Origin: Candidatus Nomurabacteria bacterium
Lineage (GTDB): Bacteria; Patescibacteriota; Minisyncoccia; Phycocordibacterales; UBA918
Assembly (NCBI GenBank): GCA_020631995.1
Contig: JACKGJ010000001.1
Location: 161,753 to 225,752 of the forward strand
Reading direction: 5' to 3'
DNA: 64,000 nucleotides
A model generated the notes under the pieces. The model worked only from the letters and a program-made list of their open reading frames with translations, was not told the DNA's origin and searched no databases. Both the position numbers and the translations under genes were made by a program. Below, in pieces: positions 1-64,000 of the stretch; positions within the stretch are counted from its first letter, which is position 1; every line of letters starts with the position of its first letter.

Positions 1-23
1 GAAGCACTAGAACTTGAGAGATG

Positions 24-49
24 GTCCGGCACATATGTGCCGGACTTTT
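24..49 (+). terminator. Rho-independent terminator of an off-window upstream + strand gene
   Basis: Perfect palindrome GTCCGGCACAT/ATGTGCCGGAC (24-45) followed by TTTT. Confidence 0.6.
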
Positions 50-96
50 GCTATATAATATATTTAATAACAGACAAGCGAACAGAAGCAATAAAT

Positions 97-696
97 ATGC
101 CTAAGAAAGTCATAGCAGTAGACTTCGATGATGTGGTTATGCACTTCAACGCCGGTTTCTTGGATTTCCATAATCGACTATTTGGAACTAGTCTGGTGTA
201 CGAAAACCTTACCCGTTACGATGATTGGGAAGTCGTATACGGTTGCGATAAAGACACAATGGCAGAAAGGGCACATAGCTTCTACCACTCCCCCGAGCAT
301 ATGTTGGCATCTCCAGTTTCTGGGGCAGTCGAAGCCATTAGACTTCTATCAGAAACCTATTCACTTCAGATAGTAACCAGTCGTCCAGACTCCACTCGTC
401 CACCCACACTCAAGTGGCTCGACAATCATTTTCCAAGGCTTTTCCATAACTTTCATTTTACCAACATCTATGCAGGAACCCTTGATACTAAACCAAAAGC
501 CAAGTCAGAAGTATGTCGTGAGATTGGTGCGATAGTACTGATAGATGACGCAATGAAGCACGCTCGAGATGTTGCAGATAGTGGTGTTCCTGTCTTGCTC
601 CCTGACCGACCATGGAACCAAGGACCAGATCATAAAGGGGTACATCGAGTACATTCCTGGGAAGAGACTGTGAATTGGATTCGTGATAATACTTAA
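97..696 (+). CDS. HAD-superfamily 5'(3')-deoxyribonucleotidase-like phosphatase
   Basis: ORF 37..696. The ATG at 97 gives MPKKVIAVDFDDVV with the HAD DxDxV nucleophile motif. TATAAT at 54-59 lies upstream. Confidence 0.6.
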   Translation: MPKKVIAVDFDDVVMHFNAGFLDFHNRLFGTSLVYENLTRYDDWEVVYGCDKDTMAERAHSFYHSPEHMLASPVSGAVEAIRLLSETYSLQIVTSRPDSTRPPTLKWLDNHFPRLFHNFHFTNIYAGTLDTKPKAKSEVCREIGAIVLIDDAMKHARDVADSGVPVLLPDRPWNQGPDHKGVHRVHSWEETVNWIRDNT

Positions 697-698
697 AC

Positions 699-730
699 AC
701 AAAACCCGACACACAAGTGTCGGGTTTTGT
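699..730. terminator. Bidirectional intrinsic terminator
   Basis: ACAAAACCCGACAC / GTGTCGGGTTTTGT 14-bp stem with A-run and T-run flanks, between convergent genes. Confidence 0.7.
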
Positions 731-756
731 TCAATCTATTTATTCAGTGGACCACT

Positions 757-951
757 TTATTGAGTAGTTTCACTTTCCCCACCTTCATCATTGCCACTTG
801 TTGGCACCTTCATATTGATATTAAACTCCGCGTTATCATCCTCGGGAGCGGCGTTTCCACTCATAAAGTACCAGACTCCAAAACCGACGATTGCGACTAA
901 CGCCACTACGATTAGTATTGTATTAACTCCTGAATTGTTATTGTCATCCAT
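757..951 (-). CDS. Small single-pass membrane protein (hypothetical)
   Basis: 64-aa ORF with a hydrophobic helix ILIVVALVAIVGFGVWYF and an acidic tail; no recognisable family. Confidence 0.35.
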   Translation of the reverse strand: MDDNNNSGVNTILIVVALVAIVGFGVWYFMSGNAAPEDDNAEFNINMKVPTSGNDEGGESETTQ

Positions 952-1061
952 AATGTTAGAGGGTTAATTGTTAAGATAACCTATACACCAAGACTAACTT
1001 TTAACAGAAATCTTTCTAGGGCCTGTGGTGCGTAGATTCTGATGTGTTAGAATCACGCCCA

Positions 1062-1454
1062 ATGTCTAAAAAAGATTTTAAGGTTTTCAAGAGTAGTGCT
1101 GGTTTCGGTCTCAAGACAATGCGTGACTGGAAGAAGGGTGACTTGGTAGTTGAATACACTGGAAAGAAAATTACCAATAAAGCGGCCGACGAAAAACCAA
1201 ACCGTTACTTATTTGACCTTGATGAGAAATGGACCATTGATGGCTCTCCCCGCTCTAACCTCGCCCGATACATCAACCATTCATGCAAACCAAACTGTGA
1301 ACCAGTTCACTACACCGACACTAACGAAATCGGTATTGAGGCCATACGAACCATTAAAGCTGGAGAGGAGCTAACATATGACTATGGAAAAGATCACTTC
1401 GAAGAGTACATTAAGCCATATGGTTGCAAATGTGGGCATCACTCAGAGAAGTAG
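1062..1454 (+). CDS. SET-domain protein (putative protein-lysine N-methyltransferase)
   Basis: SET signatures NHSCKPNC and ELTYDYG, with a C-terminal Cys pair (post-SET-like CKCG). ATG at 1062 preferred over GTG at 1044. Confidence 0.8.
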   Translation: MSKKDFKVFKSSAGFGLKTMRDWKKGDLVVEYTGKKITNKAADEKPNRYLFDLDEKWTIDGSPRSNLARYINHSCKPNCEPVHYTDTNEIGIEAIRTIKAGEELTYDYGKDHFEEYIKPYGCKCGHHSEK

Positions 1455-1594
1455 CTAAAGTGAAAAGTTAAAAATAGTAGGTTATGAATATACTGCCACC
1501 TATTCCCTATTCACTGATTTGTGTTATATTTTGACACAATCAGTCTAGAGACTAACTGGCGCCACATTAAACACTTTATACATTAAGACAAATC

Positions 1595-2272
1595 ATTCTG
1601 AACAAACCAAGAACCTTCATCAACTACAATAAAGACCGCACGCGAATCAACGCCGCCATTAGGGCGAAGGAGCTTCGTGTAATCGGGGCTAAAGGTGAAA
1701 ACCTAGGTGTGTTGTCTCTGGAAGACGCTAGGAAAGCTGCCGATGAAGCAAGTCTAGACCTAATCGAAATCTCTCCAAACGCCAATCCTCCGGTAGCAAA
1801 GATTATGGACTTTGGTCAATTTCGTTATGAGACCAAGCGCAAGAAGAGTGAAGTTAAAGCTAAGTCACACGTCACTGAAACTAAGTCAGTGCAGGTAAAG
1901 GTCATCACTGGTGACCATGACCAACAACTCAAGGCCAAACGAGCAGCTGAATGGCTATCCGAAGGCCACCGTGTTAAGGCTGATCTTTTCCTTTCTGGAC
2001 GATATAAGTATATGGATGAGGCTTTTCTAAAGTCACGCCTACAACGTTTCCTTCAGATTATCCCTATTGAGTATAAAATTGCAGACCCGATCAAGAAAAG
2101 TCCTAAGGGCTATACTGTAACGCTAGAGCGAGACGGCAAAGCTAAGTACGTGAAGGGTGTGGAACTGGAAGAGGTAAAGCCAACTAAAAAAGAAGATAAT
2201 GATAAGTCTCCTGACGAACCAAAGGTGAAAAAGAAGTCCTTAGATGAACTCATTGAAGGGGGCTTGATTTAA
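1595..2272 (+). CDS. infC: Translation initiation factor IF-3, probable non-AUG (ATT/ATC) start
   Basis: IF-3 motifs (LIEISPNANPPVAKIMDFGQFRYE). The frame stays open upstream of the tracked GTG back to the stop at 1568 and encodes the conserved INAAIRAKELRVIGAKGENLGV. That stretch has no ATG, only ATC 1592 and ATT 1595. Confidence 0.85.
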   Translation: MLNKPRTFINYNKDRTRINAAIRAKELRVIGAKGENLGVLSLEDARKAADEASLDLIEISPNANPPVAKIMDFGQFRYETKRKKSEVKAKSHVTETKSVQVKVITGDHDQQLKAKRAAEWLSEGHRVKADLFLSGRYKYMDEAFLKSRLQRFLQIIPIEYKIADPIKKSPKGYTVTLERDGKAKYVKGVELEEVKPTKKEDNDKSPDEPKVKKKSLDELIEGGLI

Positions 2273-2345
2273 GAGGGCTTTTGCTGTATATTTCTAACCA
2301 CTTTTGTCGCTTCTCACGGCAGAGAACCCCGAAACCAAATACTGT

Positions 2346-2537
2346 ATGAAAACAAACAAATCATATACCAAGCGTATAAAAGTCACTAAAAACGGCAAGC
2401 TTGTTGCTCGTAAGCCTGGTCAAAACCACTTTAACGCACGCCAGACTGGGCAGCAGAGACTTCGACGCAAGCGAACACAGCTGTTGAATTTGAGTAAGAA
2501 AATCACCCGACGTTTCCTACCAGGCAGTGGAGCCTAA
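2346..2537 (+). CDS. rpmI: 50S ribosomal protein L35
   Basis: MKTNKSYTKRIKVTKNGKLVARKPGQNH; sits in the infC-rpmI-rplT order. Confidence 0.9.
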   Translation: MKTNKSYTKRIKVTKNGKLVARKPGQNHFNARQTGQQRLRRKRTQLLNLSKKITRRFLPGSGA

Positions 2538-2574
2538 TCTCCAAAACTATAAACTGAAAACTAATTAATTATTT

Positions 2575-2919
2575 ATGTCACGTGTAAAAGGAGGATTGAT
2601 GGCTCAGAAGCGCCGTCGTAACATCCTCGAACAAGTAAAAGGATACCGTTTCGGTCGCTCTAAGAAAAAGCGTCAGGCTATTGAAGCAATTCATCATTCT
2701 GGACTTCACTCTTTCGCTCACCGTAAGGACAAGAAGGCTGACTACCGTTCTCTCTGGATTACCCGCATCAATGCAGCACTAAAGGCCCAAGGTCTTCAGT
2801 ACAGCCGTTTTGTAAAGGCAATGAAAGATAAGGGATTTGCAGTTGACCGTAAAATCCTCGCTACTCTAGCTAAGGATAAGCCAGAAGTTTTCACCCGAAT
2901 TGTTGACCAAGTAAAATAA
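2575..2919 (+). CDS. rplT: 50S ribosomal protein L20
   Basis: MSRVKGGLMAQKRRRNILEQVKGYRFGRSK. Confidence 0.95.
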   Translation: MSRVKGGLMAQKRRRNILEQVKGYRFGRSKKKRQAIEAIHHSGLHSFAHRKDKKADYRSLWITRINAALKAQGLQYSRFVKAMKDKGFAVDRKILATLAKDKPEVFTRIVDQVK

Positions 2920-2920
2920 A

Positions 2921-3038
2921 GCTTCCAAAATCAGGTAAATTCTAGGGCTTCAGAAATTTTGCTCGTCACCGTATGTCTATATACGGCTCGCTCACAAAAT
3001 TTCCTCCAGTCCGTCGAATTTCCTCTAATTTTGAAAGC
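2921..3038 (-). repeat. Structured intergenic hairpin element R1 (subfamily II)
   Basis: Starts 2 nt after the rplT stop and ends before terminator 3045-3073. Positions 2965-2999 are the exact reverse complement of 11661-11695. Outer stem is 2921-2931/3028-3038. Confidence 0.75.
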
Positions 3039-3044
3039 TTTAGC

Positions 3045-3073
3045 AAAACCCCGCGCCACTGGCGCGGGGTTTT
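3045..3073. terminator. Bidirectional intrinsic terminator (rplT / MBL gene)
   Basis: AAAACCCCGCGCC act GGCGCGGGGTTTT. Confidence 0.8.
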
Positions 3074-3108
3074 GTTATTTGTTATTACTATTACTATAGG
3101 ACTGATAC

Positions 3109-4473
3109 TTAAAACTCAATCTCTACCACCTCCTCAGGACCTGGGGCCACAGCATTTACTCCTAAGTAGTCACGGAGACGCTGGACCAAGAAGAGTGATG
3201 AGCGCTCCTCGCCCATCGCCACAAAGACTTGTTTGGCCTTGTCTCCCCCCTTTGCAACAAAGCTTACTAATTGGTCGCGATCAGCGTGGCCAGACCAACC
3301 TTGAATGCTAGCTACTTCTGCTTTCACCACCACTTTTTTCCCATCAATCTTAAGAGAAGGTGCACCGTCTTTTAGTCGTCGCCCAATACTACCGACCGAC
3401 TGGTAACCTACCAGCAACAGAATAGTATTGGGATTAGAGAGAAAATTCTGCTCGTGTTTTAAAATACGCCCACCGTGTGACATTCCACTACCAGCAATTA
3501 TCACCTTAGCTCCCTTGGTGCGATTAATCGCTTCAGAATCAGAAACACTACGGGTTAGTTTGAGTTTAGGAAAATCAAAAATATTGTCCCCTTTCTTAAT
3601 TTGTTCACGCACCGAATCTCTTAAGTACTTAGTCCGTTCTCTATAAATATCAGTCACCTCGATAGCTAATGGTGAATCCAAAAATACTGGTATTGGTTCT
3701 ATCTTGCCACTTTCCACCATATTATTAATTTCAAATAGCATTCCTTGGGTGCGCTCAAGTGAAAAAGCTGGAATAATAAGTGTACCTTTTTGTTTGATGG
3801 TCTTTTCCAGATACCCTTGGAGTAACTCACTTCTTTCCTCCACCTCTTCGTGCTGTCGGTCTCCATACACACTCTCAATCACTAAGTAGTCGTAGTCTTT
3901 GGGAATCACCGGCGGATTAAGCAGTGGTTGCGGGTCGTTTCCGATATCACCTGAAAAAGTGATGCGTCGACCGGCACGCTCTAGAGTAATTGAGGCCGAA
4001 CCAAGAATATGACCCACATCTGTAAATACGGCGGAAACACCATCCTTAAGTGCAAGAGTGGCTTCGTATTCAACCGGTTTCCATAGCCCAAGGGCTGCAG
4101 CAATATCCTCCTCTTTATAAAGTAGCGGAGTACCATACTTTTCTGACTCAAAAGACATCACCTTGAAAGCATCACGCAACATCACCCCAGCCAGCGCGAG
4201 CGTTGGCTCTGTGGAATAAATAGTTCCTTTAAAACCTTCCCGAACAAGCTTTGGAATGCGACCAATATGATCAGCGTGTGCATGGGTAACTAAAAGAAAA
4301 TCCACTACGGCAGGGTCATAAGAAAATGGATTATGATTTTCCTTTTCCTCAAAGCGATCTCCTTGAACCAATCCGCAATCAACTAAGATTCGAGAATCTC
4401 CCGTATCAAGGTGAAAATTTGCTCCAGTAACACTCCCTACCCCTCCATAAAAACCAAGTTTAGATTTACTCAT
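3109..4473 (-). CDS. MBL-fold beta-CASP family metallo-hydrolase (RNA-metabolising ribonuclease-like)
   Basis: HAHADH metal motif and 454 aa with beta-CASP-like architecture (GSGM...GHAD near the C-terminus). Confidence 0.75.
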   Translation of the reverse strand: MSKSKLGFYGGVGSVTGANFHLDTGDSRILVDCGLVQGDRFEEKENHNPFSYDPAVVDFLLVTHAHADHIGRIPKLVREGFKGTIYSTEPTLALAGVMLRDAFKVMSFESEKYGTPLLYKEEDIAAALGLWKPVEYEATLALKDGVSAVFTDVGHILGSASITLERAGRRITFSGDIGNDPQPLLNPPVIPKDYDYLVIESVYGDRQHEEVEERSELLQGYLEKTIKQKGTLIIPAFSLERTQGMLFEINNMVESGKIEPIPVFLDSPLAIEVTDIYRERTKYLRDSVREQIKKGDNIFDFPKLKLTRSVSDSEAINRTKGAKVIIAGSGMSHGGRILKHEQNFLSNPNTILLLVGYQSVGSIGRRLKDGAPSLKIDGKKVVVKAEVASIQGWSGHADRDQLVSFVAKGGDKAKQVFVAMGEERSSLFLVQRLRDYLGVNAVAPGPEEVVEIEF

Positions 4474-4856
4474 ACGTCTAACTGACTTACTCTTCTACCA
4501 ACAAAGTACCCGGCCATTCCGCCAAGTGCTCCCATAATAAGATCTAATATTGTGTCACCTACATAGTTACCTTCTTCGAAAGGTATGCCGATAGATACCT
4601 CAAAAACTTCCCATACAGATGCAACCAGTAATACAAAAGCGACCGTGCGAACTAATGTGAAGTACCGGTCCACTAACTTTGGGAAAAATCCCAAGAATGT
4701 CAGGAAGCCCAGCGCCACAGTTACCCCGCCTAAAAAATGCACCGGAATATCAAGCCAAAGATAGAGCCAGTAAAGGTGGAGTTCTAAAAATAAATAATGA
4801 AAAACCGCCAACATAATGGCTGATAGTCCAAAGAGTAAGGTGGTTGATTTAATCAC
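4470..4856 (-). CDS. Small polytopic membrane protein (about 4 TM, unknown family)
   Basis: 128-aa hydrophobic ORF with a GTG start. It overlaps the downstream MBL gene by 4 nt. Start is uncertain. Confidence 0.5.
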   Translation of the reverse strand: MIKSTTLLFGLSAIMLAVFHYLFLELHLYWLYLWLDIPVHFLGGVTVALGFLTFLGFFPKLVDRYFTLVRTVAFVLLVASVWEVFEVSIGIPFEEGNYVGDTILDLIMGALGGMAGYFVGRRVSQLDV

Positions 4857-4873
4857 TTGTATATTTTAACACT

Positions 4874-4901
4874 AAAAAACACGTTCTTGAGAACGTGTTT
4901 T
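4874..4901. terminator. Bidirectional hairpin terminator
   Basis: AAAACACGTTC ttga GAACGTGTTTT with A/T runs on both sides. Confidence 0.65.
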
Positions 4902-5078
4902 CGGGTGAGTCGCCAACGTATGTCCCTGGAAAAGTCCAGGTGGGCACCCTATCCGGCTCCCGCTGAAATTGGTCAGACTAGCTTTCCATTCTCATTGTTT
5001 GTCGTGAGTTCAGGCAGCCCTGACAAAAAAATTAACTCGGAACATACGGAAGCGACTCAATTTAAGAATATCATATAC
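4902..5078. ncRNA. Orphan structured RNA candidate (riboswitch-like leader or sRNA), class unknown
   Basis: No credible ORF. An 8-bp closing helix TGAGTCGC (4905-4912) / GCGACTCA (5051-5058) encloses several local hairpins. It is bracketed by terminators at 4874-4901 and 5079-5112. Confidence 0.3.
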
Positions 5079-5112
5079 AAAAAATGACAATACTTAAGTA
5101 TTGTCATTTTTT
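5079..5112. terminator. Bidirectional terminator after ndk
   Basis: AAAAATGACAATACTT/AAGTATTGTCATTTTT perfect palindrome. Confidence 0.75.
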
Positions 5113-5124
5113 GTATCTTAATTC

Positions 5125-5730
5125 TTATTCGTTCTTTCCGTCAAAGTTCACGTCATACATAATCCTTTCCTGCGCAGTCACGTAATTCATTATTTCTTCA
5201 CTCTTGAACCAAATAGCGATTTCACGTTCCGCCTCTTCTCTGGACTCAGACTGGTGAACCAAGTTTCTAACTGCTCGGTTTTCGTAAGTAGCATGTCCGT
5301 AAGAATCTACTGTGTAGTCACCACGAATGGTACCGACATCAGAAGTAGATGGTTCGGTAGTACCAACAATCTTAGTAACTACAGAGCAGGCTTGGTTACC
5401 TTCTAGGATTAGAGCCACTACTGGAGCAGCTGTCATATAGTGCACAATAGTGCGGATGATATCCTTACCGTATTCAATTGGCTCTTTAGTGATTTCTTGA
5501 CCTTGGGACTTAAGGTCTTCAATAACACCCTTACCTTTCCTTTCATACCACTCATCTGTTTTGTTGTAGTGTTCTAGGAGTTGAGCCTCAGTCGGAACAA
5601 TCATTTTAAGTGCTGAAATCTTAAGGCCAGTACGTTCAAAACGCTTAATTACTTCTCCAACCAAGGACCGCTGTACGGTGTCTGGCTTTAGGAGTACGAG
5701 AGAGCGTTCTTGATGTGGTAGTTTGTCCAT
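5125..5730 (-). CDS. ndk: Nucleoside diphosphate kinase (long form with internal insertion)
   Basis: LVLLKPDTVQRSLVGEVIKRFERTGLKI and a NLVHQSES active-site His region; 201 aa versus roughly 140-150 typical. Confidence 0.85.
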   Translation of the reverse strand: MDKLPHQERSLVLLKPDTVQRSLVGEVIKRFERTGLKISALKMIVPTEAQLLEHYNKTDEWYERKGKGVIEDLKSQGQEITKEPIEYGKDIIRTIVHYMTAAPVVALILEGNQACSVVTKIVGTTEPSTSDVGTIRGDYTVDSYGHATYENRAVRNLVHQSESREEAEREIAIWFKSEEIMNYVTAQERIMYDVNFDGKNE

Positions 5731-5830
5731 AAGATTTTGTATTTAAACGGTTCGTTAAAAAGTTAGCTCGAGTAATATACCTTAAAAGGTGTCGCAGAGC
5801 AAAGACTCCAAAATCATCCTACTTGAAGTG

Positions 5831-6622
5831 TTATGTGTCAGATTTAGAACTTAGAGTGAGAATTTCCGGTCCAGTTTCTGTAATTAAAACTGTATGCTCC
5901 ATATGTGCTGCAATACCACCATCTTCTGAGCGCACTGTGTAGCCATCCTCCTCGTCAAAAAATACCTCTTTACTTCCATAAATTATCATTGGTTCTATCG
6001 CCAGTACCATACCAGGCAGGAGTAACGCCCCTCTGTCGCCTTTTATGACGTAATTAGGTACCTGAGGCTCTTCGTGTAGTGAATACCCTACTCCGTGCCC
6101 ACATAGGTCTTCTACGATACCAAAGCCCTTGGGTACACTGGCTTCTACAGCCGCTCCGATAGCTGACACATAAGCGCCAGGTTGTGCGGCCTCAATGGCG
6201 GCGTGAAGGGCTTTCGCAGTCACCTTAATCAACTGCTTAGCTCCTTCACTGCCCTCACCACAAATGACAGTACGGGCAGAATCTACTACCATTTCTTTGT
6301 ATCCAATTACCAAATCGATACTGACCACATCCCCTTCTTTAAAAGTGCGTGGAGCTTCATTGGGAATTCCATGTACCACTTCCTCATTCAAAGATATGCA
6401 GGTAGCAGCCGGATACGGTCGTGGTGCAAAAGTCGGATGATAACCAAGAGTAATGGGCTCAAGGTTATATTTTTCCAAAAGCTCCATCGCCCTGTCGTCT
6501 ACATCAAGTGTGGTTGCCCCTGGTAGCACCTCCTTCTCTAACTCATCAAGCACCATCGCCAAAAGCTTCCCACCTTCGCGGAGTATTTTGATATCCTCTT
6601 CTGTTTTTAAAGTGATGCTCAT
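5831..6622 (-). CDS. map: Type I methionine aminopeptidase
   Basis: Typical MAP fold motifs (GYHP.., DxVSIDL, HGVGYSLHEEP, LAIEPM); follows adk as in spc operons. Confidence 0.9.
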   Translation of the reverse strand: MSITLKTEEDIKILREGGKLLAMVLDELEKEVLPGATTLDVDDRAMELLEKYNLEPITLGYHPTFAPRPYPAATCISLNEEVVHGIPNEAPRTFKEGDVVSIDLVIGYKEMVVDSARTVICGEGSEGAKQLIKVTAKALHAAIEAAQPGAYVSAIGAAVEASVPKGFGIVEDLCGHGVGYSLHEEPQVPNYVIKGDRGALLLPGMVLAIEPMIIYGSKEVFFDEEDGYTVRSEDGGIAAHMEHTVLITETGPEILTLSSKSDT

Positions 6623-6627
6623 TGGTT

Positions 6628-7227
6628 TTAATTCACTAAATCTAGCGCCTTCAATATTTCGTTATGAACTTCATCAATAGATAATTCTCCATTGATATCG
6701 TGTACCTTAGTATTTGAGCGCTGACGATAATACTCAACAACCGGTAAAGTCTGTTCACGATACCATTTCAGGCGCTCCTCGATGGAATCTGGGGTGTCAT
6801 CAGGACGAGCGCGAGAGCTCATACGCTCTCGTACTACCTCCTCTGGAGTATCGAGGTTGATGATATCAACATAATCACGTCCATAGAAAGATAGAGCGGA
6901 CTCTAACACCTTCGCTTCATCGATAATGCGCGGGAAACCATCTATTAGTAGATGGCACTGGTCGTCAAGATGGGTTCGCATAGCATCTCCCCACAACACA
7001 GTGGAGAGAAAGAGTGGTTGGAGTACACCAGTATTTAGTGTGTCTTGAATATGTTTCTCAGTGTAGCCTTCACCAGAGGCAGCCATTGCGCGAAACCGGC
7101 GCCCTGTCTGAATATCCAGCACCCGACGAGCAGGGTCCTTCTCTTTCAAAACTTTGTCTAACTCAGCAATCTGCGTTCCTTTACCACTACCTTGTGGGCC
7201 GATGAATATTACAGTTTTAGGTGTCAT
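6628..7227 (-). CDS. adk: Adenylate kinase (short-LID type)
   Basis: P-loop IFIGPQGSGKGTQ, LLIDGFPR, RPDDTPDSIEERL. Confidence 0.9.
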   Translation of the reverse strand: MTPKTVIFIGPQGSGKGTQIAELDKVLKEKDPARRVLDIQTGRRFRAMAASGEGYTEKHIQDTLNTGVLQPLFLSTVLWGDAMRTHLDDQCHLLIDGFPRIIDEAKVLESALSFYGRDYVDIINLDTPEEVVRERMSSRARPDDTPDSIEERLKWYREQTLPVVEYYRQRSNTKVHDINGELSIDEVHNEILKALDLVN

Positions 7228-7796
7228 TTGCTAATTGCCTTTAATACTTCCTGATAAACAACATCTTCGCTCTGGTCGGCATTGATCGTAATAACCTTAT
7301 CCTGACTTTCAAAAAACTCTAAAGAGTGGATAGTCTCATCATAGAAAGCTTGGAGTCGTTTCTTAATATTTTCTTCAGCATCAGACTGGTCACGCTGTCT
7401 CTTGCGCATACGCTCAATTACTACCTCATCTGGAGTATCTAGATGTAGCACAATGTACGGACGGGACAACATAGTGTGCATCTCGTGAAGCTTTTTAGCT
7501 TCCTCCGGCTTACGAGCCACACTTTCAAAGATTAGACCGTTATCTATATGCTCGGCCAAAATAGCATTGGCAAACAAATAGCTAGCCAGCCACTCTGGCA
7601 CCCATCCCGAAATATGGATGTCTCGGATATGTCGACCAAGGGAAGAGTCCTCAGCAGACAGCTCTCGCACCTTGTCGCCAGTGGAAAAAATGGGAAAACC
7701 AAGTTCTGTCGCCAAACGATGAGCCTGGGTGCCCTTACCGCACCCAGTCTTACCCATAAAAATTATACTCTGGTACGGAGTTTCTATCTGATTCAC
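7224..7796 (-). CDS. Divergent adenylate-kinase-like P-loop kinase (second tandem paralog)
   Basis: IFMGKTGCGKGTQ P-loop and adk-like length, but the DGFPR motif is replaced by FESVAR. Overlaps adk by 4 nt. Confidence 0.7.
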   Translation of the reverse strand: MNQIETPYQSIIFMGKTGCGKGTQAHRLATELGFPIFSTGDKVRELSAEDSSLGRHIRDIHISGWVPEWLASYLFANAILAEHIDNGLIFESVARKPEEAKKLHEMHTMLSRPYIVLHLDTPDEVVIERMRKRQRDQSDAEENIKKRLQAFYDETIHSLEFFESQDKVITINADQSEDVVYQEVLKAISK

Positions 7797-7875
7797 CCCA
7801 ACAGATTAGCAGATTTATTTGGTTCAGTAAAACAAAATATTACTCTCAGAAAGCACCTAATCAGTACTTTACACA

Positions 7876-7896
7876 AGTATATACTTTGTATATACT
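7876..7896. promoter_or_regulatory. Putative MazE operator palindrome in the mazEF promoter region
   Basis: AGTATATAC ttt GTATATACT perfect 9-bp inverted repeat ending 10 bp upstream of the antitoxin ATG. Confidence 0.5.
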
Positions 7897-7905
7897 ATTT
7901 ACATT

Positions 7906-8145
7906 ATGAAGACAAAAATCCAAAAATGGGGCAATAGCCTGGGAGTACGTTTGCCTAAAAGTATCACAGAACAAAAGGCTCTCCGAGCCGGACTTGGTGT
8001 TTCAATTGTGATTAAGGACAATCAAATCGTTATCGAGCCAAGAGAGGAGGAGTTATCACTGGAGTCTATGTTATCGACCGTATCAGCAGACAATATTCAC
8101 AAGGAAACTGACTGGTCCAAGGCTCAAGGAAATGAAGTATGGTGA
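7906..8145 (+). CDS. mazE: AbrB/MazE-family antitoxin
   Basis: MKTKIQKWGNSLGVRLPKSI SpoVT/AbrB swapped-hairpin motif; overlaps the toxin gene by 7 nt. Confidence 0.85.
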   Translation: MKTKIQKWGNSLGVRLPKSITEQKALRAGLGVSIVIKDNQIVIEPREEELSLESMLSTVSADNIHKETDWSKAQGNEVW

Positions 8146-8483
8146 ATAAAGTCTATATTCCAGACAGAGGAGACTTGGTGTGGGTTGACTTCAACCCTAC
8201 TCGAGGTAAGGAGCAGGCAAAAGTACGACCTGCTATTGTATTGTCCCCCAAAGCCTATAATCAAAAGATTAGCCTAGCCATCATGTGCCCTATTACCTCG
8301 GTTCAAAAGAACTACCCTTTTGAGGTGGTAGTGAGTGATAAAAAAGTGTCAGGAGTAATTTTGTCAGACCACGCTAGGTCACTTGACTGGAAGGCGCGAA
8401 ATACAAAATTTATTGCCAAAGCAAAACCAAGCGTAATCGCAGAAGTCCAAACAAAACTCGGACTTCTTGTTTGTGGTAAGTAG
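8139..8483 (+). CDS. mazF: MazF/PemK-family endoribonuclease toxin
   Basis: PDRGDLVWVDFNPTRGKEQAKVRPAIVLSP, the typical PemK N-terminus. Confidence 0.85.
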   Translation: MVNKVYIPDRGDLVWVDFNPTRGKEQAKVRPAIVLSPKAYNQKISLAIMCPITSVQKNYPFEVVVSDKKVSGVILSDHARSLDWKARNTKFIAKAKPSVIAEVQTKLGLLVCGK

Positions 8484-8492
8484 CAAATCAAA

Positions 8493-8529
8493 CAAAAATA
8501 GAACGGGCTAATTGCCCGTTCTATTTTTG
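8493..8529. terminator. Bidirectional terminator (mazF / secY transcript ends)
   Basis: CAAAAATAGAACGGGC taat TGCCCGTTCTATTTTTG. Confidence 0.8.
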
Positions 8530-8543
8530 TTTTAAATTAGTGA

Positions 8544-8699
8544 AATTGGATGCAGTTTCCTACTTAGATTCTGGGTGAGGATTTTTGGATGCAGTTTCGT
8601 CAGCTGGAAGGAGCTTTGCGACGGAGACGTAGGCGAACTACGGCGACCAAGCAAAGCGGCTGAAGCTGGCGGAAATGCGCCAAAAAGACCAGCCAGAAT
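8544..8699 (+). repeat. Structured intergenic hairpin element R2 (subfamily I) with an extra 5' half-copy
   Basis: GGATGCAGTT at 8587 pairs with AAATGCGCC at 8673. Outer stem is ATTCTGG 8568 / CCAGAAT 8693, abutting the secY stop. A second GGATGCAGTT lies at 8548. Confidence 0.75.
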
Positions 8700-9970
8700 T
8701 AGTATTCGCGCATTGAGACTTGAGCATCAACACGGCGCAAAAGATCCAACACCACCGACACCACAATAAGTAGTGCTGTACCACCAATAGCGAGAGCTGC
8801 AATACCTGTCACCATCTGCATACCAAGAGGTAGGACGGCTACTAGACCAAGGAATAACGCTCCCACTAGGGTGAGGCGAGTAATAAGTCCACCTAGGTAC
8901 TCGGCCGTTGCGCTACCAGGACGAAGCCCTGGTACGAATGCACCACTGCGTTGCAGGTTCTTCGATACAGCATCAGGATCAAAGGTCACAGCTGTGTAGA
9001 AGAAGGCAAAGAGGATAACTAGTACGAAATAGACGGCTGCGTAAGCAATTTGGTTATTAAAGAAAACCAAAAGCATTTCAGAAGCCCGAGCTACTCCAGC
9101 AATGTTGAAGCTAGACAGGACGTTCAGGAGCATCTGAGGGAAAAGTAGCATCGACATAGCGAAGATAATCGGTATAACACCTGCCTGATTAAGGCGAAGT
9201 GGTAAGTATGAAGAGGTTCCTCCGTAAGTCTGTCCCCCACGGCTTTGCTTAGCATAGGTGATTGGTACTGGGCGCTCCGCTTCTGTCATTACCACCACGG
9301 CATAGATAGTAGCTAAAGCGATGAGACCAAAGCCAAGATAAAGTGGCAACTGCGCTGGAGTATAACCAAACGCGAGCTGACTTACAGTAGCTGGCAGTCC
9401 GGCTACGATACCAGCGAAGATGATAATTGACACGCCGTTACCAATACCATACTCAGTAACTAGTTCACCGATCCACATAAGTAGAATGGAACCAGCCACA
9501 ATTAAGATTACGTTGGTCATAAAAGCAAAAGTGGACAATCCACTAATTACACCCTGACTCTGAAGTAGAGTAAGGAATCCATAACCTTGTAAAACACCAA
9601 GAGGTAGCGTAAGGAGACGAGAATACTGGGTAAAGCGAGCTCGTCCCGCTTCCCCCTCTTCAGTGTGCATACTCTTAAGTTTTGGTGACATCACTGTCAT
9701 CAACTGCATAATAATTGACGCAGTAATGAACGGCCCAACACCAAGCATTATGATAGACAGGTTAGCCAGTCCACCACCAGAGAAGATGTTTAGAAGTCCC
9801 AAGAATTGATTATTCTCGAAAAATTGCTGCAATACTACCGCATCGACTCCAGGAATAGGAATGGTCGATAGGGCTCTGAAGATGAATAGCGCCCCGAATA
9901 CAAACAGTAGACGATTTCGAATACTCTCATCGGTCAGCGCTATTTTCAGTTTATGTAGGAATTTATTCAT
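8699..9970 (-). CDS. secY: Preprotein translocase subunit SecY
   Basis: 423-aa polytopic protein with SecY motifs (GGGLANLSIIMLGVGPFITASI). Confidence 0.95.
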   Translation of the reverse strand: MNKFLHKLKIALTDESIRNRLLFVFGALFIFRALSTIPIPGVDAVVLQQFFENNQFLGLLNIFSGGGLANLSIIMLGVGPFITASIIMQLMTVMSPKLKSMHTEEGEAGRARFTQYSRLLTLPLGVLQGYGFLTLLQSQGVISGLSTFAFMTNVILIVAGSILLMWIGELVTEYGIGNGVSIIIFAGIVAGLPATVSQLAFGYTPAQLPLYLGFGLIALATIYAVVVMTEAERPVPITYAKQSRGGQTYGGTSSYLPLRLNQAGVIPIIFAMSMLLFPQMLLNVLSSFNIAGVARASEMLLVFFNNQIAYAAVYFVLVILFAFFYTAVTFDPDAVSKNLQRSGAFVPGLRPGSATAEYLGGLITRLTLVGALFLGLVAVLPLGMQMVTGIAALAIGGTALLIVVSVVLDLLRRVDAQVSMREY

Positions 9971-10047
9971 AGAATCAAGTATAAAGTTAAAAGTGAAAAG
10001 TTGAAAGTAGACCCTTTTTATAGAGCCGTGACTTAACCTTTCAACGT

Positions 10048-10497
10048 TTAACCAATGGTACCGCCAGCCTTCTCGATTTTTGCTTTAGCTGAAGCTGAAA
10101 CCTGACAATCGGTGAAGGTGAACTTCTTGGTTAGCTCTCCAGTTCCGAGAATCTTAACGAGTGGTGCACGCTTTCGTACAGAAGAAATAACTCCTGATGC
10201 AACCAAAGTCTTAGGAGTAATAGTTGCTCCTGCTTCAAAAGCCTTCTCAATAGCAGAAAGGTTAACTACTACTGGTAGAACACGCTCGGCGTTCACTGTT
10301 GCGGCACGGTTGACACCGTGACCACGAAGCTTAGGAAGCTTCTTGATCTGCTCACGCATTTCTGGGCGAGTAGAGTTACCCGCACGAGCGGTCTGACCCT
10401 TATGTCCGCGACCGGACATCTTGCCACGCTTACCACCACGACCAATACGGCGTGCTGTTTTTTTAGGTGACGTTGGTTTTAGTGAATGTAACTGCAT
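10048..10497 (-). CDS. rplO: 50S ribosomal protein L15
   Basis: MQLHSLKPT..RIGRGGKRGKMSGRGHKGQ. Confidence 0.95.
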   Translation of the reverse strand: MQLHSLKPTSPKKTARRIGRGGKRGKMSGRGHKGQTARAGNSTRPEMREQIKKLPKLRGHGVNRAATVNAERVLPVVVNLSAIEKAFEAGATITPKTLVASGVISSVRKRAPLVKILGTGELTKKFTFTDCQVSASAKAKIEKAGGTIG

Positions 10498-10557
10498 AAA
10501 ATTTGATTGAAAGTTAAAAGTTGAAAGCGTCTCAAGGCTCTTTCAGCTTTATAAACC

Positions 10558-11232
10558 TTAGGCTTTTAACTGTTTTAACGCTTCGACAGTAGCGCGGGCG
10601 TTGTTAAGCTTGTTCTTAGTTCGTGAAAGAAGCTTAGCTGTAACATCCTTAACGCCGGCCAATTCGAGAACAGTACGCGCAGAACTACCAGCAACCAGAC
10701 CACGACCAGGGGCTGGCATAATCATCACGCGACTAGAAGATAGCTTCTTTTCAACATCGTGAGCGATATGACTGTGTTCGTTCATCGGTACAGTAATCAT
10801 ATGCTTACGAGCGTCACGTACAGCTTTTTCAATAGCGAGCTGAGTGTCACCAGCCTTACCGATACCAACTCCCACTCGACCTTTCTTGTCTCCAATCACC
10901 ATTGATACAGAGAAAGAGAAACGACGTCCTCCACCCATAACACGAGTTACGCGACGGATAGAAATGATTTTCTGCTCAAACTCAGGTCGAGCGCGTTCGC
11001 CACGACCTCCAGCACCACGACGTGGTCGACGAGGATTACGACGGTCATTTGATTCTCCTCCCCTTCCACCTCTACCGCCCTGACCACGAGAACCACCAAA
11101 ACGAGTGGCTGGCTCTGTAGCTGGAGCAGTTTCTGCAGGTGCATCGGCAGTAGCAGTATCTGCTACTTTGTTTGTACCAGCCACTACATCTGTTGTAGGG
11201 TCGGTGACAATTTTAGCTTCCTGTTTTTCCAT
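10558..11232 (-). CDS. rpsE: 30S ribosomal protein S5 with a roughly 70-aa Ala/Thr- and RGG-rich N-terminal extension
   Basis: S5 core (IISIRRVTRVMGGGRRFSF..) preceded by a low-complexity region. Confidence 0.9.
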   Translation of the reverse strand: MEKQEAKIVTDPTTDVVAGTNKVADTATADAPAETAPATEPATRFGGSRGQGGRGGRGGESNDRRNPRRPRRGAGGRGERARPEFEQKIISIRRVTRVMGGGRRFSFSVSMVIGDKKGRVGVGIGKAGDTQLAIEKAVRDARKHMITVPMNEHSHIAHDVEKKLSSSRVMIMPAPGRGLVAGSSARTVLELAGVKDVTAKLLSRTKNKLNNARATVEALKQLKA

Positions 11233-11251
11233 AAATAAATTTGTGTTTTAA

Positions 11252-11605
11252 CTAGAATTTTAATCCTCCTTCGCGCGCTGCATCAGCCAAAATGGCGATG
11301 GCTCCCTGATAACGGAATCCTCCGCGGTCAAAGACCACCTTCTCGATTCCTTTACCAGTAGCAACCTTCGCAAGCTCAGTACCGAGGGCTTGAGCGCGCT
11401 CCAACAAGTTCTTACCTTTCTGCTTTCGAGTATCGAGAGCGGCAACAGTAACGCCGGCGCTATCATCAATAAGCTGGGCGTAAAGGCCGGTATTACTCTT
11501 GAAGACGGCCAAGCGAGGCTTCTCGCTGGTACCAATCACTCGAGCACGAATACGATTGTGTCGTGATACGCGGCGAGCTGTCTTTAGTTGTGTTTTAGTT
11601 TTCAT
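11252..11605 (-). CDS. rplR: 50S ribosomal protein L18
   Basis: RHNRIRARVIGTSEKPRLAVFKSN..FDRGGFRYQG. Confidence 0.95.
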   Translation of the reverse strand: MKTKTQLKTARRVSRHNRIRARVIGTSEKPRLAVFKSNTGLYAQLIDDSAGVTVAALDTRKQKGKNLLERAQALGTELAKVATGKGIEKVVFDRGGFRYQGAIAILADAAREGGLKF

Positions 11606-11626
11606 ACACCTTGTGATTTAAACTTA

Positions 11627-11734
11627 GGAAATTGGATGAAATCCGACGGGCTGGAGAAAGTTTTGTGAGCGAGCCGTATATAGACATACGGTGACAAGCA
11701 AAACTTTTGAAGCCCTAGGATTTCGCCGATTTCA
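11627..11734 (+). repeat. Structured intergenic hairpin element R3 (subfamily II) between rplF and rplR
   Basis: GGATGAAATCC...GGATTTCGCC middle stem. The 35-nt core 11661-11695 is identical (reverse complement) to 2965-2999. Confidence 0.75.
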
Positions 11735-11740
11735 TATTGT

Positions 11741-12274
11741 TTAAACAGCTTTCTTACCTTGCTTACGAATAATATATTCACCCTGATAGCGAATACCCTT
11801 GCCCTTGTAAGGCTCTGGCTTCTTCACCTTGCGTACGTCAGCCGCAAATTGGCCAATGGCTTCCTTGTCGACTCCCGTTACTGTCACGACACCCTTTTCT
11901 ACCACTACGTTAACTCCCTCAGGAATCTCTTTTTCTACCGGATGAGAGAATCCCATAAGAAGTACAAGCTTGTTGCCTTTCACTTCAGCACGGTAACCGA
12001 CTCCTTCGATTTCTAAAACCTTTTTGAAACCTTCGGTAACTCCGGTCACCATATTGCGAGCGTGCGCAGCGTAAGTACCCCACAGGGCCTTAGCTACAAC
12101 ACTACCCTCTTTTGGAGAGAAGGTAATAACGTTCCCTTCCATCTTAAGTTCAACATCATCTTTAATCTCGCGAGACAAAGAAGTGTTTCCCTTTTTCACA
12201 GTCAAGATACCACCTTCGAAAGTAGCTTCGACGCCGGCTGGCAGTATTACTGGTTGTTTTCCTAATCTAGACAT
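11741..12274 (-). CDS. rplF: 50S ribosomal protein L6
   Basis: MSRLGKQPVILPAGVE..; ATG at 12274 preferred. Confidence 0.95.
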   Translation of the reverse strand: MSRLGKQPVILPAGVEATFEGGILTVKKGNTSLSREIKDDVELKMEGNVITFSPKEGSVVAKALWGTYAAHARNMVTGVTEGFKKVLEIEGVGYRAEVKGNKLVLLMGFSHPVEKEIPEGVNVVVEKGVVTVTGVDKEAIGQFAADVRKVKKPEPYKGKGIRYQGEYIIRKQGKKAV

Positions 12275-12276
12275 AA

Positions 12277-12663
12277 TTACCAAATCTTAAACAACTGTTC
12301 GCCACCGACCTTTGCCTCACGAGCCTCACTGTCAGTGAGAATACCCTTTGGGGTAGAGAGGAAAAGATGGCCTTTGCCGAACTTGACTGGATAAATTTCT
12401 TCGACCTTAGCGTACAAACGACGTCCAGGCTTGGACACACGCTTCACATCACTAATGATGTGCTTGTCTCCTTCATACTTGAGGGTTACCTCAAGAGTTT
12501 TCTTTACGTCTTTGCCCTTAGTCTCAACTGCAGTTAGGTAACCAACAGCAGCAAGCTTCATAGCAATTGCTTCCTTTAATTTTGAGTGCGGGACAGACAC
12601 AACTGTATGTCCGACCGCTCCGGCATTCTTAAGCCGGATGATGAAATCTCCAATGTTATCCAT
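12277..12663 (-). CDS. rpsH: 30S ribosomal protein S8
   Basis: DNIGDFIIRLKNA.. Confidence 0.95.
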   Translation of the reverse strand: MDNIGDFIIRLKNAGAVGHTVVSVPHSKLKEAIAMKLAAVGYLTAVETKGKDVKKTLEVTLKYEGDKHIISDVKRVSKPGRRLYAKVEEIYPVKFGKGHLFLSTPKGILTDSEAREAKVGGEQLFKIW

Positions 12664-12676
12664 ATATGCTTAAGAA

Positions 12677-12862
12677 TTACCAAGAGCTCTTTTTAACTCC
12701 TGGGATAAGTCCCTCGTGCGCGTGCTCTCGAAAACAAATACGACAAAGATCGAAATCTCGCATATATCCATGCTTACGACCGCATTGAACGCAACGGCGA
12801 ACAACCCGACTCTTGTACTTTGGGGTACGCGTAGCGCGTACGATTACTGATGTTCGAGCCAT
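12677..12862 (-). CDS. rpsN: 30S ribosomal protein S14, type Z (zinc-binding, 61 aa)
   Basis: [23 protein letters not shown] with two CxxC pairs. Confidence 0.95.
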
Positions 12863-13096
12863 TTATTTTTTAGGGTTTAGGAAGTAGAAGTTGGAGATTG
12901 AGAGTATATATCGGCAAAACCGCATACATACCCCTCACTCTTAACTCCTCTCCCCTCTTTTTCAGAGTAGTATCGGCTAGATGTGCCGACTTGCTCTGCT
13001 TATAAACAGGGTCCTGGGACCCCTATGAAGTGCCGCCCAAACAGGCATCTATCGGCAAGTCATATTGCTCGCAACATTACCAGAATTTGGGTAAAA

Positions 13097-13130
13097 GTAA
13101 AGCCCCGCGCCAATTGGCGTGGGGCTTTAC
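13097..13130. terminator. Hairpin terminator immediately after rplE, inside the spc cluster
   Basis: GTAAAGCCCCGCGCC aatt GGCGTGGGGCTTTAC, 15 bp with one G.T. Confidence 0.65.
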
Positions 13131-13145
13131 TTAATTGTAAAAAAT

Positions 13146-13694
13146 TTAGGTCGCTACTTCTTCCTTCTGTAACGGAAGTCCTATGTGACGCAAAAACGCT
13201 TCAGCTTCAGTCTTAGTCTTAGCTGTAGTCACAATAGTAATAGCGAGTGAGAAAACATCGCGAATATCTTCGTCGGCGGTCTCAGGGAAAATAGTATGTT
13301 CCTTGATACCGAGAGTGATGTTACCCATATCATCAATTGCGGTAGTCTTAAGGCCACGGAAGTCACGAGTCTGAGGAAGAGCGATATGAATCAACTTATC
13401 GAAAAAGTGATGCATTCGTGCTCCGCGTAAAGTTACTTGGTAACCAATGATGTCACCCTCACGAAGTTTGAAAGACGCAATAGATTGCTTAGCTGGACGT
13501 GGAGATGGCTTCTGGCCAGTGATTTGTGCTAAACGATTGAAGATGGCTTCCTTTTTAGCCTTGTCTTCGATTTTTCCAATACCAACTGACACCACTACTT
13601 TATCTAGTCGTGGAGCCTGCATTACATTGGTGTATCCAAGACTTGACTTCAAAGCCTCAAATGCACCGTCTAGTTTTTCCTTTAGAGTTTTCAT
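13146..13694 (-). CDS. rplE: 50S ribosomal protein L5
   Basis: Position and L5 motifs (NVMQAPRLDKVVVSVGIG). Confidence 0.95.
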   Translation of the reverse strand: MKTLKEKLDGAFEALKSSLGYTNVMQAPRLDKVVVSVGIGKIEDKAKKEAIFNRLAQITGQKPSPRPAKQSIASFKLREGDIIGYQVTLRGARMHHFFDKLIHIALPQTRDFRGLKTTAIDDMGNITLGIKEHTIFPETADEDIRDVFSLAITIVTTAKTKTEAEAFLRHIGLPLQKEEVAT

Positions 13695-13713
13695 ATGCTT
13701 AATAATTGAAAGA

Positions 13714-14019
13714 TTAGATCTCCTTACCGGTTTTCTTGCTTACACGAACCTTCTTGTCCCCCTCTGTCTTGTAGCCAACACGTACTGGCTTTTTTCCATC
13801 TACGAGAGCAACGTTTGAAATATGCACTGGTGCAGCCTTCTTAATTACCTGTCCTTGTGAACGTACTCGCTTGTTTTTCTGGTGACGAGTAATAATGTTT
13901 ACCTCCTCAACCAAAACCTGTTCGGTCTTCGGAAAAACCTTCTCAATTTTGCCGGTCTTACCCTTATCCTTACCAGCGATGATTATGACGTTGTCTCCTT
14001 TCTTAATTTTCATAGACAT
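13714..14019 (-). CDS. rplX: 50S ribosomal protein L24
   Basis: MKIKKGDNVIIIAGKDKGKTGKI KOW motif. The exact start (14013, 14019 or the ORF-track TTG start at 14031) is uncertain. Confidence 0.9.
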   Translation of the reverse strand: MSMKIKKGDNVIIIAGKDKGKTGKIEKVFPKTEQVLVEEVNIITRHQKNKRVRSQGQVIKKAAPVHISNVALVDGKKPVRVGYKTEGDKKVRVSKKTGKEI

Positions 14020-14023
14020 AGGC

Positions 14024-14395
14024 TTAAACAACTTCAGGGGCTAATGAAACAATCTTTTGGTAACCAGCTTCAGCCAGTTCACGAGGAACTGGTCCGAATA
14101 CACGGTTGGCCTTTGGTTCTTTCTTCTCCTTATCAACCAATACAACGGCATTATCGTCGAAGCTCACGTATGAACCATCAACACGTCGGTATGGCTTCTT
14201 TTGACGTACCACTACTCCGTAAACAACATCCTTCTTCTTTACCTGCTTACGAGGTTCAGCTGTCTGTACAGAAAGCACCACCATCTCACCGAGTTCAGCA
14301 TAGCGCTTCCTAGAACCACCAAGTACTTTGAAAACACGGCCCATCTTACCGCCGGAGTTGTCTGTGATTTTAACTATAGTTTGTGGTTGAATCAT
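14024..14395 (-). CDS. rplN: 50S ribosomal protein L14
   Basis: MIQPQTIVKITDNSGGK. Confidence 0.95.
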   Translation of the reverse strand: MIQPQTIVKITDNSGGKMGRVFKVLGGSRKRYAELGEMVVLSVQTAEPRKQVKKKDVVYGVVVRQKKPYRRVDGSYVSFDDNAVVLVDKEKKEPKANRVFGPVPRELAEAGYQKIVSLAPEVV

Positions 14396-14401
14396 AAGCG
14401 A

Positions 14402-14659
14402 TTATTTAGTTAGGAGTGCGAAGCGCTTGCGCTTGCTGATTGGATGAGTCTCTATAATAGAAACTTTTGCTCCGACCGGGGCAGTGTTGCCAGCATCGTG
14501 AACCAAGTACTTCTTGGTTTGACGAATGAACTTCTTGTACTTAGGATGCTTCACGTAACGCTCCACAGCCACAGTACAAGTGTCCTGCATTAAAGAAGCC
14601 ACTACAGTGCCTTCAAACACTCGACCATTGCTATTTTCTGTTTTAATTTCTTTTGCCAT
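14402..14659 (-). CDS. rpsQ: 30S ribosomal protein S17
   Basis: RVFEGTVVASLMQDTCTVAVERYVKHPKYKK. Confidence 0.95.
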   Translation of the reverse strand: MAKEIKTENSNGRVFEGTVVASLMQDTCTVAVERYVKHPKYKKFIRQTKKYLVHDAGNTAPVGAKVSIIETHPISKRKRFALLTK

Positions 14660-14670
14660 ATAAATGAGTT

Positions 14671-14880
14671 TTATTCAGACTTAGCCTTAGGAGATGTGTC
14701 CAAGGTACGAGTCTTTAATTCAGTGAGTGAACGAGCCACATCCTTTCTCGCTTCACGCATCGCTCCCACATCTTTGCCACCGGTACCGAAACGGAAGTTT
14801 CGCAAAACCTCGCGCTTATCCTTTATCAAAGAAGCGAGTTCAGTGTCCTTCATCTTTTTTATTTCATTCATTTTTGCCAT
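14671..14880 (-). CDS. rpmC: 50S ribosomal protein L29
   Basis: MAKMNEIKKMKDTELASLIKDKREVLRNFRF; ATG at 14880 chosen. Confidence 0.9.
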   Translation of the reverse strand: MAKMNEIKKMKDTELASLIKDKREVLRNFRFGTGGKDVGAMREARKDVARSLTELKTRTLDTSPKAKSE

Positions 14881-14893
14881 ATAAATTTGAAGA

Positions 14894-15322
14894 TTACTCA
14901 CCGTCGCGGGCTACGACACGTCCCTTAAGTGGAAGCTTGGCGGTAGCTTTTCGCAATGCCTCGCGAGCAACCACTTCACTAACGCCGTCTACTTCGAATA
15001 AAACTCGACCAGGTGCAACCTCAAACACGAAGTGGTCTGGATCACCCTTACCCTTACCCATCGGAGTTTCAGCTGCCTTCTTAGTGATAGGGCGATCAGG
15101 GAAGATACGAATCCAAACACGACCAGTTTTGCCGAGAGTACGAGAAATCACACGACGCGCAGCTTCAATCTGATTACTACGCACACGTGCTGGGGAAGTA
15201 GCCTTAAGGCCAAATGAACCAAAGGATACAGTAATACCACGAGTATCCGGACGCGCTAGCTTAGCTTCGCTCTTACGAGCTACTTGCCACTTTCGGTGCT
15301 TTACTTTTTTAGGAAACAACAT
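14894..15322 (-). CDS. rplP: 50S ribosomal protein L16
   Basis: MLFPKKVKHRKWQ.. Confidence 0.95.
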   Translation of the reverse strand: MLFPKKVKHRKWQVARKSEAKLARPDTRGITVSFGSFGLKATSPARVRSNQIEAARRVISRTLGKTGRVWIRIFPDRPITKKAAETPMGKGKGDPDHFVFEVAPGRVLFEVDGVSEVVAREALRKATAKLPLKGRVVARDGE

Positions 15323-15330
15323 ATTAAATA

Positions 15331-16050
15331 TTATGAGTTACGAGATGGTGCTTTTGACTCCTCACGAGCCGGAGCATCAATAGCCGCACGACGATCAGTG
15401 AAAATGTCTCCCCGGTAAATCCACACCTTAATACCAATTACTCCATAAGGAAGGTTGGCGCGGATACGAGCAAAGTCGATGTCAGCACGTAGAGTCTGAA
15501 GAGGGATACGTCCCTTCTTTAGTTCTTCAACACGAGACATATCAGCTCCACCAAGACGACCAGACATCATAATACGTACACCTTGTACGTCACGATTAGC
15601 CATCACCTTCTCGATAGTCTGCTTAAGTACACGACGGAACTGCATACGCTTTTCAAGGCCTTCTGCTACCATCTGTCCAACTAGCTGTGCAGACACTTCT
15701 GGAGAACGAATTTCTTCGATATCAAGCTTGATTTCAGGCTTTTCGATAAGCTTTAGGGTACGAAGCAACATATCAATCTCCTTCTTAAGCTTCACTGCTC
15801 CCTCTCCGCTTCGCCCGATAACGAGCCCTGGACGAGCACTCTTCACAATAATGCGAATTTCTTTTTCATCGCGCTCAATCTCCACCACATCAACAGACAT
15901 ACCCTTCAACTTCTTGAAAAGGAATTTACGGATAGCTGCGTCAGTACGCAAGTATTCTCGAAAACGCTTAGGGTCAGTAGTGAACCAACGACTGCGCCAG
16001 TCACGGTTGATACCAATGCGTTGTATGAATGGGTGAGCTACGTGAGTCAT
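15331..16050 (-). CDS. rpsC: 30S ribosomal protein S3
   Basis: KH and S3-C motifs (HPFIQRIGINRDWRSRWF). Confidence 0.95.
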   Translation of the reverse strand: MTHVAHPFIQRIGINRDWRSRWFTTDPKRFREYLRTDAAIRKFLFKKLKGMSVDVVEIERDEKEIRIIVKSARPGLVIGRSGEGAVKLKKEIDMLLRTLKLIEKPEIKLDIEEIRSPEVSAQLVGQMVAEGLEKRMQFRRVLKQTIEKVMANRDVQGVRIMMSGRLGGADMSRVEELKKGRIPLQTLRADIDFARIRANLPYGVIGIKVWIYRGDIFTDRRAAIDAPAREESKAPSRNS

Positions 16051-16051
16051 A

Positions 16052-16369
16052 TTATTTTAATTCAACGGTTATGTGGCTAGAACGACGGTTGATTGGGGAC
16101 GCTGAACCGCGAGCACGAGGCATAAAACGAGTCATAACAGTTCCCTTGTCCACTGCAACCTTAGCAATCTTCAAACTCTCTACTGTACGACCAGTGTCCT
16201 TGGCATTAGCTACAGCAGAATTGATTACCTTAATGAAAGGTCCTGAAGCTTTCTTATCTACGAAAGACAAGTGCTTAATAGCGTCATTTACCTTCTTGCC
16301 ACGAACAAGGTCAGCGAGTAGTCGCACTTTACGAGGTGATTGACGGTAATTCTTAAGGATTGCTTTCAT
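16052..16369 (-). CDS. rplV: 50S ribosomal protein L22
   Basis: YRQSPRKVRLLADLVRGKKV. Confidence 0.95.
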   Translation of the reverse strand: MKAILKNYRQSPRKVRLLADLVRGKKVNDAIKHLSFVDKKASGPFIKVINSAVANAKDTGRTVESLKIAKVAVDKGTVMTRFMPRARGSASPINRRSSHITVELK

Positions 16370-16375
16370 ATAAAA

Positions 16376-16714
16376 CTATTTCTTAGTGTCACTTGACTTA
16401 GCGGCCTTAGCAGAAGCAATTTCTGCCTCCTTCTTCTTGATGTCCAGTTCCTTCTGCATCTTACCTCCGTGACGAAGGAACTTGGTAGTTGGAGAGAATT
16501 CACCGAGACAGTGACCCACCATTTCTTCAGAAACCATTACTTCGATGTGACTCTTGCCGTTATGTACACCAAAAGTGAATCCCACCATTTCTGGTGAAAT
16601 CATCGCATCGCGAGACCAGGTCTTAATGACTCCAGCTTGGTCTGGCTTCTTTCCGGCAATCTTCTTAAGAAGACGCTCGTCTAGATATGGGCCCTTATAT
16701 AGTGATCGTGACAT
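16376..16714 (-). CDS. rpsS: 30S ribosomal protein S19 with a Lys-rich C-terminal tail
   Basis: [28 protein letters not shown]. Confidence 0.95.
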
Positions 16715-16758
16715 ATAGATAAAACGCTAAGGCTGGCCTGAAATAAGGAAGTTTGTTT

Positions 16759-16860
16759 AAAATCAATGAGATGCAAGGCGGATGAGGAAAATAATGCGAG
16801 GTGAACTTAACGTTCAGAGAGCTTTATTTTCCGACATCCAACGTAGCAGGTCGTGATTTA
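16759..16860 (+). repeat. Structured intergenic hairpin element R4 (subfamily III) in the rplB-rpsS spacer
   Basis: Core 16784-16832 is GAGGAAAATAATGCGAGGTGAAC..GTTCAGAGAG..TTATTTTCC. It resembles 29378-29429 and 28628-28661. Confidence 0.7.
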
Positions 16861-17037
16861 AACTGACTTCTAAGTCAGAAGCCCGTGTGGATGAAGGTAA
16901 CGGCCTACCCCACACGAGTTCCCGACAAGTAGTGATTTGAGCTGTGCCGACCCGCCCTGCCAGGGGCTTTCGGGCATCAGTTCGGAACGGGGGCTATAGT
17001 ACGGGATTCGGTAGAAAAAGTCAACTAAATACATAAC

Positions 17038-17073
17038 AAGAAAACCCGCAAGCTTTTGCCTGCGGGTTTTCTT
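17038..17073. terminator. Hairpin terminator directly after rplB, inside the S10 cluster
   Basis: AAAACCCGCAAGC tttt GCCTGCGGGTTTT with A/T flanks. Confidence 0.7.
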
Positions 17074-17095
17074 GTCTAGAACTCAAATCTTGAGT

Positions 17096-17956
17096 CTATT
17101 TTTTACTTGTCATTCGTGGGCCTAACTTGCGTCTCTTAACAATAAACTTGTTAGATTGCTTCTTCGGACGACGAGTTTTCTGACCCTTACCGGTCGGACG
17201 ACCCTGAGCCGTACGAGAGCGCTTGTGTCCACGTGGCTGTACACCTTCTCCACCTCCGTGTGGGTGGTCTACGGCGTTCTTAGCAGTACCACGAGTCTTA
17301 GGACGAAGTCCCATATGACGAGCGCGTCCTGCCTTACCAATGTTCACTAGACGATTCTCTTCGTTTGAAACTTCACCAATGGAAGCCCAAGCGGTAGAGA
17401 TGATCTTGCGAATTTCAGTTGAAGGTAGACGAACCTGTGTGTAACCAGCGTCCTGCGCCACTACTTCAGCGTAGTTACCAGCAGAACGAGCGATACGAGC
17501 ACCAGCTCCTGGCTTCAACTCCACTGCGTACACAAATGTACCAACTGGAATCTTAGCAAGAGGGAGGCGGTTACCTAGAGTTGGGCGAGCATCTTCTGAG
17601 ACAGTGAAACTATCCCCTACCTGCATACGCTGTGGCACTAGGACATAACGTCGTTCACCATCGGCATAAAGCGCTAGGGCAATGAAACCTGTTCGGTACG
17701 GATCGTACTCGATAGTTTCAATTCGAGCTGGAATATCCTTCTTGTTGAAACGAAAGTCAATTTCACGATACTTACGCTTGTTACCGTTACCACGATACCA
17801 AACGGTAGTGCGTCCCTGACTGTTACGACCACCGGTTGAACGGCGACCCTTTACCAAAGCCTTGTGCGGAGTACTGGAAGTCGAAGACAATTTCTTCTTG
17901 TATTCGATTACGGTCATCCCGCGACGACCTGGTGATGTTGGTTTGTGTTTTTTCAT
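17096..17956 (-). CDS. rplB: 50S ribosomal protein L2
   Basis: HPHGGGEG motif, 286 aa with a basic C-terminal tail. Confidence 0.95.
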   Translation of the reverse strand: MKKHKPTSPGRRGMTVIEYKKKLSSTSSTPHKALVKGRRSTGGRNSQGRTTVWYRGNGNKRKYREIDFRFNKKDIPARIETIEYDPYRTGFIALALYADGERRYVLVPQRMQVGDSFTVSEDARPTLGNRLPLAKIPVGTFVYAVELKPGAGARIARSAGNYAEVVAQDAGYTQVRLPSTEIRKIISTAWASIGEVSNEENRLVNIGKAGRARHMGLRPKTRGTAKNAVDHPHGGGEGVQPRGHKRSRTAQGRPTGKGQKTRRPKKQSNKFIVKRRKLGPRMTSKK

Positions 17957-18002
17957 AATTTTACTTTGCGGGTACTACTGACCCATAACTGTAATTAGTA
18001 AT

Positions 18003-18362
18003 TTAGATCAATGAAATGCTATCGCCCTTCTTAAGGTATACGTAAGCTTTTTTCATTCCGTGTTGTGTCATCACTCGACCTTTCGAGCGAGACTTGAACT
18101 GCCTTGGACTTTTGTTGACGATGTTTATTCTCACCGGCGTCACACCATAGAAAGTCTTTACGGCCTCACGTACGTCAAATTTCGATGCAGAACGAGCTAC
18201 TTCAAAAGAGTAGATGTTCCTTTCATTCATCTTCATCGCCTTTTCGGTGATGCGAGGAGAACGAAGTACGAAAGAGAGGTCGCGGGCTACATCAGCACCG
18301 CCCGTGCTAACAGCTTTCTTTTCTTTCTTAGTGGTGGTTTTTTTCTGACTAAAGAGTGCCAT
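18003..18362 (-). CDS. rplW: 50S ribosomal protein L23 with a Lys/Thr-rich N-terminal extension
   Basis: Position and VLRSPRITEKA..YSFEV motif. Confidence 0.9.
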   Translation of the reverse strand: MALFSQKKTTTKKEKKAVSTGGADVARDLSFVLRSPRITEKAMKMNERNIYSFEVARSASKFDVREAVKTFYGVTPVRINIVNKSPRQFKSRSKGRVMTQHGMKKAYVYLKKGDSISLI

Positions 18363-18381
18363 ATTAATTAAGTTATTGTTT

Positions 18382-19047
18382 CTAGTTCGTTACGCGCTTT
18401 TCCAAAGTCTCAAGAGAGGCCTTTGGTTCAACCACGATAACGTACTTATAAGTTAGAAGATCAACTGGGTTGATATCCTTGGCCATTACAACTTCGAGAT
18501 TTCCAAAGTTTCGGAAACTCTTCTCAGTTGCAATATCACGAGTCGCCAACACTACTACTGCAGTATTCTTGCGCTTCGTTACTAATTCCTTCTGGTCAAT
18601 AGCGGTAGCCAAAGACTTAAGGATGTTCTTAGCGTCTTGAGCTTTCGGCTCAGCGAATGCTAATGAATCAACGAAGATAACTTCACCGTCTTGGTACTTG
18701 CGGGTCAAAGTAACTGCAAGTGCCTTGGCGCGAACCTTCTTGTTAATCTTGCGAGTATAGTCTTTCTCAGAGATTGGGCCGTGTGCCACACCTCCTCCAG
18801 TCCAAATCGGAGAGCGACGAGAACCGTGACGCGCACGTCCGGTACCCTTCTGCTTCCAAGGCTTTCGCCCTCCTCCACGTACTTCACCACGATCCTTGGT
18901 GTCGGCAGTACCAGCGCGGGCATTACCCTGCATCGCTACCACTACTTCATGTACCAAGTCAGCGTTCCAAGCGACGTTGAAAAGAGACTCTGGTAGAGTA
19001 ATTTCTGAAGCCTTGCCACCATCTTGTTTATATATTTGTGCTTTCAT
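18382..19047 (-). CDS. rplD: 50S ribosomal protein L4
   Basis: GGGRKPWKQKGTGRARHGSRRSPIWTGGGVAHGP. Confidence 0.95.
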   Translation of the reverse strand: MKAQIYKQDGGKASEITLPESLFNVAWNADLVHEVVVAMQGNARAGTADTKDRGEVRGGGRKPWKQKGTGRARHGSRRSPIWTGGGVAHGPISEKDYTRKINKKVRAKALAVTLTRKYQDGEVIFVDSLAFAEPKAQDAKNILKSLATAIDQKELVTKRKNTAVVVLATRDIATEKSFRNFGNLEVVMAKDINPVDLLTYKYVIVVEPKASLETLEKRVTN

Positions 19048-19064
19048 ATTATTGAATTACAAAT

Positions 19065-19694
19065 TTAGGCGGCAGCGCGCACTTCTACTAAAGTCCCCTT
19101 TCGACCAGGGATTGCTCCCTTTACGAGGATTGTATTCTCTTCAGCGTTTACTTGAACAATCTTAAGGTTCTTAACCGTAATACGGTCAGAGCCCATACGT
19201 CCAGCCATACGCATACCCTTGATAACGCGTCCTCCATCACGTCCTCCACCTCCAATAGAACCTGGAGCACGAAGTGAGTGCTTACGTCCGTGAGAAGCCA
19301 TGTCTCCATGGAAACCGTGACGCTTAACCACACCCTGGAAGCCCTTACCTTTTGAGGTAGATGACACAGTTACAGTGTCGCCAGCAGCAAAAACTGAAGA
19401 ATCAATTGTTGCACCCACCTCTATTCCGTCTAGCGCTTCACCTTGTGAAGCACGGGCACGAAACTCCTTCACGTAGCGCTTAGCGCCACCTTGGTGACCG
19501 AGGTCAGCCTTACCAAGTCGTGATTCCTTCTGCTCACCACCTGCTACCTGTACAGCGTCGTAACCGTCTTTCTCAGACGATTTCACAGCCGTTACAACTA
19601 GTGGAGTGACCCGAAGGATGGTTACTGGGAAACAGGTTCCCTTTTCATCAAAGACTTGAGTCATCTTGTCTTTGGTTCCTAAAATGAACTTCAT
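19065..19694 (-). CDS. rplC: 50S ribosomal protein L3
   Basis: SKGKGFQGVVKRHGFHG. Confidence 0.95.
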   Translation of the reverse strand: MKFILGTKDKMTQVFDEKGTCFPVTILRVTPLVVTAVKSSEKDGYDAVQVAGGEQKESRLGKADLGHQGGAKRYVKEFRARASQGEALDGIEVGATIDSSVFAAGDTVTVSSTSKGKGFQGVVKRHGFHGDMASHGRKHSLRAPGSIGGGGRDGGRVIKGMRMAGRMGSDRITVKNLKIVQVNAEENTILVKGAIPGRKGTLVEVRAAA

Positions 19695-19875
19695 TCAATC
19701 AGGCTTACATTAATAAATGTCTCTGACCAGAAACGGGTAATAAAAAACACGTTCCAGGACACAGCCACAAAACGCGGATAGTGCCCATTGGTTCTCAAGG
19801 ATGCAAGCACCCCGTCATCGAACTTAGGTCTTTAAGACCGCTGTACTATATAGTTTTTCAGCAAAAAAGCAAGGG

Positions 19876-20757
19876 TTAAACACCGATGCTGAACCGTACA
19901 TAAATCCCTGTTGGCAAAACTCGGTCGGAGGATGATTCTTTAATGTTCAGTGAACCAAAGGTGCCAGACGCTTTACCAAAAACACTTTCTACCGCTTGGG
20001 CAAATGATTCAGGAGCGAAGCCGGCGGCGTAACCAGAGAGAACCACGAATGAGCCGGGTTTCTCTGAGAGAATCTCTTTCAGATTCTTAAGGAGCGGGAC
20101 CAAATCATTTTCAATATGCCAGACCTGACCTTTAGCACCACGGCCAAAGGCTGGTGGATCTAAGATAATGCCGTCATACTTGGCTCCACGTCGCACCTCA
20201 CGCTTCACGAAGGCAGCGGCGTCGTCCACTATCCAGCGTACTGCATCATCAGGCAACTCACTCGCTTTAGCGTTCTCGCTCGCCCATTCCATTGATTGTT
20301 TAGAAGAATCAACGTGGGTCACTTTGGCTCCAGCGAGAGCGGCAGCGAGTGTGGCGGCACCCGTATACCCGAATAGGTTAAGAACACTTGGTGACTCTCC
20401 TCCCTTCTTCATATCCTTAACTTTTTCCATTATCCAAGTCCATTGACTGGCATGTTCTGGAAAAAGTCCGACGTGCTTGAAAGAAGTAAAATGAAGTTTG
20501 AAAGTGAGGTCTGCAAAATCTACCTGCCAATCAACAGGAGTGTCATCGTGAAGCGTCCACTTACCGTCCTTTGCTTCAGAAGTGAATTTGGCTTGAGCGT
20601 CTGACCATAAGTCGGACTTCAAAGGCATCCATATAGCTTGAGTATCTGGTCTATCGGTCGTGATTTTACCAAAACGCTCCAACTTACGACCATTACCTGA
20701 ATCAAGTAATTCGTAGTCGGGCCAAGATTTAGTTGTGATATCTTCTTTCTTCAACAT
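19876..20757 (-). CDS. Class I SAM-dependent (RlmI/RlmK-like) RNA methyltransferase
   Basis: VLNLFGYTGAATLAAALAGA SAM-binding motif I and ILDPPAFGRG motif IV. Confidence 0.7.
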   Translation of the reverse strand: MLKKEDITTKSWPDYELLDSGNGRKLERFGKITTDRPDTQAIWMPLKSDLWSDAQAKFTSEAKDGKWTLHDDTPVDWQVDFADLTFKLHFTSFKHVGLFPEHASQWTWIMEKVKDMKKGGESPSVLNLFGYTGAATLAAALAGAKVTHVDSSKQSMEWASENAKASELPDDAVRWIVDDAAAFVKREVRRGAKYDGIILDPPAFGRGAKGQVWHIENDLVPLLKNLKEILSEKPGSFVVLSGYAAGFAPESFAQAVESVFGKASGTFGSLNIKESSSDRVLPTGIYVRFSIGV

Positions 20758-20760
20758 AGT

Positions 20761-21519
20761 TTATTTGAGATGGTCAGGGTTCTGTCGACTCCACTCATAG
20801 AAAACGACTGCTCCTGAGACGGCAGCATTCAATGACTCAGCGCGAGTATGCATCGGGATAGAGAGCTTATAATCACAAAGCTCCAGGGACTTTTCGCGGA
20901 TTCCTCCACCTTCGTTCCCCACTACAAACACACTTGGTCGGTCAAATTTTGTTTCTGTTAGTTTCTCCCCTTCCATATCAAGCCCATAAATCCAAAAACC
21001 ACGTTCCTTTAATTCACGAAGGGTTTGGTTAACGTTTCCAACTGACACTACTGGAATCTTAAACACCATTCCAACTGAAGTTTTTACTACTGTGCCGGTA
21101 ATTGGCGCCTGTCTGTGCTCTGGGATAATCACACCAGAGAGACCAAGGGCAGCGGCCGAACGAATGATGGCCCCAAGGTTATGTGGGTCTTGCACCTCAG
21201 CACAGACTGCGATAGCTGGATTCTTTGTTACATCAATATTCTCCAGAAAAGTCTTTAGATCAGTCACTAAGGCTGTGGTGTTTAATATACCGATTACACC
21301 TTGGTGAACCGCGTTTTCACCAACTGTTCGGAGCTCGCCTCCACCGAGTGGTTTTACAGAAATATTGTTAGCAGTGGCTAATGCTACAATCTCTTTTTCC
21401 TCCTCAGGCCTTTCTAGAAACACGTTCTTAATAGCCTTTGGCTTATGACGAAGCGCCTCCGTCAGGGAATGACGGCCGTAGATATAGACTTTGTCGCTTT
21501 TTACTTTATCCTTTTTCAC
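20761..21519 (-). CDS. TrmH/SpoU-family 2'-O-ribose RNA methyltransferase (RlmB-like)
   Basis: SpoU motifs (DPHNLGAIIRSA, VVGNEGGGI, LNAAVSGAVVFYE). The ORF extends to 21579, but the GTG at 21519 (VKKDKV..) fits the family N-terminus. Confidence 0.75.
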   Translation of the reverse strand: MKKDKVKSDKVYIYGRHSLTEALRHKPKAIKNVFLERPEEEKEIVALATANNISVKPLGGGELRTVGENAVHQGVIGILNTTALVTDLKTFLENIDVTKNPAIAVCAEVQDPHNLGAIIRSAAALGLSGVIIPEHRQAPITGTVVKTSVGMVFKIPVVSVGNVNQTLRELKERGFWIYGLDMEGEKLTETKFDRPSVFVVGNEGGGIREKSLELCDYKLSIPMHTRAESLNAAVSGAVVFYEWSRQNPDHLK

Positions 21520-21596
21520 CTGTGCAATATAACACAATGAATAAAATGCACACGCTAGAGGTTGCAATTTTGGCGACACAGGTAGATTATGCAGTT

Positions 21597-21820
21597 AAGG
21601 AGACGGGAACGGTCCTCCGTCTCACTTGTTCCTGAAACTAGGACCGTATGGAGATTGAAATGGAAATCTACAGGATTTTCGGAAAGTCGTTAACGGCCTT
21701 CGAGCTACTCCTGTTATTCCACGTTCCGAACCCGTAGGACTACGAGGCCTACAGAGGTTCCCGCGACAGCGGTAGTGAACAATGTGGCGTCCGATGAGAA
21801 ATCATCGGACGCCATTTAAT
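21597..21820 (+). ncRNA. Candidate + strand small RNA (unknown class) among - strand genes
   Basis: TTGCAA (21562) - 17 nt - GATTAT (21585) promoter-like signal. A strand-specific terminator (13-bp stem 21785-21814, GAAA loop, then TTTAATTTT) exists only on the + strand. Several internal helices and no ORF. Confidence 0.35.
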
Positions 21821-21834
21821 TTTATTTCACATAC

Positions 21835-21867
21835 ACAAAAACCCAGACCAAAGGTCCGGGCTTTTGT
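21835..21867 (-). terminator. Terminator of the tuf-rpsJ transcript
   Basis: Hairpin ACAAAAGCCCGGACC / GGTCTGGGTTTTTGT on the - strand (two G.U pairs) followed by a T-run. Confidence 0.7.
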
Positions 21868-21895
21868 TGCAACTGGCAACACTAAACTTTTCTGT

Positions 21896-22020
21896 AAATC
21901 TTAAGAAATGGGATGCAGTTGTATTGGTTGGAGGAATTTTGACGACGGAGCCTTAGTTGACCTAAGGTGACCGAGACAAAATTCCGAAACCAGTGCAAAT
22001 GCGCCGATTTCTTAAGATTT
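21896..22020 (+). repeat. Structured intergenic hairpin element R5 (subfamily I), 3' of rpsJ
   Basis: A 14-bp perfect outer stem (21896-21909 / 22007-22020) overlaps the rpsJ stop codon. GGATGCAGTT is at 21911 and AAATGCGCC at 21997. The central hairpin is GGAGGAATTTTGACGACGGAGCCTTAG..CTAAGGTGACCGAGACAAAATTCC. Confidence 0.8.
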
Positions 22021-22390
22021 AGTTCATTTTGACGTCGATTGAGACTCCCGACGGCAATGACAAATTCGTCAATGCCTCCACCACCTTTGCACTCGGATTT
22101 AAGATGTCGAGCACACGCTTGTGCATTCGCATCTCAAATTGTTCTCGCGCATCTTTATCGATGAACGTCGAGCGGTTAACGGTGTACTTCTTGATTTCAG
22201 TCGGCAAAGGAATCGGACCTACTACCTGTGCGTCGAAACGCAAAGCAGTGTCAATTATTTGCTTGACTGAAGCATCAAGAATCTTGTTCTCGTAAGCACG
22301 CACACGAATGCGTAACTTCTGAGAATCAGGTGTAGCGACCTCCTTTTTCTTGGTGGTTCGCTTTACAGTCTTTTTTGTTGCAGTTGCCAT
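22019..22390 (-). CDS. rpsJ: 30S ribosomal protein S10 with a Lys-rich N-terminal extension
   Basis: LRIRVRAYENKILD..KDAREQFEMRMHKR; ATG at 22390. Confidence 0.95.
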   Translation of the reverse strand: MATATKKTVKRTTKKKEVATPDSQKLRIRVRAYENKILDASVKQIIDTALRFDAQVVGPIPLPTEIKKYTVNRSTFIDKDAREQFEMRMHKRVLDILNPSAKVVEALTNLSLPSGVSIDVKMN

Positions 22391-22465
22391 ATATTTGTTT
22401 TTCAATTTCAAACTTTCTCAAATTGGATATCGAGCCAAGAAAGCTCAGTGCCAACTTGGTAAGCT

Positions 22466-23650
22466 TTAAGCTACGATTTTTGTTACTACTCCCGCTCCTA
22501 CAGTCTTACCTCCTTCACGAATAGCAAATGACTGCTTTTCTTCAAGTGCCACAGGAGCCACTAGCTTAACCTTGAAGGTTGCTGTGTCACCTGGCATAAC
22601 CATCTCTACTCCGTCAGCCAAAGTAACCTCACCAGTTACGTCGGTAGTACGAACGTAGAATTGTGGCTTGTATCCGGTGAAGAATGGAGTGTGACGTCCA
22701 CCCTCGTCCTTAGAAAGTACGTATACTTCAGCTTCGAAGTCAGTGTGAGGAGAAACTGAACCTGGAGCAGCTAGTACCTGACCACGGTGTACATCCTCCT
22801 TCTTAGTACCGCGGATAAGGATACCAGCGTTGTCTCCAGCCTGAGCGGCGTCAAGAGATTTGTTGAACATTTCAACACCAGTAACAGTGGTCTTGGTAGT
22901 ATCTTTGATACCAACAATTTCGATTTCACCACCTACCTTGATAGCACCACGTTCTACACGACCAGTTACCACTGTACCGCGACCTTCAATAGAGAAGATG
23001 TCTTCAACCGGCATAAGGAACGGCTTGTCGAGTTCACGCTCTGGCATTGGGAAGTAAGTGTCCATAGTGTCAACGAGCTCAAGAACCTTCTGCCCGTATT
23101 CACCAGCAGGATCCTCAAGAGCCTTAAGACCAGAACCCTTGATAACAGGAGCATCGTTGTAGCCTTGAGCTGCAAGTAGTTCCTTGAGTTCTTCCTCAAC
23201 CAACATCAACATCTCTTCGTCTTGAACCATATCGCACTTGTTAAGGAAGACGATGATGTTAGGCACACCAACCTGCTTAGCAAGAAGAACGTGCTCACGT
23301 GTTTGAGGCATCGCACCGTCGGTCGCTGCAACCACTAGGATTGCACCGTCCATCTGGGCAGCACCAGTAATCATGTTCTTGATGTAGTCGGCGTGACCCG
23401 GAGCGTCGATGTGTGCGTAGTGACGATTAGGGGTCCAATATTCACTGTGGGAAAGTGAAATAGTAATACCACGCGCCTTTTCTTCAGGCGCCTTGTCAAT
23501 ATCTTCAACGGCCTTTACGTTTGCGCCGTATTCCCCACCCTTTCCATTGAGTACGTTTAGAATAGCAGCAGTGAGCGTAGTCTTACCGTGGTCAACGTGA
23601 CCAATGGTACCAACGTTCATGTGCGGCTTAGTACGATCGAAATCTGCCAT
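22466..23650 (-). CDS. tuf: Elongation factor Tu
   Basis: [25 protein letters not shown]. The upstream 49 codons of the ORF are treated as non-coding. Confidence 0.97.
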
Positions 23651-24037
23651 ATTAAATTTAGTACGTCTAAATGATAATGGCCCGCACACTGCTTTTTGAC
23701 ATAAGTGGAAAGCGGGATGTACGCCGAGTGGCAATGGCGCGAGAACATCGCACTGCCGCCTGGCACACATCACATAATAAAGAGCGCTATTCCACACAGC
23801 AAAAGCTATGTACAGGTGGGCGTATCGTACAGGAACCCAAAAAGAATTGCAATACCAATACTACTAATGTCTTTATCCTTCTATGTTCCAGTGTTTGTAC
23901 TTGTGTTCTTATGGGTCAAGAAAAGGCACTACTCTCACTTGCCATCTTAAAGTAAGCTTGGGAGGTTATATAACTTTTAAGGCAAATAAAAATGAGCGGC
24001 CTTGCTGACCGCTCATTTTTACTACCCTTCTCTCTTC

Positions 24038-25243
24038 TTATTGATTACATTTCTTTACTATAGCCTCACGGGTCATAGGACCAACAAAACCATAACCAGT
24101 CGTATCTATAGTGCCAGAGGACACAATATTATTTTTCTCTTGGAAGCGCTGTACAGCCCTTTCGGTTGCTACGCCAAAGAATCCTGTCACCTCACCCTCT
24201 GGATAAACAGAGTTGTCGAGTGCCAAGAATCTCTGCAAGCTAGAAACGTCGTTACCATTTACACCTCTCCATAAGTTACGAGAAAGAATTGGGCAAGAAG
24301 CATCGCCACTTGCGCTACCTGCTTCTAGATTAACCTCTCCATTTAAAGCTTGTACTCGCTTGATCAGATCTCGCACTAATTCACGCAGAGATTCAATAAC
24401 ACGTTCCTCGTCATCATCGTCAGCCTTTTCGGACGAAACGCTTTGATGACCAACTTTTATAAGAGCTTGCTGCTTATTGCTACCTATTGTTAAGGTAACA
24501 GTATAATTGCCTGCCTTACTATAGGTGTGGGAACTACTTAGAGATTGTGAAACCATAACACAAGTGTCACTTTGACTCTGTGCACGCACACTATTGCGTT
24601 TACCGTCACCCCAGTCAATATCATACCCATCACAAACACCAGCCCAGAATCGAGCATTGGCAACCATACCATTAACGGTTACGTTCAGACCCTGTACTGT
24701 CCCAGAACTATCATTCTGATTTGTGGTGCCACTATTGACCTTAGTGACTTGAGTTGTTGGCCAAGTACCTCCTCTTATCTCAATCTGCTTTAAAATTGAA
24801 TCTAAACTTGACTGCAGTTGATTTTCTAATTCATTATCAGAGCCAATAATGACAGTGACAGAACATTGAACCACACGACTCTGTGCATCCCATACATCTA
24901 GGCGGAAGTTAGTAGTTCTATCAATCTCAACATTTTTGGAACCATTTACGTCAATGTCCTCACCATTGCCTGGCACGGTAGATCCGACAGGCTGATTAGT
25001 GGTCAAATTCCATAATGTTACACCGTCAGCGTTAACTGTCTTCCAAGTCAACTTTACGGTGCCAGCTTCCTTTAGGGAACCTGGCTCAGAAACCATACTA
25101 CAGGTCGGCAAACCTGTGGTTGCTGTCTGAGCGTAGGCGCTAGTTGTGTAAGCAAAAGCTGAAACCATCACAGCTACCGCTAAGATGACAGCGGTAAATA
25201 AGCGAACATTTTGGATTGAAGATAAGTAAGTGTTTGTATTCAT
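24038..25243 (-). CDS. Secreted or anchored protein with a PKD-like domain and a C-terminal peptidoglycan-binding (PG_binding_1-like) domain
   Basis: N-terminal hydrophobic anchor, a DWGDG..HTYSKAGNYTVTLTI PKD signature, and LQRFLALDNSVYPEGEVTGFFGVATERAVQRFQ. Confidence 0.7.
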   Translation of the reverse strand: MNTNTYLSSIQNVRLFTAVILAVAVMVSAFAYTTSAYAQTATTGLPTCSMVSEPGSLKEAGTVKLTWKTVNADGVTLWNLTTNQPVGSTVPGNGEDIDVNGSKNVEIDRTTNFRLDVWDAQSRVVQCSVTVIIGSDNELENQLQSSLDSILKQIEIRGGTWPTTQVTKVNSGTTNQNDSSGTVQGLNVTVNGMVANARFWAGVCDGYDIDWGDGKRNSVRAQSQSDTCVMVSQSLSSSHTYSKAGNYTVTLTIGSNKQQALIKVGHQSVSSEKADDDDEERVIESLRELVRDLIKRVQALNGEVNLEAGSASGDASCPILSRNLWRGVNGNDVSSLQRFLALDNSVYPEGEVTGFFGVATERAVQRFQEKNNIVSSGTIDTTGYGFVGPMTREAIVKKCNQ

Positions 25244-25378
25244 AATATTTAGAATAAATAATGGCTATTAAATTAAAAAGAAAAAGATATCTCGCGCTGA
25301 GATACCTCCTTACTTTCAAGTGTGCCCTACTTACCCAAATAATCAAAAGAATAGTTGTGGATAAGTCAAATAAGTAAC

Positions 25379-25422
25379 AGAAATACAAAGAGCCGGCCCT
25401 AGGGCCGGCTCTTTGTATTTCT
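25379..25422. terminator. Very long perfect hairpin terminator after fusA
   Basis: 21-bp stem AGAAATACAAAGAGCCGGCCC ta GGGCCGGCTCTTTGTATTTCT, overlapping the fusA stop by 1 nt. Confidence 0.8.
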
Positions 25423-27593
25423 TAATCCTCAATCTCCTTAGGCACAAATCCTCGAGCTTTCTTGATATCTTCAGCAATGTTTGGCGGAACGACAGCGTAG
25501 TGATCAAACTCCATTACCATATTGGCACGACCTTCAGTCATAGAGCGCAAAGTAGTGGTGTAACCAAAGAGTTCGGAAAGTGGCACCTTAGCACGGATAA
25601 CCTTCACCATATCGCGATCATCCATACCTTCTACCATACCGCGCTTTGAAGCCAAGTTTCCGTTGATATCACCCATAAACTGCTCTGGAGTAGTGATTTC
25701 AATCTTCATCACTGGCTCAAGAATCACAGCTCCAGCCCTCTTGGCACCATCTTTAAAAGCGTTGATAGCAGCAAGTTTGAAGGCAATTTCGGAAGAGTCC
25801 ACATCATGGAAACTACCGTCATATAGCTCAACTGAGACGTCCTCCATCTTGTACCCCGCCACCATACCGCGAGCCATAGCTTCTTTTACTCCCTTCATTA
25901 CTGCTGGGATAAATTCATTTGGAATAACACCTCCCTTGATACTATCGATAAACTCGAAGTGATCTTCGCGAGTAACATTCTTCTTTACCTCTTCACCTTC
26001 TGCTAGAGGCTCCATAGGTTTGATGCGAATCTTAACGTGACCATATTGACCACGACCACCAGTCTGCTTGATGTATTTGTATTCTGATTCAGCCTCACGC
26101 TGGATAGTTTCACGATAAGCTACCTGTGGCTTACCAACATTAGCTTCCACACCAAACTCCCTCTTCATACGATCAACGATGATTTCAAGGTGAAGCTCAC
26201 CCATACCAGCAATAATAGTTTCAAGGGTCTCATCGTCAGTCGAGATGCGTAGGGTTGGGTCTTCATCAGACAACTTCTTCAACGCCATACCCATCTTCTC
26301 TTGGTCGTTCTTAGTCTTAGGTTCAATACGAAGTGCCACCACTGGTTCTGGGAAGACAATCTGTTCTAGCATCAAAGGCTTACCCTCCTCACATAATGAG
26401 TGAGAAGTTTTCACATCCTTAAGCCCTACTCCAGCGGCAATTTCTCCTGCGTATACCGCTTCGATTTCAGTACGCTTGTCAGCCTGTAGCCGCACAATAC
26501 GACCTAGACGTTCCTTCTCACCAGTATTGGCGTTTAGAATATAACTACCAGACTTCACAACTCCTGAGTAAACACGGAAGAAAGTTAGTGCACCTACGAA
26601 TGGGTCAGTCTGTAGCTTGAAAGCAAGTGCACAGAAGGGTTCATCGTCACTCGCACTTCGAGTCTCCTCTTCACCGGTCTTTGGGTTAGTTCCCTTTACT
26701 GGAGGTAGGTCAGTTGGAGCTGGAAGATAATCTACCACTGCATCAAGAATCAACTGGACCCCAACGTTCTTAAGTGCAGAACCAGTCATTACTGGGAAAA
26801 TGGCGTTGTTAATCACCGCCTTACGAAGAGTTTTCTGCAGTTCTTCGTATGAAGGAATAACACCATCTAGATAAGCAGTCATCTGTTCATCGTCGTTTTC
26901 AACAATTCGCTCAACTAGCTCAGCATGGTATTTCTCTGCATCAGCCTTATATTCTTCAGGAATTTCCTGCTCAATAACATTCATTCCCATATCACCCTCG
27001 AAGGTATAAGCCTTCATTTTGAGAAGATCGATAACTCCCTTAAGTTGGTCTTCTTTGCCCCATGGCAGTTGGAAACGAACAGCCTTTGGAGATAGGCGTT
27101 TGAGGATTGAAGCGTATGAACGCTCAAAGTCAGCGCCGGTGCGGTCCATCTTGTTGATGAAACAGATACGAGGTACCCCAGCCTCATCAGCATAGCGCCA
27201 GTTGGTCTCAGACTGAGGCTCTACACCTGCTACACCATCGAACACTACGATAGCACCGTCGAGTACACGCATCGAACGCTTTACCTCAGCAGTAAAGTCG
27301 ATGTGTCCTGGAGTATCAATAATATTGAAATTGTACTTGTGTTCCTTGCTGATTCGGTCGGGATTGAGTGAAGGAGTCCACTGACAAGAAATAGCAGCAG
27401 CTGTAATAGTGATACCGCGTTCGCGCTCCTGATCCATCCAGTCGGTTACCGTCTCACCATCGTGTACCTCACCGATTTTGTGGGACATACCGGTATAGAA
27501 AAGCACACGCTCAGAAGTGGTGGTCTTACCAGCGTCTACGTGGGCAACAATACCGAAGTTACGCAATTTTTCTAATGGAAATTCTCGGGCCAT
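25422..27593 (-). CDS. fusA: Elongation factor G
   Basis: [24 protein letters not shown], 723 aa. Confidence 0.97.
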
Positions 27594-27625
27594 AAATAAT
27601 TTGCTTCTGGGGATTAGGTTTTAGT

Positions 27626-27694
27626 AAAAACGTCTGTCCGTCCATCCCTCGGGCTGACGCCCGGGGCATTGGCGGACAGAACCGGGCGTTTTTT
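27626..27694 (-). promoter_or_regulatory. Terminator-like attenuator hairpin in the fusA 5' leader
   Basis: On the - strand, a nested hairpin (CTGTCCG../..CGGACAG enclosing CCCCGGGC GUCA GCCCGAGGG) is followed by ACGTTTTT about 30 nt upstream of the fusA ATG. Confidence 0.45.
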
Positions 27695-27939
27695 CTAGAA
27701 TAGGAACATCCTCCGGATGTACAGCGGAAGCGGAGTACTGGCTGTCGCCAGTTCCGCTACCGTCGGCGATTCATCCCAGAGCTGACGCTCGGGACATTCT
27801 CGCCGTACGCTAGTAAACTTTCAATAACAAAAGCGCGCGAGCGCTACGAAAGTGTCGGTACTATACGGTATTTGTACAAATTCAGCAACCAAGGATGTCA
27901 CAAAACCTTATAGAAACTTTGTAGTATCATATAGGCATT

Positions 27940-28524
27940 ATGATAATCGGAATTGCTGGACCAACAGCCAGTGGTAAAACCACTATAGCGAGAATGCTTG
28001 AAGAAGAGTATGGAGCAGTGCGTCTGCGTTATTCGAGTATTCTCTCTGAAATGGCCGTTGAACGTGGCCTCGACCCTGATGATAAAGCTACCCTCCAAGG
28101 ACTTTTTCTGAATGAGCGCGAAACACGTGGCGAAGACTTCCTAACCAAGGAAATGGAGGAGCGCGTAGAGAGACTCGATAAAGACTTCATAGTGATTGAA
28201 GGTAATCGCCGACTGGTAGACATTGATACTCTACGCCGTATTGCTACGACTCGTAGTGACTCACTCAACCTCCTTTTTATCGACGCATCTCGTGAAACTC
28301 GTTTTGACCGATACAATGAACGCTTGGTTTCCCAAGGAGAAGAACCGATTTCATTTGAGGAGTTCACTGCACTTGAAGCCAATGATGCTGAAGACGAAAT
28401 CGACGACCTAAAGACAATCTTCGAGAAAGAGGGTCTGATTATTAACACTGACGATCAGAATGCGGAAGCTGTGTTTAAGGAAATCAAAATCCTCCTCACC
28501 AAAACAGAAAAACTGACTCCCTAG
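27940..28524 (+). CDS. P-loop nucleoside/nucleotide kinase-like protein (CoaE/uridine-kinase-like fold)
   Basis: MIIGIAGPTASGKTTIARML Walker A at the extreme N-terminus; family assignment tentative. Confidence 0.55.
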   Translation: MIIGIAGPTASGKTTIARMLEEEYGAVRLRYSSILSEMAVERGLDPDDKATLQGLFLNERETRGEDFLTKEMEERVERLDKDFIVIEGNRRLVDIDTLRRIATTRSDSLNLLFIDASRETRFDRYNERLVSQGEEPISFEEFTALEANDAEDEIDDLKTIFEKEGLIINTDDQNAEAVFKEIKILLTKTEKLTP

Positions 28525-28582
28525 TGGTAACTGAGATTTTCTAGTGCCAGAAACAAGACAAGGTGAAATAAGTTAAGGCCAA

Positions 28583-28707
28583 GAAAACTGCAAAATTTAG
28601 ATGAATCACGAGGCGAACAAGAAAAAAGACCCGAGGTGAACTTGATTGTTCATCGAGGGTCTTTTTTCGCAGTTCAACAAAGTGAGTCGCTAAATTCTGC
28701 AGTTTTC
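28583..28707 (+). repeat. Structured intergenic hairpin element R6 (subfamily III) whose centre doubles as a terminator, 3' of rpsG
   Basis: An 18-bp outer stem (28583-28600 / 28690-28707, one mismatch) abuts the rpsG stop. The centre is AAAAAAGACCCGAGGTGAAC ttgatt GTTCATCGAGGGTCTTTTTT. Confidence 0.75.
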
Positions 28708-29177
28708 TACCAAGCGAAGTGTGCGAACGCTCGGTTAGCCTCCGCCATCTTATGTACATCATCCTTCTTCTTCACGGCAGCACCTTCGTTCTTAGCGGCC
28801 AAGAGAATCTCAGCTGCGAGTGCCTTGAACATTGGTACGCCCTTGGCGCCACGAGCAGAACCAATCATCCAACGTAGAGCTAGAGAGGTACGACGTTCAG
28901 GACGTACTTCTCGAGGAACTTGGTAGTTTGCACCACCAACACGACGAGAACGTACTTCCATCAGTGGACCAGCGTTTTGAAGTGCAGTCTTGTATACCTC
29001 AACTGGGTCACCTCCCTCCTTGTCATTCTTAATGAGCTCAAAAGCAGCGTAAACCACCTTGCGAGCAGTTTCCTTCTGCCCACGTAGCATCACGTAGTTT
29101 ATAAGTTTTTCCACCATCTCATCGCCAAACTTAACGTCAGGCTGGAGAGTTGGTCTTTTTTTAATTGGTCTTCGCAT
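28707..29177 (-). CDS. rpsG: 30S ribosomal protein S7
   Basis: MRRPIKKRPTLQPDVKFGD.. Confidence 0.95.
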   Translation of the reverse strand: MRRPIKKRPTLQPDVKFGDEMVEKLINYVMLRGQKETARKVVYAAFELIKNDKEGGDPVEVYKTALQNAGPLMEVRSRRVGGANYQVPREVRPERRTSLALRWMIGSARGAKGVPMFKALAAEILLAAKNEGAAVKKKDDVHKMAEANRAFAHFAW

Positions 29178-29238
29178 AATGTTCTTTCGTTATCTAAAGC
29201 GAGATACTTAATAATTTTAAAAGGCGGAAACTGTCTAC

Positions 29239-29339
29239 AGTTGTCACCTTTAGAGGAGAATTCACGAGTGAGACGTAGTCAACCTACGACGACTAGTGGA
29301 TTCTCCAAAAAGGAGGCAAATTGTGCTTTTCTCACAACT
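29239..29339 (+). repeat. Structured hairpin element R7a in the rpsL-rpsG spacer
   Basis: GGAGAATTCAC (29255) / GTGGATTCTCC (29296) form an 11-bp stem around GAGTGAGACGTAG tcaac CTACGACGACTAG. Outer pair is AGTTGT/ACAACT. Confidence 0.65.
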
Positions 29340-29352
29340 TTCAAGAAGTAAG

Positions 29353-29457
29353 AAATTGGATGGAGAGCGAGACGTGCGAGGAAAATAATACGAGGTGAAC
29401 TTCAATTGTTCAGTGAGTATTATTTTACCGAAGCACAACGACGCCATCCGCCAATTT
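29353..29457 (+). repeat. Structured hairpin element R7b (subfamily III), abutting the rpsL stop
   Basis: AAATTGG/CCAATTT outer stem and GGATGG/CCATCC pair. Core 29378-29429 is GAGGAAAATAATACGAGGTGAAC..GTTCAGTGAG..ATTATTTTACC. Confidence 0.75.
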
Positions 29458-29458
29458 A

Positions 29459-29869
29459 TTATTTCTTGGGTGCTTTGGTTCCGTAACGTGAGCGCGACTG
29501 CATACGCTTGTCTACTCCGGTCGCATCGTACTTACCACGTACCACGGTGTAGTTAACACCAATGTCTTTCACACGACCACCACGGACCAATACTACGGAG
29601 TGCTCCTGGAGAGTGTGCCCGATACCTGGGATGTAGGCAGTGATTTCTTGTCCGTTGGTAAGACGTACACGAGCAATCTTACGAATAGCAGAGTTTGGCT
29701 TACGAGGAGTCTTAGTAGTGACACGAGTACAAACTCCACGCTTAAACGGTGAGTTGTATTCGTTAGGACGATTCTTGATCTTATCGAAACCAGACGACAA
29801 AGCAGCCACTTTGGTTTTGTGAGCTGGGTCGCGACGTCGCTTCTTAATTAGTTGTTTTATTGTTGCCAT
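29459..29869 (-). CDS. rpsL: 30S ribosomal protein S12
   Basis: [29 protein letters not shown]. Confidence 0.97.
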
Positions 29870-30115
29870 ATGCAATTAGCTCGCACACTCTACTATATGT
29901 AAATAATTTTGCAAGAAAAAACCGCCGCGATGCGACGGGTGCCAAGGGGCAAGGATTCTTATCTGCCGAGACGTGTGGTTTTCGGCCACCAGACAGTTTA
30001 TCCTTGCCCCTCAACTTTTTGACCATTGAGGGACCAGCCGGTGAAGAGAAGTCGTGCAGTAACTTCTCGCTTTTGTCTCGGTTATCTCGATTTCTTGTTT
30101 AAGTATAACAGTTTC

Positions 30116-30760
30116 TTAGAAGAAGGAAATTCCAGTAATAAGTATGAATGCAGAAGACACCAACTTAGCAAACGGTGCCCAGAAAAGATTAATAAAGATG
30201 AATATAAAGATGAAGGTGCCGATAAGGCCCCACCTTTCAAAACTATGCACGAAACTTCGATATTTCATCATAAGACTAAGTGGCAGAAACGGCTGGATTA
30301 TCTTAGAGCCATCCAATGGTGGAATCGGAATCATATTAAAGAAAGCCAGCAAGATGTTTATGTATACAACATATGAGGAGAGCTCGATGAAAGCACTATT
30401 GAGAGACAACACCTCACTGAAGCGAATCATCATTCCAAATAAGAGTGCAATTGCAATATTGACGGCCGGACCGGCAAAAGCCACCTTGGCCTCTCCCCAC
30501 TTTTGGTCCCTCAGATTATAAGGATTGTATGGAACCGGCTTAGCCCAACCAAATAAAATACCGGCATTAGAGAAGAAAAGTAGTGCCGGAACAATAACTG
30601 AACCAAGTAGATCGATATGTACCAGTGGGTTAGGTGAAAGGCGACCCTGAAGCCTGGCTGTCGGATCTCCAAGCCAATCGGCCATATAGCCGTGGGCCAT
30701 TTCGTGGAGAATGATTGAGATAATTAAAGCGACGATAATTACGATTGCAGTAAATTCCAT
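30116..30760 (-). CDS. Site-2 protease family (M50-like) membrane zinc metalloprotease
   Basis: HEMAHG zinc motif in a TM helix, polytopic; ATG at 30760 (MEFTAIV..) chosen. Confidence 0.75.
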   Translation of the reverse strand: MEFTAIVIIVALIISIILHEMAHGYMADWLGDPTARLQGRLSPNPLVHIDLLGSVIVPALLFFSNAGILFGWAKPVPYNPYNLRDQKWGEAKVAFAGPAVNIAIALLFGMMIRFSEVLSLNSAFIELSSYVVYINILLAFFNMIPIPPLDGSKIIQPFLPLSLMMKYRSFVHSFERWGLIGTFIFIFIFINLFWAPFAKLVSSAFILITGISFF

Positions 30761-30868
30761 ATGGTCATATGTTAACTCATAAATGAGGCTCCACAAAGCC
30801 GAAGTCCAGAGAGAGTACCTGTCCAACGATTGCAAAATCAATACCCTGTGGTAATATGGCGCCCACGT

Positions 30869-31111
30869 ATGGCAAAAGTATGTCAAATCACTGGTAAGTC
30901 CACCCAAGTTGGTGGCCGCTACTCAAACCGCACTCGTGCGACGCAGTTTAACCCTTGCGGCAAAGTTCGTCGTGCTCCAAACATTCAGAAGAAGCGTATC
31001 TTCGTTCCTGAAATTGATAGCTTCGTAACTATCAACGTTTCTACCAAAGGACTCCGAACTATGAATAAGAATGGTGCATATAAGACTCTCAAGGAAGCAA
31101 AACTTATCTAA
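30869..31111 (+). CDS. rpmB: 50S ribosomal protein L28
   Basis: MAKVCQITGKSTQVGGRYSNRTRATQ. Confidence 0.9.
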   Translation: MAKVCQITGKSTQVGGRYSNRTRATQFNPCGKVRRAPNIQKKRIFVPEIDSFVTINVSTKGLRTMNKNGAYKTLKEAKLI

Positions 31112-31233
31112 ATCCCTGAAATCGGCGCATTTGTACTTGCTTCAATCGAAGCTCTCCCGCGCCGTATAATCAAATACGTCTTGGTCAAGATTCTCCTTCC
31201 AGCAAGCACAACTGCATCCAATTACAGAAATTT
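31110..31233 (-). repeat. Structured intergenic hairpin element R8 (subfamily I, inverted), 3' of rpmB
   Basis: The + strand shows GGCGCATTT (31124) ... AACTGCATCC (31210), the reverse complement of the R5 ends. The outer stem 31110-31118 / 31225-31233 overlaps the rpmB stop. Confidence 0.8.
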
Positions 31234-31254
31234 AAAGTTTAGTTAAACAATCTA

Positions 31255-31290
31255 AGAAAAGCCCGGAAGCAAATGCTTCCGGACTTTTCT
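31255..31290. terminator. Bidirectional terminator (rpmB / ComEC-MBL gene)
   Basis: AGAAAAGCCCGGAAGC aaat GCTTCCGGACTTTTCT. Confidence 0.75.
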
Positions 31291-32168
31291 TATTTAAGTG
31301 TGACGTTCTCTCCATCCGACCAAAAGACAACCTTCCCATTTTCTGCTGTTCTTAAGGTTGTCACTCCAAAGTTAAAAAGTGCGTCAGTTACTTCTATATG
31401 TGGATGACCATATGAATTATCAGCTCCGGCTGATATGACAGCGTACTCAGGGTCCACCTCCACCAAGAAAAGCTCTGAGGTCGACGTATGTGAACCATGA
31501 TGCCCTGCTTTCAAAACATCGCTCTCTAATTTTTCTCCTTCAACCAAAACTAAATATTCTTCAATCGACTTTGGTGAGTCTCCAGTCAACATAAAGGCCG
31601 TATCACCATAGACCAATCGAGCAACAATAGAGGACGTGTTACTTTCGAGCTCACTGGCATCAATGTCTGGGAACAGAATCTCTAGATATACGTTGTGACC
31701 TAGGTCATATCGCTGTCCACGTCGCGCAAAGTGCACCTCTCCTCCCTCCTCTTCTATCTTACGTACAACTAATTTCCACACTCCAGTTTCACTTTCGTTT
31801 TCAGTACGTATGACGTTACTTACATCGAAACGGTCAAGTACCACAGCTAAACCTCCTATATGATCTGCGTCTGGATGAGTCACTAACACATAATCAATGT
31901 CCCTGTCGGAAAAACTCATTACCTTACTCAGTTGGCGCAGAACACTACTATCTCGTCCGGAATCAATTAGCATTTGCTTGCCACCTGGTGACTGGATGAA
32001 GATGGCGTCGCCTTGCCCTACGTCGAGAAATACTACACAAAGTACATTTGAGTCACATACAGGTGGCCCTATGGGCTTTAAAGAGATCTCAGGCCACCAA
32101 GCGAGCACGAGAGCTGTTACCATCACCGCAAGCACCATCAGTCTATTCTTAATTACTCTTTCATCCAT
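31290..32168 (-). CDS. ComEC/Rec2 C-terminal-type MBL-fold hydrolase domain protein (stand-alone)
   Basis: VFLDVGQGDAIFIQSPGG..VLVTHPDADHIGG..GHHGS with an N-terminal membrane anchor. Confidence 0.75.
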   Translation of the reverse strand: MDERVIKNRLMVLAVMVTALVLAWWPEISLKPIGPPVCDSNVLCVVFLDVGQGDAIFIQSPGGKQMLIDSGRDSSVLRQLSKVMSFSDRDIDYVLVTHPDADHIGGLAVVLDRFDVSNVIRTENESETGVWKLVVRKIEEEGGEVHFARRGQRYDLGHNVYLEILFPDIDASELESNTSSIVARLVYGDTAFMLTGDSPKSIEEYLVLVEGEKLESDVLKAGHHGSHTSTSELFLVEVDPEYAVISAGADNSYGHPHIEVTDALFNFGVTTLRTAENGKVVFWSDGENVTLK

Positions 32169-32182
32169 GATTTGTTATTATA

Positions 32183-32749
32183 ATGCCTATGACTTACGAA
32201 CCTAAAAAATTTAATATCCCTGAGCTCACTGGTATTTCGAAGCAATCAATTGATGAGCACATTAAACTCTACGAGGGCTATGTGAAACACGTAAACCATA
32301 TCCGCGGAGAAATGGATAACGTTAAAGATGATTATGCTCGCTCTGAGATGACTAGGCGACTAGGGTTTGAATTTGGTGGAATGCGTAACCACGAATACTA
32401 CTTCGAGCAGTTTGAAATTGGGCCAAGCTCTCTTCCCGACGGAAAACTTAAGTCTTTGATTGAGGCACAGTGGGGCTCTCTAGAGAAGTTTATCGAACAC
32501 TTTAAAAAGCTTGCTAGTACCCGCGGGGTTGGTTGGACAATGCTGTATATCGACCGCCAAAATGGTGGACTCATTACTGCCTGGGTGGATGAACAGCACT
32601 TTGGCCAACTAGCAGACCTTGATATCGTACTAGGACTCGATATGTGGGAGCACTCATATATGCTCGACTACCCACCAAGTGAAAAACTTAAATATGTTGA
32701 TGCATTCTTCCAAAATCTAAACTGGGAAACAGTTGCTAAAAGAGTCTAA
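32183..32749 (+). CDS. Fe/Mn-family superoxide dismutase-like protein
   Basis: The DMWEHSYMLDY motif matches the DxWEHAYY signature; an N-terminal His-containing helix (DEHIKLYEGYVKHVNH) is present. Confidence 0.75.
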   Translation: MPMTYEPKKFNIPELTGISKQSIDEHIKLYEGYVKHVNHIRGEMDNVKDDYARSEMTRRLGFEFGGMRNHEYYFEQFEIGPSSLPDGKLKSLIEAQWGSLEKFIEHFKKLASTRGVGWTMLYIDRQNGGLITAWVDEQHFGQLADLDIVLGLDMWEHSYMLDYPPSEKLKYVDAFFQNLNWETVAKRV

Positions 32750-34257
32750 ATCTCTTTTATAGTCCAACCCTTTAACTCATCAACTTCCCGCACACTCCAC
32801 CACAAGACGAGTGCTATTAGTGCGTAACCCAGTGGCACAAACCAAAACGAAAAGGCTGGAACTGTAAATGATGCAAATGGCAACTCGCCGAACCACTCGG
32901 CTATTACTATTATGTACGTGAGGGACAGATGTGTAACAAAGGCTAATGGTGTCGCTAGAGACAACGAAACGAAGGCCACCATACCAGTCAAAAATGTTAG
33001 CAACATTGAAACAGCCACCATCGGCAAAACCAAAACATTTACAATAACTGCCACCACTGAAAATTCGCCTATTTGATAAAGGAGAAGAGGTAATACAAAA
33101 AGCTGTGTGGCTAATGTAGCTACCAAGAATTCACGTGCCCCTAAAGGCGACGGCATTGTCCGAAGTCGTTCCTGTAAGTCTGGGGCTACTAATATGAGTC
33201 CGAGTGTGGCAATAAAGGAAAGCTGGAAGCCCACGTCAAAGGCCAGCGAGTACGGATTCCAAATAAGCATAATAAATCCAGCTAACATTAGTCCTCGTAG
33301 TACGAGATAGATACGTCCTGTTAACCCCACAATGAGAAGGAGTGAGGCCATCAAACAAGCGCGCACAACCGTTGCACTCAAACCAACCATAAGTGCGAAT
33401 ATGACTATGCCTACCAATCCAAAACCAACACTAAAACGTCTGCCAAATACCTGCCCTAATACATAAAGGATGAAGGTCACTACAATCATCACATTGTATC
33501 CAGAGAGAACAACTATATGAATGATGCCTGTCTTCCTAAAAGTAGTTTCTAGATCTTCTCCTAGGGCACGCTTCACTCCGAGAAGTAACCCTTCGCTTAG
33601 TCCTACCTGAGGCTCAGGCATCAGCAGTTCGAGCTTCTGCATAAAGGTATGCTTAAGGTCAAGAATTTTACTGATAAAGTCATACGCACCGCCTTCAGAT
33701 AGTCTCTCCACTTCTGCTCTGCGAATCGTATAACCCACACCTTTCGCTAAGAGGTACCCGGGATAGTTAAACGTACGACCCAAGTCAGTTTCGAACGCTT
33801 CAGGTTTTTCTAGCACTCCCTCCACTAATACTCTGTCTCCGTAATTCCATTCTTCGCCAGGATAAGCAAGTGCTAAAATAAGTCCATAATCAGTTTTTAT
33901 ATAAAGATGAATGGAGTTAGCACGAGCCTCCGGCTCGCGCCATATCACTCCCTCAAGCACCACTTCACTCCCAAGCATTTCTTCCAACTTTGACTCTGTG
34001 CTATTTAAAATAGCAAAATCCATTCGAAGCGCCCCGAGTGCGAAAGACATTATTGTTAAGGAGATAAGAAGTAGGCCAGGCAGAGGACGAGAACCTTGGA
34101 CTCTCGCTCCCTGCCCAACCAAACCAACCACTACCGCCAGCAATACTAGAAGTGCAATCTCAGACAAAGAAAACCGCGCGAATGAACGCGCGAAAATTCC
34201 AAGGGCAAAAGCAATGATTGCGGAATAAAATAAAATTCCACCATCATTTAGCCTCAT
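32746..34257 (-). CDS. comEC: ComEC/Rec2 competence channel protein (membrane part, no MBL domain)
   Basis: 503-aa polytopic protein with an N-terminal OB-like region then many TM helices (GIIHIVVLSGYNV competence-domain motif). Confidence 0.75.
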   Translation of the reverse strand: MRLNDGGILFYSAIIAFALGIFARSFARFSLSEIALLVLLAVVVGLVGQGARVQGSRPLPGLLLISLTIMSFALGALRMDFAILNSTESKLEEMLGSEVVLEGVIWREPEARANSIHLYIKTDYGLILALAYPGEEWNYGDRVLVEGVLEKPEAFETDLGRTFNYPGYLLAKGVGYTIRRAEVERLSEGGAYDFISKILDLKHTFMQKLELLMPEPQVGLSEGLLLGVKRALGEDLETTFRKTGIIHIVVLSGYNVMIVVTFILYVLGQVFGRRFSVGFGLVGIVIFALMVGLSATVVRACLMASLLLIVGLTGRIYLVLRGLMLAGFIMLIWNPYSLAFDVGFQLSFIATLGLILVAPDLQERLRTMPSPLGAREFLVATLATQLFVLPLLLYQIGEFSVVAVIVNVLVLPMVAVSMLLTFLTGMVAFVSLSLATPLAFVTHLSLTYIIVIAEWFGELPFASFTVPAFSFWFVPLGYALIALVLWWSVREVDELKGWTIKEI

Positions 34258-34260
34258 ACT

Positions 34261-34683
34261 CTACTTTTTGGCTTTCTCGTCCAAAGCTTCATTCACCAAG
34301 CGGTCTGCCTCTTTGTTTTCTTCCCGCCTTACGTGGGAAAGTGAGAGTTTGGAAAAATGCGCTCGTAGGTCCTGTATCTCTAAAAAGATACTTCTAAGAC
34401 CTGGATTTTTAACCTTATACTCTCCAGCCAACTGCTTAACTACTAGTTCACTATCAAGCTTCCAATCAATTTCTAAATCTGTAGTCTCTTTACCGAAACG
34501 AGCTTTAAGGACCTGAAGTCCCCGCAAAACAGCAGTGTATTCCGCTATGTTATTAGTGCTTTCTCCAATATATTCTGCAACTTCTTCAAGAATTTCGTTC
34601 TTTTCAGTCTCAATAACGACACCAATGGCCGCTGGTCCAGGGTTGCCTCTGGCTCCCCCGTCGGAATGTACAATCAGTTTCAT
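34261..34683 (-). CDS. rnhA: Ribonuclease HI
   Basis: HSDGGARGNPGPAAIG..NNIAEYTAV..DSELVVKQ..NKEADRL catalytic DEDD pattern. Confidence 0.85.
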   Translation of the reverse strand: MKLIVHSDGGARGNPGPAAIGVVIETEKNEILEEVAEYIGESTNNIAEYTAVLRGLQVLKARFGKETTDLEIDWKLDSELVVKQLAGEYKVKNPGLRSIFLEIQDLRAHFSKLSLSHVRREENKEADRLVNEALDEKAKK

Positions 34684-34690
34684 AATTTAC

Positions 34691-34987
34691 TTATGATAAC
34701 ACTTTGAGGGCGTCTTCTCGAAACGCTTCAGTCTCCTCTTCCAAAATCACTTTAAACATCGGAAACGCATCTGAAAGAATTAAATGCAAATCATCTTTGT
34801 CTGCATAGGCCTCGAGCATATGAGCAAAGTGTTCACCTGTTGATTCATCACTTTCTGTAATAAATCTCAACACTGAACTTTCTAAAATCAAACCACCAAG
34901 ATCCGCCAAAAATACCATCTTCTCGTCTTCAGACATTTCCGAGAAGTGAAACAGGTCCGCTATGTTTTTTTGGATTTCTGTTGTCAT
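34691..34987 (-). CDS. Small acidic hypothetical protein
   Basis: 98-aa ORF, tightly spaced within the operon, no recognisable motif. Confidence 0.45.
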   Translation of the reverse strand: MTTEIQKNIADLFHFSEMSEDEKMVFLADLGGLILESSVLRFITESDESTGEHFAHMLEAYADKDDLHLILSDAFPMFKVILEEETEAFREDALKVLS

Positions 34988-34999
34988 AGATATTTTTTA

Positions 35000-37618
35000 T
35001 TAAGCGACTCTTTGACCACTAGTTACTCGTGACAAATATTGCGTTAAAGTCTCATTATCATTAGCAGAGACCATCTGATTCTGCTTCTGAAGTGTTTCTC
35101 CCCACTTAGTCACACCCTCAGCACTTAAATTGCGATTAGCCAGCTCTTCCTCTAGATTTGGGCTACTGACCATCTCTTTAAACTGACCAACGGTCATCTG
35201 ATCTGGATTAAGGGCCTCCCAAGTTCCTGTGATATTTGGATTAGTATTTAAGAACAAACGATCAAATAAACCAACCTTAGGATTTTCGACTGAACTTACG
35301 TAACTCTGTACAGCTTCACTGTTATTAGCGGCTGCTTCAGGAATGAAGTTAGCATCACGCACCGGCATATCACCTGGTTGTGGTAATTCCCCACTAAAAG
35401 GGGTGGCCTCCGGCACAGAATTGTCATTGGCAGTTGGGGGCAAATCATCTGTCATTTTGTCAGAATTCTGTAACCAATCAGACACAGTCATGTTTGGATC
35501 AAGCTCTCCTCCTCTACCAGCCAAACTTTGGTACATGTCCCTAAAATCATTTTTGTCGATACCCAATTCTTCCAAACGAGCATCTACTTGGGGATTATTT
35601 TGTGAAATATCAGATGCAATCTTCTCCACCTCCATTATCGTCAGATTATTAAAATCTTTTACCTGACTATATGATTCCATTTGTGGAGTTGAATCCAAGC
35701 TAACTGGCCCACTTTCAGAAAACTGTTCGGTGGTAGGGGCAGGTCCGGAAGGAGTTTCTGACACCTCTGGTGCTGTAATTAAAGATTCACTTGAGCCTGA
35801 AGATTCTTGGTTCATTAGTTCTACTAACTTCTCGTCTAACATTGAAACATTGATGGTTTCGCCTGGATGAATCAGGTGAATGTTGCCACCACTTTTAACC
35901 GCACCCACTTCTTTAGCAAATTCTGGATTTTGGTCGCAATAATCAAAAAGTTTATCAAGCCAGTATCTTCTATCGGCTAAAGACATGTCAGTTACAATTT
36001 CTGACTTTCCGCCGACTGGATTATTGTCTGGACCTTTGCCCTCCATAATATTCCAGGCATTGTCTCCACGTTCTACTGTATGTGTTACAGCTGGCTCAGC
36101 AAAAACATCCTCCTCGTGTTCATAATTTTCATGAGGCTCATGGTCGGGTCCTATATGTTCTTCAGATAAACTTTCTCCACCACTGTCCCTAGGAATAGCT
36201 TCTTCACCCCCACTAGCATGTGGTTTCATCTCAGCGTGATTTGTGGGGTCAGGAGTAGTCTCACTAGGGGCAGTCACTGCATCTTGATTAAAAGACTCCT
36301 TCACATCTGGATACATCTTTTCCGCCACACTTGCGTCACCCATTTGTTGCAACGACTCAGTCTGAGAGACTGCATCGGTTGGAGTATTTGTAACATCAGG
36401 GATTGTACTCTCTGCCCCTAGTCCACCCACAAACCCAGCGGTTGTCATACCAGCACTTGCTCCTGCAATTTTTGAAGCGGTTTTTGATAAATTTGTTCTT
36501 GTCTCCACATCATTCGTTAAATAATCCATTTTCCCATCTTCATCCAAAAAAGATTTCTCGAAAAAATCACTGCCTAGATTAGAAGTGGCATTTATGAGTT
36601 TTTTTCGTCCAGAGGCAATCCAGGTTTTATCTAATATTTTATATGTTCCAATACCTACACCTAGTCCAGCCGCCATACCTGCTATCACCACAGGGAAAGC
36701 GCCACCAGATAGCACAGTTGCCCCTAACGCAATTCCACTCATGGTCTTATACTTATTTCTCTGCAAGACTGCTAGTGATCGACCAACGTTGCTCTCATCC
36801 CAAACCTTATCAATTGTTGTCCCTTGAAGTTCTAGGCGCTTTTTATGAACACCAGTAATTAAGTGTTGAGCTAGCATGCTCTGATAACGCTTATCTACCG
36901 CCTCAGGACCACCGTATTCCTTTGATGATTGAGTAATGGCAGAAGTTTTAATCCTAGGACTGATACTTCCCTTGCGAACATTCAATAAACTCTTTGCCGC
37001 TGAATGATATTCTCGCCTAGCTGTTGTTGATGCGTTTTGAAGAGCCTTCAATTCTCCACTTAATTTAGGTTGAAGTCCAAAAGTTCTACGGACACCTCTC
37101 AACAGCGCTGATTGGGACTCAATGTGTTTTTGATACTTATCATTATATTCTGCCTCCAACTTATGTGCCCGATCCCTTGATTCTTTCCAGCTATCATAAA
37201 CCATCTCATATGCAGCCAAATTTTCTGGTGACGGGTCTCTTTGTGCCTGTCTTCTCATTGCAAGTTCTTTTGCTGAAATAGCGTTCTCGATTACGTTTTT
37301 TTTGTCGTCTTTAGATAAACTGTTTTCTGTTTGAAGTGGCATTTCTTCTGCCTGTTTTGCCAACACTGCATTTCTAGCAGCCCCATACACGACCTTCTGT
37401 GAAGCAATGGCAGGTACGTCACCCTCCTTCACTTTTTCTACCGCCTTATTTAATTTTGAAACGTCATTATCTTTAGAATCGACAGCAAACGCTGGTGTAT
37501 TATCTGCCTTATCTTCTTTAACTATGATCTTTGGGGCATCTCCACTCAAAAACTCCTGATGAGGTTGCTCTGGCACACCTTCAAAATCAAATTTAGGTTC
37601 TTTCCTTTCCTCTAGCAT
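35000..37618 (-). CDS. Large (872 aa) hypothetical membrane protein with central Gly/Ala-rich TM segments and a LysM-like C-terminal region
   Basis: TM stretch GIALGATVLSGGAFPVVIAGMAAGLGVGIGTY and a LysM-like HTVERGDNAWNI..IHPGETINV. The long uninterrupted ORF lies directly downstream of the ATPase gene. Confidence 0.6.
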   Translation of the reverse strand: MLEERKEPKFDFEGVPEQPHQEFLSGDAPKIIVKEDKADNTPAFAVDSKDNDVSKLNKAVEKVKEGDVPAIASQKVVYGAARNAVLAKQAEEMPLQTENSLSKDDKKNVIENAISAKELAMRRQAQRDPSPENLAAYEMVYDSWKESRDRAHKLEAEYNDKYQKHIESQSALLRGVRRTFGLQPKLSGELKALQNASTTARREYHSAAKSLLNVRKGSISPRIKTSAITQSSKEYGGPEAVDKRYQSMLAQHLITGVHKKRLELQGTTIDKVWDESNVGRSLAVLQRNKYKTMSGIALGATVLSGGAFPVVIAGMAAGLGVGIGTYKILDKTWIASGRKKLINATSNLGSDFFEKSFLDEDGKMDYLTNDVETRTNLSKTASKIAGASAGMTTAGFVGGLGAESTIPDVTNTPTDAVSQTESLQQMGDASVAEKMYPDVKESFNQDAVTAPSETTPDPTNHAEMKPHASGGEEAIPRDSGGESLSEEHIGPDHEPHENYEHEEDVFAEPAVTHTVERGDNAWNIMEGKGPDNNPVGGKSEIVTDMSLADRRYWLDKLFDYCDQNPEFAKEVGAVKSGGNIHLIHPGETINVSMLDEKLVELMNQESSGSSESLITAPEVSETPSGPAPTTEQFSESGPVSLDSTPQMESYSQVKDFNNLTIMEVEKIASDISQNNPQVDARLEELGIDKNDFRDMYQSLAGRGGELDPNMTVSDWLQNSDKMTDDLPPTANDNSVPEATPFSGELPQPGDMPVRDANFIPEAAANNSEAVQSYVSSVENPKVGLFDRLFLNTNPNITGTWEALNPDQMTVGQFKEMVSSPNLEEELANRNLSAEGVTKWGETLQKQNQMVSANDNETLTQYLSRVTSGQRVA

Positions 37619-37654
37619 ATGGTAATTAACATAATACCATCCAGCCTCGTCTCG

Positions 37655-40387
37655 TTAGAGGTATCGTGCGGATATCTCCATTTCCACCTGGCGACGAGGA
37701 CGGGCGTGGCGCTGATATGACTGCTCCACTATATTCTTAACTCTTTCTGGATCTACCGCCTCTGGAGGAAGAGTCTTTATATTGAAAGGCTTGACCGGAC
37801 TGCCGTTAGCTAGGATACGTACGAAAGCTTGGCGATTCTCTACATTCATTAAGTCCCGAGAGGTAAACACTGGAGCGAATTGTGACTCTAAAAATTCTGC
37901 ATCGTCGGGACCGACTCGGAAAGAAGCCATAGAACCGACGTTTCCAAAGACAGCATCACGAATTCCTTCGTCCAGCTGTGCAATAAACTGGTGTGCAACT
38001 GTGAGACCAAGCTTGTACTTACGAGCTTCTGACAAAATGGCGGAAATGGAGTCGGTAGAGATATTCTGGAACTCATCCATATGCAGGAAGAACGGAGAAT
38101 AACCCTTGGTGATATCGTCAGCACGAGAAAGCGCCGCCATCAGTATCTTGCCCACAATAATCATACCAATTAGGTTGGCATTGATTTCACCTAAGCGACC
38201 CTTAGAGAGGTTGACCAACAAAATTTTCTTTTCATCCATCAAACGACGGAAGTTAAATGACGAAGTTTGTTGCCCAATTATCGGTCTAATGAAATCGTTG
38301 GCGGTGAATACATCAAATTTAGAGGTGATGTACGGCACGATATTTTCAAGAGACGCTTCTCCACCGGCCTTGGTCGCAATATCATTCCAAAACTGCGCTA
38401 CTACTGGGTTCTTGGTCTTCGAAAGTTTCATCTTTCGATATGACTCATCGGCAAACACTCGTGAAATATCAAGCAGAGTAGAACCACTAGCTGGGTCTTC
38501 GAGCACGAGCAAAGTAGCATTTCTAAAGTATTGTTCAAACATCGGACCCATACTTTCCGGCACAGCACCGTAAAGTTTCTGGAATATTGAAAAGAGTTCA
38601 TTAACCACAAAAGTCTTCTGCTCTGGATGCGACTCATCAAACTCGAGCATATTGAGTCCAAGCACCATATCGGTCCGAGCTGGATCAAAGTAAATGACGT
38701 CATTCTCCCTCTCTGGAGGTACAGCACCAAGCACATCAGCAATATCAGTGCCGTGCGGATCAATCATACATACCCCATGACCCTCTTTGATGTCTTGAAT
38801 GAGCATATTCTTCATCAGGGTCGTCTTTCCAGTACCAGTTTGACCAATGATATAGAAATGGCGCATTCTGTCTTCAAGAGAAATGCGAACCTTAGTCTCA
38901 GTACCACGAAAATCATTAACACCAAGCAAAGTTCCCTCGCTTGGTAAACCACCTGGTGCTGGTGCTGCGGTAGTTTGGTTTTGACGAAGTTGCGGAGAAT
39001 CTTTGGAAGCTGTAAAAGCAGGTAAATGCATTACGGTAGTCATCTCCTCAATACTCCAAATCATTCTCTCTCGCTCATTCCACATACGAAGAGAGAAGTT
39101 TTTTAAGAGTTCAGCCGCTCCACTCCCTACCTGGTCCTTCCAGGTGATACGATTGCCCCGACCGTTTTCGAATTGACCAAAGCCTGACTTAATATCTCCC
39201 AGTATCGCCTTTGCTTCTGCTTCACTCGCGGCTGACGTGACGACCCGTAGCGAAACCGACACCATTGAACTCTTTAGCTTTTTACCAAACTCTTCTAAAA
39301 GAGTTTGGTCGATGGCACCTGCTCGTTCGGCTTTTTTAGCCTTCTCCTTTTCTTCGGCTTCTTTGTTTTTAAAGGCGCCAAATATTTCCTTCACTGCCTT
39401 CGAGGCAATTCCTGCTTCAGTTTTAGCTAGAGAGGCATCCAAACTTTCACCCTTTCTAATGTCTTCGAGTACTCCCTCACCTTTCCTTAAGTAGTCGTCA
39501 CGACGCGGACCAACCACAAACTGCACTGCCGCACCTTCACCCTGCTCATTTATTTTTGAAAAACTATTGAGAATGACGCCGAGTGGATCTACATCAAAAT
39601 CTTGGTATGAAGAAAGTGGATATAGCCAATGTCTCTCCAACTGAGCATAACTAGCAACAGACACTCCTGATTCATTGAAAATGTTGTAGTCGTCTTGGCA
39701 CTCTGAGACAGTGGCGTTTGGGAAAATACCAAGTATTTGTTTCTCAAGCAGTCTTGATTGGTCTCTCGCAATGCCGATATAGAAAACAAAGTCATTGCTA
39801 CCATTTTCATTTGCTATCTCGAAGGTGAAATTGGTACCAGTATTATTTGCTACATTGGCCAACATACCTGAGTAAAATTGCTCCATTCCGGAAACAAGCT
39901 CTTGAAGAGACTTTTCTTTATTTTCCTCACCTGATTCTGGTAGGCGAATCTCATACAGTGACATATGGAGGGGCTTCCATAGAGGATCCTTCTCTGAAAA
40001 ATTCGCTAGTGGTAAGTCGGAAGCGATATAGCGTACAAGGGCACGATGTAGGTCGTCTATTAAGTGAGGGTTTCCCGTCTTCTCAGCGACCAACATTACA
40101 TTCTTGACCCCCTTCAAAGGCAAGAGTGCCAGAAGCGCCTCTATCTGGTCATCGTGAGTCTCCTCCTTGAGTCCCATCGCTGTCATATTCACAAGCCGGT
40201 CTGGCATTTTGCGATCTTCAGGCAAGGCGGCCTGAGTCGGCATCACCCGATAAGTCTCCACGGCCTCCGCTGCTGCATCTTCTTTCGGCATTCCATCACG
40301 CTCGCTCTGCAAGCGCTTCACTTCTTGACGCAACAGTGCAATCTCATCTTCAGGCGCCGGAAATTTTCTTTCTGGTAAAGATTCCAT
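37655..40387 (-). CDS. VirD4/TraG-VirB4-like (FtsK-HerA superfamily) P-loop ATPase, 910 aa, no obvious TM anchor
   Basis: Walker A IIGQTGTGKTTL, IDPHG, Walker B FFLHMDEFQN, then EARKYKLGLTVAHQFIAQL as in T4SS coupling proteins. The 500-aa N-terminal domain is unassigned. Confidence 0.7.
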   Translation of the reverse strand: MESLPERKFPAPEDEIALLRQEVKRLQSERDGMPKEDAAAEAVETYRVMPTQAALPEDRKMPDRLVNMTAMGLKEETHDDQIEALLALLPLKGVKNVMLVAEKTGNPHLIDDLHRALVRYIASDLPLANFSEKDPLWKPLHMSLYEIRLPESGEENKEKSLQELVSGMEQFYSGMLANVANNTGTNFTFEIANENGSNDFVFYIGIARDQSRLLEKQILGIFPNATVSECQDDYNIFNESGVSVASYAQLERHWLYPLSSYQDFDVDPLGVILNSFSKINEQGEGAAVQFVVGPRRDDYLRKGEGVLEDIRKGESLDASLAKTEAGIASKAVKEIFGAFKNKEAEEKEKAKKAERAGAIDQTLLEEFGKKLKSSMVSVSLRVVTSAASEAEAKAILGDIKSGFGQFENGRGNRITWKDQVGSGAAELLKNFSLRMWNERERMIWSIEEMTTVMHLPAFTASKDSPQLRQNQTTAAPAPGGLPSEGTLLGVNDFRGTETKVRISLEDRMRHFYIIGQTGTGKTTLMKNMLIQDIKEGHGVCMIDPHGTDIADVLGAVPPERENDVIYFDPARTDMVLGLNMLEFDESHPEQKTFVVNELFSIFQKLYGAVPESMGPMFEQYFRNATLLVLEDPASGSTLLDISRVFADESYRKMKLSKTKNPVVAQFWNDIATKAGGEASLENIVPYITSKFDVFTANDFIRPIIGQQTSSFNFRRLMDEKKILLVNLSKGRLGEINANLIGMIIVGKILMAALSRADDITKGYSPFFLHMDEFQNISTDSISAILSEARKYKLGLTVAHQFIAQLDEGIRDAVFGNVGSMASFRVGPDDAEFLESQFAPVFTSRDLMNVENRQAFVRILANGSPVKPFNIKTLPPEAVDPERVKNIVEQSYQRHARPRRQVEMEISARYL

Positions 40388-40404
40388 TTAGGAATATTAT
40401 ATCA

Positions 40405-42078
40405 TCAGATAGTTTCGACTATGTCGACAATACGCAATCTCGTCTGCCAACGATTCATAAAAAATGATTCTTCTACGTGCGCCAGAAGATTTAAAGGCTC
40501 ATTAATAGCTGGAGTAACTTGATATTGTTCCGGCTTTGCAAAAAAGGCGATGGCTTCAATTTTGTTGTTTAGCGTTTCAAAAATTAGCTTCAAGTGCTCC
40601 TTGGTTTTACCAAACTGTTCAATCTGCAACGGCTTTACGTTTTTAAAAGCGAACAATGGCTTCTTATTTCCAGCTCCGTATGGTGCAACTGACCGCAATG
40701 TAGATAATAAATCGCGGGTTATATCCTCAAGCGATAAGACCGCATCAATACTAACTTCTTCATTTGCCAAAGCTTTGTCCCCTAAAGAAATGTACGAATC
40801 GTTTAGTGCTTGTCCCAGATGAAAAACCGAGTCCTCTTTGACTGCGAAACCGCCTGAAGCGTGGTGTCCACCGTGTTCCAAGAAATGTTGTTCGGCCCCT
40901 TCCATAATTTTCACCACACTAATCGAAGAACCACTGCGACACGAGCCCTTTATTACACCATTACCATCCCGTCCCCACAGAAACACTGGCCGGTTATGCT
41001 CCTCTGCCAGCCCATTAGCACATAGTCCAACAAGTGCCGGTCGCCACTCCGGGTTTCCCATCACGATAATATCTGGCAAATCAATTATTTCGGACATTCG
41101 TCTCCTTAATTCCTTAGTCATTGAGGCAACCATTCCTTTTCTTTCATTATTTAACTTTTCAAGATGTGTAGCACGAGCTCCGGCACTCCCTTCTTCTTTA
41201 TCAGATAACATCAAGAAGGCATCTTCCGGTGAGTCCATCCGTGAGGCGGCATTAATGCGTGGTGCGATAGTGAAACCGATATCGTCTTCGGTTAAATATC
41301 TTTGGTCGGCTCTGGCTTTGCGAAGCAAATGTTGAAGTCCTGGGCGACGAGACTTGCGCAGGACTTGAAGGCCAAAGTGAGCAAAGACCCGGTTTTCACC
41401 AATAAGTGGCACCATATCACCAATGGTCGCAATACCCACCATATCAAGCCACCATTTTTCATGGCCAGGCTTAACTGCAAAATCTCCTCTAGTGAGCGTG
41501 GCTTCAGCAAGCTTAAAAGCCACAGCTGCTCCACAAATATGTGGGAATGGGTAACTATCTCCAACACGTGGATTCACTATCGCCACAGCTATAGGTAACC
41601 TATCCTTCGGTTCATGGTGGTCCGTGACAATTAAATCCACACCAAGCGAAGTTGCCTTATCAGCCGCCTCCAAATCTGAAGTTCCACAATCTATAGTAAT
41701 GATTAGCTGAACTCCCTCATTGGCTAGTTTTTCGACTGCCATTTCACTTAGACCGAAACCTTCAAAGTGACGATGAGGAATATAGTTAATGAAGTTGTCG
41801 TAGCCAATCGCTTTAAAGAAATCGTGAAGTATCACGGCGCCTGGGATACCGTCACAATCGTAATCAGAATAAATCGCTATCTTTTCTTGATTTTTTATAG
41901 CAAGAAGCAGGCGCTCTACTGCCACTTCCATATCATTAAGTAGAAACGGATCATGACGTCCTTTTTCGTAGTCTGGATTTAAGAAAGATTCTGTGTCTTC
42001 CACCGAAACTCCACGCACTTTAAGCAAATGGTTCAAAAGATTTTCCTCCTTTCGCTCAATCAAAGTGTACTTGGACAT
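40405..42078 (-). CDS. recJ: Single-stranded-DNA-specific exonuclease RecJ
   Basis: DHH motifs (YSDYDCDGI, TIDCGT, VTDHHEP); ATG at 42078 (MSKYTLIERK). Confidence 0.9.
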   Translation of the reverse strand: MSKYTLIERKEENLLNHLLKVRGVSVEDTESFLNPDYEKGRHDPFLLNDMEVAVERLLLAIKNQEKIAIYSDYDCDGIPGAVILHDFFKAIGYDNFINYIPHRHFEGFGLSEMAVEKLANEGVQLIITIDCGTSDLEAADKATSLGVDLIVTDHHEPKDRLPIAVAIVNPRVGDSYPFPHICGAAVAFKLAEATLTRGDFAVKPGHEKWWLDMVGIATIGDMVPLIGENRVFAHFGLQVLRKSRRPGLQHLLRKARADQRYLTEDDIGFTIAPRINAASRMDSPEDAFLMLSDKEEGSAGARATHLEKLNNERKGMVASMTKELRRRMSEIIDLPDIIVMGNPEWRPALVGLCANGLAEEHNRPVFLWGRDGNGVIKGSCRSGSSISVVKIMEGAEQHFLEHGGHHASGGFAVKEDSVFHLGQALNDSYISLGDKALANEEVSIDAVLSLEDITRDLLSTLRSVAPYGAGNKKPLFAFKNVKPLQIEQFGKTKEHLKLIFETLNNKIEAIAFFAKPEQYQVTPAINEPLNLLAHVEESFFMNRWQTRLRIVDIVETI

Positions 42079-42106
42079 AGTCAATATGGTGACTATAATA
42101 ACATTT
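42079..42106. promoter_or_regulatory. 28-bp divergent promoter region with overlapping -10 boxes (recJ / HIT gene)
   Basis: TATAAT on the + strand (42094-42099) ends 7 nt before the HIT ATG. TATAGT on the - strand (complement of 42092-42097) lies 13 nt before the recJ ATG. Confidence 0.5.
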
Positions 42107-42508
42107 ATGACTGATTCTATTTTTTCACAGATTATTGCCCGCGAAATCCCCTCACAATTCGTATATGAAGACGAGGTTTGTGTGGTCATTATGGATAAGT
42201 TCCCGAGTACAAAGGGACAGACTTTAGTTATTCCTAAAAAAGGAGTGGACTATGTCTTTGACCTAGACGACTCTACCTATTCACACATCTTCAGTGTAGC
42301 TAAGAAGATTGCCTTAGCTTCTGATAAAGCACTCCATCCCAAGCGCACCTGCCTGGCCGTCGAAGGTTTTGAAGTTCCTCATACCCATATCAAGATTTAT
42401 CCTGTTTATGACACAAGTCGAGGCCTTGGTCCGTTTCTTTCCAGTGGAGAAATGGCTGATGACACAGAACTAGCCAGTCTCGCAGAACAGATTAAAAAAT
42501 GTCTTTAA
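42107..42508 (+). CDS. HIT-family (histidine triad) nucleotide hydrolase
   Basis: IFSQIIAREIPSQFVYEDE.. and HTHIKIYP histidine triad. Confidence 0.85.
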   Translation: MTDSIFSQIIAREIPSQFVYEDEVCVVIMDKFPSTKGQTLVIPKKGVDYVFDLDDSTYSHIFSVAKKIALASDKALHPKRTCLAVEGFEVPHTHIKIYPVYDTSRGLGPFLSSGEMADDTELASLAEQIKKCL

Positions 42509-42539
42509 AAAATCCGCGACTGATTGTCGCGGATTTTTT
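42507..42539. terminator. Bidirectional terminator (HIT / pgk)
   Basis: AAAAAATCCGCGAC tgatt GTCGCGGATTTTTT. Confidence 0.8.
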
Positions 42540-42542
42540 ATT

Positions 42543-43730
42543 TTATTTTTGATAGTGCAAAACTGCATCAATGGCAGGCAGTGTTCCTTTCTCTAAGAAC
42601 ACGAGCATAGCTCCTCCGGCAGTAGAGAGAAAACCAAAACGATTTTGCAGGCCAAGTGAGCGGATAGCAGCAATGGTGTCACCTCCACCGACTACGCTAT
42701 AAGCAGAGGAAGACGCTAACATCCGCGCCAAGGTTTCAGTACCAAAAGAAAAACCTTTTTCGAAATTACCGAGTGGCCCGTTCCACAAAATCGTCTTAGC
42801 GTCACTAGTTAGCCGTTCCAACTCTTTCAAGGTCTTCGGACCAGCATCATAAATATATTCCTCTGGTAAAACAGCCTGAATACCCACCTCCCTTCTCTTT
42901 ACTCCATCCGTCACCACCACATCACTCGGTACTGAGATGTTCTCTAGCTCTAAAATTGGATTACCAGTTAAATCTACGTCTGACACCAACGACTTTCCTA
43001 TTTCGTAACCTCTGGCTTTTAATATATCGTGGACTAAGGCACCTCCGATAAAAAGCCTGTCGTAAATACGTGCGTAACGAGTGACCAAAGGAAGCTTAGT
43101 TTCAAATTTTGCTCCACCTAGTATAAACACCGCCGGATGTTTCGGTTCCATTACCTTCAAAAGAGCGTCGTATTCACGTATGAAACTAAACCCGAAGTAG
43201 CTCGGCAAATATTTAGGTATCCCAATAATAGAAGTGTGCTCGCGATGTGAGTCAGAAAAGGCATCGTTGATATATAAATCCCCAAGTAATGCAAGTTCCT
43301 TAGCGAACGACTCATCATTGGTTCCCTCGCGTAGGTCTTGGCGCAGGTTTTCCAGAAGAATTGCTTCACCATTTTCTAAATGTGACACTTTCTCACCAGC
43401 ATTACTTATCTCACCTCCCCACCTTATTGGAGTAAGAAGACCAAGTGCCTCACAGACTGGTTTTAAACTCTCATCTTTCTCTCTTCCGATGTGTGCAATA
43501 ACGACAACCTTAGCTCCAGCGTTCTTTAAAAACTCAATCGACTCTACCGCTTGCTCAAGACGGAATGTTTCAGTTACTTTTCCGTTTTCCACCGGAGCAT
43601 TCAAAGAGGCCCGAAGCAAAACCCTTTTTCCTTTTAAGTCTTTAATGCCCTCAATGGAAGGAAGAGTATGTGTGTTGGAGCTTATTTCACTTTTAGTCCT
43701 GAAAAATTTAAACAAATCGAGCATAGTCAT
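42543..43730 (-). CDS. pgk: Phosphoglycerate kinase
   Basis: PGK motifs (RASLNAPV.., GGGDT, STAGGA). Confidence 0.93.
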   Translation of the reverse strand: MTMLDLFKFFRTKSEISSNTHTLPSIEGIKDLKGKRVLLRASLNAPVENGKVTETFRLEQAVESIEFLKNAGAKVVVIAHIGREKDESLKPVCEALGLLTPIRWGGEISNAGEKVSHLENGEAILLENLRQDLREGTNDESFAKELALLGDLYINDAFSDSHREHTSIIGIPKYLPSYFGFSFIREYDALLKVMEPKHPAVFILGGAKFETKLPLVTRYARIYDRLFIGGALVHDILKARGYEIGKSLVSDVDLTGNPILELENISVPSDVVVTDGVKRREVGIQAVLPEEYIYDAGPKTLKELERLTSDAKTILWNGPLGNFEKGFSFGTETLARMLASSSAYSVVGGGDTIAAIRSLGLQNRFGFLSTAGGAMLVFLEKGTLPAIDAVLHYQK

Positions 43731-44490
43731 CAGCTATTTTAATGATTGAAACAAACTCCTTAGCGTCTAAGCTGGCCCCACCTATAAGGAAGCCATCGAC
43801 TGTCCCTACCTTGAGTAACTCCTCAGCATTATCCTCATTCACTGACCCACCGTATATAATTCTGACCATCGAAGCCTTTTCGCGTGGATAGATGTCAGAT
43901 AAAACTTTTTGAATAAACAACTTCATCTCCTCTACCTGAGAGGCGTTTGCATTCTTTCCACTACCAATGGCCCAGACTGGCTCATAGGCAATGATTACCC
44001 GACTCAAGTCCTCAACCTTAACACCCGCAAGGGTGGCACTGAGCTGGTCTTCTACCACATTGAAGTAGTCACCCGTACTATCACGACTTTTTTCACCCAC
44101 ACATATAATTGCTGAGGACTTCACTTCGTGAAGAGCGAGCACTTTCCGATTTATCATTTGGTCGGTCTCACCATCGGCACGTCGTTCGCTATGTCCTACA
44201 ATGGAACACTTCACACCAAAGCTACGTAATTGTGACACTGAAACTTCTCCAGTGTGAGCACCTTCCGGATGAAAAGACACGTCTTGAGAAACAAACTCAA
44301 TTTTTTGGGGACCAGCCATTTCCTTAAGGTCAATAATAAATGGCAAAGGTGGAGCAATAGCTACATCAGACTGGCCTTTTCTTCCCACCAAACCCTTCTG
44401 CACATCCACCCAAATCTTTTCAGCTCTAGCCAAGGTGGCCGGATTCATTTTCCAGTTACCAACAATAAAGGGTCTTACCCGTTTTTTCAT
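43708..44490 (-). CDS. tpiA: Triosephosphate isomerase
   Basis: IVGNWKMN, GHSERR, AYEPVWAIGSG. Confidence 0.93.
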   Translation of the reverse strand: MKKRVRPFIVGNWKMNPATLARAEKIWVDVQKGLVGRKGQSDVAIAPPLPFIIDLKEMAGPQKIEFVSQDVSFHPEGAHTGEVSVSQLRSFGVKCSIVGHSERRADGETDQMINRKVLALHEVKSSAIICVGEKSRDSTGDYFNVVEDQLSATLAGVKVEDLSRVIIAYEPVWAIGSGKNANASQVEEMKLFIQKVLSDIYPREKASMVRIIYGGSVNEDNAEELLKVGTVDGFLIGGASLDAKEFVSIIKIADDYARFV

Positions 44491-44596
44491 AGGAAAATTG
44501 TATCACGCTTTACTGGCAAAATTCCCAAACGACAAAGCTAGGTGCTCATTTTGGAGTTTTGTGCCTCCTTTTTCCTCCTAGCACTGGTTCGCTTTG

Positions 44597-44742
44597 CTCA
44601 CAACGCGTTTCCTGACTCAGGTCAGGACCGGAGGGAACAAGAAACTATTCTTGTTCTGCCCACCTAACGCTTGCTCGTTTCACTCACAACGCGTTTCCTG
44701 ACTCAGGTCAGGACCGGAGGGAACAAGAAACTATTCTTGTTC
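44597..44742. repeat. Tandem duplication (two 60-bp near-identical units, 86-bp period) carrying nested palindromes
   Basis: Positions 44597-44656 and 44683-44742 are identical. Each holds AACGCGTT, CCTGAC tcag GTCAGG and a GAACAAGAA acta TTCTTGTTC hairpin. Confidence 0.85.
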
Positions 44743-46218
44743 CCTCCACTCGATGAACTGATAATTATCAGAAGTCTTTGGGGTCAAAGGTGGTGGGTCG
44801 ATAGCTAGGTCACGGTCATAGTAGTCGTAGCGATACTCAAAGCCATTGCAGTACACACCTCCGGAGCATACCCATTTAGTACCAACGCGACCATTCGAGA
44901 CCACTGTTCCATTAGTGGTCAGTGAATTGCGGTACATATAGTCACTCATCGAATTTTGAATGCGCACGTAATCAGGATTAGAATCAGCAGAGTTACTATT
45001 ACTAACATAGTAGTATGGCCGATGGAACTTTCCTTTCTGCGCCAAAAAAATACCGTTTATCGACATATTATCTGGTACATCTAGACCAATATTGATGTTT
45101 TCTTCGGCGATTAGTAGGAGGCCTGAGTCTTCATTAGCATAAGTGAGGTTACCAACAATAACTACTCTTGGATCTGTCGTGGAGTCAGGTGCGGCAGCGG
45201 CAACTGTCACTCGTCCATTTATCACGCCCTCCACCCACACATTGTCCTCAAAGAAAATAACACTACAAGAAGAAGGTATAGAGTACGTCCCCACTGTCGT
45301 TGCACTGTTCAAAAAGTTTTTACTGTGACCCCAAGCATTACCTTTGGCCTTACTCGACTTTGCCTTTTTTAGTGTATATGTACCATTTGAGTTAAATACA
45401 ACATAATAACCAGCCTCACCGGAAGGTCCATAGTATTGACCACCTGAATTGGTAGCACGATCTTTTATGTCAGAAAGGTCTACCGTTACTCCTGTGAAAC
45501 TAACTGGTGGTACAGACCATTGCCACAAATCAGAACCATCCCCGTCACCAAACACTCCATTGACACTGGTCCAATTACTAGCAAATTGTGGACTTGCAGT
45601 ACAAATATCAAGGTAGTAGCACCATGAGCTCGTTTGTCCGCTAGTCACTTTAGAGTTATTGAGTCCATCCATACGCACAAAGCCATTGGAATGATATGGT
45701 CCATAGATAATACGATCAGGACCGGCCCAGACATTGGCATTAACGATGTGTGAGAACTCTGCTACGTTGGGCCTAGCATAACGAGCATAGACTATTCTTT
45801 CTATATTTGGTTCTTTGGTTGTATAACCTGTCGAAGTAATATCAATAGAAGTCACCGCTCCACACGCTAGGTTGCCATCCACCTCCAAAGAATACTCCCC
45901 AATTACATCGCCCTCTGGGTCACTAAACGGAACTACATAAGGGCCAGCTTCTCCAGTACCGTTTTGGATATCATCAGGATGGTGAGCTAGAAACCATTTG
46001 TAGTAGTTAAGCCCAGCCTCTGCAATTTGAAGGGCTTGCTCACTATTTAATTTGGCATTAGATATTTTCGAGCCAGTAATAGTAAAACCCATAAAGGCTG
46101 TAAAAATAGTGAAGAACACGGCCCCAAACACTAAGAGTAATACCACTAAGTAGCCCCTAGAAAGATTATGGTTCGCTACTTCGTTGTGTTGATCTGAACT
46201 TTTAAATTTAAATGTCAT
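44731..46218 (-). CDS. PilX-like / pilus-associated protein with an N-terminal hydrophobic anchor (495 aa)
   Basis: N-terminus ..SRGYLVVLLLVFGAVFF is pilin-like but lacks Glu5. Sits in the operon with the prepilin-like genes. Confidence 0.55.
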   Translation of the reverse strand: MTFKFKSSDQHNEVANHNLSRGYLVVLLLVFGAVFFTIFTAFMGFTITGSKISNAKLNSEQALQIAEAGLNYYKWFLAHHPDDIQNGTGEAGPYVVPFSDPEGDVIGEYSLEVDGNLACGAVTSIDITSTGYTTKEPNIERIVYARYARPNVAEFSHIVNANVWAGPDRIIYGPYHSNGFVRMDGLNNSKVTSGQTSSWCYYLDICTASPQFASNWTSVNGVFGDGDGSDLWQWSVPPVSFTGVTVDLSDIKDRATNSGGQYYGPSGEAGYYVVFNSNGTYTLKKAKSSKAKGNAWGHSKNFLNSATTVGTYSIPSSCSVIFFEDNVWVEGVINGRVTVAAAAPDSTTDPRVVIVGNLTYANEDSGLLLIAEENINIGLDVPDNMSINGIFLAQKGKFHRPYYYVSNSNSADSNPDYVRIQNSMSDYMYRNSLTTNGTVVSNGRVGTKWVCSGGVYCNGFEYRYDYYDRDLAIDPPPLTPKTSDNYQFIEWREQE

Positions 46219-46831
46219 ATTCTTTTAAGTTTCGAAGTGATGCACTAGAGCGTAAATGATATTTGCCCGGCTCTCTAATAGGATCAACATTTACCACCAT
46301 TGCCACATCAATATGCCTCACTTCACTCACACCAGTCCCTGACAACTCTACTCCCTGATTGTTATAGTAGGTAAACATTATCACTCCCTCAAGGTCATTA
46401 TGTACATATTCAGAGATTGTTTCCGTACGACTTGGTTCACTAGCATAGACAGCCGGAATTCCGCTGGACTCATATATGTATTTAAATAGAGTTTGATCAA
46501 CTATCTCGTAGCGCACCAGCTCTACACTATTATCTCTATCAATGTCACTATAAAACTCCACACTAGAAGTAGCGCGATTCACTAATGGAAAAGCACCATT
46601 GTCGGAGTAGGTCATTTCACGCAGGTCACGAACTAAAAGTTCAATACCCTTTCGAGCACTGTCTACCTGATAAGCCTGAGCTATGGTGTAGGCATTGTAG
46701 CGATAAAAAGAGGATATCACCGTCATAATGGCGATAGACAATATACTGAAGAGGGCGAGGACTACTACAGTTTCCACTAGAGTCATCCCTCTTGATTGTG
46801 TGTATTTGTTATTTAAAAAAGTAAGTCGCAT
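46208..46831 (-). CDS. Prepilin-type N-terminal cleavage/methylation domain protein (minor pilin or pseudopilin-like)
   Basis: Leader MRLTFLNNKYTQSRG then MTLVETVVVLALFSI (G/xTLxE signature). Confidence 0.75.
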   Translation of the reverse strand: MRLTFLNNKYTQSRGMTLVETVVVLALFSILSIAIMTVISSFYRYNAYTIAQAYQVDSARKGIELLVRDLREMTYSDNGAFPLVNRATSSVEFYSDIDRDNSVELVRYEIVDQTLFKYIYESSGIPAVYASEPSRTETISEYVHNDLEGVIMFTYYNNQGVELSGTGVSEVRHIDVAMVVNVDPIREPGKYHLRSSASLRNLKEYDI

Positions 46832-46836
46832 AAATA

Positions 46837-48576
46837 TTAACTACTCGGACTTAGGGTAATGACTGTCATTACATTTCCATTTACTGTGATGGTACCAGAG
46901 TAAGAAGTGTAACCGGCTTGTGAAACATCAACAGTGAAACTATCCAGAAGCGGTAAGTCACCAAAGAAAGCTTGACCATAAGCAGAAGCAGACACTGTCT
47001 CACTATAACCTGTGCCTGAAAGCTGAACTGTTGCCCCACTTAACGGCAAGCCATTTTGGTCGGTCACTGTAATATGCAGCGTACGAGTTGTATGTGGAAC
47101 CAACTCAAAGGCCAAAATAGTATTTGCACCTGGGGCAATGGTATAAGGCAAAACTCCACTCACTTCTTTAATATCGTAACCTTCTGTCGCACCGTCGACG
47201 GTAATTGTGTAAACATCCCACTCTAATGATAACGGGCTAAGACCGTCCGCATCAGTAATAGTGGAATCTTGATATTTCAGAACCCCACTACCAATGGTCT
47301 TGGTACCAGTCAAATCAAAGGTAAGGTCCGCAATCGGTGGTTCAGATTCAACATAACCAAGTCGCCAACTTTCTATTAAAGGTGTAGCAAGCGGGTCAGA
47401 ACTATCCAAATTGGCGCGGAGGGCAAGGCGTGGGAAAGTACTGCTTGCCAAATGAGAAATGTCGACAGAGCCAGACGTGAAGCCAACGGAGTTTCCTGGT
47501 AACAGCGTGTCATCTACCAAAGTATAAACACCGCCGGACTCTTGATAGAGACTCACACTTGCTGAGGTGCTGGTCGAAGTTGTAACACTCCACTCAAACG
47601 TATCCCAGGAAGAGAATTCGGCAGGAGCAGTGGTGGTCGAGTAGGCATATCCAGATGAATAATAGCTACCCTCTATTGAAGTCAGACTGACACTTCCACC
47701 TGACACCTCTGTATTATTCATCTGTGCTAATAAATCTGAACTGGTGAATTCATCAATAAATTCTTGTACTACCGGTTCTCCAAAGGCTCTTAAAGTAAGG
47801 TCTGCCAATTTATCAATACTAAAATACATTGTAGTGATAGTGCTAGAGGCTACTGCCACATGTGGCGGACTAGGATCAGGATTCTCTACTGTCACGTCGT
47901 AAGTTTGGTCGGTGGAATAACCACTTTTCGTAACAGTAATCTGGTAACCGCCACCCGGTGGCACCCCTGGCACAATCACACGTCCCGATACATTAGTACT
48001 TACCGTCACGTCCACAGTACTGGTGGCCAAGGCATCGTTGTAGATTCTGACGGAAGCACCATCTACTGCTTCGACCACAGAGTCAAATACATTTACTATG
48101 AGAGTACCTCCTCCGGAAGAAGTCTCCATACCTTTTGGTGATATGTCAGTAACAAGGGAGAGATTTTTTTCTTCTCCTCTAATTTCCCAAGTGTATTCAA
48201 CCTTTATCCGCTTACTATCTTCAAGTATGCCGTTCTCGTCACTACCTTCAAGGCCGTCCTCAGGCCTATCGACATACAGCACTAACACACGCTCGGTATA
48301 ATCAATGCCATTTAAAGTGCTAGTGCTAGTTTGCGGTATTGCTCCCGACGGCACTCCGTCTACCGTCCCAATGGCGTCATAGTTCAAAGAGCGGATGTAT
48401 TCCATTTTAGACAGTGCCAAGGAACGAGCACCAGTTTCCGCCTTACTGTGTCCAATAAGTTCAACCATCAACTTCACACCACTCAGTAGTCCACCAAAAA
48501 ACAAAAGAAGGATTGCGGACGCAATCACCACTTCAACAAGTGAGAAACCTCCAGAACGAGTTCTACCTATTACCAT
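46837..48576 (-). CDS. Large prepilin-type protein (579 aa) with repeated beta-sandwich-like segments
   Basis: MVIGRTRSGG then FSLVEVVIASAILLLF. Recurrent V..V.D..G.P..GA.V motifs resemble carboxypeptidase-regulatory-like domains. Confidence 0.7.
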   Translation of the reverse strand: MVIGRTRSGGFSLVEVVIASAILLLFFGGLLSGVKLMVELIGHSKAETGARSLALSKMEYIRSLNYDAIGTVDGVPSGAIPQTSTSTLNGIDYTERVLVLYVDRPEDGLEGSDENGILEDSKRIKVEYTWEIRGEEKNLSLVTDISPKGMETSSGGGTLIVNVFDSVVEAVDGASVRIYNDALATSTVDVTVSTNVSGRVIVPGVPPGGGYQITVTKSGYSTDQTYDVTVENPDPSPPHVAVASSTITTMYFSIDKLADLTLRAFGEPVVQEFIDEFTSSDLLAQMNNTEVSGGSVSLTSIEGSYYSSGYAYSTTTAPAEFSSWDTFEWSVTTSTSTSASVSLYQESGGVYTLVDDTLLPGNSVGFTSGSVDISHLASSTFPRLALRANLDSSDPLATPLIESWRLGYVESEPPIADLTFDLTGTKTIGSGVLKYQDSTITDADGLSPLSLEWDVYTITVDGATEGYDIKEVSGVLPYTIAPGANTILAFELVPHTTRTLHITVTDQNGLPLSGATVQLSGTGYSETVSASAYGQAFFGDLPLLDSFTVDVSQAGYTSYSGTITVNGNVMTVITLSPSS

Positions 48577-48673
48577 TCTATATATAGTACAACGTCGGCG
48601 TCGTTATTTTGGCTACACTCACTTGATAAAGATTAGAGTCATACACTTTTCTTTCACTTCCAACTTCAATTTT

Positions 48674-48861
48674 CTAAAACTTTTAAAAGTGGATGCACCA
48701 CACGGGCACTTCCGTTTTCATAGTCGAGCAAGCTCTCCTTGAAAACTAGGTCGCAGTTGTGCTGGTTGGAGGAATTTTGGCGACAGAGCCTTAGAACAAA
48801 CTAAGGTGACCAAGACAAAATTATGAAACCAGTGCAAATGCGCCACTTTTAAAAGTTTTAG
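48674..48861 (+). repeat. Composite structured hairpin element R9 (subfamily I with an internal insertion), 3' of pilC
   Basis: A 17-bp perfect outer stem (48674-48690 / 48845-48861) overlaps the pilC stop. GGATGCA is at 48691, GGTCGCAGTT at 48749 and AAATGCGCC at 48836. The core closely matches R5 by eye. Confidence 0.8.
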
Positions 48862-50081
48862 ATACTGTCGGAGATAGAGTAGATTGGAGCAATCATAGCC
48901 AACGCAAAGAAACCAACAGTACCCCCAATCACCACCATTAAAAGTGGTTCGATTATCGTTGATAAGTCCTTAGTCTTTCTCTCTACTTCATTTTCGTAAA
49001 AAACCGCCAACTCTTTCATCATATTACCCACCTCTCCTGTCTCCTCTCCCACCAAAAGCATCTCCCCGACAAAGACTGGATAGAGTTTTTCGTTTGCTAA
49101 GAAAACGCTTGAGAGAGGTTTCCCTTCTTCTACTGCCTTACGAGCTTTATCCAAAATTGGTTTGTAGTAGACGTTTTGTACTACGTCTTTAGTAATCTCG
49201 AGTGCTCGCATCACATCAACACCTGAAGTGAGTAAAGATGAAAGAGTACGGGCAGTGCGAGCAGAGTTAACCTCCTTCACCATCATACCGATAATAGGAA
49301 GGCGTAGAATGAGAAAGTGAAATACCAATTTTCCAATTCGGGTGCGCAGGAAATATATAAAAGCTACGATGAAACCAAAGAAACTACCCAAAGCCACTGC
49401 AGTATTGTTAGCCATAAAATCTGAGGCTGAAATCAGCGCCTGAGTAGTAGCCGGCAAATCTACATTTAGGCTTTTAAAGGTACCGGTAATGGATGGCATC
49501 ACATAAATCATCATCACGATTCCGATACCAAACATAATGGTAAGAACGATGGCAGGATAAACCATTGCTCCCTTAATCTTCTTTTTAAGTGTTGATGACC
49601 GTTCCATCTGGACAGCTAGGAGTTTTAGAGTTTCAGAAAGTCCTCCACCCTCTTCTCCCGCTCGGACCATTGCTACATAAAGATCATCAAATACACGTGG
49701 GTGTGCCTTAATTGCTTCGTTAAATTGCTCTCCCTTCTGAATTCGTTCACGTACATCAGTAATCACAGCCTTCAGCTTCGGGTTTTTACTTTGCCGCTCA
49801 ATAACCGAAAGCGCGCGCGAAAGCGGAAGACCTGCCGTGAGCATTGCACCTAGGTTTCGTGTCATTAAAACTAACTGGTCAGTGGAGACGCGGCTTATGA
49901 GTGCGTTGAACTTGTCCACATTCAATAACTTCTTGATGGAAAAACTTCCTTCTTCTACGACTTCGGTAACCACTACACCTTTCTCGCGGGCAATGTCATA
50001 CACAGCAAAACGGTCCGGAGCTTCGACGGTTTCGCGAGCATCCTGTCCGTCTTTAGTTGTGCCTGTGTATGTAAATTTCAT
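48858..50081 (-). CDS. pilC: Type IV pilus / T2SS platform protein (GspF/PilC family)
   Basis: 407 aa with two GspF repeats and 3 TM segments. Confidence 0.9.
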   Translation of the reverse strand: MKFTYTGTTKDGQDARETVEAPDRFAVYDIAREKGVVVTEVVEEGSFSIKKLLNVDKFNALISRVSTDQLVLMTRNLGAMLTAGLPLSRALSVIERQSKNPKLKAVITDVRERIQKGEQFNEAIKAHPRVFDDLYVAMVRAGEEGGGLSETLKLLAVQMERSSTLKKKIKGAMVYPAIVLTIMFGIGIVMMIYVMPSITGTFKSLNVDLPATTQALISASDFMANNTAVALGSFFGFIVAFIYFLRTRIGKLVFHFLILRLPIIGMMVKEVNSARTARTLSSLLTSGVDVMRALEITKDVVQNVYYKPILDKARKAVEEGKPLSSVFLANEKLYPVFVGEMLLVGEETGEVGNMMKELAVFYENEVERKTKDLSTIIEPLLMVVIGGTVGFFALAMIAPIYSISDSI

Positions 50082-50089
50082 ATTAAATA

Positions 50090-51838
50090 TTACTCGTTGA
50101 TGACACGGAGAACTTCTTCAAGTGAAGTAACTCCCCTGGCAGCTTTGAAAATTCCATCTTCCAACATCGTAAGCATTCCTTCACCTCTGGCTATCTCCTC
50201 AATGTCATCGGCAGTTCCGCCGGCGGTCACCTTCTCTTTCAAAGCTGGTGATATCGACAAAACCTCATGGATTCCCATTCGGCCTTTGTATGCAACCTCG
50301 TCATCTATGCCTTCTTTAGGTCGATAAAAAGGAATCGAAGACCAGGTAGCATCCTTAGCAACCACTCCCTCTTCTTTAAGAGAAGTTAATACTTTTTCGA
50401 GATTCGCGTGACGCTCAAGATTTTTTCTCTCCGCATCAGAAAGTGTATAGGCTTCTTTCTCACTCGTGAGCTTACGCACCAAACGCTGACCGACAGCTAC
50501 TCGCAAAGTGGAAACAAGGAGAAATGACTCAACCCCCATCTCCATCAGACGTGCTACTGTGCCAGACGCTGAGTTCGTGTGTACAGTCGCCAATACCAAG
50601 TGACCAGTCAAAGCCGCATTAATGGCAAGATTGGCAGTCTCTTGATCACGAATCTCCCCAACCATAATAATGTCTGGGTCCTGACGCATTAGAGATCGTA
50701 AACCATTGGCGAAAGTAAAACCAATGTCAGGCTTAACCTGAGTTTGATTCACTCGGGGCATTTGGTATTCAATCGGGTCCTCAATAGTTGAGATATTTAC
50801 CTCTGGAGTATTGAGTAGGTCTAAGACCGTGTAGAGTGTAGTGGTCTTTCCTGAACCAGTTGGTCCAGTAACCAGAATGATTCCGGTAGTTTGCTTCATC
50901 GCGCCATGCACTCGCTCTAGAGACACGCCATGAAACCCTACCCCTTCGAGGGTAAAGCCACTTCTATTCTCACGCAAAAGACGCATTACCACCTTTTCTC
51001 CAAAGAAAATCGGTAACATCGATACACGGAAAGAAACTTTCTGGCTATCCATTTCCATTTTGAAACGTCCATCTTGTGGTAGTCGTTTTTCGTCGAGCTT
51101 TAAGTTAGACAAAACCTTAATACGCGCCACGATGCTGTTTGCAGCTACTTTTGGCAAAGTCATAGCGTCATGCAATATACCGTCTATGCGATATCGCACT
51201 AAGACTTCAGTCTCCATCGGTTCGATATGTATGTCAGATGCACCTTGAATAATGGCGTGACGAAGCAGTGTGTCTACAATTCGCACTACTGGTAAGTCTT
51301 CTGCTAACTTTTTCAAGTCAGCTTCATTCATTTCCTCAGCCGGTTCTCCGGCAACCTTTAGAGTAGATGCTTCTCCAGCAATAATGTCACCGAACTCATC
51401 TTTGAGGGTCTTCTGGTACTGAAGCAACACCTCGCGCATACTGTCATTGTCAGTTAGACGAGGCAAAATCTTCAACCCTACTTTCTTCTTTATAAAATCA
51501 ATCGCTGGTAAGTCGGCGGTATTAAGCATCGCAACCTCCAAAGTGTTGTCGGTCTTCTTGTATGGAACGATATTATGATTGCGAGCAATTGGTTCTGGAA
51601 TCAACGATAAAATACTAAAATCAATCTTCTGTCCCTTGAGAGATACGAAAGGAATACCCAACACATAGGATTCGATACGGCGTAAATCATCCTCCTTTAA
51701 ATAGCCACCAGCTAAAAGAGCGTCGGATAGAGTACGACTCTCCCGTTTTGCTGTTGCTTCAGCAGAAGACAGGTCGGTTTTTGAAACCAGACCAGCATCG
51801 GCGATGAAACGCTTAAGTTGTGAATCTTGTATGCGCAT
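50090..51838 (-). CDS. pilB: Type IV pilus assembly ATPase (GspE/PilB family)
   Basis: Walker A GPTGSGKTTT, an Asp box, a His box, and an N-terminal GSPII_E_N-like domain. Confidence 0.92.
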   Translation of the reverse strand: MRIQDSQLKRFIADAGLVSKTDLSSAEATAKRESRTLSDALLAGGYLKEDDLRRIESYVLGIPFVSLKGQKIDFSILSLIPEPIARNHNIVPYKKTDNTLEVAMLNTADLPAIDFIKKKVGLKILPRLTDNDSMREVLLQYQKTLKDEFGDIIAGEASTLKVAGEPAEEMNEADLKKLAEDLPVVRIVDTLLRHAIIQGASDIHIEPMETEVLVRYRIDGILHDAMTLPKVAANSIVARIKVLSNLKLDEKRLPQDGRFKMEMDSQKVSFRVSMLPIFFGEKVVMRLLRENRSGFTLEGVGFHGVSLERVHGAMKQTTGIILVTGPTGSGKTTTLYTVLDLLNTPEVNISTIEDPIEYQMPRVNQTQVKPDIGFTFANGLRSLMRQDPDIIMVGEIRDQETANLAINAALTGHLVLATVHTNSASGTVARLMEMGVESFLLVSTLRVAVGQRLVRKLTSEKEAYTLSDAERKNLERHANLEKVLTSLKEEGVVAKDATWSSIPFYRPKEGIDDEVAYKGRMGIHEVLSISPALKEKVTAGGTADDIEEIARGEGMLTMLEDGIFKAARGVTSLEEVLRVINE

Positions 51839-51978
51839 TCCTCCAAATATCCACTGACTAATTTCCAGCCAGTTTGTGCATACATTGTATCATTCATATT
51901 TGACTAATCGTGTGAGAGTTGCACACATATATAAAAAGAAAGGCCGGTTCGCATTTGCGAGCCGGCACTTGTTGTTCT

Positions 51979-52170
51979 TCATTCTTGGAACGCTCCCAAC
52001 ATAGGAAGGATCCGAGAGTAGGCTGTCTCGACAGCCCTTTCGGTCTGGTCCGCCTCGATGACTGTCTCAATCGAGAGAGACGGTGTTTTGGACTCACTGC
52101 CTATATGGGCATCCATATAGGCATAGGCTCCAAAAACAACGACGGCGATTGCTGCTACCCAGGTACTCAT
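51979..52170 (-). CDS. Small membrane or secreted protein (hypothetical)
   Basis: GGAGAA 6 nt upstream of the ATG at 52170. Hydrophobic N-terminus MSTWVAAIAVVVFGAYAY. Followed by a hairpin terminator around 51940-51967. Confidence 0.45.
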   Translation of the reverse strand: MSTWVAAIAVVVFGAYAYMDAHIGSESKTPSLSIETVIEADQTERAVETAYSRILPMLGAFQE

Positions 52171-52318
52171 TACTATTCTCCTCGGTTTTATACAATCTTT
52201 ATCATAACACAAATGACACTACGAGTCAATAGCTAACCTAACCTCTTTCTCCTTTTATCCATATTTAAAGCCATTTAATGGAAATAGCGCAAAAACCCTA
52301 GCTTTTACCTTGATACAG

Positions 52319-52346
52319 TTGCCTTTTTCCAGCAGAGTGATATAGT
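52319..52346 (+). promoter_or_regulatory. Putative nusA promoter
   Basis: TTGCCT (52319) - 16 nt - TGaTATAGT (extended -10, hexamer 52341-52346). Confidence 0.5.
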
Positions 52347-52363
52347 ACAAACACGACTGAAAC

Positions 52364-52391
52364 GCTCGGCCACTCGGCCGGGCTTTCTTTT
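52364..52391 (+). promoter_or_regulatory. Terminator-like hairpin in the nusA leader (possible attenuator)
   Basis: GCTCGGCC actc GGCCGGGC (8 bp, one U.G) followed by TTTCTTTT, 19 nt before the nusA ATG. Confidence 0.45.
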
Positions 52392-52409
52392 ATCAAATTA
52401 ATTTTTAAT

Positions 52410-53804
52410 ATGTTTGACTTAAAGGTAATTCACTCCGTTTTAACGGAAATGGAAGAAGAGCGTGGAATTCCACGTGAGCGTATGATGGAGGCGATTGAAC
52501 AATCACTCGCCACTGCATACAAGAAAGAGTTCGGGAAGCGCGGGCAGATTATTCGTGCCAAATTTGATATATCCGCAGGCACAACAAACTTTGAACAAGT
52601 GAAGATTGTTGTGGACGATACAATGCTCAAGTCTGATGAAGAGGTAGAAGAGGAGGTAGAAGAAAGAGAGACCCATCGTAAGGACTATCATAAGGAAGAA
52701 GAAGTATTGATTCCTTCAGAAGATCGTAAGGTTCGTTTTGACCCAGAAAAGCATATTATGATTGATAGTGCTCGTCTGATTAAGAAAGACGTCACCCTTG
52801 GTGAGGAACTAGTTTTTCCGCTTGAACCTAAAGACGACTTCGGACGTATCGCAGCTCAAACTGCAAAACAGGTCATTATTCAGAAAGTACGCGAAGCAGA
52901 AAAGGATGCTGCTATCTCTGAGTTTGGTCAGAAGGAAGGGGATATTGTGATGGGGCACGCTCAACGCTTTGAACGTGGCAATCTTTATGTAGACCTTGGT
53001 CGCATCACTGCCATAATGCCTTATGAAGAACAAATCCCTGGGGAACGTTTCAAGCCAGGAGAAAGAATCCGTGCCCTCCTACTACGAGTAGAAGAGACAT
53101 CACGTGGTGTTTTCGTTAAACTCTCTCGCTCACACCCAGAATTTCTTTCTGCGCTCTTCGCTATTGAAGCGCCTGAACTACAAACTGGTGCTGTTGAAGT
53201 AAAGGCCATTGCTCGCGAAGCAGGAAGCCGTTCTAAAATTGCTGTTGCCTCTCGAGATCAGCACCTAGACCCTGTCGGCTCTCTGGTTGGACAACGTGGT
53301 GTACGTGTATCTACCGTAATGAGCGAACTAGGTGGTGAAAAAATAGACATCATCGAATGGTCAGAAAAGCCGGTTGAGTTTATCGAAGACTCACTTTCCC
53401 CTGCTCGCGTATTGTCAGTTAAGATTGAGTCCGAACCAGATGCAGAGACAGGTACCCACGGACACGCCACAGTTGAAGTAGCTTCTGATCAGCAGTCTTT
53501 GGCTATTGGACGTGGCGGACAGAACGTTCGTTTGGCTGCCAAGTTAACTGGCTGGAAAATCGACATTGTCTCTCAGAAAGGTGAAGAGTTAGCTGAAGCT
53601 GATGCTGAGGAAGTGAAAATTGCAGAGCTTCCAGTAAAAGAACCAACCGCAGAGGAAGTAGAAACACCTAACATTGGCGAGGTAGAGACTGTTGAGACCG
53701 AGGCAGATGAGCCGACCAAAGACCGTGATAAACTCGACATTGATGAAGCTGACGAAGTAGACACTCCAGAGGAAGCTGAAGAAAATCTTAATGATTCCAA
53801 ATAG
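52410..53804 (+). CDS. nusA: Transcription termination/antitermination factor NusA (acidic insertion and acidic C-terminal tail)
   Basis: NusA N-terminus, then S1 and KH motifs (GERIRALLLRVE.., GQRGVRVSTVMSELGGEKIDI, GRGGQNVRLAAKLTGWKIDI). Confidence 0.92.
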   Translation: MFDLKVIHSVLTEMEEERGIPRERMMEAIEQSLATAYKKEFGKRGQIIRAKFDISAGTTNFEQVKIVVDDTMLKSDEEVEEEVEERETHRKDYHKEEEVLIPSEDRKVRFDPEKHIMIDSARLIKKDVTLGEELVFPLEPKDDFGRIAAQTAKQVIIQKVREAEKDAAISEFGQKEGDIVMGHAQRFERGNLYVDLGRITAIMPYEEQIPGERFKPGERIRALLLRVEETSRGVFVKLSRSHPEFLSALFAIEAPELQTGAVEVKAIAREAGSRSKIAVASRDQHLDPVGSLVGQRGVRVSTVMSELGGEKIDIIEWSEKPVEFIEDSLSPARVLSVKIESEPDAETGTHGHATVEVASDQQSLAIGRGGQNVRLAAKLTGWKIDIVSQKGEELAEADAEEVKIAELPVKEPTAEEVETPNIGEVETVETEADEPTKDRDKLDIDEADEVDTPEEAEENLNDSK

Positions 53805-53841
53805 AAAACTGTATACTTAACTAATAATTAATTAACAATCT

Positions 53842-54360
53842 ATGAATCTTCTACACGACATTCCCGCCGGAACAGCAGATGAGATGAACGTTATCATTGA
53901 AATACCAAAATTTTCTAAGAACAAGTACGAGATTGATAAGGAAACTGGCATCATTGCGCTTGACCGCGTAATGCACTCAGCGCAGGATTATCCTTTCGAC
54001 TACGGCTTCGTTCCTCAAACGTTATTTGACGATGGTGACGCTCTCGACGTAGTACTACTCACTACTTACCCACTAGCACCAAGTATCCTAGTGAAGGCTC
54101 GACCAGTGGCCATTATGGAAATGGTGGACGGAGGGGAACGTGATGACAAAGTGGTAGCTATACCAGTAGATGATCCACGTTTTGATCACATAAAAGACAT
54201 AGGAGACCTCAATCCTCACTTCCAAAAGGAGATGACTCACTTCTTCGAGACCTATAAAAAGGTACAGAATAAAGAAGTCTCTATTGGAGAATGGCATGGC
54301 GCAAAAGAAGCAAAAGAAGCATTTCAAAAGAGTTGTGAAATGTACACAAACGCAAAATAA
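53842..54360 (+). CDS. ppa: Inorganic pyrophosphatase (family I)
   Basis: IEIPKFSKNKYEIDKETG..YPFDYGFVPQT..DGDALDV. Confidence 0.92.
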   Translation: MNLLHDIPAGTADEMNVIIEIPKFSKNKYEIDKETGIIALDRVMHSAQDYPFDYGFVPQTLFDDGDALDVVLLTTYPLAPSILVKARPVAIMEMVDGGERDDKVVAIPVDDPRFDHIKDIGDLNPHFQKEMTHFFETYKKVQNKEVSIGEWHGAKEAKEAFQKSCEMYTNAK

Positions 54361-54366
54361 CCCTTC

Positions 54367-54415
54367 ACACAACGAAAAAGCTAGGAGTCTTCGACTCCTA
54401 GCTTTTTCGTTGTGT
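54367..54415. terminator. 23-bp perfect hairpin terminator after ppa
   Basis: ACACAACGAAAAAGCTAGGAGTC ttc GACTCCTAGCTTTTTCGTTGTGT. Confidence 0.8.
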
Positions 54416-54518
54416 ATAAAACACCTAGTTAATTACTACTAAGGCGCCTTATAATCAAGGGCAAGCGGTAGTTAAGCCGTTCTAATTTGTAACTCTCATT
54501 TGAATCCTTCTAAGCTTT

Positions 54519-55325
54519 ATGCATAAACAACAAAGTCCTATTTCTGTGTCTTCAACCGTTTGGGCACTATTAGTAACTGCTGTAGTTCTATTAGTAGCAG
54601 CTTCAGCAAGCGCCCAGACCGACGACGCTGTAGCAGATGATTCAGTTCCAGTTAGCGATGTTAACCAGGTAGATCCAGCTCCCCCAGCAAATATACCTCC
54701 AGCACGTATGCGTGACCCTGCCACCACAAATAGGGTCAACGGCGTAGCACCACTACCGAGCAATGCTATGAGAGAGGTTAGACCAGCAAACTCCAACGGG
54801 ACTTTGATGGATGCCCTACCAACAAATGCCTCAACTACTAACCGAATACACGCTTGGCACGAAGCAGTTACGAGCCGTAAGGCAAGATTGGAAGAAAAAC
54901 GCATCGCCTTACAAAACGCCAGCACTACTCGACAAGCACGTCTTGGTGACGCCGTACGGTCTAACGTTACTGTTGGAGCTAGTAGAATCACTACTGTCTT
55001 AAGTAACGCCATAGCAAAGAGCATCAGTATCAACGAACGACTAGCAAGTAAGGCTGGGGAATTGGAAGCTCGTGGCAATGATATGTCTGCAGTGAACACA
55101 CTGGTGTCGGAAGCGAATGAGTTGTTGAGATTAGCTATGGAAGCACTAGAGGGAATTACCATAAACACAGAGTACGCAGTAACCTCAGACAACCCATTGG
55201 CAGACTGGGAGGCTGTACGCCAACAATTCAGTGAAGTACGTGACCTGATTAAAAGTGCTCATGAGGTTATGCGTGAGGCAACCACAATTATCAAAACCAA
55301 TATCAGTTCAGCAGACGATAATTAA
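54519..55325 (+). CDS. Secreted hypothetical protein (helical, Ala/Asn/Thr-rich)
   Basis: Signal-peptide-like N-terminus VWALLVTAVVLLVAASASAQT; preferred over the antisense shadow ORF 54482..55192. Confidence 0.6.
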   Translation: MHKQQSPISVSSTVWALLVTAVVLLVAASASAQTDDAVADDSVPVSDVNQVDPAPPANIPPARMRDPATTNRVNGVAPLPSNAMREVRPANSNGTLMDALPTNASTTNRIHAWHEAVTSRKARLEEKRIALQNASTTRQARLGDAVRSNVTVGASRITTVLSNAIAKSISINERLASKAGELEARGNDMSAVNTLVSEANELLRLAMEALEGITINTEYAVTSDNPLADWEAVRQQFSEVRDLIKSAHEVMREATTIIKTNISSADDN

Positions 55326-55342
55326 TTAGTAAGCAGTCGATT

Positions 55343-55735
55343 ATGGAACAAAATAACAACACCCCAAGCGAAGCACCAATGATCCCAGAATCTGAAATGA
55401 AGCTACCAGAAGAATCATTAAATGGAGCCCCTCAAACACCAGCACCTAAAGGTCACCTATTTAATCCACTGCTAGTAGCACTGTTAGTAATATTGTTAGC
55501 TATCTTAGCTGTAGTAATAATCTGGGGAGAAGAATTAATTGAAATAGTATGGCCACAAGAAACAGCAGAACCACAACAACTACCTGAGGGGGAGGTGTCC
55601 AATAATGAAGCTAGCGAAATTGAACAATGGGAATCAGAAATAGATGAAATGGACTTAAGTGGGATTGAGACTGAGATGACTTCAATTGAAGCTGAAATAG
55701 AAGCAGAGACAACTGCCACCTCAACCACACAATAG
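55343..55735 (+). CDS. Single-pass membrane protein with an acidic C-terminal region (hypothetical)
   Basis: TM helix LFNPLLVALLVILLAILAVVIIW and a Glu-rich tail. Confidence 0.5.
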   Translation: MEQNNNTPSEAPMIPESEMKLPEESLNGAPQTPAPKGHLFNPLLVALLVILLAILAVVIIWGEELIEIVWPQETAEPQQLPEGEVSNNEASEIEQWESEIDEMDLSGIETEMTSIEAEIEAETTATSTTQ

Positions 55736-55790
55736 TGACAAAGGATTAATCTTAAAAACACCTGTGACTATGAGTTGCCGGTGTTTTTGC

Positions 55791-56087
55791 TTACATCATC
55801 TAGTACAAACCCTTGAAGAAGCCCGTCTGACATGCTTTAATGCGCCCTTGCTTGTCCCGTTTAAATCCTATAGAGATCACGGCTAATCGACCAACGTTGG
55901 TCACCGCGGACAAATAACTTGGCTTTACTGGAATGTCGAATTCGGCCACGAGCATCCGCTCGGGGCTGAATGCGACATATATAACAAGGGTCGGCGGAGG
56001 CCGACTCCTTATCCAGAAAAAGACGCCTGGTTCATTCGTCTAATGCCCTGTGGCGTAAGCCAAGGCATTTGACGAATGACGTTTTTA
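55791..56087 (+). promoter_or_regulatory. Roughly 300-nt structured non-coding region ending in a terminator-like hairpin just upstream of tig
   Basis: No ORF. It contains several strong hairpins and a terminal hairpin 56032-56079 plus TTTTT, 20 nt before the tig ATG. ACTTGGCTTTAC (55917) is complementary to the terminator loop GTAAGCCAAGG (56055). Confidence 0.4.
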
Positions 56088-56106
56088 TTTAATAATTTTA
56101 TACTAT

Positions 56107-57237
56107 ATGGACTTCAAAAAAGACTTTGGCGTAGAGAAGGTAGAGGGCTCACAAGTCAAAATAACTGGTGAAATACCTTACGAAGAGGTAGCAAAGCACC
56201 GTGCCAAGACCATAAAGGCATTGGGTAAGAATATGAAAGTAGATGGCTTCCGTGAAGGGCATGTGCCTGAGGCTATTGTAGTGCAAAAAATCGGTGAGAT
56301 GGCCCTTCTAACCGAGATGGCTGAATCAGCTCTCGCAGCTACTTATCCTGAGATATTAAAGGCACACAAAATTGACGCCATTGGTCACCCTAAAATTGAA
56401 ATAACTAAGATTGCTCTAGAAAACCCACTTGGCTTCACTGCTCACGTAGCGGTTTTACCAGAAATTAAATTGGCTGACTACAAGAAAATCGCTAAAACTC
56501 TAAACAAGGAGAAGGAAGATGTCCTTGTAACTGACGAAGACGTAGAGAAGCAAGTAAACGATATCCTTCGTCAAAAAGCTGCCTACGAGCGCCTACAAAA
56601 GAAGGCACAATCTGGCGAAAAGGAATCCCATACCCATGCTGACGGCACAGTCCATGAAGGTCCTGCACACGACGATTCTGGCAAACCACTTGAGGATATA
56701 AATGACCTAGAGATTCCAGAGCTCACAGATGAGGTAGTTAAAACCTTGGGGGCACCTGGCCAGTTTGAAACAGTAGATGATTTTAAGACCAAGCTACGCG
56801 AACACTTGGAAATCGAAAAGAAACGCGAAGCTGAAGCAAAGCATCGAGCAGCGGTGACGGACAAAATAATCGAAGAAAGTCAATTTGAAATACCTCAGGT
56901 ATTAGTTGACTCTGAAATCGGGCAAATGTTTTCTCAAATGGAAGAAGATATTAAGCGGGCCAATCTGTCGATGGATGATTATCTAAATCATATGAAGAAA
57001 ACTCGTGAGGACTTAAAGAAAGAATGGGCACCGACTGCTGAAAAGCGTGCCCGACTTCAATTAGTCCTAAATGAAATAGCTAAGTCTGAAGAGATATTGC
57101 CAGACCCAGCCAAGGTAGAAGAAGAAGCAAAACACCTCCTAGAGCACTACAAAAATGCTGATGCTACTAGGGTAAAAATCTACGTGGCGTCTGTGATGCA
57201 GAACGACGAGGTGATGAAATTCTTGGAAAGCCAGTAA
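56107..57237 (+). CDS. tig: Trigger factor lacking the central PPIase domain
   Basis: N-terminal ribosome-binding signature GFREGHVP and C-terminal arm regions. It is only 376 aa, with a short His-rich linker where the FKBP domain normally sits. Confidence 0.85.
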   Translation: MDFKKDFGVEKVEGSQVKITGEIPYEEVAKHRAKTIKALGKNMKVDGFREGHVPEAIVVQKIGEMALLTEMAESALAATYPEILKAHKIDAIGHPKIEITKIALENPLGFTAHVAVLPEIKLADYKKIAKTLNKEKEDVLVTDEDVEKQVNDILRQKAAYERLQKKAQSGEKESHTHADGTVHEGPAHDDSGKPLEDINDLEIPELTDEVVKTLGAPGQFETVDDFKTKLREHLEIEKKREAEAKHRAAVTDKIIEESQFEIPQVLVDSEIGQMFSQMEEDIKRANLSMDDYLNHMKKTREDLKKEWAPTAEKRARLQLVLNEIAKSEEILPDPAKVEEEAKHLLEHYKNADATRVKIYVASVMQNDEVMKFLESQ

Positions 57238-57249
57238 CCAACCACCATA

Positions 57250-57280
57250 GAAACCGCAAGAATAAATCCTTGCGGTTTTT
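57250..57280 (+). terminator. Terminator after tig
   Basis: AAACCGCAAG aataaatc CTTGCGGTTTTT. Confidence 0.7.
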
Positions 57281-57420
57281 ATTATCGTGCAATGCTTGAT
57301 ATCAAGATAAGTGCATCTACTTAAACTTTCTGCTAGGATTGCAGAGTCAGAGCCTATCCACGATCTCATCGTAACCCAAAGTGGCTAGGCTCTTAGATAA
57401 TTTAAATTTGGAATTGAAAT

Positions 57421-58026
57421 ATGGAAATGAAAAATAACAGTGAAATAATGAGCCAATTGGTACCGATGGTGATTGAAAAGACCATTGGTGGTGAACGCGC
57501 CTACGACATCTACTCACGACTGCTTAAGGAGCGTATTATCTTCGTAACTGGTCATATTGAAGACCATATGTCTAACTTGGTGGTAGCACAGCTACTATTC
57601 CTAGAGGCTGAAGACCCAAAGAAAGACATATATATGTACATCAACTCCCCAGGAGGAAGCGTAACTTCAACCTTGGCAATGATTGATACTATGAATCACA
57701 TCAAGCCAGATGTGGCGACTGTCTGTGTTGGTATGGCCGCTTCCGGCGGAGCTCTCCTCCTCTCTCAAGGAGCTAAAGGAAAGCGCTTTGCGCTTCCTAA
57801 TGCTGAGGTGATGATTCATCAGCCACTGGGAGGTGCGCAGGGTCAGGCTTCCGACATTGAAATTACAGCCCGTCATATCATCGCCACTCGTGATCGTCTA
57901 AACAAAATGTTGTCGAAAGCCACCGGTAAGCCGATCGCACAGATTGAAAAGGATGTGGACCGAGACTTCTTTATGTTGGCAGAGGATGCTAAGAAATATG
58001 GCATCATCGACCAGGTCTACAAATAA
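57421..58026 (+). CDS. clpP: ATP-dependent Clp protease proteolytic subunit
   Basis: [29 protein letters not shown], active-site GMAASGG and HQP. Start could be 57421, 57427 or 57448. Confidence 0.93.
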
Positions 58027-58028
58027 TT

Positions 58029-58161
58029 TTATAAACTTGTGACGATGATGAGACGGAGCGTTGTGAGGCACGACTAATGTCCTGTCGTGACGAACCGCGA
58101 GTCCGGACAGGAAGTGCTTATGAATGAAATGAATTAGCAACTTGACGTTCATCGACCAAGT
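58029..58161. repeat. Structured hairpin element R10 between the clpP stop and its terminator (same architecture, divergent core)
   Basis: 12-bp perfect outer stem TTTATAAACTTG / CAAGTTTATAAA, second stem GACGATGA/TCATCGAC, inner hairpin TCCTGTC..GACAGGA. Confidence 0.6.
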
Positions 58162-58180
58162 TTATAAATAGTTACTAACC

Positions 58181-58217
58181 AAAACCAGCTCGACGCCTTT
58201 GGCGTCGGGCTGGTTTT
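58181..58217 (+). terminator. Terminator after clpP and element R10
   Basis: AAAACCAGCTCGACGCC ttt GGCGTCGGGCTGGTTTT. Confidence 0.8.
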
Positions 58218-58300
58218 CATTTACCCCCTAATCTGCTAATGTAAGATAACAGTACGACAGACACGACATAGAGCTGGATTATCACCATAACCAATTAAAC

Positions 58301-59821
58301 ATGCCGACATTAATAGTCGTCGGCGCGGCCATACTAGCTGGAATCGCAATTGGATACGTAGCCAGATACTGGCACGCTATCTTCCAGAGCTCATCTTTGG
58401 AGTTGGACATTAAGCAAAAGTCGCTCCACGCAGAAGAGAAAGCCCTGAAAATAATCGAGAAAGCCGAAGAGAAGGCCGCCGCCATCGAAAAGGAAACCAA
58501 GATCGCCTGCCGGACCCTGGAGGAAAAGTTAGAACAGAAAGAGAACCGACTGAATAAAAAGGAAGAGCTTTTGGACCAACGCCAAATAGACGTCGACTCA
58601 CAAATCGAGAACGTTCGCGGAAAAATCGAGGAAGTGAAGGCTATCAAGTCACGTCTTGATAGTCGCCAAGGTGAACTTGACCAAAAACTCGAAGAAATTG
58701 CTGGACTAACCCGCGATGAGGCATACGCCCGATTGCTGGATAATCTTGAAAAGGAACGCGAAAGCGATCTGGTTGGTCGTATCCGCAAGTTAGAAGTATC
58801 TGGTGAAGAACAATATGAAGAGCGTGCTCGCGACCTACTTCTTGCCGCTATCCACCGAGTAGGTAACTCTATGCCAGGCAACGTAATGACCGCGAGTGTC
58901 GAGCTACCAAGTGACGATCTCAAGGGAAAGATAATTGGTAAAGAAGGACGTAATGTGCGAGCATTCGAGAGAATGACTGGCGTGGACGTACTCATAGATG
59001 ACACACCTGGATACATCGTTCTATCCTCTTTTGACCCGATTCGTCGTGAGATAGCGAGAGTCGCCCTAGAGTTGTTATTGAAAGATGGTCGAATTCAGCC
59101 AGCAAAGATAGAGGAAATGGTGGAAGAGGCCCGCAAGCAAGTGGCCAAAACAGTTCGCCAGATGGGTGAAAAAGCCGCTTACGAAGCTGGAGTTCCAAAT
59201 CTCCATCCCGACCTTATCACTATTCTTGGCCGTCTCCATTTCCGTACAAGCTACGGGCAAAATGTATTGTGGCACTCAGTAGAAATGGCACACATCTCCG
59301 GTATCATCGCCAAAGAAATAGGAGCTGACGAGGCAGTTGCTAGAGCTGGCGCATTGTTACATGACATTGGTAAAACCGTAAGTCATGAAGTGCAAGGTAC
59401 CCACGTTGAGATTGGTATCCGCATCCTGCAGAAATATGGGGTGGATGAGAAAGTTATCTTAGCGATGCGCGCTCACCACGAAGAATATCCATACGAAACA
59501 CCAGAATCAATAATTGTGCAGGTTGCTGATTCCCTATCAGGTAGTCGCCCTGGAGCTCGTCGAGACTCTATGGAAAACTACATCAAACGTTTGACTGACC
59601 TTGAAGCTATTGCCACTGCAATAGTGGGGGTAGATAAGGCATTTGCCATTTCGGCTGGACGCGAAATTAGAGTATTGGTTAATCCAGACCAGCTAACTGA
59701 TATGGCCACACACGAACTAGCTCGCACTATCGCCACAAATATCGAAACACAGTTGCGATATCCTGGTGAAATTAAAGTGCACGTTATACGCGAAACAAGA
59801 GTTATCTCGTACGCAAGATAA
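58301..59821 (+). CDS. rny: Ribonuclease Y
   Basis: N-terminal TM helix, coiled coil, KH (KGKIIGKEGRNVRAFE) and HD (LLHDIGK) domains. Confidence 0.92.
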   Translation: MPTLIVVGAAILAGIAIGYVARYWHAIFQSSSLELDIKQKSLHAEEKALKIIEKAEEKAAAIEKETKIACRTLEEKLEQKENRLNKKEELLDQRQIDVDSQIENVRGKIEEVKAIKSRLDSRQGELDQKLEEIAGLTRDEAYARLLDNLEKERESDLVGRIRKLEVSGEEQYEERARDLLLAAIHRVGNSMPGNVMTASVELPSDDLKGKIIGKEGRNVRAFERMTGVDVLIDDTPGYIVLSSFDPIRREIARVALELLLKDGRIQPAKIEEMVEEARKQVAKTVRQMGEKAAYEAGVPNLHPDLITILGRLHFRTSYGQNVLWHSVEMAHISGIIAKEIGADEAVARAGALLHDIGKTVSHEVQGTHVEIGIRILQKYGVDEKVILAMRAHHEEYPYETPESIIVQVADSLSGSRPGARRDSMENYIKRLTDLEAIATAIVGVDKAFAISAGREIRVLVNPDQLTDMATHELARTIATNIETQLRYPGEIKVHVIRETRVISYAR

Positions 59822-59822
59822 A

Positions 59823-59853
59823 ACAAAACCGGCACCCAAGTGCCGGTTTTGTT
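59823..59853. terminator. Bidirectional terminator (rny / PDT gene)
   Basis: ACAAAACCGGCAC ccaa GTGCCGGTTTTGT. Confidence 0.8.
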
Positions 59854-60418
59854 ATATCTTGGTCGCAACCAAAAACATCGTGTAGTTATACTTCAAATCT
59901 TGTATCGATTCTTCTAGAATATCCAAACCATATCGCTCGGCTGCACGACGTGACGCAATTACCGCAGTAGTATCTGGTAGTTCCCCACTTTGTAGTGCCT
60001 TAGCGGCAGCAGCAGTATCTTTAAATGGGACAATGTCTGCTTCTGGCCATATTCTCTTTATATACATTCGACACTGCTTCAGCGCCTGATCGTGTGAGGT
60101 AATAGTTTTAATCTCCGAAGCTGTGATTCCTTTTTTCACTAAAAGATGATGATGTACATCCAGCTCAAACATTTTTTCAATACCAAACCGATGTTTAGCC
60201 ATAGCGCAGACTGCCTCAATAACTATTCCACCATTGGAGTTCTCTATCGGAAAAATACCCTTATCTATAGAGCCTTTTTCTAATTCCGATAATACAATTT
60301 CAGCGGTAATCAAAGGAAGGATTTCAGTATTCTCTAGCTGCTCGGTTTTAACATAGAGTTCTCCAGCCATTTCCGAAAAACTACCAACATCTCCCATCAC
60401 ACCAATCTTAATTGACAT
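59852..60418 (-). CDS. Prephenate dehydratase catalytic (PDT) domain protein without an ACT domain
   Basis: GDVGSFSEMA, PIENSNGGIV, TSHDQALKQC, IQDLKYNYTMFLV match PDT motifs; 188 aa. Confidence 0.7.
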   Translation of the reverse strand: MSIKIGVMGDVGSFSEMAGELYVKTEQLENTEILPLITAEIVLSELEKGSIDKGIFPIENSNGGIVIEAVCAMAKHRFGIEKMFELDVHHHLLVKKGITASEIKTITSHDQALKQCRMYIKRIWPEADIVPFKDTAAAAKALQSGELPDTTAVIASRRAAERYGLDILEESIQDLKYNYTMFLVATKI

Positions 60419-60603
60419 AAATAGTAGATTACCACAGCAGATTGTCGTAGCAAAAGCATTTTAATAGCAACACAATATATTGGCTTTGAGAAGTGATTGC
60501 CCGTATAAAACCTTGCTATATAATGTGTTTAAGCCAACAATTATGGCAAGCGTGATCTCTAAAGATCTAATCGTCACCATTAACAACTCATAAAATATTA
60601 ACT

Positions 60604-60876
60604 ATGAACAAAGCAGATATCATCACAAAGGTACACGAAACCCTAAACACTACTAAGGCTGATGCAGAAAGAGCTGTGGAGTGTGTTATCGACTCTATCA
60701 CTAACTCTCTTAAGAGTGGTCAGGAAGTATCTATCGCTGGACTTGGCATTTTCTCAGCCAAGATGCGTGAGGCGCGCACTGCGCGTAATCCACGTACAGG
60801 TGAAGCTATTGAAGTACCGGCAATGCGTGTACCGAAGTTCCGCGCTGCAAAGGGATTGAAGGACGCTGTTAAATAG
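60604..60876 (+). CDS. hup: HU-family DNA-binding protein
   Basis: MNKADIITKV.. GLGIFSAKMREARTARNPRTGEAIEVPA. Confidence 0.93.
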   Translation: MNKADIITKVHETLNTTKADAERAVECVIDSITNSLKSGQEVSIAGLGIFSAKMREARTARNPRTGEAIEVPAMRVPKFRAAKGLKDAVK

Positions 60877-60891
60877 TTGCTCCTTTGAAGT

Positions 60892-60921
60892 AAAAACAGC
60901 GGCTGAGAAGTCGCTGTTTTT
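60892..60921. terminator. Bidirectional terminator after hup
   Basis: AAAAACAGCG gctgagaagt CGCTGTTTTT. Confidence 0.75.
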
Positions 60922-60923
60922 GT

Positions 60924-61094
60924 TTGGGCACGGGGAATCTACCCGGAATAGCGGCTACTTTGCTTCATTTCATTCGCAAACTAGGCTCGCTTTCCTGGTC
61001 GGCGCCTCCTCGTTTCTTCTCTTTGGAAGGAGAAGAAACATCGTCCGGCGCTTCGATTCCCGACGCAAGACACGCAGGTGTCTTGCTTGCCCGC
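60924..61094 (-). other. Degenerate, expanded tRNA-Gly-like unit or tRNA 3'-end duplication
   Basis: On the - strand it starts with GCGGGCA, which is the tRNA-Gly 5' acceptor strand. A 10-bp hairpin has loop CTTCCAAA, containing the tRNA-Gly anticodon-loop heptamer. It ends with GATTCCCCGTGCCC, 14/14 identical to the tRNA-Gly T-arm and acceptor 3' part. Confidence 0.4.
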
Positions 61095-61148
61095 ACTGCA
61101 TATGAAAAGCCGCCCTTTAGAGGGCGGCTTTTCATATGCAGTGCGGGC
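61089..61148. terminator. 27-bp perfect palindrome (terminator) that includes the 3' acceptor strand of tRNA-Gly
   Basis: GCCCGCACTGCATATGAAAAGCCGCCC tttaga GGGCGGCTTTTCATATGCAGTGCGGGC. Confidence 0.7.
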
Positions 61149-61212
61149 ACGGGGAATCGAACTCCGATATTCTGCTTGGAAGGCAGACGTTTTACCACTA
61201 AACTATGCCCGC
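61142..61212 (-). tRNA. tRNA-Gly (anticodon UCC), CCA not encoded
   Basis: Hand-folded cloverleaf: acceptor GCGGGCA/TGCCCGC, D stem GTTT/AAAC, anticodon stem TCTGC/GCAGA with loop CTTCCAA, and T arm CGGAG TTCGATT CCCCG (one A.C mismatch). Confidence 0.88.
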
Positions 61213-61298
61213 ATCGTCGGCGATTCTAGCACGAAACCATAGCTTATTCCAGTTATTAAAACTTGTGTTTGTATACGAATCATCATACATTTTAGGTA

Positions 61299-62408
61299 AT
61301 GAAAGTGCTGATCATTAACTCAATATTTATTTTGCTATCCAGTACTGTCTTAACAACTGGAGCCTTACTAGTATGGAATCAAGAAGGAGTCTTCCTTCAG
61401 TCTGATAATGCAGCCGCAGTGGCCAATAGCAATGATGCTTATAGAGAGGAGAAAAATGAGGATGACTTTATAGCGTTTAATGAAATTATCGATAAGGCAC
61501 TGAAACAAAACGACGTGACTGAACACGACTCTTTTGCTACAGAAGAAGTAGATAATGACCCCGAAGAAAACTCAGAGTCAGACACATCGATCACACCTCC
61601 TGAAAATCTTGGCGATGCTATAGTGAACATCGTCTGTGTACAAGCCACTGATCAATACAAACGTCGCATTTCAGGTACTGGTTTCTTTATAAGTTCCCGA
61701 GGCGTAATCCTCACCAACGCTCATGTGGGGCAGTTTCTTCTCTTGGCTGGCGTGGAAGCATTTGGAGAAACTTCTTGCTCTGCCACTACAGGTATAGAGG
61801 GAGCGCCAACCTATGATGTAAAGTTGTTATACATCTCCCCCACTTGGCTTCTTGAGAACGCTAACTCACTTAATGACAATAACCCTCGTGGTACTGGCGA
61901 AAATGACTTCGCACTATTGTTTGTAACCAGTAACACGGGGAATGAATTACCCAACTCATCATTTTCTTACCTTCCTCCTGCTACCAACCCTCTTTCCAAA
62001 GCCCTTAAGGACGATACAGTCATTCTAGTTGGTTATCCAAAAGAAGACGGCGCTAAGGTTGGAAAGAGAACTACCGCCACAACTACAGTAACTGAACTCT
62101 ATACTTTCAAGACTGGTGGCGGTGCAGATATCTTTTCTTTGGGTTCCTCACCACTTGGGCATACTGGTACTTCTGGAGGACCAGTAATTGACCATTTTGG
62201 TAGATCAATCGGTGTAATCACGACCAAGGAGTCTGGTACGACCATTCTAAACGCCATTACAATGGCTCACATTGACCGCTCAATTAAAAGCGAGACGGGT
62301 ATTGATCTTATATCAATTTTGCAAGGGGACCTCAATCAACGAGCCACTCTTTTTAACGAGACAATATCACCTATTTTGCAAGCAATACTAGTCAAAAGTA
62401 ACGACTAG
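61299..62408 (+). CDS. Membrane-anchored trypsin-like (S1/S1C-type) serine protease
   Basis: N-terminal TM helix, GTGFFISSRGVILTNAHV (His region) and GTSGGPVID (catalytic Ser). Confidence 0.75.
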   Translation: MKVLIINSIFILLSSTVLTTGALLVWNQEGVFLQSDNAAAVANSNDAYREEKNEDDFIAFNEIIDKALKQNDVTEHDSFATEEVDNDPEENSESDTSITPPENLGDAIVNIVCVQATDQYKRRISGTGFFISSRGVILTNAHVGQFLLLAGVEAFGETSCSATTGIEGAPTYDVKLLYISPTWLLENANSLNDNNPRGTGENDFALLFVTSNTGNELPNSSFSYLPPATNPLSKALKDDTVILVGYPKEDGAKVGKRTTATTTVTELYTFKTGGGADIFSLGSSPLGHTGTSGGPVIDHFGRSIGVITTKESGTTILNAITMAHIDRSIKSETGIDLISILQGDLNQRATLFNETISPILQAILVKSND

Positions 62409-62614
62409 TGGCGAAAAGTGTTGTTATCCACTAAAAAAACTTGAACCAATGTGACTATTCGGGTTAGGATAACCCTCGCGTCGGTTGTTATGAACGACGC
62501 ACTGTTCTTTATCTACGCCATCATTTCTGATGGTTTCTATCTTTGCAAAGAACAAGAAAAAACCGCCTTCAAGCGGTTTTCTTGTATTTGATACCGGAGT
62601 TAGGAGAAATACTA

Positions 62615-63874
62615 TTAAGTCCCCTTTTCTCCTGTTTCTTCAGCTTCTAAATCAATTCCTAGACCTACCATTGTATCCTCTAGAGCCTTAACTATTTCCA
62701 GAATTTCCAATATTAAAGCCTCAGCTTTTTTCAACTCACCAGCTGTCAAATATCTCTTTGCTTCAATTTCTATTAAACGATACTGCGAAATAGTATCCGC
62801 TATAGCTATGTAGTCATTAGAGGAGGGCTTGAGTTGTTTAAGACCAGTCTCCACCATAGCAATGGTTGTTGAGGCATTTGAAAGGTTCAGCTGCATTGCA
62901 TTAAACTTTTCTTCATCAGTTGGCACTATCGGCACTAAATCTTCAATAGTTACGTTTTCACGCACTTCGAGTTTCGTCATAAAACTAATCAGTTTCTGTG
63001 TATTACTGAGGGCTTCAGTCAGAAGCAAAGTGGCACCAGCCTTATCTTGCTCTTTCAATTTATTAGCACTTTCTACTTTAGTCTTTACATCATTCAAACG
63101 TCTTTCGATATCAGATTTTTGTTCAGGACTTGCTACATTTCCCAAACTATTAAGGTATTCATACGCACGAGTTGTTTCAACTTCAATTCTTGAAAGAATC
63201 TTTTCATACGAAACTGTACTTCCACTTAGTTGAGTGGTAGCCGCCTTGTTTACAGCTCCAAACAATACTGATGAAGTGGCCGAATCTGAACTTCCCTTCT
63301 TAGTCAAAATTTCAGCTGAAACCTGCAAGGTTGAAGTGAGAGAAATTTCAGCCAAAGTCGCCTCGTCATTGTCAGTAGCACGAATAGAAGCAATACCTTC
63401 ACGAGCGGCTTCACTGTGTTGTTTAATAGCTTCTGCCACGTCAGCTTCTGCGTCAGGGGTGAGGCGACCGCTGTCAGCTAATAAGTCAGCCTCAGCTAGT
63501 CGACGCTCTAAGCGTTCTGTCTCCCACTCCACTTTTTGATAAGGGGAAGAAACCATCGCTCCTCGCAATTCTTCATTAAAACGTACCTTGATTGGATAGA
63601 GAGTGTCCCCTGGCAAAGCATCTTCAGCCATTACTGGCACTACCACAAATACCAAAACCGCAGCCACACCAGCAAAGCGTCCCACCAACCAACCGTTAAT
63701 AGAAACTGAAAATCGCTTCTTGCTTTTAACATAATCAGAGGTAGACCCTACCCCACCAGGTAATGGATGGTACTCCATATACGACAAGAGGCGTTCGCGT
63801 AATTCATTGCGTTCGTAAGAGCTCAGTCTGAGCTTTTCTGATCGTTTCTTAAATTGTTCTGCAAATTTTTTCAT
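62615..63874 (-). CDS. Membrane protein downstream of a sigma factor (possible anti-sigma/DUF5667-like)
   Basis: Cytoplasmic N-terminus, one TM helix (FAGVAAVLVFVVVPV), long helical ectodomain; start overlaps the upstream stop (ATGA). Confidence 0.5.
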   Translation of the reverse strand: MKKFAEQFKKRSEKLRLSSYERNELRERLLSYMEYHPLPGGVGSTSDYVKSKKRFSVSINGWLVGRFAGVAAVLVFVVVPVMAEDALPGDTLYPIKVRFNEELRGAMVSSPYQKVEWETERLERRLAEADLLADSGRLTPDAEADVAEAIKQHSEAAREGIASIRATDNDEATLAEISLTSTLQVSAEILTKKGSSDSATSSVLFGAVNKAATTQLSGSTVSYEKILSRIEVETTRAYEYLNSLGNVASPEQKSDIERRLNDVKTKVESANKLKEQDKAGATLLLTEALSNTQKLISFMTKLEVRENVTIEDLVPIVPTDEEKFNAMQLNLSNASTTIAMVETGLKQLKPSSNDYIAIADTISQYRLIEIEAKRYLTAGELKKAEALILEILEIVKALEDTMVGLGIDLEAEETGEKGT

Positions 63875-64000
63875 TTTTGTTTTTCATCTTCCGCTCCCCC
63901 AAGACGTCTATCTTCCCTCTTCTTCTCTTCCGTCTCAATGGCTAAGCGGAGGGCCTTCAGTGCCCTATGTAACCGTACTGACACTACGTTCTCCGATTCC
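63871..64000 (-). CDS. Sigma-70 family (ECF-like) sigma factor, C-terminal fragment (5' end outside window)
   Basis: The translation ..SENVVSVRLHRALKALRLAIE.. resembles the region 4 helix-turn-helix. Confidence 0.55.
   Translation of the reverse strand, partial: ESENVVSVRLHRALKALRLAIETEEKKREDRRLGGAEDEKQK

Follow-up and report, generated by a model that had tools for sequence, protein, structure and literature searches.

Hairpin Elements at Gene Ends

The element at 21896-22020 lies on the plus strand of the window, the whole 64-kb stretch of DNA analyzed here, at the 3' end of the minus-strand gene for ribosomal protein S10. The S10 stop codon, TAA (22019-22021, minus strand), falls within the last pairs of the outer stem of the element. 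Three further copies, at 8568-8699, 48674-48861, and, inverted, 31110-31233, had been named in an earlier sequence-only reading of this DNA, and all four are present at these positions. A covariance model was built from 60 nonredundant public copies and used to scan the window, where it matched nine full copies and one partial copy. These matches and the features that accompany them are as follows.

21896-22020, plus strand: copy at the S10 stop, full hairpin; core 21911-22005; model span 21899-22017; -64.9 kcal/mol, z -13.6; 76.1 bits
21838-21870, no strand assigned: canonical GC-rich terminator hairpin, downstream of the S10 copy in the mRNA direction
8567-8700, plus strand: copy at the SecY stop (8699-8701, minus strand); core 8587-8681; model span 8575-8693; -68.7 kcal/mol, z -8.6; 59.7 bits
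8547-8560, plus strand: orphan 5' fragment TGGATGCAGTTTC just upstream of the SecY copy, from an older or partly duplicated copy
48673-48862, plus strand: copy at the PilC/T2SS-F stop (48858-48860, minus strand), core interrupted by a nested insert; -73.4 kcal/mol, z -7.4; 43.1 bits for the model span 48737-48856
48698-48752, plus strand: nested 55-nt module inside the basal helix after GGATGCA, boundary uncertain by 1-3 nt
31110-31234, minus strand: copy at the L28 stop (31109-31111; L28 on the plus strand); core 31124-31219; model span 31112-31231; -51.7 kcal/mol, z -7.1; 72.3 bits
28583-28707, plus strand: member of another subfamily, at the stop of the minus-strand gene 28707-29177 (putative S7); model span 28587-28703; 57.8 bits; -60.1 kcal/mol on the strand folded in the sequence-only reading versus -53.6 kcal/mol on the other
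29342-29468, plus strand: family member at the stop of the minus-strand gene 29459-29875 (putative S12); model span 29346-29464; 54.9 bits; missing in the relative L079
29239-29321, plus strand: partial or degenerate member without a basal helix; 16 bits, model positions 19-99
11618-11743, plus strand: member at the L6 stop (11741-11743, minus strand), within the spc operon; model span 11622-11739; 35.8 bits
2917-3042, minus strand: member after the L20 gene (2575-2919, plus strand), followed by a GC-rich hairpin at 3047-3071; model span 2921-3038; 32.7 bits
16748-16870, plus strand: member in a 380-nt spacer between genes read as L2 and S19; model span 16752-16866; 25.3 bits

The S10, SecY, T2SS-F/PilC, L28, L6, and L20 genes were identified by Pfam, and the S7 (28707-29177) and S12 (29459-29875) assignments come from size and gene order alone. 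In eight of the nine full copies, the stop codon of an opposite-strand gene lies in or beside the last pairs of the outer stem (S10, SecY, L28, PilC, S7, S12, L6, and L20). The copy in the L2-S19 spacer is the only one in the window that does not touch the stop codon of a confirmed gene. For S10, SecY, and L28, a canonical terminator lies beyond the element in the mRNA direction; the equivalents of the S10 terminator hairpin are found at 8495-8530 (SecY) and 31248-31283 (L28), and the L28 copy sits between the L28 stop and the latter hairpin. The copies after L20 and L6 are 85% complementary to each other.

Architecture, Folding, and Covariation

All copies have a common architecture. A variable outer stem encloses a basal helix (GG-A-UGCA-G-UU / AA-A-UGCG-CC), above which there are 2-3 variable helices with purine-rich loops between them and an apical stem with a conserved GUA/UAC. 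The basal helix is asymmetric, reading GG, bulged A, U.G, G-C, and a purine-purine mismatch. Its bulged A and G.A mismatch are as previously described, and so is the U.G pair, which occurs in six of eight window copies. The outer stem, not described as such in the earlier account, is copy-specific and 14-20 bp long around the core of each of the four originally named copies, and ranges from 14 to 25 bp in all family copies. It encloses an imperfect palindrome of about 92-96 nt, and the whole unit measures 123-190 nt. Reading frames in the copies, translated by eye, were only short and unconserved.

The four copies had been proposed to share both end motifs. The exact GGATGCAGTT/AAATGCGCC pair does occur 95-96 nt apart at 8587-8681 and 21911-22005 on the plus strand and at 31219-31124 on the minus strand, but the 5' motif of the 48674 copy is not contiguous: a 55-nt insert separates GGATGCA (48691-48697) from GCAGTT (from 48753). 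An additional orphan, GGATGCAGTTTC, which the earlier account lacked, lies at 8548-8559. The distal stem of the 21896 copy, given earlier as CUGGUU/AACCAG, is in fact UUGGUU/AACCAG with a U.G pair.

Folding with RNAfold gave the four copies (8568, 21896, 31110, and 48674) z scores of -7.1 to -13.6, and none of 200 shuffled sequences was equally stable. The proposed compensatory changes were also borne out: both arms change together, and none of 500 shuffles matched this in either the window or the public alignment. In the window alignment of eight copies, which was fitted to the family model and for this reason favors the structure, 79.6% of cells pair, compared with 37-44% when the partners are slid, and 34 of 45 pairs show changes in both partners. 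In the alignment of 60 nonredundant public copies, 78.5% of cells pair, compared with 34-41% when slid by 1-3 columns. Here, 37 of 45 pairs vary on both sides, with a covariation score of 0.46 compared with 0.11-0.15. The arm substitutions are thus correlated in the window and in the public copies, and the covariation is real.

Family Size and Hosts

A search for the motif pair, as the sequence-only reading had suggested, returned at least 120 loci in contigs from one genome per species. Among the exact-pattern matches listed from species-representative genomes, 107 of 127 had flanking complementarity of at least 9 bp. Public genomes hold more than 100 copies, in Patescibacteria, Neisseriaceae, Comamonadaceae, and Myxococcales. 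The hosts among the matches listed are mainly Patescibacteria (Parcu-, Kaiser-, Sacchari-, Nomura-, and Zambryskibacteria, and others). Many copies are found in Neisseria dentiae, N. shayeganii, and their relatives, and others in metagenome-assembled genomes (MAGs) of Comamonadaceae and Myxococcales. A few contigs labeled as other phyla have Patescibacteria-type ends and may be binning errors. The four copies, set apart earlier as "Subfamily I", are instead one branch of this larger family of miniature inverted-repeat transposable elements (MITEs).

Two pattern matches in viral contigs did not have the hairpin architecture and were taken as chance. A blastn search with a Patescibacteria copy found no match in E. 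coli genomes, and searches with a Patescibacteria copy and a Neisseria copy found none in plasmids. Contigs retrieved with the SecY of the window itself were identical across the region of the SecY copy, with no strain-level variation.

Terminal Repeats and Target Duplications

Neisseria copies are bounded by GAGACCTTTGCAAAA and TTTTGCAAAGGTCTC. The same ends are tabulated for ISNme1, a member of the IS5 family from which the meningococcal ATR MITE is proposed to derive (PMC4596501); the link to ISNme1 consists of one 15-nt repeat in the table of that one paper. In Patescibacteria, the flanks TAGGACTTACGCA, AGAACTTTCAAAA, and TAAACTTTAAAAA carry a CTTT.CAAAA-type motif that resembles the ISNme1 ends by eye, and the same type of motif was seen by eye in several flanks in the window (AAGCTTTCAAAATT and GAAAACTGCAAAATT). 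Identical terminal repeats surround a different interior in the loci L042 and L003. Within the 8-kb blocks of relatives, other short repeats likewise combine the same kind of terminal repeats with a different interior.

Perfect 5-bp direct repeats stand immediately outside 7 of the 27 copies of the TAGGAC...GTCCTA type. At least four of five positions match in 10 of the 27, compared with 3% in the control, and three more copies have perfect repeats at a 1-nt offset. Matching 5-mers likewise flank many of the Neisseria copies. At the four window copies, no target duplication was recognizable by eye, and the outer stems are divergent between copies. We read the window copies as old, fixed insertions, and we infer their mobility from that of their relatives. 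A target preference for YTAR or TA, drawn from the C-TAA at window copies, was considered and rejected: the bases before the stop vary, and the 5-bp duplications of young copies are of varied sequence.

Gain and Loss between Relatives

Five near-identical copies are present on different contigs of the MAG nzgw440, and a burst of copies was also found in N. shayeganii. A contig of UBA6201 is collinear with window positions 14949-22148 at 80-92% identity and carries, within 7 kb, three copies that are absent from the window: one separates L4 from L3, one is upstream of L3, and one lies in the L2-S19 spacer. One copy is common to both, at 16748-16870 in the window and at 1815-1924 of the UBA6201 locus L105. 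The relative L079 is collinear with window positions 25447-32328 and is without the L28 and S12 copies of the window. Its terminator hairpin comes directly after the L28 stop, and the window element lies exactly between those two features.

Some sites appear to have been used more than once. The S10 stop site is filled in both the window and UBA6201, and the S7 stop site is filled in both the window and L079, but with different subtypes in each case. Together with the orphan fragment at 8547-8560, these sites suggest repeated insertion or replacement at the same positions.

Neither a transposase nor an autonomous insertion sequence with matching ends was found close by. The window reading frames scanned and the 8-kb loci of other copies included no transposase, and these loci held no pairs of ends 1-3 kb apart; the 5' and 3' core motifs found 0.13-3 kb from each other were only longer variants of the element or random pairs.

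Since the copies turn over, duplicate their targets, and share terminal inverted repeats, the unit is transposed DNA. It is mobile, leaves 5-bp target duplications, and is gained and lost between close relatives.

Orientation and Strand Asymmetry

The element is oriented with respect to the adjoining gene. Among the non-Neisseria copies listed, 48 of 90 have an antisense gene that stops no more than 15 nt from the 3' end of the modeled region, and the converse, a same-sense stop at the 5' end, occurs in 13 of 90. TAA or TAG accounts for 46 of those 48 antisense stops, and the commonest stop offset is the one expected if the TAG of the terminal repeat itself serves as the stop. Where the tandem context was unambiguous, 35 elements are opposed to the upstream gene and 9 are co-oriented with it (p = 1e-4), counts that come from crude ORF calls and from copies that are not all independent. 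Copies in Neisseriaceae had no orientation bias (8 versus 5).

GC skew marks the minus strand as the leading strand over 1-52 kb, placing the better-folding strand on the leading-strand template. Both minus-strand copies follow plus-strand genes (L28 and L20). Since these copies flip with their genes, orientation tracks the gene and not replication.

In every one of the nine window copies, the strand chosen for folding in the earlier account pairs better than its complement, with a margin of 6.5-22 kcal/mol. In two well-aligned helices read on this strand, G.U pairs outnumber A.C by 89 to 20. The family model scores the 21899 copy at 76 bits on this strand and 14.5 bits on the reverse. Of seven young copies whose duplications are perfect, six already show this asymmetry, which is therefore a property of the active element and not a product of decay after insertion. 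Neisseria copies had no strand asymmetry in folding energy. Because the element is antisense to the gene whose stop it touches, the mRNA would be expected to contain the other, less well pairing strand, whose hairpin nevertheless remains strongly structured (z -10, -5, and -3.8). The better pairing of the non-mRNA strand has two possible origins: a requirement of the element itself, either for a transcript from its left end or for a single-stranded intermediate, or a role as antisense RNA.

Nested 55-Nucleotide Module

Homologs of the insert in the 48674 copy are found as inserts in the loci L011 and L058, in the latter within the 3' arm of the basal helix. A pattern search of metagenome contigs returned at least 120 loci. 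Among the matches listed, 101 distinct instances begin to be conserved abruptly at CACCACAAGrGyATTTCCA and end at ...TAGGTC, which delimits a unit of 54-56 nt. This module occurs in four contexts: in the basal helix of the MITE just after GGATG or GAGATG, in either orientation; at the center of terminator-like palindromes; in arrays that repeat head to tail every 55 nt; and, as a variant, directly before start codons, where the first residues of the downstream genes resemble S20, S4, and SSB by eye. The inner stem of the module covaries. Its orientation was unbiased (18 versus 17) and its location mostly intergenic among the matches listed. No target duplication was evident by eye in the junctions listed. 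The module matched no Rfam family, and no matching paper was found in the literature search.

Comparison with Known Families

At the gathering threshold of Rfam 15, only a tRNA was detected in the whole window. Searches in E-value mode with four copies and eight module-bearing contigs returned nothing relevant, and the best subthreshold matches on four different copies are hairpin artifacts. A literature search by sequence and by topic yielded no description of the family and nothing beyond the table of repeats with ISNme1 and general reviews of MITEs.

Among described elements, ERIC/IRU, a 127-bp MITE, is similar in being an imperfect palindrome of about 125 bp with short terminal repeats, target duplication, and intergenic location. 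ERIC has TA at its termini and is cotranscribed with its neighbors, its transcript being a long stem-loop with A-G and similar mispairs (PMC2229807). Its orientation is crucial to its effect on the stability of upstream mRNA, and RNase E sites exposed to ribosomes destabilize upstream transcripts (PMC2229807). The present family differs from ERIC in its hosts, its 5-bp rather than TA duplication, its strong orientation bias, and an interior conserved across phyla. Homology to ERIC was tried and rejected: the family model gave an E. coli ERIC 8.9 bits, and the alignment scored 16.6 compared with 15.1 +/- 0.9 for shuffles.

The ATR MITE and ISNme1 have the same terminal repeats, GAGACCTTTGCAAAA, as the Neisseria copies of this family, but the interior of ATR is unrelated. 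The interior of the present family is instead common to Patescibacteria, where the terminal repeats (TAGGACTTACGCA and AGAACTTTCAAAA) are merely similar to those of ISNme1. ATR-like repeats, identified by eye as ISNme1 ends around another interior, occur in the same loci (L003, L071, and L120).

The Correia/NEMIS elements of Neisseria are likewise small MITEs. Their transcripts form long hairpins, proposed to be RNase III targets that modulate neighboring mRNAs (PMC2229807), and Correia has 24-bp repeats and a TA duplication (PMC2229807, Table 1). The present family has ISNme1-type ends and 5-bp duplications, and no IHF or promoter motifs were identified in it. We file it among bacterial MITEs with hairpin transcripts, unusual in its conserved, covarying interior and its gene-linked orientation.

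Interpretation as a Mobile Element

The four copies are very probably old, fixed insertions of a nonautonomous transposable element, a MITE. A DDE transposase of the ISNme1/IS5 type would act on it in trans. In compact genomes, the bases between a stop codon and its terminator or between cistrons would be among the few landing sites tolerated. Once inserted, the element would be cotranscribed with the upstream gene, whose RNA would then carry the reverse complement of the better-pairing strand and form a long but weaker hairpin in the 3' untranslated region or the intercistronic RNA. By analogy with ERIC and Correia, it would probably alter the processing or stability of the neighboring mRNA rather than act as a free RNA, and RNase III might be involved, as proposed for Correia. 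The orientation bias would most likely reflect selection on transcripts after insertion. Purifying selection would remove insertions oriented so as to put the stronger hairpin at the stop codons of essential genes. Young copies with intact duplications look unbiased in orientation (n = 7, too few to test), which fits this idea within the limits of so small a sample.

A plain selfish MITE does not predict an interior that is conserved across phyla with strong covariation, nor does it predict better pairing of the non-mRNA strand together with gene-linked orientation. It is conceivable, if doubtful, that the interior of about 92 nt is functional cargo. On this view, a conserved factor would recognize the asymmetric basal helix of a structured single-strand module, made of RNA or possibly of single-stranded DNA. 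Terminal repeats of the IS5 type would carry this module from one phylum to another, and Patescibacteria would retain it, in one orientation, where highly expressed genes end, for an effect exerted there, such as antisense action or the signaling of processing. The 55-nt module, a second mobile unit, would insert preferentially into it, so that miniature elements would be nested in two tiers in these reduced genomes.

The copies had been presented as a structured RNA family, and the hairpin and its covariation stand; the reading as RNA genes does not. This reading would have the copies transcribed independently as small structured RNAs, for example in cis-antisense to the 3' ends of highly expressed genes, with the outer stem as a processing stalk (cut, for example, by RNase III) that releases an RNA of about 95 nt with paired 5' GGAUG and 3' CGCC. 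The consistently antisense placement would suit it, as would the folding strand in nine of nine copies and the excess of G.U over A.C. So would the bulged A and U.G pair (the latter in six of eight), which are kept in divergent subfamilies that the search pattern did not select, and the purine-rich internal loops, which are typical of protein-binding RNAs. However, neither a sigma-70-like promoter upstream nor a terminator downstream was found in the folding orientation in the regions scanned around four copies (sigma-70 consensus only), and Rfam gave no match. RNA genes also do not account for target duplications, terminal inverted repeats common to unrelated MITEs, bursts of copies, and gain and loss between relatives, and the Neisseria copies have neither the folding-strand asymmetry nor the orientation bias. 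We consider this explanation unlikely.

The compensatory changes might also have arisen with no function at all, if the arms of a DNA palindrome were kept complementary by template switching or intrastrand repair. Correction of quasi-palindromes in this way is a well-established source of mutation and would yield double substitutions without selection. It would, however, erase asymmetries, and the bulged A, U.G pair, purine mismatches, and purine-rich loops persist across phyla and subfamilies; the one-strand excess of G.U over A.C is also left unexplained. This origin is very improbable.

Still less credible is a palindrome of the REP/REPIN type, moved as single-stranded DNA by a RAYT (an HUH transposase like those of IS200/IS605) with the better-pairing strand as the active one. 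REPINs resemble the present elements in being extragenic, long-lived hairpins of about 100 nt, located after genes, with structure-preserving substitutions and strand-specific pairing. They differ in their GTAG/CGTC tags, their HUH transposase, and the absence of target duplication; the present elements have no such tag, and their ends are DDE-type terminal repeats that match an IS5-family repeat. HUH transposases do not make 5-bp target duplications of the kind found here. The better-pairing strand is moreover on the leading-strand template, opposite to the prediction for transposition of lagging-strand single-stranded DNA, and the two minus-strand copies flip with their genes and not with the direction of replication. 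Equally remote is an origin as host-evolved terminators or attenuators of these operons rather than mobile DNA: the hairpins do stand directly after stop codons and are very stable on both strands, but separate canonical GC-rich terminators with T-runs come after the elements, no U-tract follows the outer stem, some copies lie within operons that need read-through (L6-L18, and the genes read as S12 and S7), and the same sequence family occurs with target duplications in unrelated phyla.

Conclusions

In annotation, these hairpins should be masked as repeats and not called as RNA genes. The ribosomal-protein operons of this Patescibacteria-type genome are compact apart from some odd spacers, and MITE copies explain these. 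Mobile DNA is usually said to be scarce in Patescibacteria, yet here a MITE is present at about one site in every 7 kb; it is gained and lost between close relatives and often supplies or adjoins the stop codons of essential genes. The 55-nt module, very abundant in metagenomes and without a match among described families, is a separate lead. Conservation of the interior from Patescibacteria to Neisseria, strong covariation, and gene-linked orientation form an unusual combination for a MITE, and the family offers a concrete case for testing transcript-level selection on such elements.

Element subtypes at shared stop-codon sites

Two stop-codon sites carrying the hairpin element, those of S10 and of the gene taken as S7 on the basis of size and gene order, are occupied in both the window and a related genome.

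Window 21896-22020 versus L105 7753-7871 (collinear UBA6201 locus): S10 site
Window 28583-28707 versus L079 4700-4819 (collinear locus of a second relative): S7 site

At both sites, the element subtype differs between the window and the related genomes, and the element at the UBA6201 S10 site shows 85% identity to the window SecY copy. Because the subtypes differ between relatives, this comparison implies that identical stop-codon sites have been repeatedly targeted, or that copies have been replaced there.

Window 8547-8560: orphan 5' end of the element, TGGATGCAGTTTC
Window 8139-8483, + strand, and upstream: PemK/MazF-type toxin gene, convergent with SecY

The orphan 5' end is located 39 nt upstream of the 5' end belonging to the SecY copy itself, which suggests that an element inserted here in nested fashion or that the copy was partly duplicated. 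A similar remnant, GTGAAATCTCTA, was found in UBA6201 upstream of its copy at the S10 site. The toxin gene and SecY have a bidirectional terminator in common (8495-8530), and a MazE-like antitoxin gene adjoins the toxin gene in the source-strain contig, L124.

Other intergenic sequences

Window 16870-17035: GC-rich stretch of about 165 nt inside the L2-S19 spacer
Window 44574-44745: pair of 86-nt direct repeats in tandem, in the spacer separating the triosephosphate isomerase gene from the ORF that follows

Flanked by a family copy and a terminator-like hairpin (17036-17075), the GC-rich stretch contains no long ORF and gave no match in an Rfam search. The corresponding UBA6201 region is about 520 nt (L105 2085-2608) instead of about 84 nt and holds an additional element copy. 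The 86-nt repeats are 87% identical to each other, and each is terminated by a GGAGGGAACAAGAAACTATTCTTGTTCCCTCC-type hairpin. Rfam returned only sub-threshold matches of hairpin type for them, with the Plastid-psbA-2 3' UTR model scoring 35.7 bits (gathering score 55.8).

Insertions within the element

Window 48698-48752; L058 6479-6532; L011 about 1435-1490, minus strand; L126-L245: nested module
L009 2357-2538; L084 5043-5224; L108 3969-4149; L115 566-725: longer element variant, Neisseria

A discrete 54-56 nt module (consensus CACCACAAGrGyATTTCCA-TTTTyATAGTCG-loop-CTCCTTrAAAAyTAGGTC), with no evident target duplication, lies within the hairpin elements, nested in their basal helix. This module is very frequent among metagenome contigs (at least 120), also occurring in terminator loops, in 55-nt tandem arrays and, as a variant, immediately 5' of start codons. 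Neither Rfam nor literature searches matched it. The Neisseria variant reaches about 160-180 bp, its apical region holding about 40-90 additional nucleotides (…GCGTTGTGCGTTTATGCCCTATGG…). Given these extra apical nucleotides, the apex of the element tolerates insertions.

Follow-up and report, generated by a model that had tools for sequence, protein, structure and literature searches.

The window, by which we mean the whole 64,000-nucleotide stretch of Nomurabacteria (Patescibacteria) DNA analysed, contains a gene for a 910-aa ATPase beside one for an 872-aa membrane protein, and translation bore out the exact coordinates of both ORFs. The neighbours named in an earlier note on this DNA, recJ, RNase HI, a split ComEC and a pilus block, were found by Pfam and NCBIfam searches (Table 1). 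The genes from recJ through the ATPase, the 872-aa protein, a 98-aa protein and rnhA to comEC run in one direction with gaps of 3-36 nt and without a strong internal terminator, both in the window and in its closest relative (locus L001), and a terminator hairpin lies upstream of recJ (42506-42540). Probably recJ and the ATPase module are co-transcribed in this lineage alone, recJ lying outside the conserved module. The GC content of the region (0.42-0.45) matches that of its flanks, with no compositional anomaly, and neither an integrase nor a relaxase was found near the module in the window. Scanning of the window ORFs revealed no other type IV secretion system (T4SS) component, as had been observed before. 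A secY-adk-map-ndk block is present at 3109-9970, without an ATPase gene inside it. When the proteins were compared with the anti-phage defence systems in PADLOC, the ATPase gave matches at the level of the motor domain only (mad8, E 4e-12; HerA, weak), and neither partner protein gave any.

Table 1. Coordinates of the module, its protein segments and its neighbours in the window
Feature	Position	Strand	Basis or remark
910-aa ATPase gene	37655-40387	minus	ORF and translation
N-terminal helical extension, residues 1-132	39992-40387	minus	helices 12-122 in model
DUF8128 domain, residues 133-482, alpha/beta	38942-39991	minus	PF26449 on homologues, and model
C-terminal P-loop motor, residues 483-910	37655-38941	minus	Pfam, NCBIfam, PDB search, Foldseek
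Walker A GQTGTGKT, residues 515-522	38822-38845	minus	translation
Walker B FFLHMDE, residues 766-772	38072-38092	minus	translation; followed by FQN and EARKY...HQ
872-aa membrane protein gene (partner 1)	35000-37618	minus	ORF and translation
Charged helical segment, residues 130-290	36749-37231	minus	jackhmmer by segment reaches L001, L056, L010
Gly/Ala-rich hydrophobic stretch, residues 295-326	36641-36736	minus	Kyte-Doolittle 1.82; membrane helix or hairpin
Second, weaker Gly/Ala-rich stretch, residues 384-402	36413-36469	minus	by eye; below 1.5 threshold
LysM-like segment, residues ~510-600, with ~35-aa insert	35819-36091	minus	profile PDB matches
98-aa acidic protein gene (partner 2)	34691-34987	minus	ORF; divergent DUF5663
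recJ	40405-42189	minus	TIGR00644, E 1e-141; directly upstream of ATPase
rnhA (RNase HI)	34261-34683	minus	Pfam and NCBIfam; downstream neighbour
comEC membrane part	32746-34257	minus	Pfam and NCBIfam; downstream neighbour
Separate MBL ORF	31290-32168		separate from comEC membrane part
PilB/PilC and pilin-like genes	44731-51838		pilus block, 4-11 kb upstream of module

The motif pattern reported for the ATPase, Walker A, IDPHG, Walker B and EARKY..Q, was present, and was invariant or nearly so across an alignment of 42 sequences, in which mean column identity was 56%. As read from the translation, IDPHG occupies residues 542-546 and EARKY residues 787-791, with the glutamine at Q800. In Walker A, G515, Q516, T517, G518, G520 and K521 were invariant and T519 nearly so, and T522 was absent from the list of conserved columns; L768, D771, E772, F773, Q774, N775, E787, A788, R789, K790, Y791, H799 and Q800 were also invariant. 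The protein has no membrane helix and, as had been proposed, lacks an N-terminal membrane anchor, a point on which the hydropathy scan and an AF2 model (mean pLDDT 81.3) agree. Residues 1-500 contain no qualifying hydrophobic segment, and the model shows soluble domains, placing the sole above-threshold hydrophobic 19-mer of the C-terminal half (735-753) in a core helix of the ATPase fold.

Pfam searches of the kind suggested in the earlier note gave DUF87 as the best-scoring match in the motor, above its cut-off at 36.2 bits, and T4SS-DNA_transf (26.9 bits against a cut-off of 20.1, residues 509-807) and TrwB_AAD_bind (24.8 bits against 20.5) also exceeded their cut-offs, while TraG-D_C matched weakly and the LysM model, directed at the partner, found nothing. 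The NCBIfam TraD and CD1115 VirD4-like equivalogs gave local matches only, with scores far below their cut-offs. When the motor was searched against PDB sequences, TrwB (E=0.001) and DotL (0.035) were recovered and VirB4 was not among the matches. Foldseek aligned the motor with TrwB at a target-normalised TM of 0.64 over ~416 columns, and its matches included HerA (4d2i, E 7e-11, and also 9x1m). In the model, residues 590-718, which fall between the two Walker motifs, are all helical. By both sequence scores and fold, the motor is coupling-protein-like, of the VirD4/TrwB type.

The N-terminal ~490 aa gave no match in the local Pfam set, and this region had been described as unassigned. That description no longer holds, since PF26449 (DUF8128) is precomputed on nearly all the listed homologues, including the 97%-identical P0001, and membership of the ATPase in this family is therefore very likely, by proxy. 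The DUF8128 domain modelled in isolation (pLDDT 80.7, pTM 0.80) was compared with the PDB by Foldseek, and each of the top 11 matches was to the TrwK/VirB4 protein from R388 (E 1.4e-5, prob 1.0, TMq 0.45-0.48). The DUF8128 profile had no sequence-level match among the solved structures in the PDB, VirB4 included, and the modelled likeness to the VirB4 N-domain is one of fold only. The VirD4/VirB4-like character suggested earlier is upheld by the coupling-protein Pfam matches, the TrwB sequence match and the TrwK-like fold of the N-domain, and placement of the ATPase, as an anchor-less member, within the VirD4/VirB4 branch of the FtsK-HerA ATPases is supported.

Pfam and NCBIfam searches with the 872-aa protein gave no match. 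A word-indexed search yielded only 4 homologues, and HMMER, run exhaustively on 1.84 billion proteins, yielded 100 cluster representatives, mostly of 650-1600 aa, whose matches concentrate on profile positions ~125-480. Between the window and L001, identity is 39% for this protein and 66% for the ATPase, and sequence comparison indicates that the partner is a fast-evolving, extremely variable component and not a conserved one. Residues 130-290 are conserved in distant partners, as is one further segment, and would form a coiled coil, presumably in the cytoplasm. The central Gly/Ala-rich transmembrane helices described earlier were confirmed by hydropathy for the first stretch, which has counterparts in L001, L003, P0123 and P0124, but not for the second, whose own score is sub-threshold; the P0123 counterpart of the second stretch scores 1.64, and this stretch too may cross the membrane. 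Long linkers were present as reported, acidic and rich in Pro, Ser and Thr in the translation. The LysM-like reading is marginally supported, because a profile of seven sequences covering residues ~500-615 finds LysM proteins while Pfam LysM (PF01476) was silent even at E<=10. Five of the six best PDB matches to the profile were LysM proteins (LytE, E=8.7e-4; SafA, 0.036; three weaker, E 0.23-0.71), and in the LytE, SafA and 6ve2 alignments the YxVxxGDTxWxI and IYpGxxIxl halves both match around the insert. This segment, which is conserved in L001, L010, L056, L079 and P0123/P0124, is presumed to be extracellular and to bind peptidoglycan.

Although the module had been described as a pair of genes, and the ATPase and the 872-aa protein are indeed linked, the 98-aa ORF adds a third. 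Pfam DUF5663 (PF18908) did not match the window protein itself. Jackhmmer linked it to 12 homologues, and of the 13 proteins in the resulting alignment 9 match DUF5663 (best E 2.6e-8); a profile search with the family gave 114 matches, most of them carrying PF18908. Members have a pI of 4.05-4.9, and one gave a weak match to IcmW (E 0.008). From these comparisons the ORF appears to be a divergent DUF5663 member, and its product is probably helical. In a set of 82 related loci from other species, homologues were found in 13, always beside a large protein and no more than 2 genes from the ATPase. The DUF5663 gene and the large variable protein accompany the ATPase in three orders (downstream, upstream on the same strand, and divergent), and the 13 loci fall in at least 4 separate parts of the ATPase tree, its deepest split included. 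By our estimate, a random ~100-aa gene in a genome of ~800 genes would lie within 3 genes of the ATPase in ~1% of loci by chance, compared with the 16% observed, and in a reciprocal look-up a DUF8128 ATPase was found 2-5 genes from four of five DUF5663 proteins. The module is thus one of three genes, and the synteny predicted for the ATPase and a large membrane protein holds in this subset of genomes. In about 5 in 6 loci the ATPase has neither DUF5663 nor a large partner next to it, and these include the loci in which it follows secY-adk-map and precedes ndk. Similarity among the large proteins that do accompany DUF5663 is patchy, and the large neighbours in L006 and L007 have no hydrophobic segment whatever.

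The ATPase family itself is widespread and highly conserved. It occurs in at least 596 species representatives of the Patescibacteria, full-length, with motifs intact and at 42-70% identity, and a separate homologue search gave more than 120 full-length sequences at 48-97% identity. In a distant subfamily the equivalent of residues 1-132 is a separate ORF of 125-156 aa just upstream of the ATPase (L068, L071, L074, L076, L077, L079, L081, L082, L084, L085, L086 and L088-L092), and homologues from Bacillus plasmids and phages are without this extension (the first ~130 residues). These full-length relatives, at ~22-24% identity, occur on Bacillaceae plasmids and in Bacillus phages, with E values of 1e-58, 2e-36, 2e-45 and 7e-53 for the whole-protein HMM and 6e-18 to 1e-11 for the N-domain. 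The homologues on NZ_OX419568.1 and NZ_CP012476.1 (913 and 883 aa; N-domain HMM E 2e-16 and 1e-11), the two tested for TM helices, contain none. In both replicons the homologue is followed by a Replic_Relax relaxase and then by TcpC, TcpE and an AAA_10 ATPase; this place, directly ahead of a Replic_Relax (MOB_C-like) relaxase and a transfer cluster of TcpC/TcpE/VirB4-like genes, is that of a coupling protein. Among the phages, SPO1 gp27.4 adjoins the Replic_Relax protein gp27.3, and phage G gp156 adjoins the VirB4-like gp155 and the TrbL_4 protein gp153. For phage 0305phi8-36, an anchor-less 'coupling ATPase' (orf201) with homology to SPO1 gp27.4 has been proposed (PMC3357382). For Patescibacteria, 5,713 VirD4-type homologues have been reported in 2,918 genomes, only 148 of them near virB4, together with a separate bona fide virB4 near dnaA (PMC12102498). 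In S. epibionticum the T4SS is reported to be essential and a T4CP homologue, which may not be of the DUF8128 type, to be non-essential (PMC12102498), and the T4SS cluster of Southlakia has no recognisable coupling protein (PMC10633639).

The explanation we favour, with the balance close to even, is that the protein is an anchor-less type IV secretion ATPase, tethered via its partners and serving a channel encoded elsewhere. Here we infer the oligomer, the tethering, the topology, the adaptor role, the substrate and the cooperation with a distant T4SS. The ATPase would consist of three parts, a helical N-extension, a VirB4-type N-domain (DUF8128) and a VirD4/TrwB-type motor, and would assemble as a ring translocase like TrwB, VirB4 and HerA. 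Having no TM helices, it might be attached to the membrane through the VirB4-like N-domain and the N-terminal extension, with the 872-aa protein, by its presumed cytoplasmic coiled coil, as the probable tether in this lineage. The 872-aa protein would span the membrane by its Gly/Ala-rich segment, and its LysM-like region could anchor the complex to peptidoglycan. The acidic DUF5663 protein may be an adaptor or regulator of the ATPase, by analogy with TraM, CagZ and IcmS/W. A VirB4-based T4SS near dnaA is present in most Patescibacteria, and this would be the most plausible channel to receive a macromolecular substrate from the motor. Judged by the relatives on plasmids and in phages, the substrate would more likely be DNA than protein. 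Since no relaxase, VirB4, VirB6 or TrbL was found in the 82 loci, the case for cooperation with a T4SS comes solely from the relatives at ~23% identity, and the tether is not universal in cis, given the many loci that lack both partners. Also counting against this explanation are the patchy similarity of the large partners, the fold-level nature of the likeness between DUF8128 and VirB4, the marginal support for LysM and the reportedly non-essential T4CP homologue of S. epibionticum; the VirD4-type genes that mostly lie away from virB4 and the Southlakia cluster without a recognisable coupling protein speak for it.

The neighbourhood in the window had earlier been taken to suggest an apparatus for DNA uptake or cell-to-cell transfer. 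On an uptake reading the motor would act with ComEC, a type IV pilus, RecJ and RNase HI to pull in and process DNA. The co-directional run from recJ to comEC and the nearby pilus block are consistent with this, as is the requirement for comEC in natural transformation in Southlakia (PMC10633639). The arrangement was not found to be general, however: of the 82 loci, that of the closest relative alone (1 of 82) has recJ, rnhA, comEC and pgk next to the ATPase, so that the uptake reading has no comparative support. Two loci have PilB and one has PilC, each 6-11 genes from the ATPase, and none has the pilin-like genes of the window. The commonest context is instead SecY-Adk-Map-ATPase-Ndk, and in about a third of loci (27/82 and 25/82) the ATPase gene follows secY-adk and is flanked by map and ndk. 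Nearness to DNA-uptake genes is a local accident. Coupling-protein-type motors such as TrwB do bind DNA, but ComEA, ComF and DprA are not in the module, and the relaxases beside the relatives point to DNA processing of an export type, which argues against uptake; we regard this explanation as highly unlikely. The recJ gene immediately upstream would also fit a HerA-like translocase acting with RecJ in DNA repair or end resection, as would the rank of DUF87, a HerA central domain, as top Pfam match and the HerA structures among the Foldseek matches. The chance of this seems very slight, since no NurA-like neighbour was found, the N-domain resembles VirB4 and not the HerA HAS-barrel, the sequence is nearer to TraD, VirD4 and TrwB, the adjacency of recJ is not conserved, and homologues stand beside relaxases and Tcp transfer genes.

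The mobile relatives, together with a match of the ATPase to PHROG phrog_5156 (E 3e-79) and motor-domain-only relatives on IMG/VR contigs, could instead mean that the gene is left over from an integrated conjugative element or prophage that has decayed, and serves no host function. This has next to no probability, in view of the many intact full-length orthologues, the housekeeping neighbours across loci, the matching GC content, and the lack of an integrase or relaxase nearby. A further alternative, which we consider unlikely, is an autonomous translocon specific to Patescibacteria, made of the ATPase, the LysM-like protein and DUF5663 (with an additional tail-anchored coiled-coil protein 'X' in other lineages) and independent of the VirB4 T4SS, that moves DNA or protein across the membrane or powers the assembly or exposure of a hypervariable host-contact surface structure. 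In its favour, what recurs beside the ATPase is DUF5663, the small N-fragment ORF and large variable proteins of coiled-coil or membrane type, none of the 82 loci has a T4SS channel gene next to it, the LysM-like segment implies a location in the envelope, and outside the membrane the large partner diverges fast relative to the ATPase, like surface proteins under diversifying selection. The module nevertheless contains no polytopic channel-forming protein and is an improbable conduit, with one scored hydrophobic stretch and one weaker by eye; it is missing in cis from most loci, and the plasmid and phage G relatives sit with canonical T4SS parts. Less likely still would be a self-contained envelope machine of Paceibacteria, in which the DUF8128 ATPase, DUF5663 and the hypervariable LysM-like protein (with tail-anchored coiled-coil extras elsewhere) retain a coupling-protein-derived motor, have shed the relaxase and VirB channel, and power DNA or protein exchange with, or attachment to, a host cell, the ATPase being a VirB4-VirD4 intermediate with the N-domain of one and the motor of the other. 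If real, such a machine would be previously unrecognised.

The tethered secretion ATPase that we favour can be compared with several known systems. It shares with the coupling proteins VirD4, TrwB, TraD and TraG the order of motifs (Walker A, an IDPHG-type strand, Walker B, EARKY...Q), may by its model also share their helical insert between the two Walker motifs, and has TrwB as its best PDB sequence match. Coupling proteins have an N-terminal TM anchor, whereas the ATPase has a soluble N-region of ~480 aa with a VirB4-like fold; they are encoded with a relaxase and/or a VirB4 cluster, which is true of the distant plasmid and phage relatives but not of the ATPase in Patescibacteria. With VirB4 (TrwK of R388; PDB 7o42, 8rtd) it shares a soluble two-domain architecture, and Foldseek matches the two at full length along ~870 columns (E 7e-13). 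Sequence models of VirB4 set the two apart (TIGR00929 scores 14.2 bits, its cut-off being 643; no CagE_TrbE_VirB or AAA_10 match), as does the lack of virB3, virB6 and virB8 beside the ATPase in the window and the 82 loci; actin-like partner homologues were likewise absent from the 82. HerA has in common with it the FtsK-HerA motor, DUF87 and Foldseek similarity (E ~1e-10), but the N-terminal HAS-barrel of HerA is replaced by a domain whose only confident structural match is VirB4, and in sequence the protein is nearer to coupling proteins. The small DUF5663 protein, acidic and linked to the ATPase, recalls the small coupling-protein partners in TraM-TraD, CagZ-Cagbeta and IcmS/IcmW-DotL, an analogy of role alone, with no significant homology to TraM, CagZ or IcmS/IcmW. 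The same architecture is seen in the anchor-less ATPases of Bacillus phages and Bacillaceae plasmids, with which the DUF8128 N-domain is shared over a full-length protein. Those genes are carried by mobile elements, with a relaxase and/or Tcp/VirB-type transfer genes next to them, whereas the Patescibacteria genes are chromosomal, without a relaxase, and partnered with DUF5663 and a large LysM-like protein. On the favoured view, the Patescibacteria ATPase is chromosomal, has been conserved by vertical descent and belongs to a type IV secretion ATPase clade that is distinct.

Both large genes described in the earlier note were found where it had placed them, and the translation of the first, the ATPase, carries the type IV coupling protein (T4CP)-like motif pattern listed in the table, with motif residues that show little or no variation when 42 homologues are aligned (full-length mean column identity, 56%). 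As that note had proposed, the ATPase lacks a membrane anchor, since a hydropathy scan yielded no credible membrane helix; the single hydrophobic 19-mer of the C-terminal half lies, in the structure model, as a helix buried within the ATPase fold. Among the Pfam families named for comparison, DUF87/HerA and T4SS-DNA_transf, together with TrwB_AAD_bind, matched residues 495-821 above cut-off, and TraG-D_C matched weakly. The TraD and VirD4-like models of NCBIfam matched locally only, and VirB4 very weakly. When a profile of the whole ATPase was searched against PDB sequences, TrwB (E 0.001) and DotL (E 0.035) were returned, and VirB4 was absent from the matches. PADLOC matches were at motor level only, and we rejected a known defence-system component.

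Features of the window and of related loci (window nucleotide coordinates, unless a protein or locus is named)
Feature	Location	Strand	Remark
ATPase gene	37655-40387	-	910 aa
Large partner gene	35000-37618	-	872 aa
98-aa ORF	34691-34987	-	third gene of module; absent from the earlier note
Walker A, GQTGTGKT	ATPase residues 515-522		read from translation
IDPHG	ATPase residues 542-546		read from translation
Walker B, FFLHMDE	ATPase residues 766-772		read from translation
EARKY...HQ	ATPase residues 787-800		read from translation
Hairpin terminator	42506-42540		perfect 15-bp stem, A-/T-run flanks; between pgk and recJ
Next strong terminator	31292-31253	-	after metallo-beta-lactamase (MBL) gene
ComEC membrane ORF	32746-34257	-	Competence + DUF4131
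Fe/Mn superoxide dismutase gene	32183-32749	+	between ComEC membrane and MBL ORFs
MBL ORF	31290-32168	-	separate from membrane ORF
secY-adk-adk-map-ndk-128aa-betaCASP RNase block	3109-9970		without ATPase
Adenylate-kinase-like genes	6628-7227; 7224-7796		tandem
Pilin-like protein	46837-48576; 44731-46831		N-terminal methylation motif; C-terminal CarboxypepD_reg domains
401-aa protein	24038-25243		PKD + PG_binding_1; between EF-Tu and EF-G genes
DUF5667 proteins	62615-63874; L003 528-1553
Diversity-generating retroelement	L005 5642-7986		ENA ERZ25039512 contig_80216
bAvd	L005 6571-6936	-
Reverse transcriptase	L005 6982-7986
Template repeat	L005 6438-6562
Variable repeat	L005 5986-6110		C-terminus of 162-aa ORF
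Module downstream of ATPase	window, L001, L003, L010, L019, L039, L051, L056, L065
Module upstream of ATPase	L074, L079, L086	same
Module divergent from ATPase	L037
Phage G gp153-gp156	L093 (JN638751.1 87772-93336)
Phage G gp156			825 aa; whole-protein E 1e-58, N-domain E 6e-18
SPO1 gp27.4			906 aa; whole-protein E 2e-36, N-domain E 5e-14
B. cereus siphophage (vB_BceS-M2) protein			720 aa; whole-protein E 4e-30, N-domain E 1e-6

The N-terminal domain, distinguished but called unassigned in the earlier note, very likely belongs to a named family: precomputed annotation of the homologues, from which we took this match, places PF26449 (DUF8128) on the N-terminal half of nearly all. An AlphaFold2 model of the full ATPase (mean pLDDT 81.3) was compared with the PDB using Foldseek, and TrwK/VirB4 of plasmid R388 ranked top, collinear over ~870 columns (E 7e-13); the way the domains are placed keeps the global TM low. 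HerA, TrwB (target-normalised TM 0.64 across ~416 columns) and Cagbeta followed in that order. When residues 133-482 were modelled alone (pLDDT 80.7, pTM 0.80), the top 11 PDB matches were all TrwK/VirB4 (best E 1.4e-5, probability 1.0, TMq 0.45-0.48), and the next group was chlorite-dismutase-like, with probability <=0.54. A sequence profile of the same domain found no PDB match at all, and we therefore do not propose a sequence-level relation between DUF8128 and VirB4; the predicted VirB4-like fold is drawn from the collinear full-length alignment and the specificity of the match list. Together, the structural and sequence matches point to an ATPase that resembles VirB4 in architecture and N-domain fold, and differs from it in a motor sequence nearer to coupling proteins.

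The family is widespread. More than 120 full-length homologues (48-97% identity) were found, and those with a named source were all labelled Patescibacteria, save one 'Bacillota' label that we take to be mis-binning. When one genome for each GTDB species was scanned, at least 596 relatives were confirmed among 600 candidate stretches. The best 80 carried Paceibacteria, Parcubacteria-group or unclassified labels, except for ~20 'Saccharibacteria' and four 'Bdellovibrionales'/'Gammaproteobacteria', automated metagenome bins whose labels we take to be unreliable. The ATPase gene is thus a core, vertically conserved gene and not a sporadic island. Motor-only proteins of 411-582 aa without the DUF8128 domain are encoded on IMG/VR contigs (L096-L101); they are 32-43% identical to window ATPase residues ~486-910, and may be the source of the second 'T4CP' copy per genome that has been reported for Patescibacteria.

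The 872-aa protein, 100% identical to locus H6788_01225, comes from a Candidatus Nomurabacteria genome and has no family match in Pfam or NCBIfam. Of the central Gly/Ala-rich membrane helices previously proposed for it, the scan recovered one as a hydrophobic stretch (residues 295-326), and a weaker stretch (384-402), below threshold, was seen by eye; the long low-complexity linkers are present after the hydrophobic stretches, and are acidic and rich in Pro, Ser and Thr. The protein evolves very fast: identity to its L001 counterpart is 39%, compared with 66% for the ATPase. HMMER, run exhaustively against 1.84 billion representatives, returned only 100 relatives, mostly 650-1600 aa, and a library of these recognised only 4 of the compared loci. 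Large proteins adjoining DUF5663 at other loci are joined by patchy pairwise BLAST links only, and the large neighbours in L006 and L007 showed neither similarity nor transmembrane helices. We therefore rejected a single family for all large neighbours; what defines this partner is its position, more so than its sequence. Its conserved pieces are a helical segment (residues 130-290) and the segment at ~505-610 that had been called LysM-like. No Pfam LysM match was obtained for the latter at E<=10, but LysM proteins made up 5 of the best 6 PDB matches of a seven-sequence profile (LytE, 8.7e-4; SafA, 0.036; a LysM protein; an N-acetylmuramidase fusion; YaaH), and in the three alignments displayed both LysM motif halves match around a ~35-aa insert. 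The label is thus marginally supported, and would imply that the C-terminal half lies outside the membrane.

Around these genes, recJ, RNase HI, a split ComEC, PilB/PilC and pilin-like genes are present as previously reported, and no other type IV secretion system (T4SS) components were seen among the window ORFs scanned. The hairpin between pgk and recJ looks like a bidirectional intrinsic terminator; its position, that of the next strong minus-strand terminator, and intergenic gaps of 3-36 nt from recJ through comEC suggest that recJ, the ATPase, the 872-aa and 98-aa ORFs, rnhA and comEC form one transcription unit in this organism. L001 shares the split-ComEC layout, interrupting superoxide dismutase gene included, and its MBL ORF is in addition followed by a TfoX_N gene. 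After the pilin-like protein with CarboxypepD_reg domains come a second N_methyl protein and one of 495 aa without family match. A PKD protein lies elsewhere in the window, as does a protein with DUF5667, a further domain of unknown function recurring in the Patescibacteria contigs compared; in Parcubacteria C7867-004 (L003) the DUF5667 gene is upstream of the ATPase locus and adjoins a sigma-70 factor.

To compare gene order, ORFs were called in 82 related loci and searched with the window proteins (jackhmmer). The genes recJ, rnhA, comEC, pgk and the MBL ORF adjoin the ATPase in L001, the closest relative, only. The commonest context was instead secY-adk-map upstream and, on the downstream side, ndk together with genes for a ~130-aa membrane protein and a beta-CASP RNase; map was near the ATPase in 27/82 loci (position -1 in 11) and ndk in 25/82 (position +1 in 18). 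This block, the setting of the ATPase in roughly one third of the other Paceibacteria, is present in the window without it, and with two adenylate-kinase-like genes, and therefore relocation of the ATPase module in the window lineage is implied. The association with recJ, rnhA, comEC and the pilus genes is thus not conserved, and the argument for DNA uptake that the earlier note had built on this neighbourhood fails, a caution that lineage-specific gene order is a poor guide to such a function.

The linkage that did recur was with the partners. Homologues of the 98-aa ORF were detected in 13 of the 82 loci (jackhmmer), in every case adjoining a protein of 640-1370 aa (fragmented in L086) and no more than two genes from the ATPase, so that the pairing of ATPase and large protein previously proposed as a synteny check holds in three arrangements. 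Nine of these 13 small proteins match Pfam DUF5663 (PF18908; best E 2.6e-8), a profile search returned 114 proteins, most with PF18908, and all 13 are acidic (pI 4.05-4.9). The window protein drew no match itself and is linked to the family through these homologues, as a probable divergent member. The 13 loci are scattered over at least four separate parts of the neighbor-joining tree of the ATPase, the deepest split included, which fits an old linkage, repeatedly lost or relocated. Reciprocally, on other long contigs a DUF8128 ATPase lay 2-5 genes downstream of DUF5663 in 4 of 5; in the exception, L090, a protein of 1318 aa comes after DUF5663, and the range examined contains no ATPase. In a distant subfamily (L068, L071, L074, L076, L077, L079, L081, L082, L084-L086, L088, L089, L091, L092), the N-terminal ~130 ATPase residues form a separate ORF of 125-156 aa just upstream, and a coiled-coil protein of 439-698 aa with a C-terminal membrane helix is often inserted between it and DUF5663. 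An IcmW-like adaptor identity, which drew a single weak match among the 13 proteins, is kept as analogy only. In L005 a classic diversity-generating retroelement lies directly upstream of the ATPase, and all 15 mismatches between its repeats are at template adenines; its variable region sits in the neighbouring 162-aa ORF, whose product is the target, and we rejected the ATPase in that role.

Relatives were also found on phages and plasmids. The full-length family phrog_5156 (PHROGs) matched the ATPase at E 3e-79, tblastn matched 44 Bacillus phage records, and HMMs built here confirmed full-length homology, N-domain included, for three phage proteins. In phage G, a jumbo phage with a T4SS-like gene set, gp156 is preceded by gp153 (TrbL_4, VirB6-like), gp154 and gp155 (TraG-P-loop/AAA_10, VirB4-like), and followed by an HNH endonuclease; in SPO1, gp27.4 precedes gp27.3, a Replic_Relax relaxase. 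Pathria et al. (2012; PMC3357382) described the homologue in 0305phi8-36 (orf201) as a coupling ATPase that lacks an anchor; the 'DNA translocation operon' to which they assigned it includes a MobC-like relaxase and is not required under laboratory conditions. Bacillaceae plasmid homologues of 913 and 883 aa (N-domain E 2e-16 and 1e-11), without transmembrane helices, lie immediately upstream of a Replic_Relax relaxase, then TcpC, TcpE and an AAA_10 ATPase, and so stand where the coupling protein is encoded in transfer clusters of Gram-positive type. In the 82 Patescibacteria loci searched, no relaxase, actin-like, VirB4-like or TrbL-like partner of these phage and plasmid relatives had a homologue.

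The best-supported reading is a coupling-protein-family ATPase without a membrane anchor and with a VirB4-like N-domain. We infer that it works as a ring oligomer, probably feeding its substrate to a channel encoded elsewhere, in cooperation with a distant T4SS. In the window lineage, the 872-aa protein, putatively coiled-coil, membrane-spanning and LysM-like, would tether the ATPase, and the acidic DUF5663 protein may modulate it as an adaptor. Alternatively, the ATPase could belong to an autonomous, Patescibacteria-specific envelope machine, which is favored by T4SS channel genes never being adjacent to it in the loci searched, and which we consider unlikely although the foremost of the alternatives. 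The DNA-uptake motor of the earlier note, weakened by the synteny comparison, ranks below it and is improbable, and a HerA-like repair function, HerA being among the sequence and structural matches, is highly improbable. Least likely of all is a mobile-element remnant, since neither a GC anomaly across the ATPase region nor an integrase nor a relaxase was found.

A large part of uncultured bacterial diversity belongs to the Patescibacteria. Attachment to other cells is their way of life, and envelope machines such as pili and T4SS are essential for it. DUF8128 and DUF5663, both Pfam domains of unknown function, were not mentioned in the literature we searched, and now become testable hypotheses. 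The coupling-protein ATPase class is already known; the composite architecture of this clade appears to be previously undescribed, as do its presence in nearly all Paceibacteria as a chromosomal 'housekeeping' gene and the repeated pairing with DUF5663 and a LysM-like, hypervariable membrane protein. A recent survey counted 5,713 VirD4-type homologues in 2,918 Patescibacteria genomes, on average about two per genome, of which almost none (148) were near virB4, and left exaptation as a possibility (Quinonero-Coronel et al., 2025; PMC12102498). Our results identify one such homologue as an anchor-less ATPase with a predicted VirB4-like N-domain, and supply as candidate partners DUF5663 and a rapidly evolving, putative cell-wall-binding membrane protein. 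For Southlakia, Wang et al. (2023; PMC10633639) reported that comEC is dispensable for growth and required for transformation, and that neither a coupling protein nor a relaxase is recognisable in the essential T4SS; the present findings suggest that a T4SS cluster of this kind might be served by a coupling protein encoded elsewhere.
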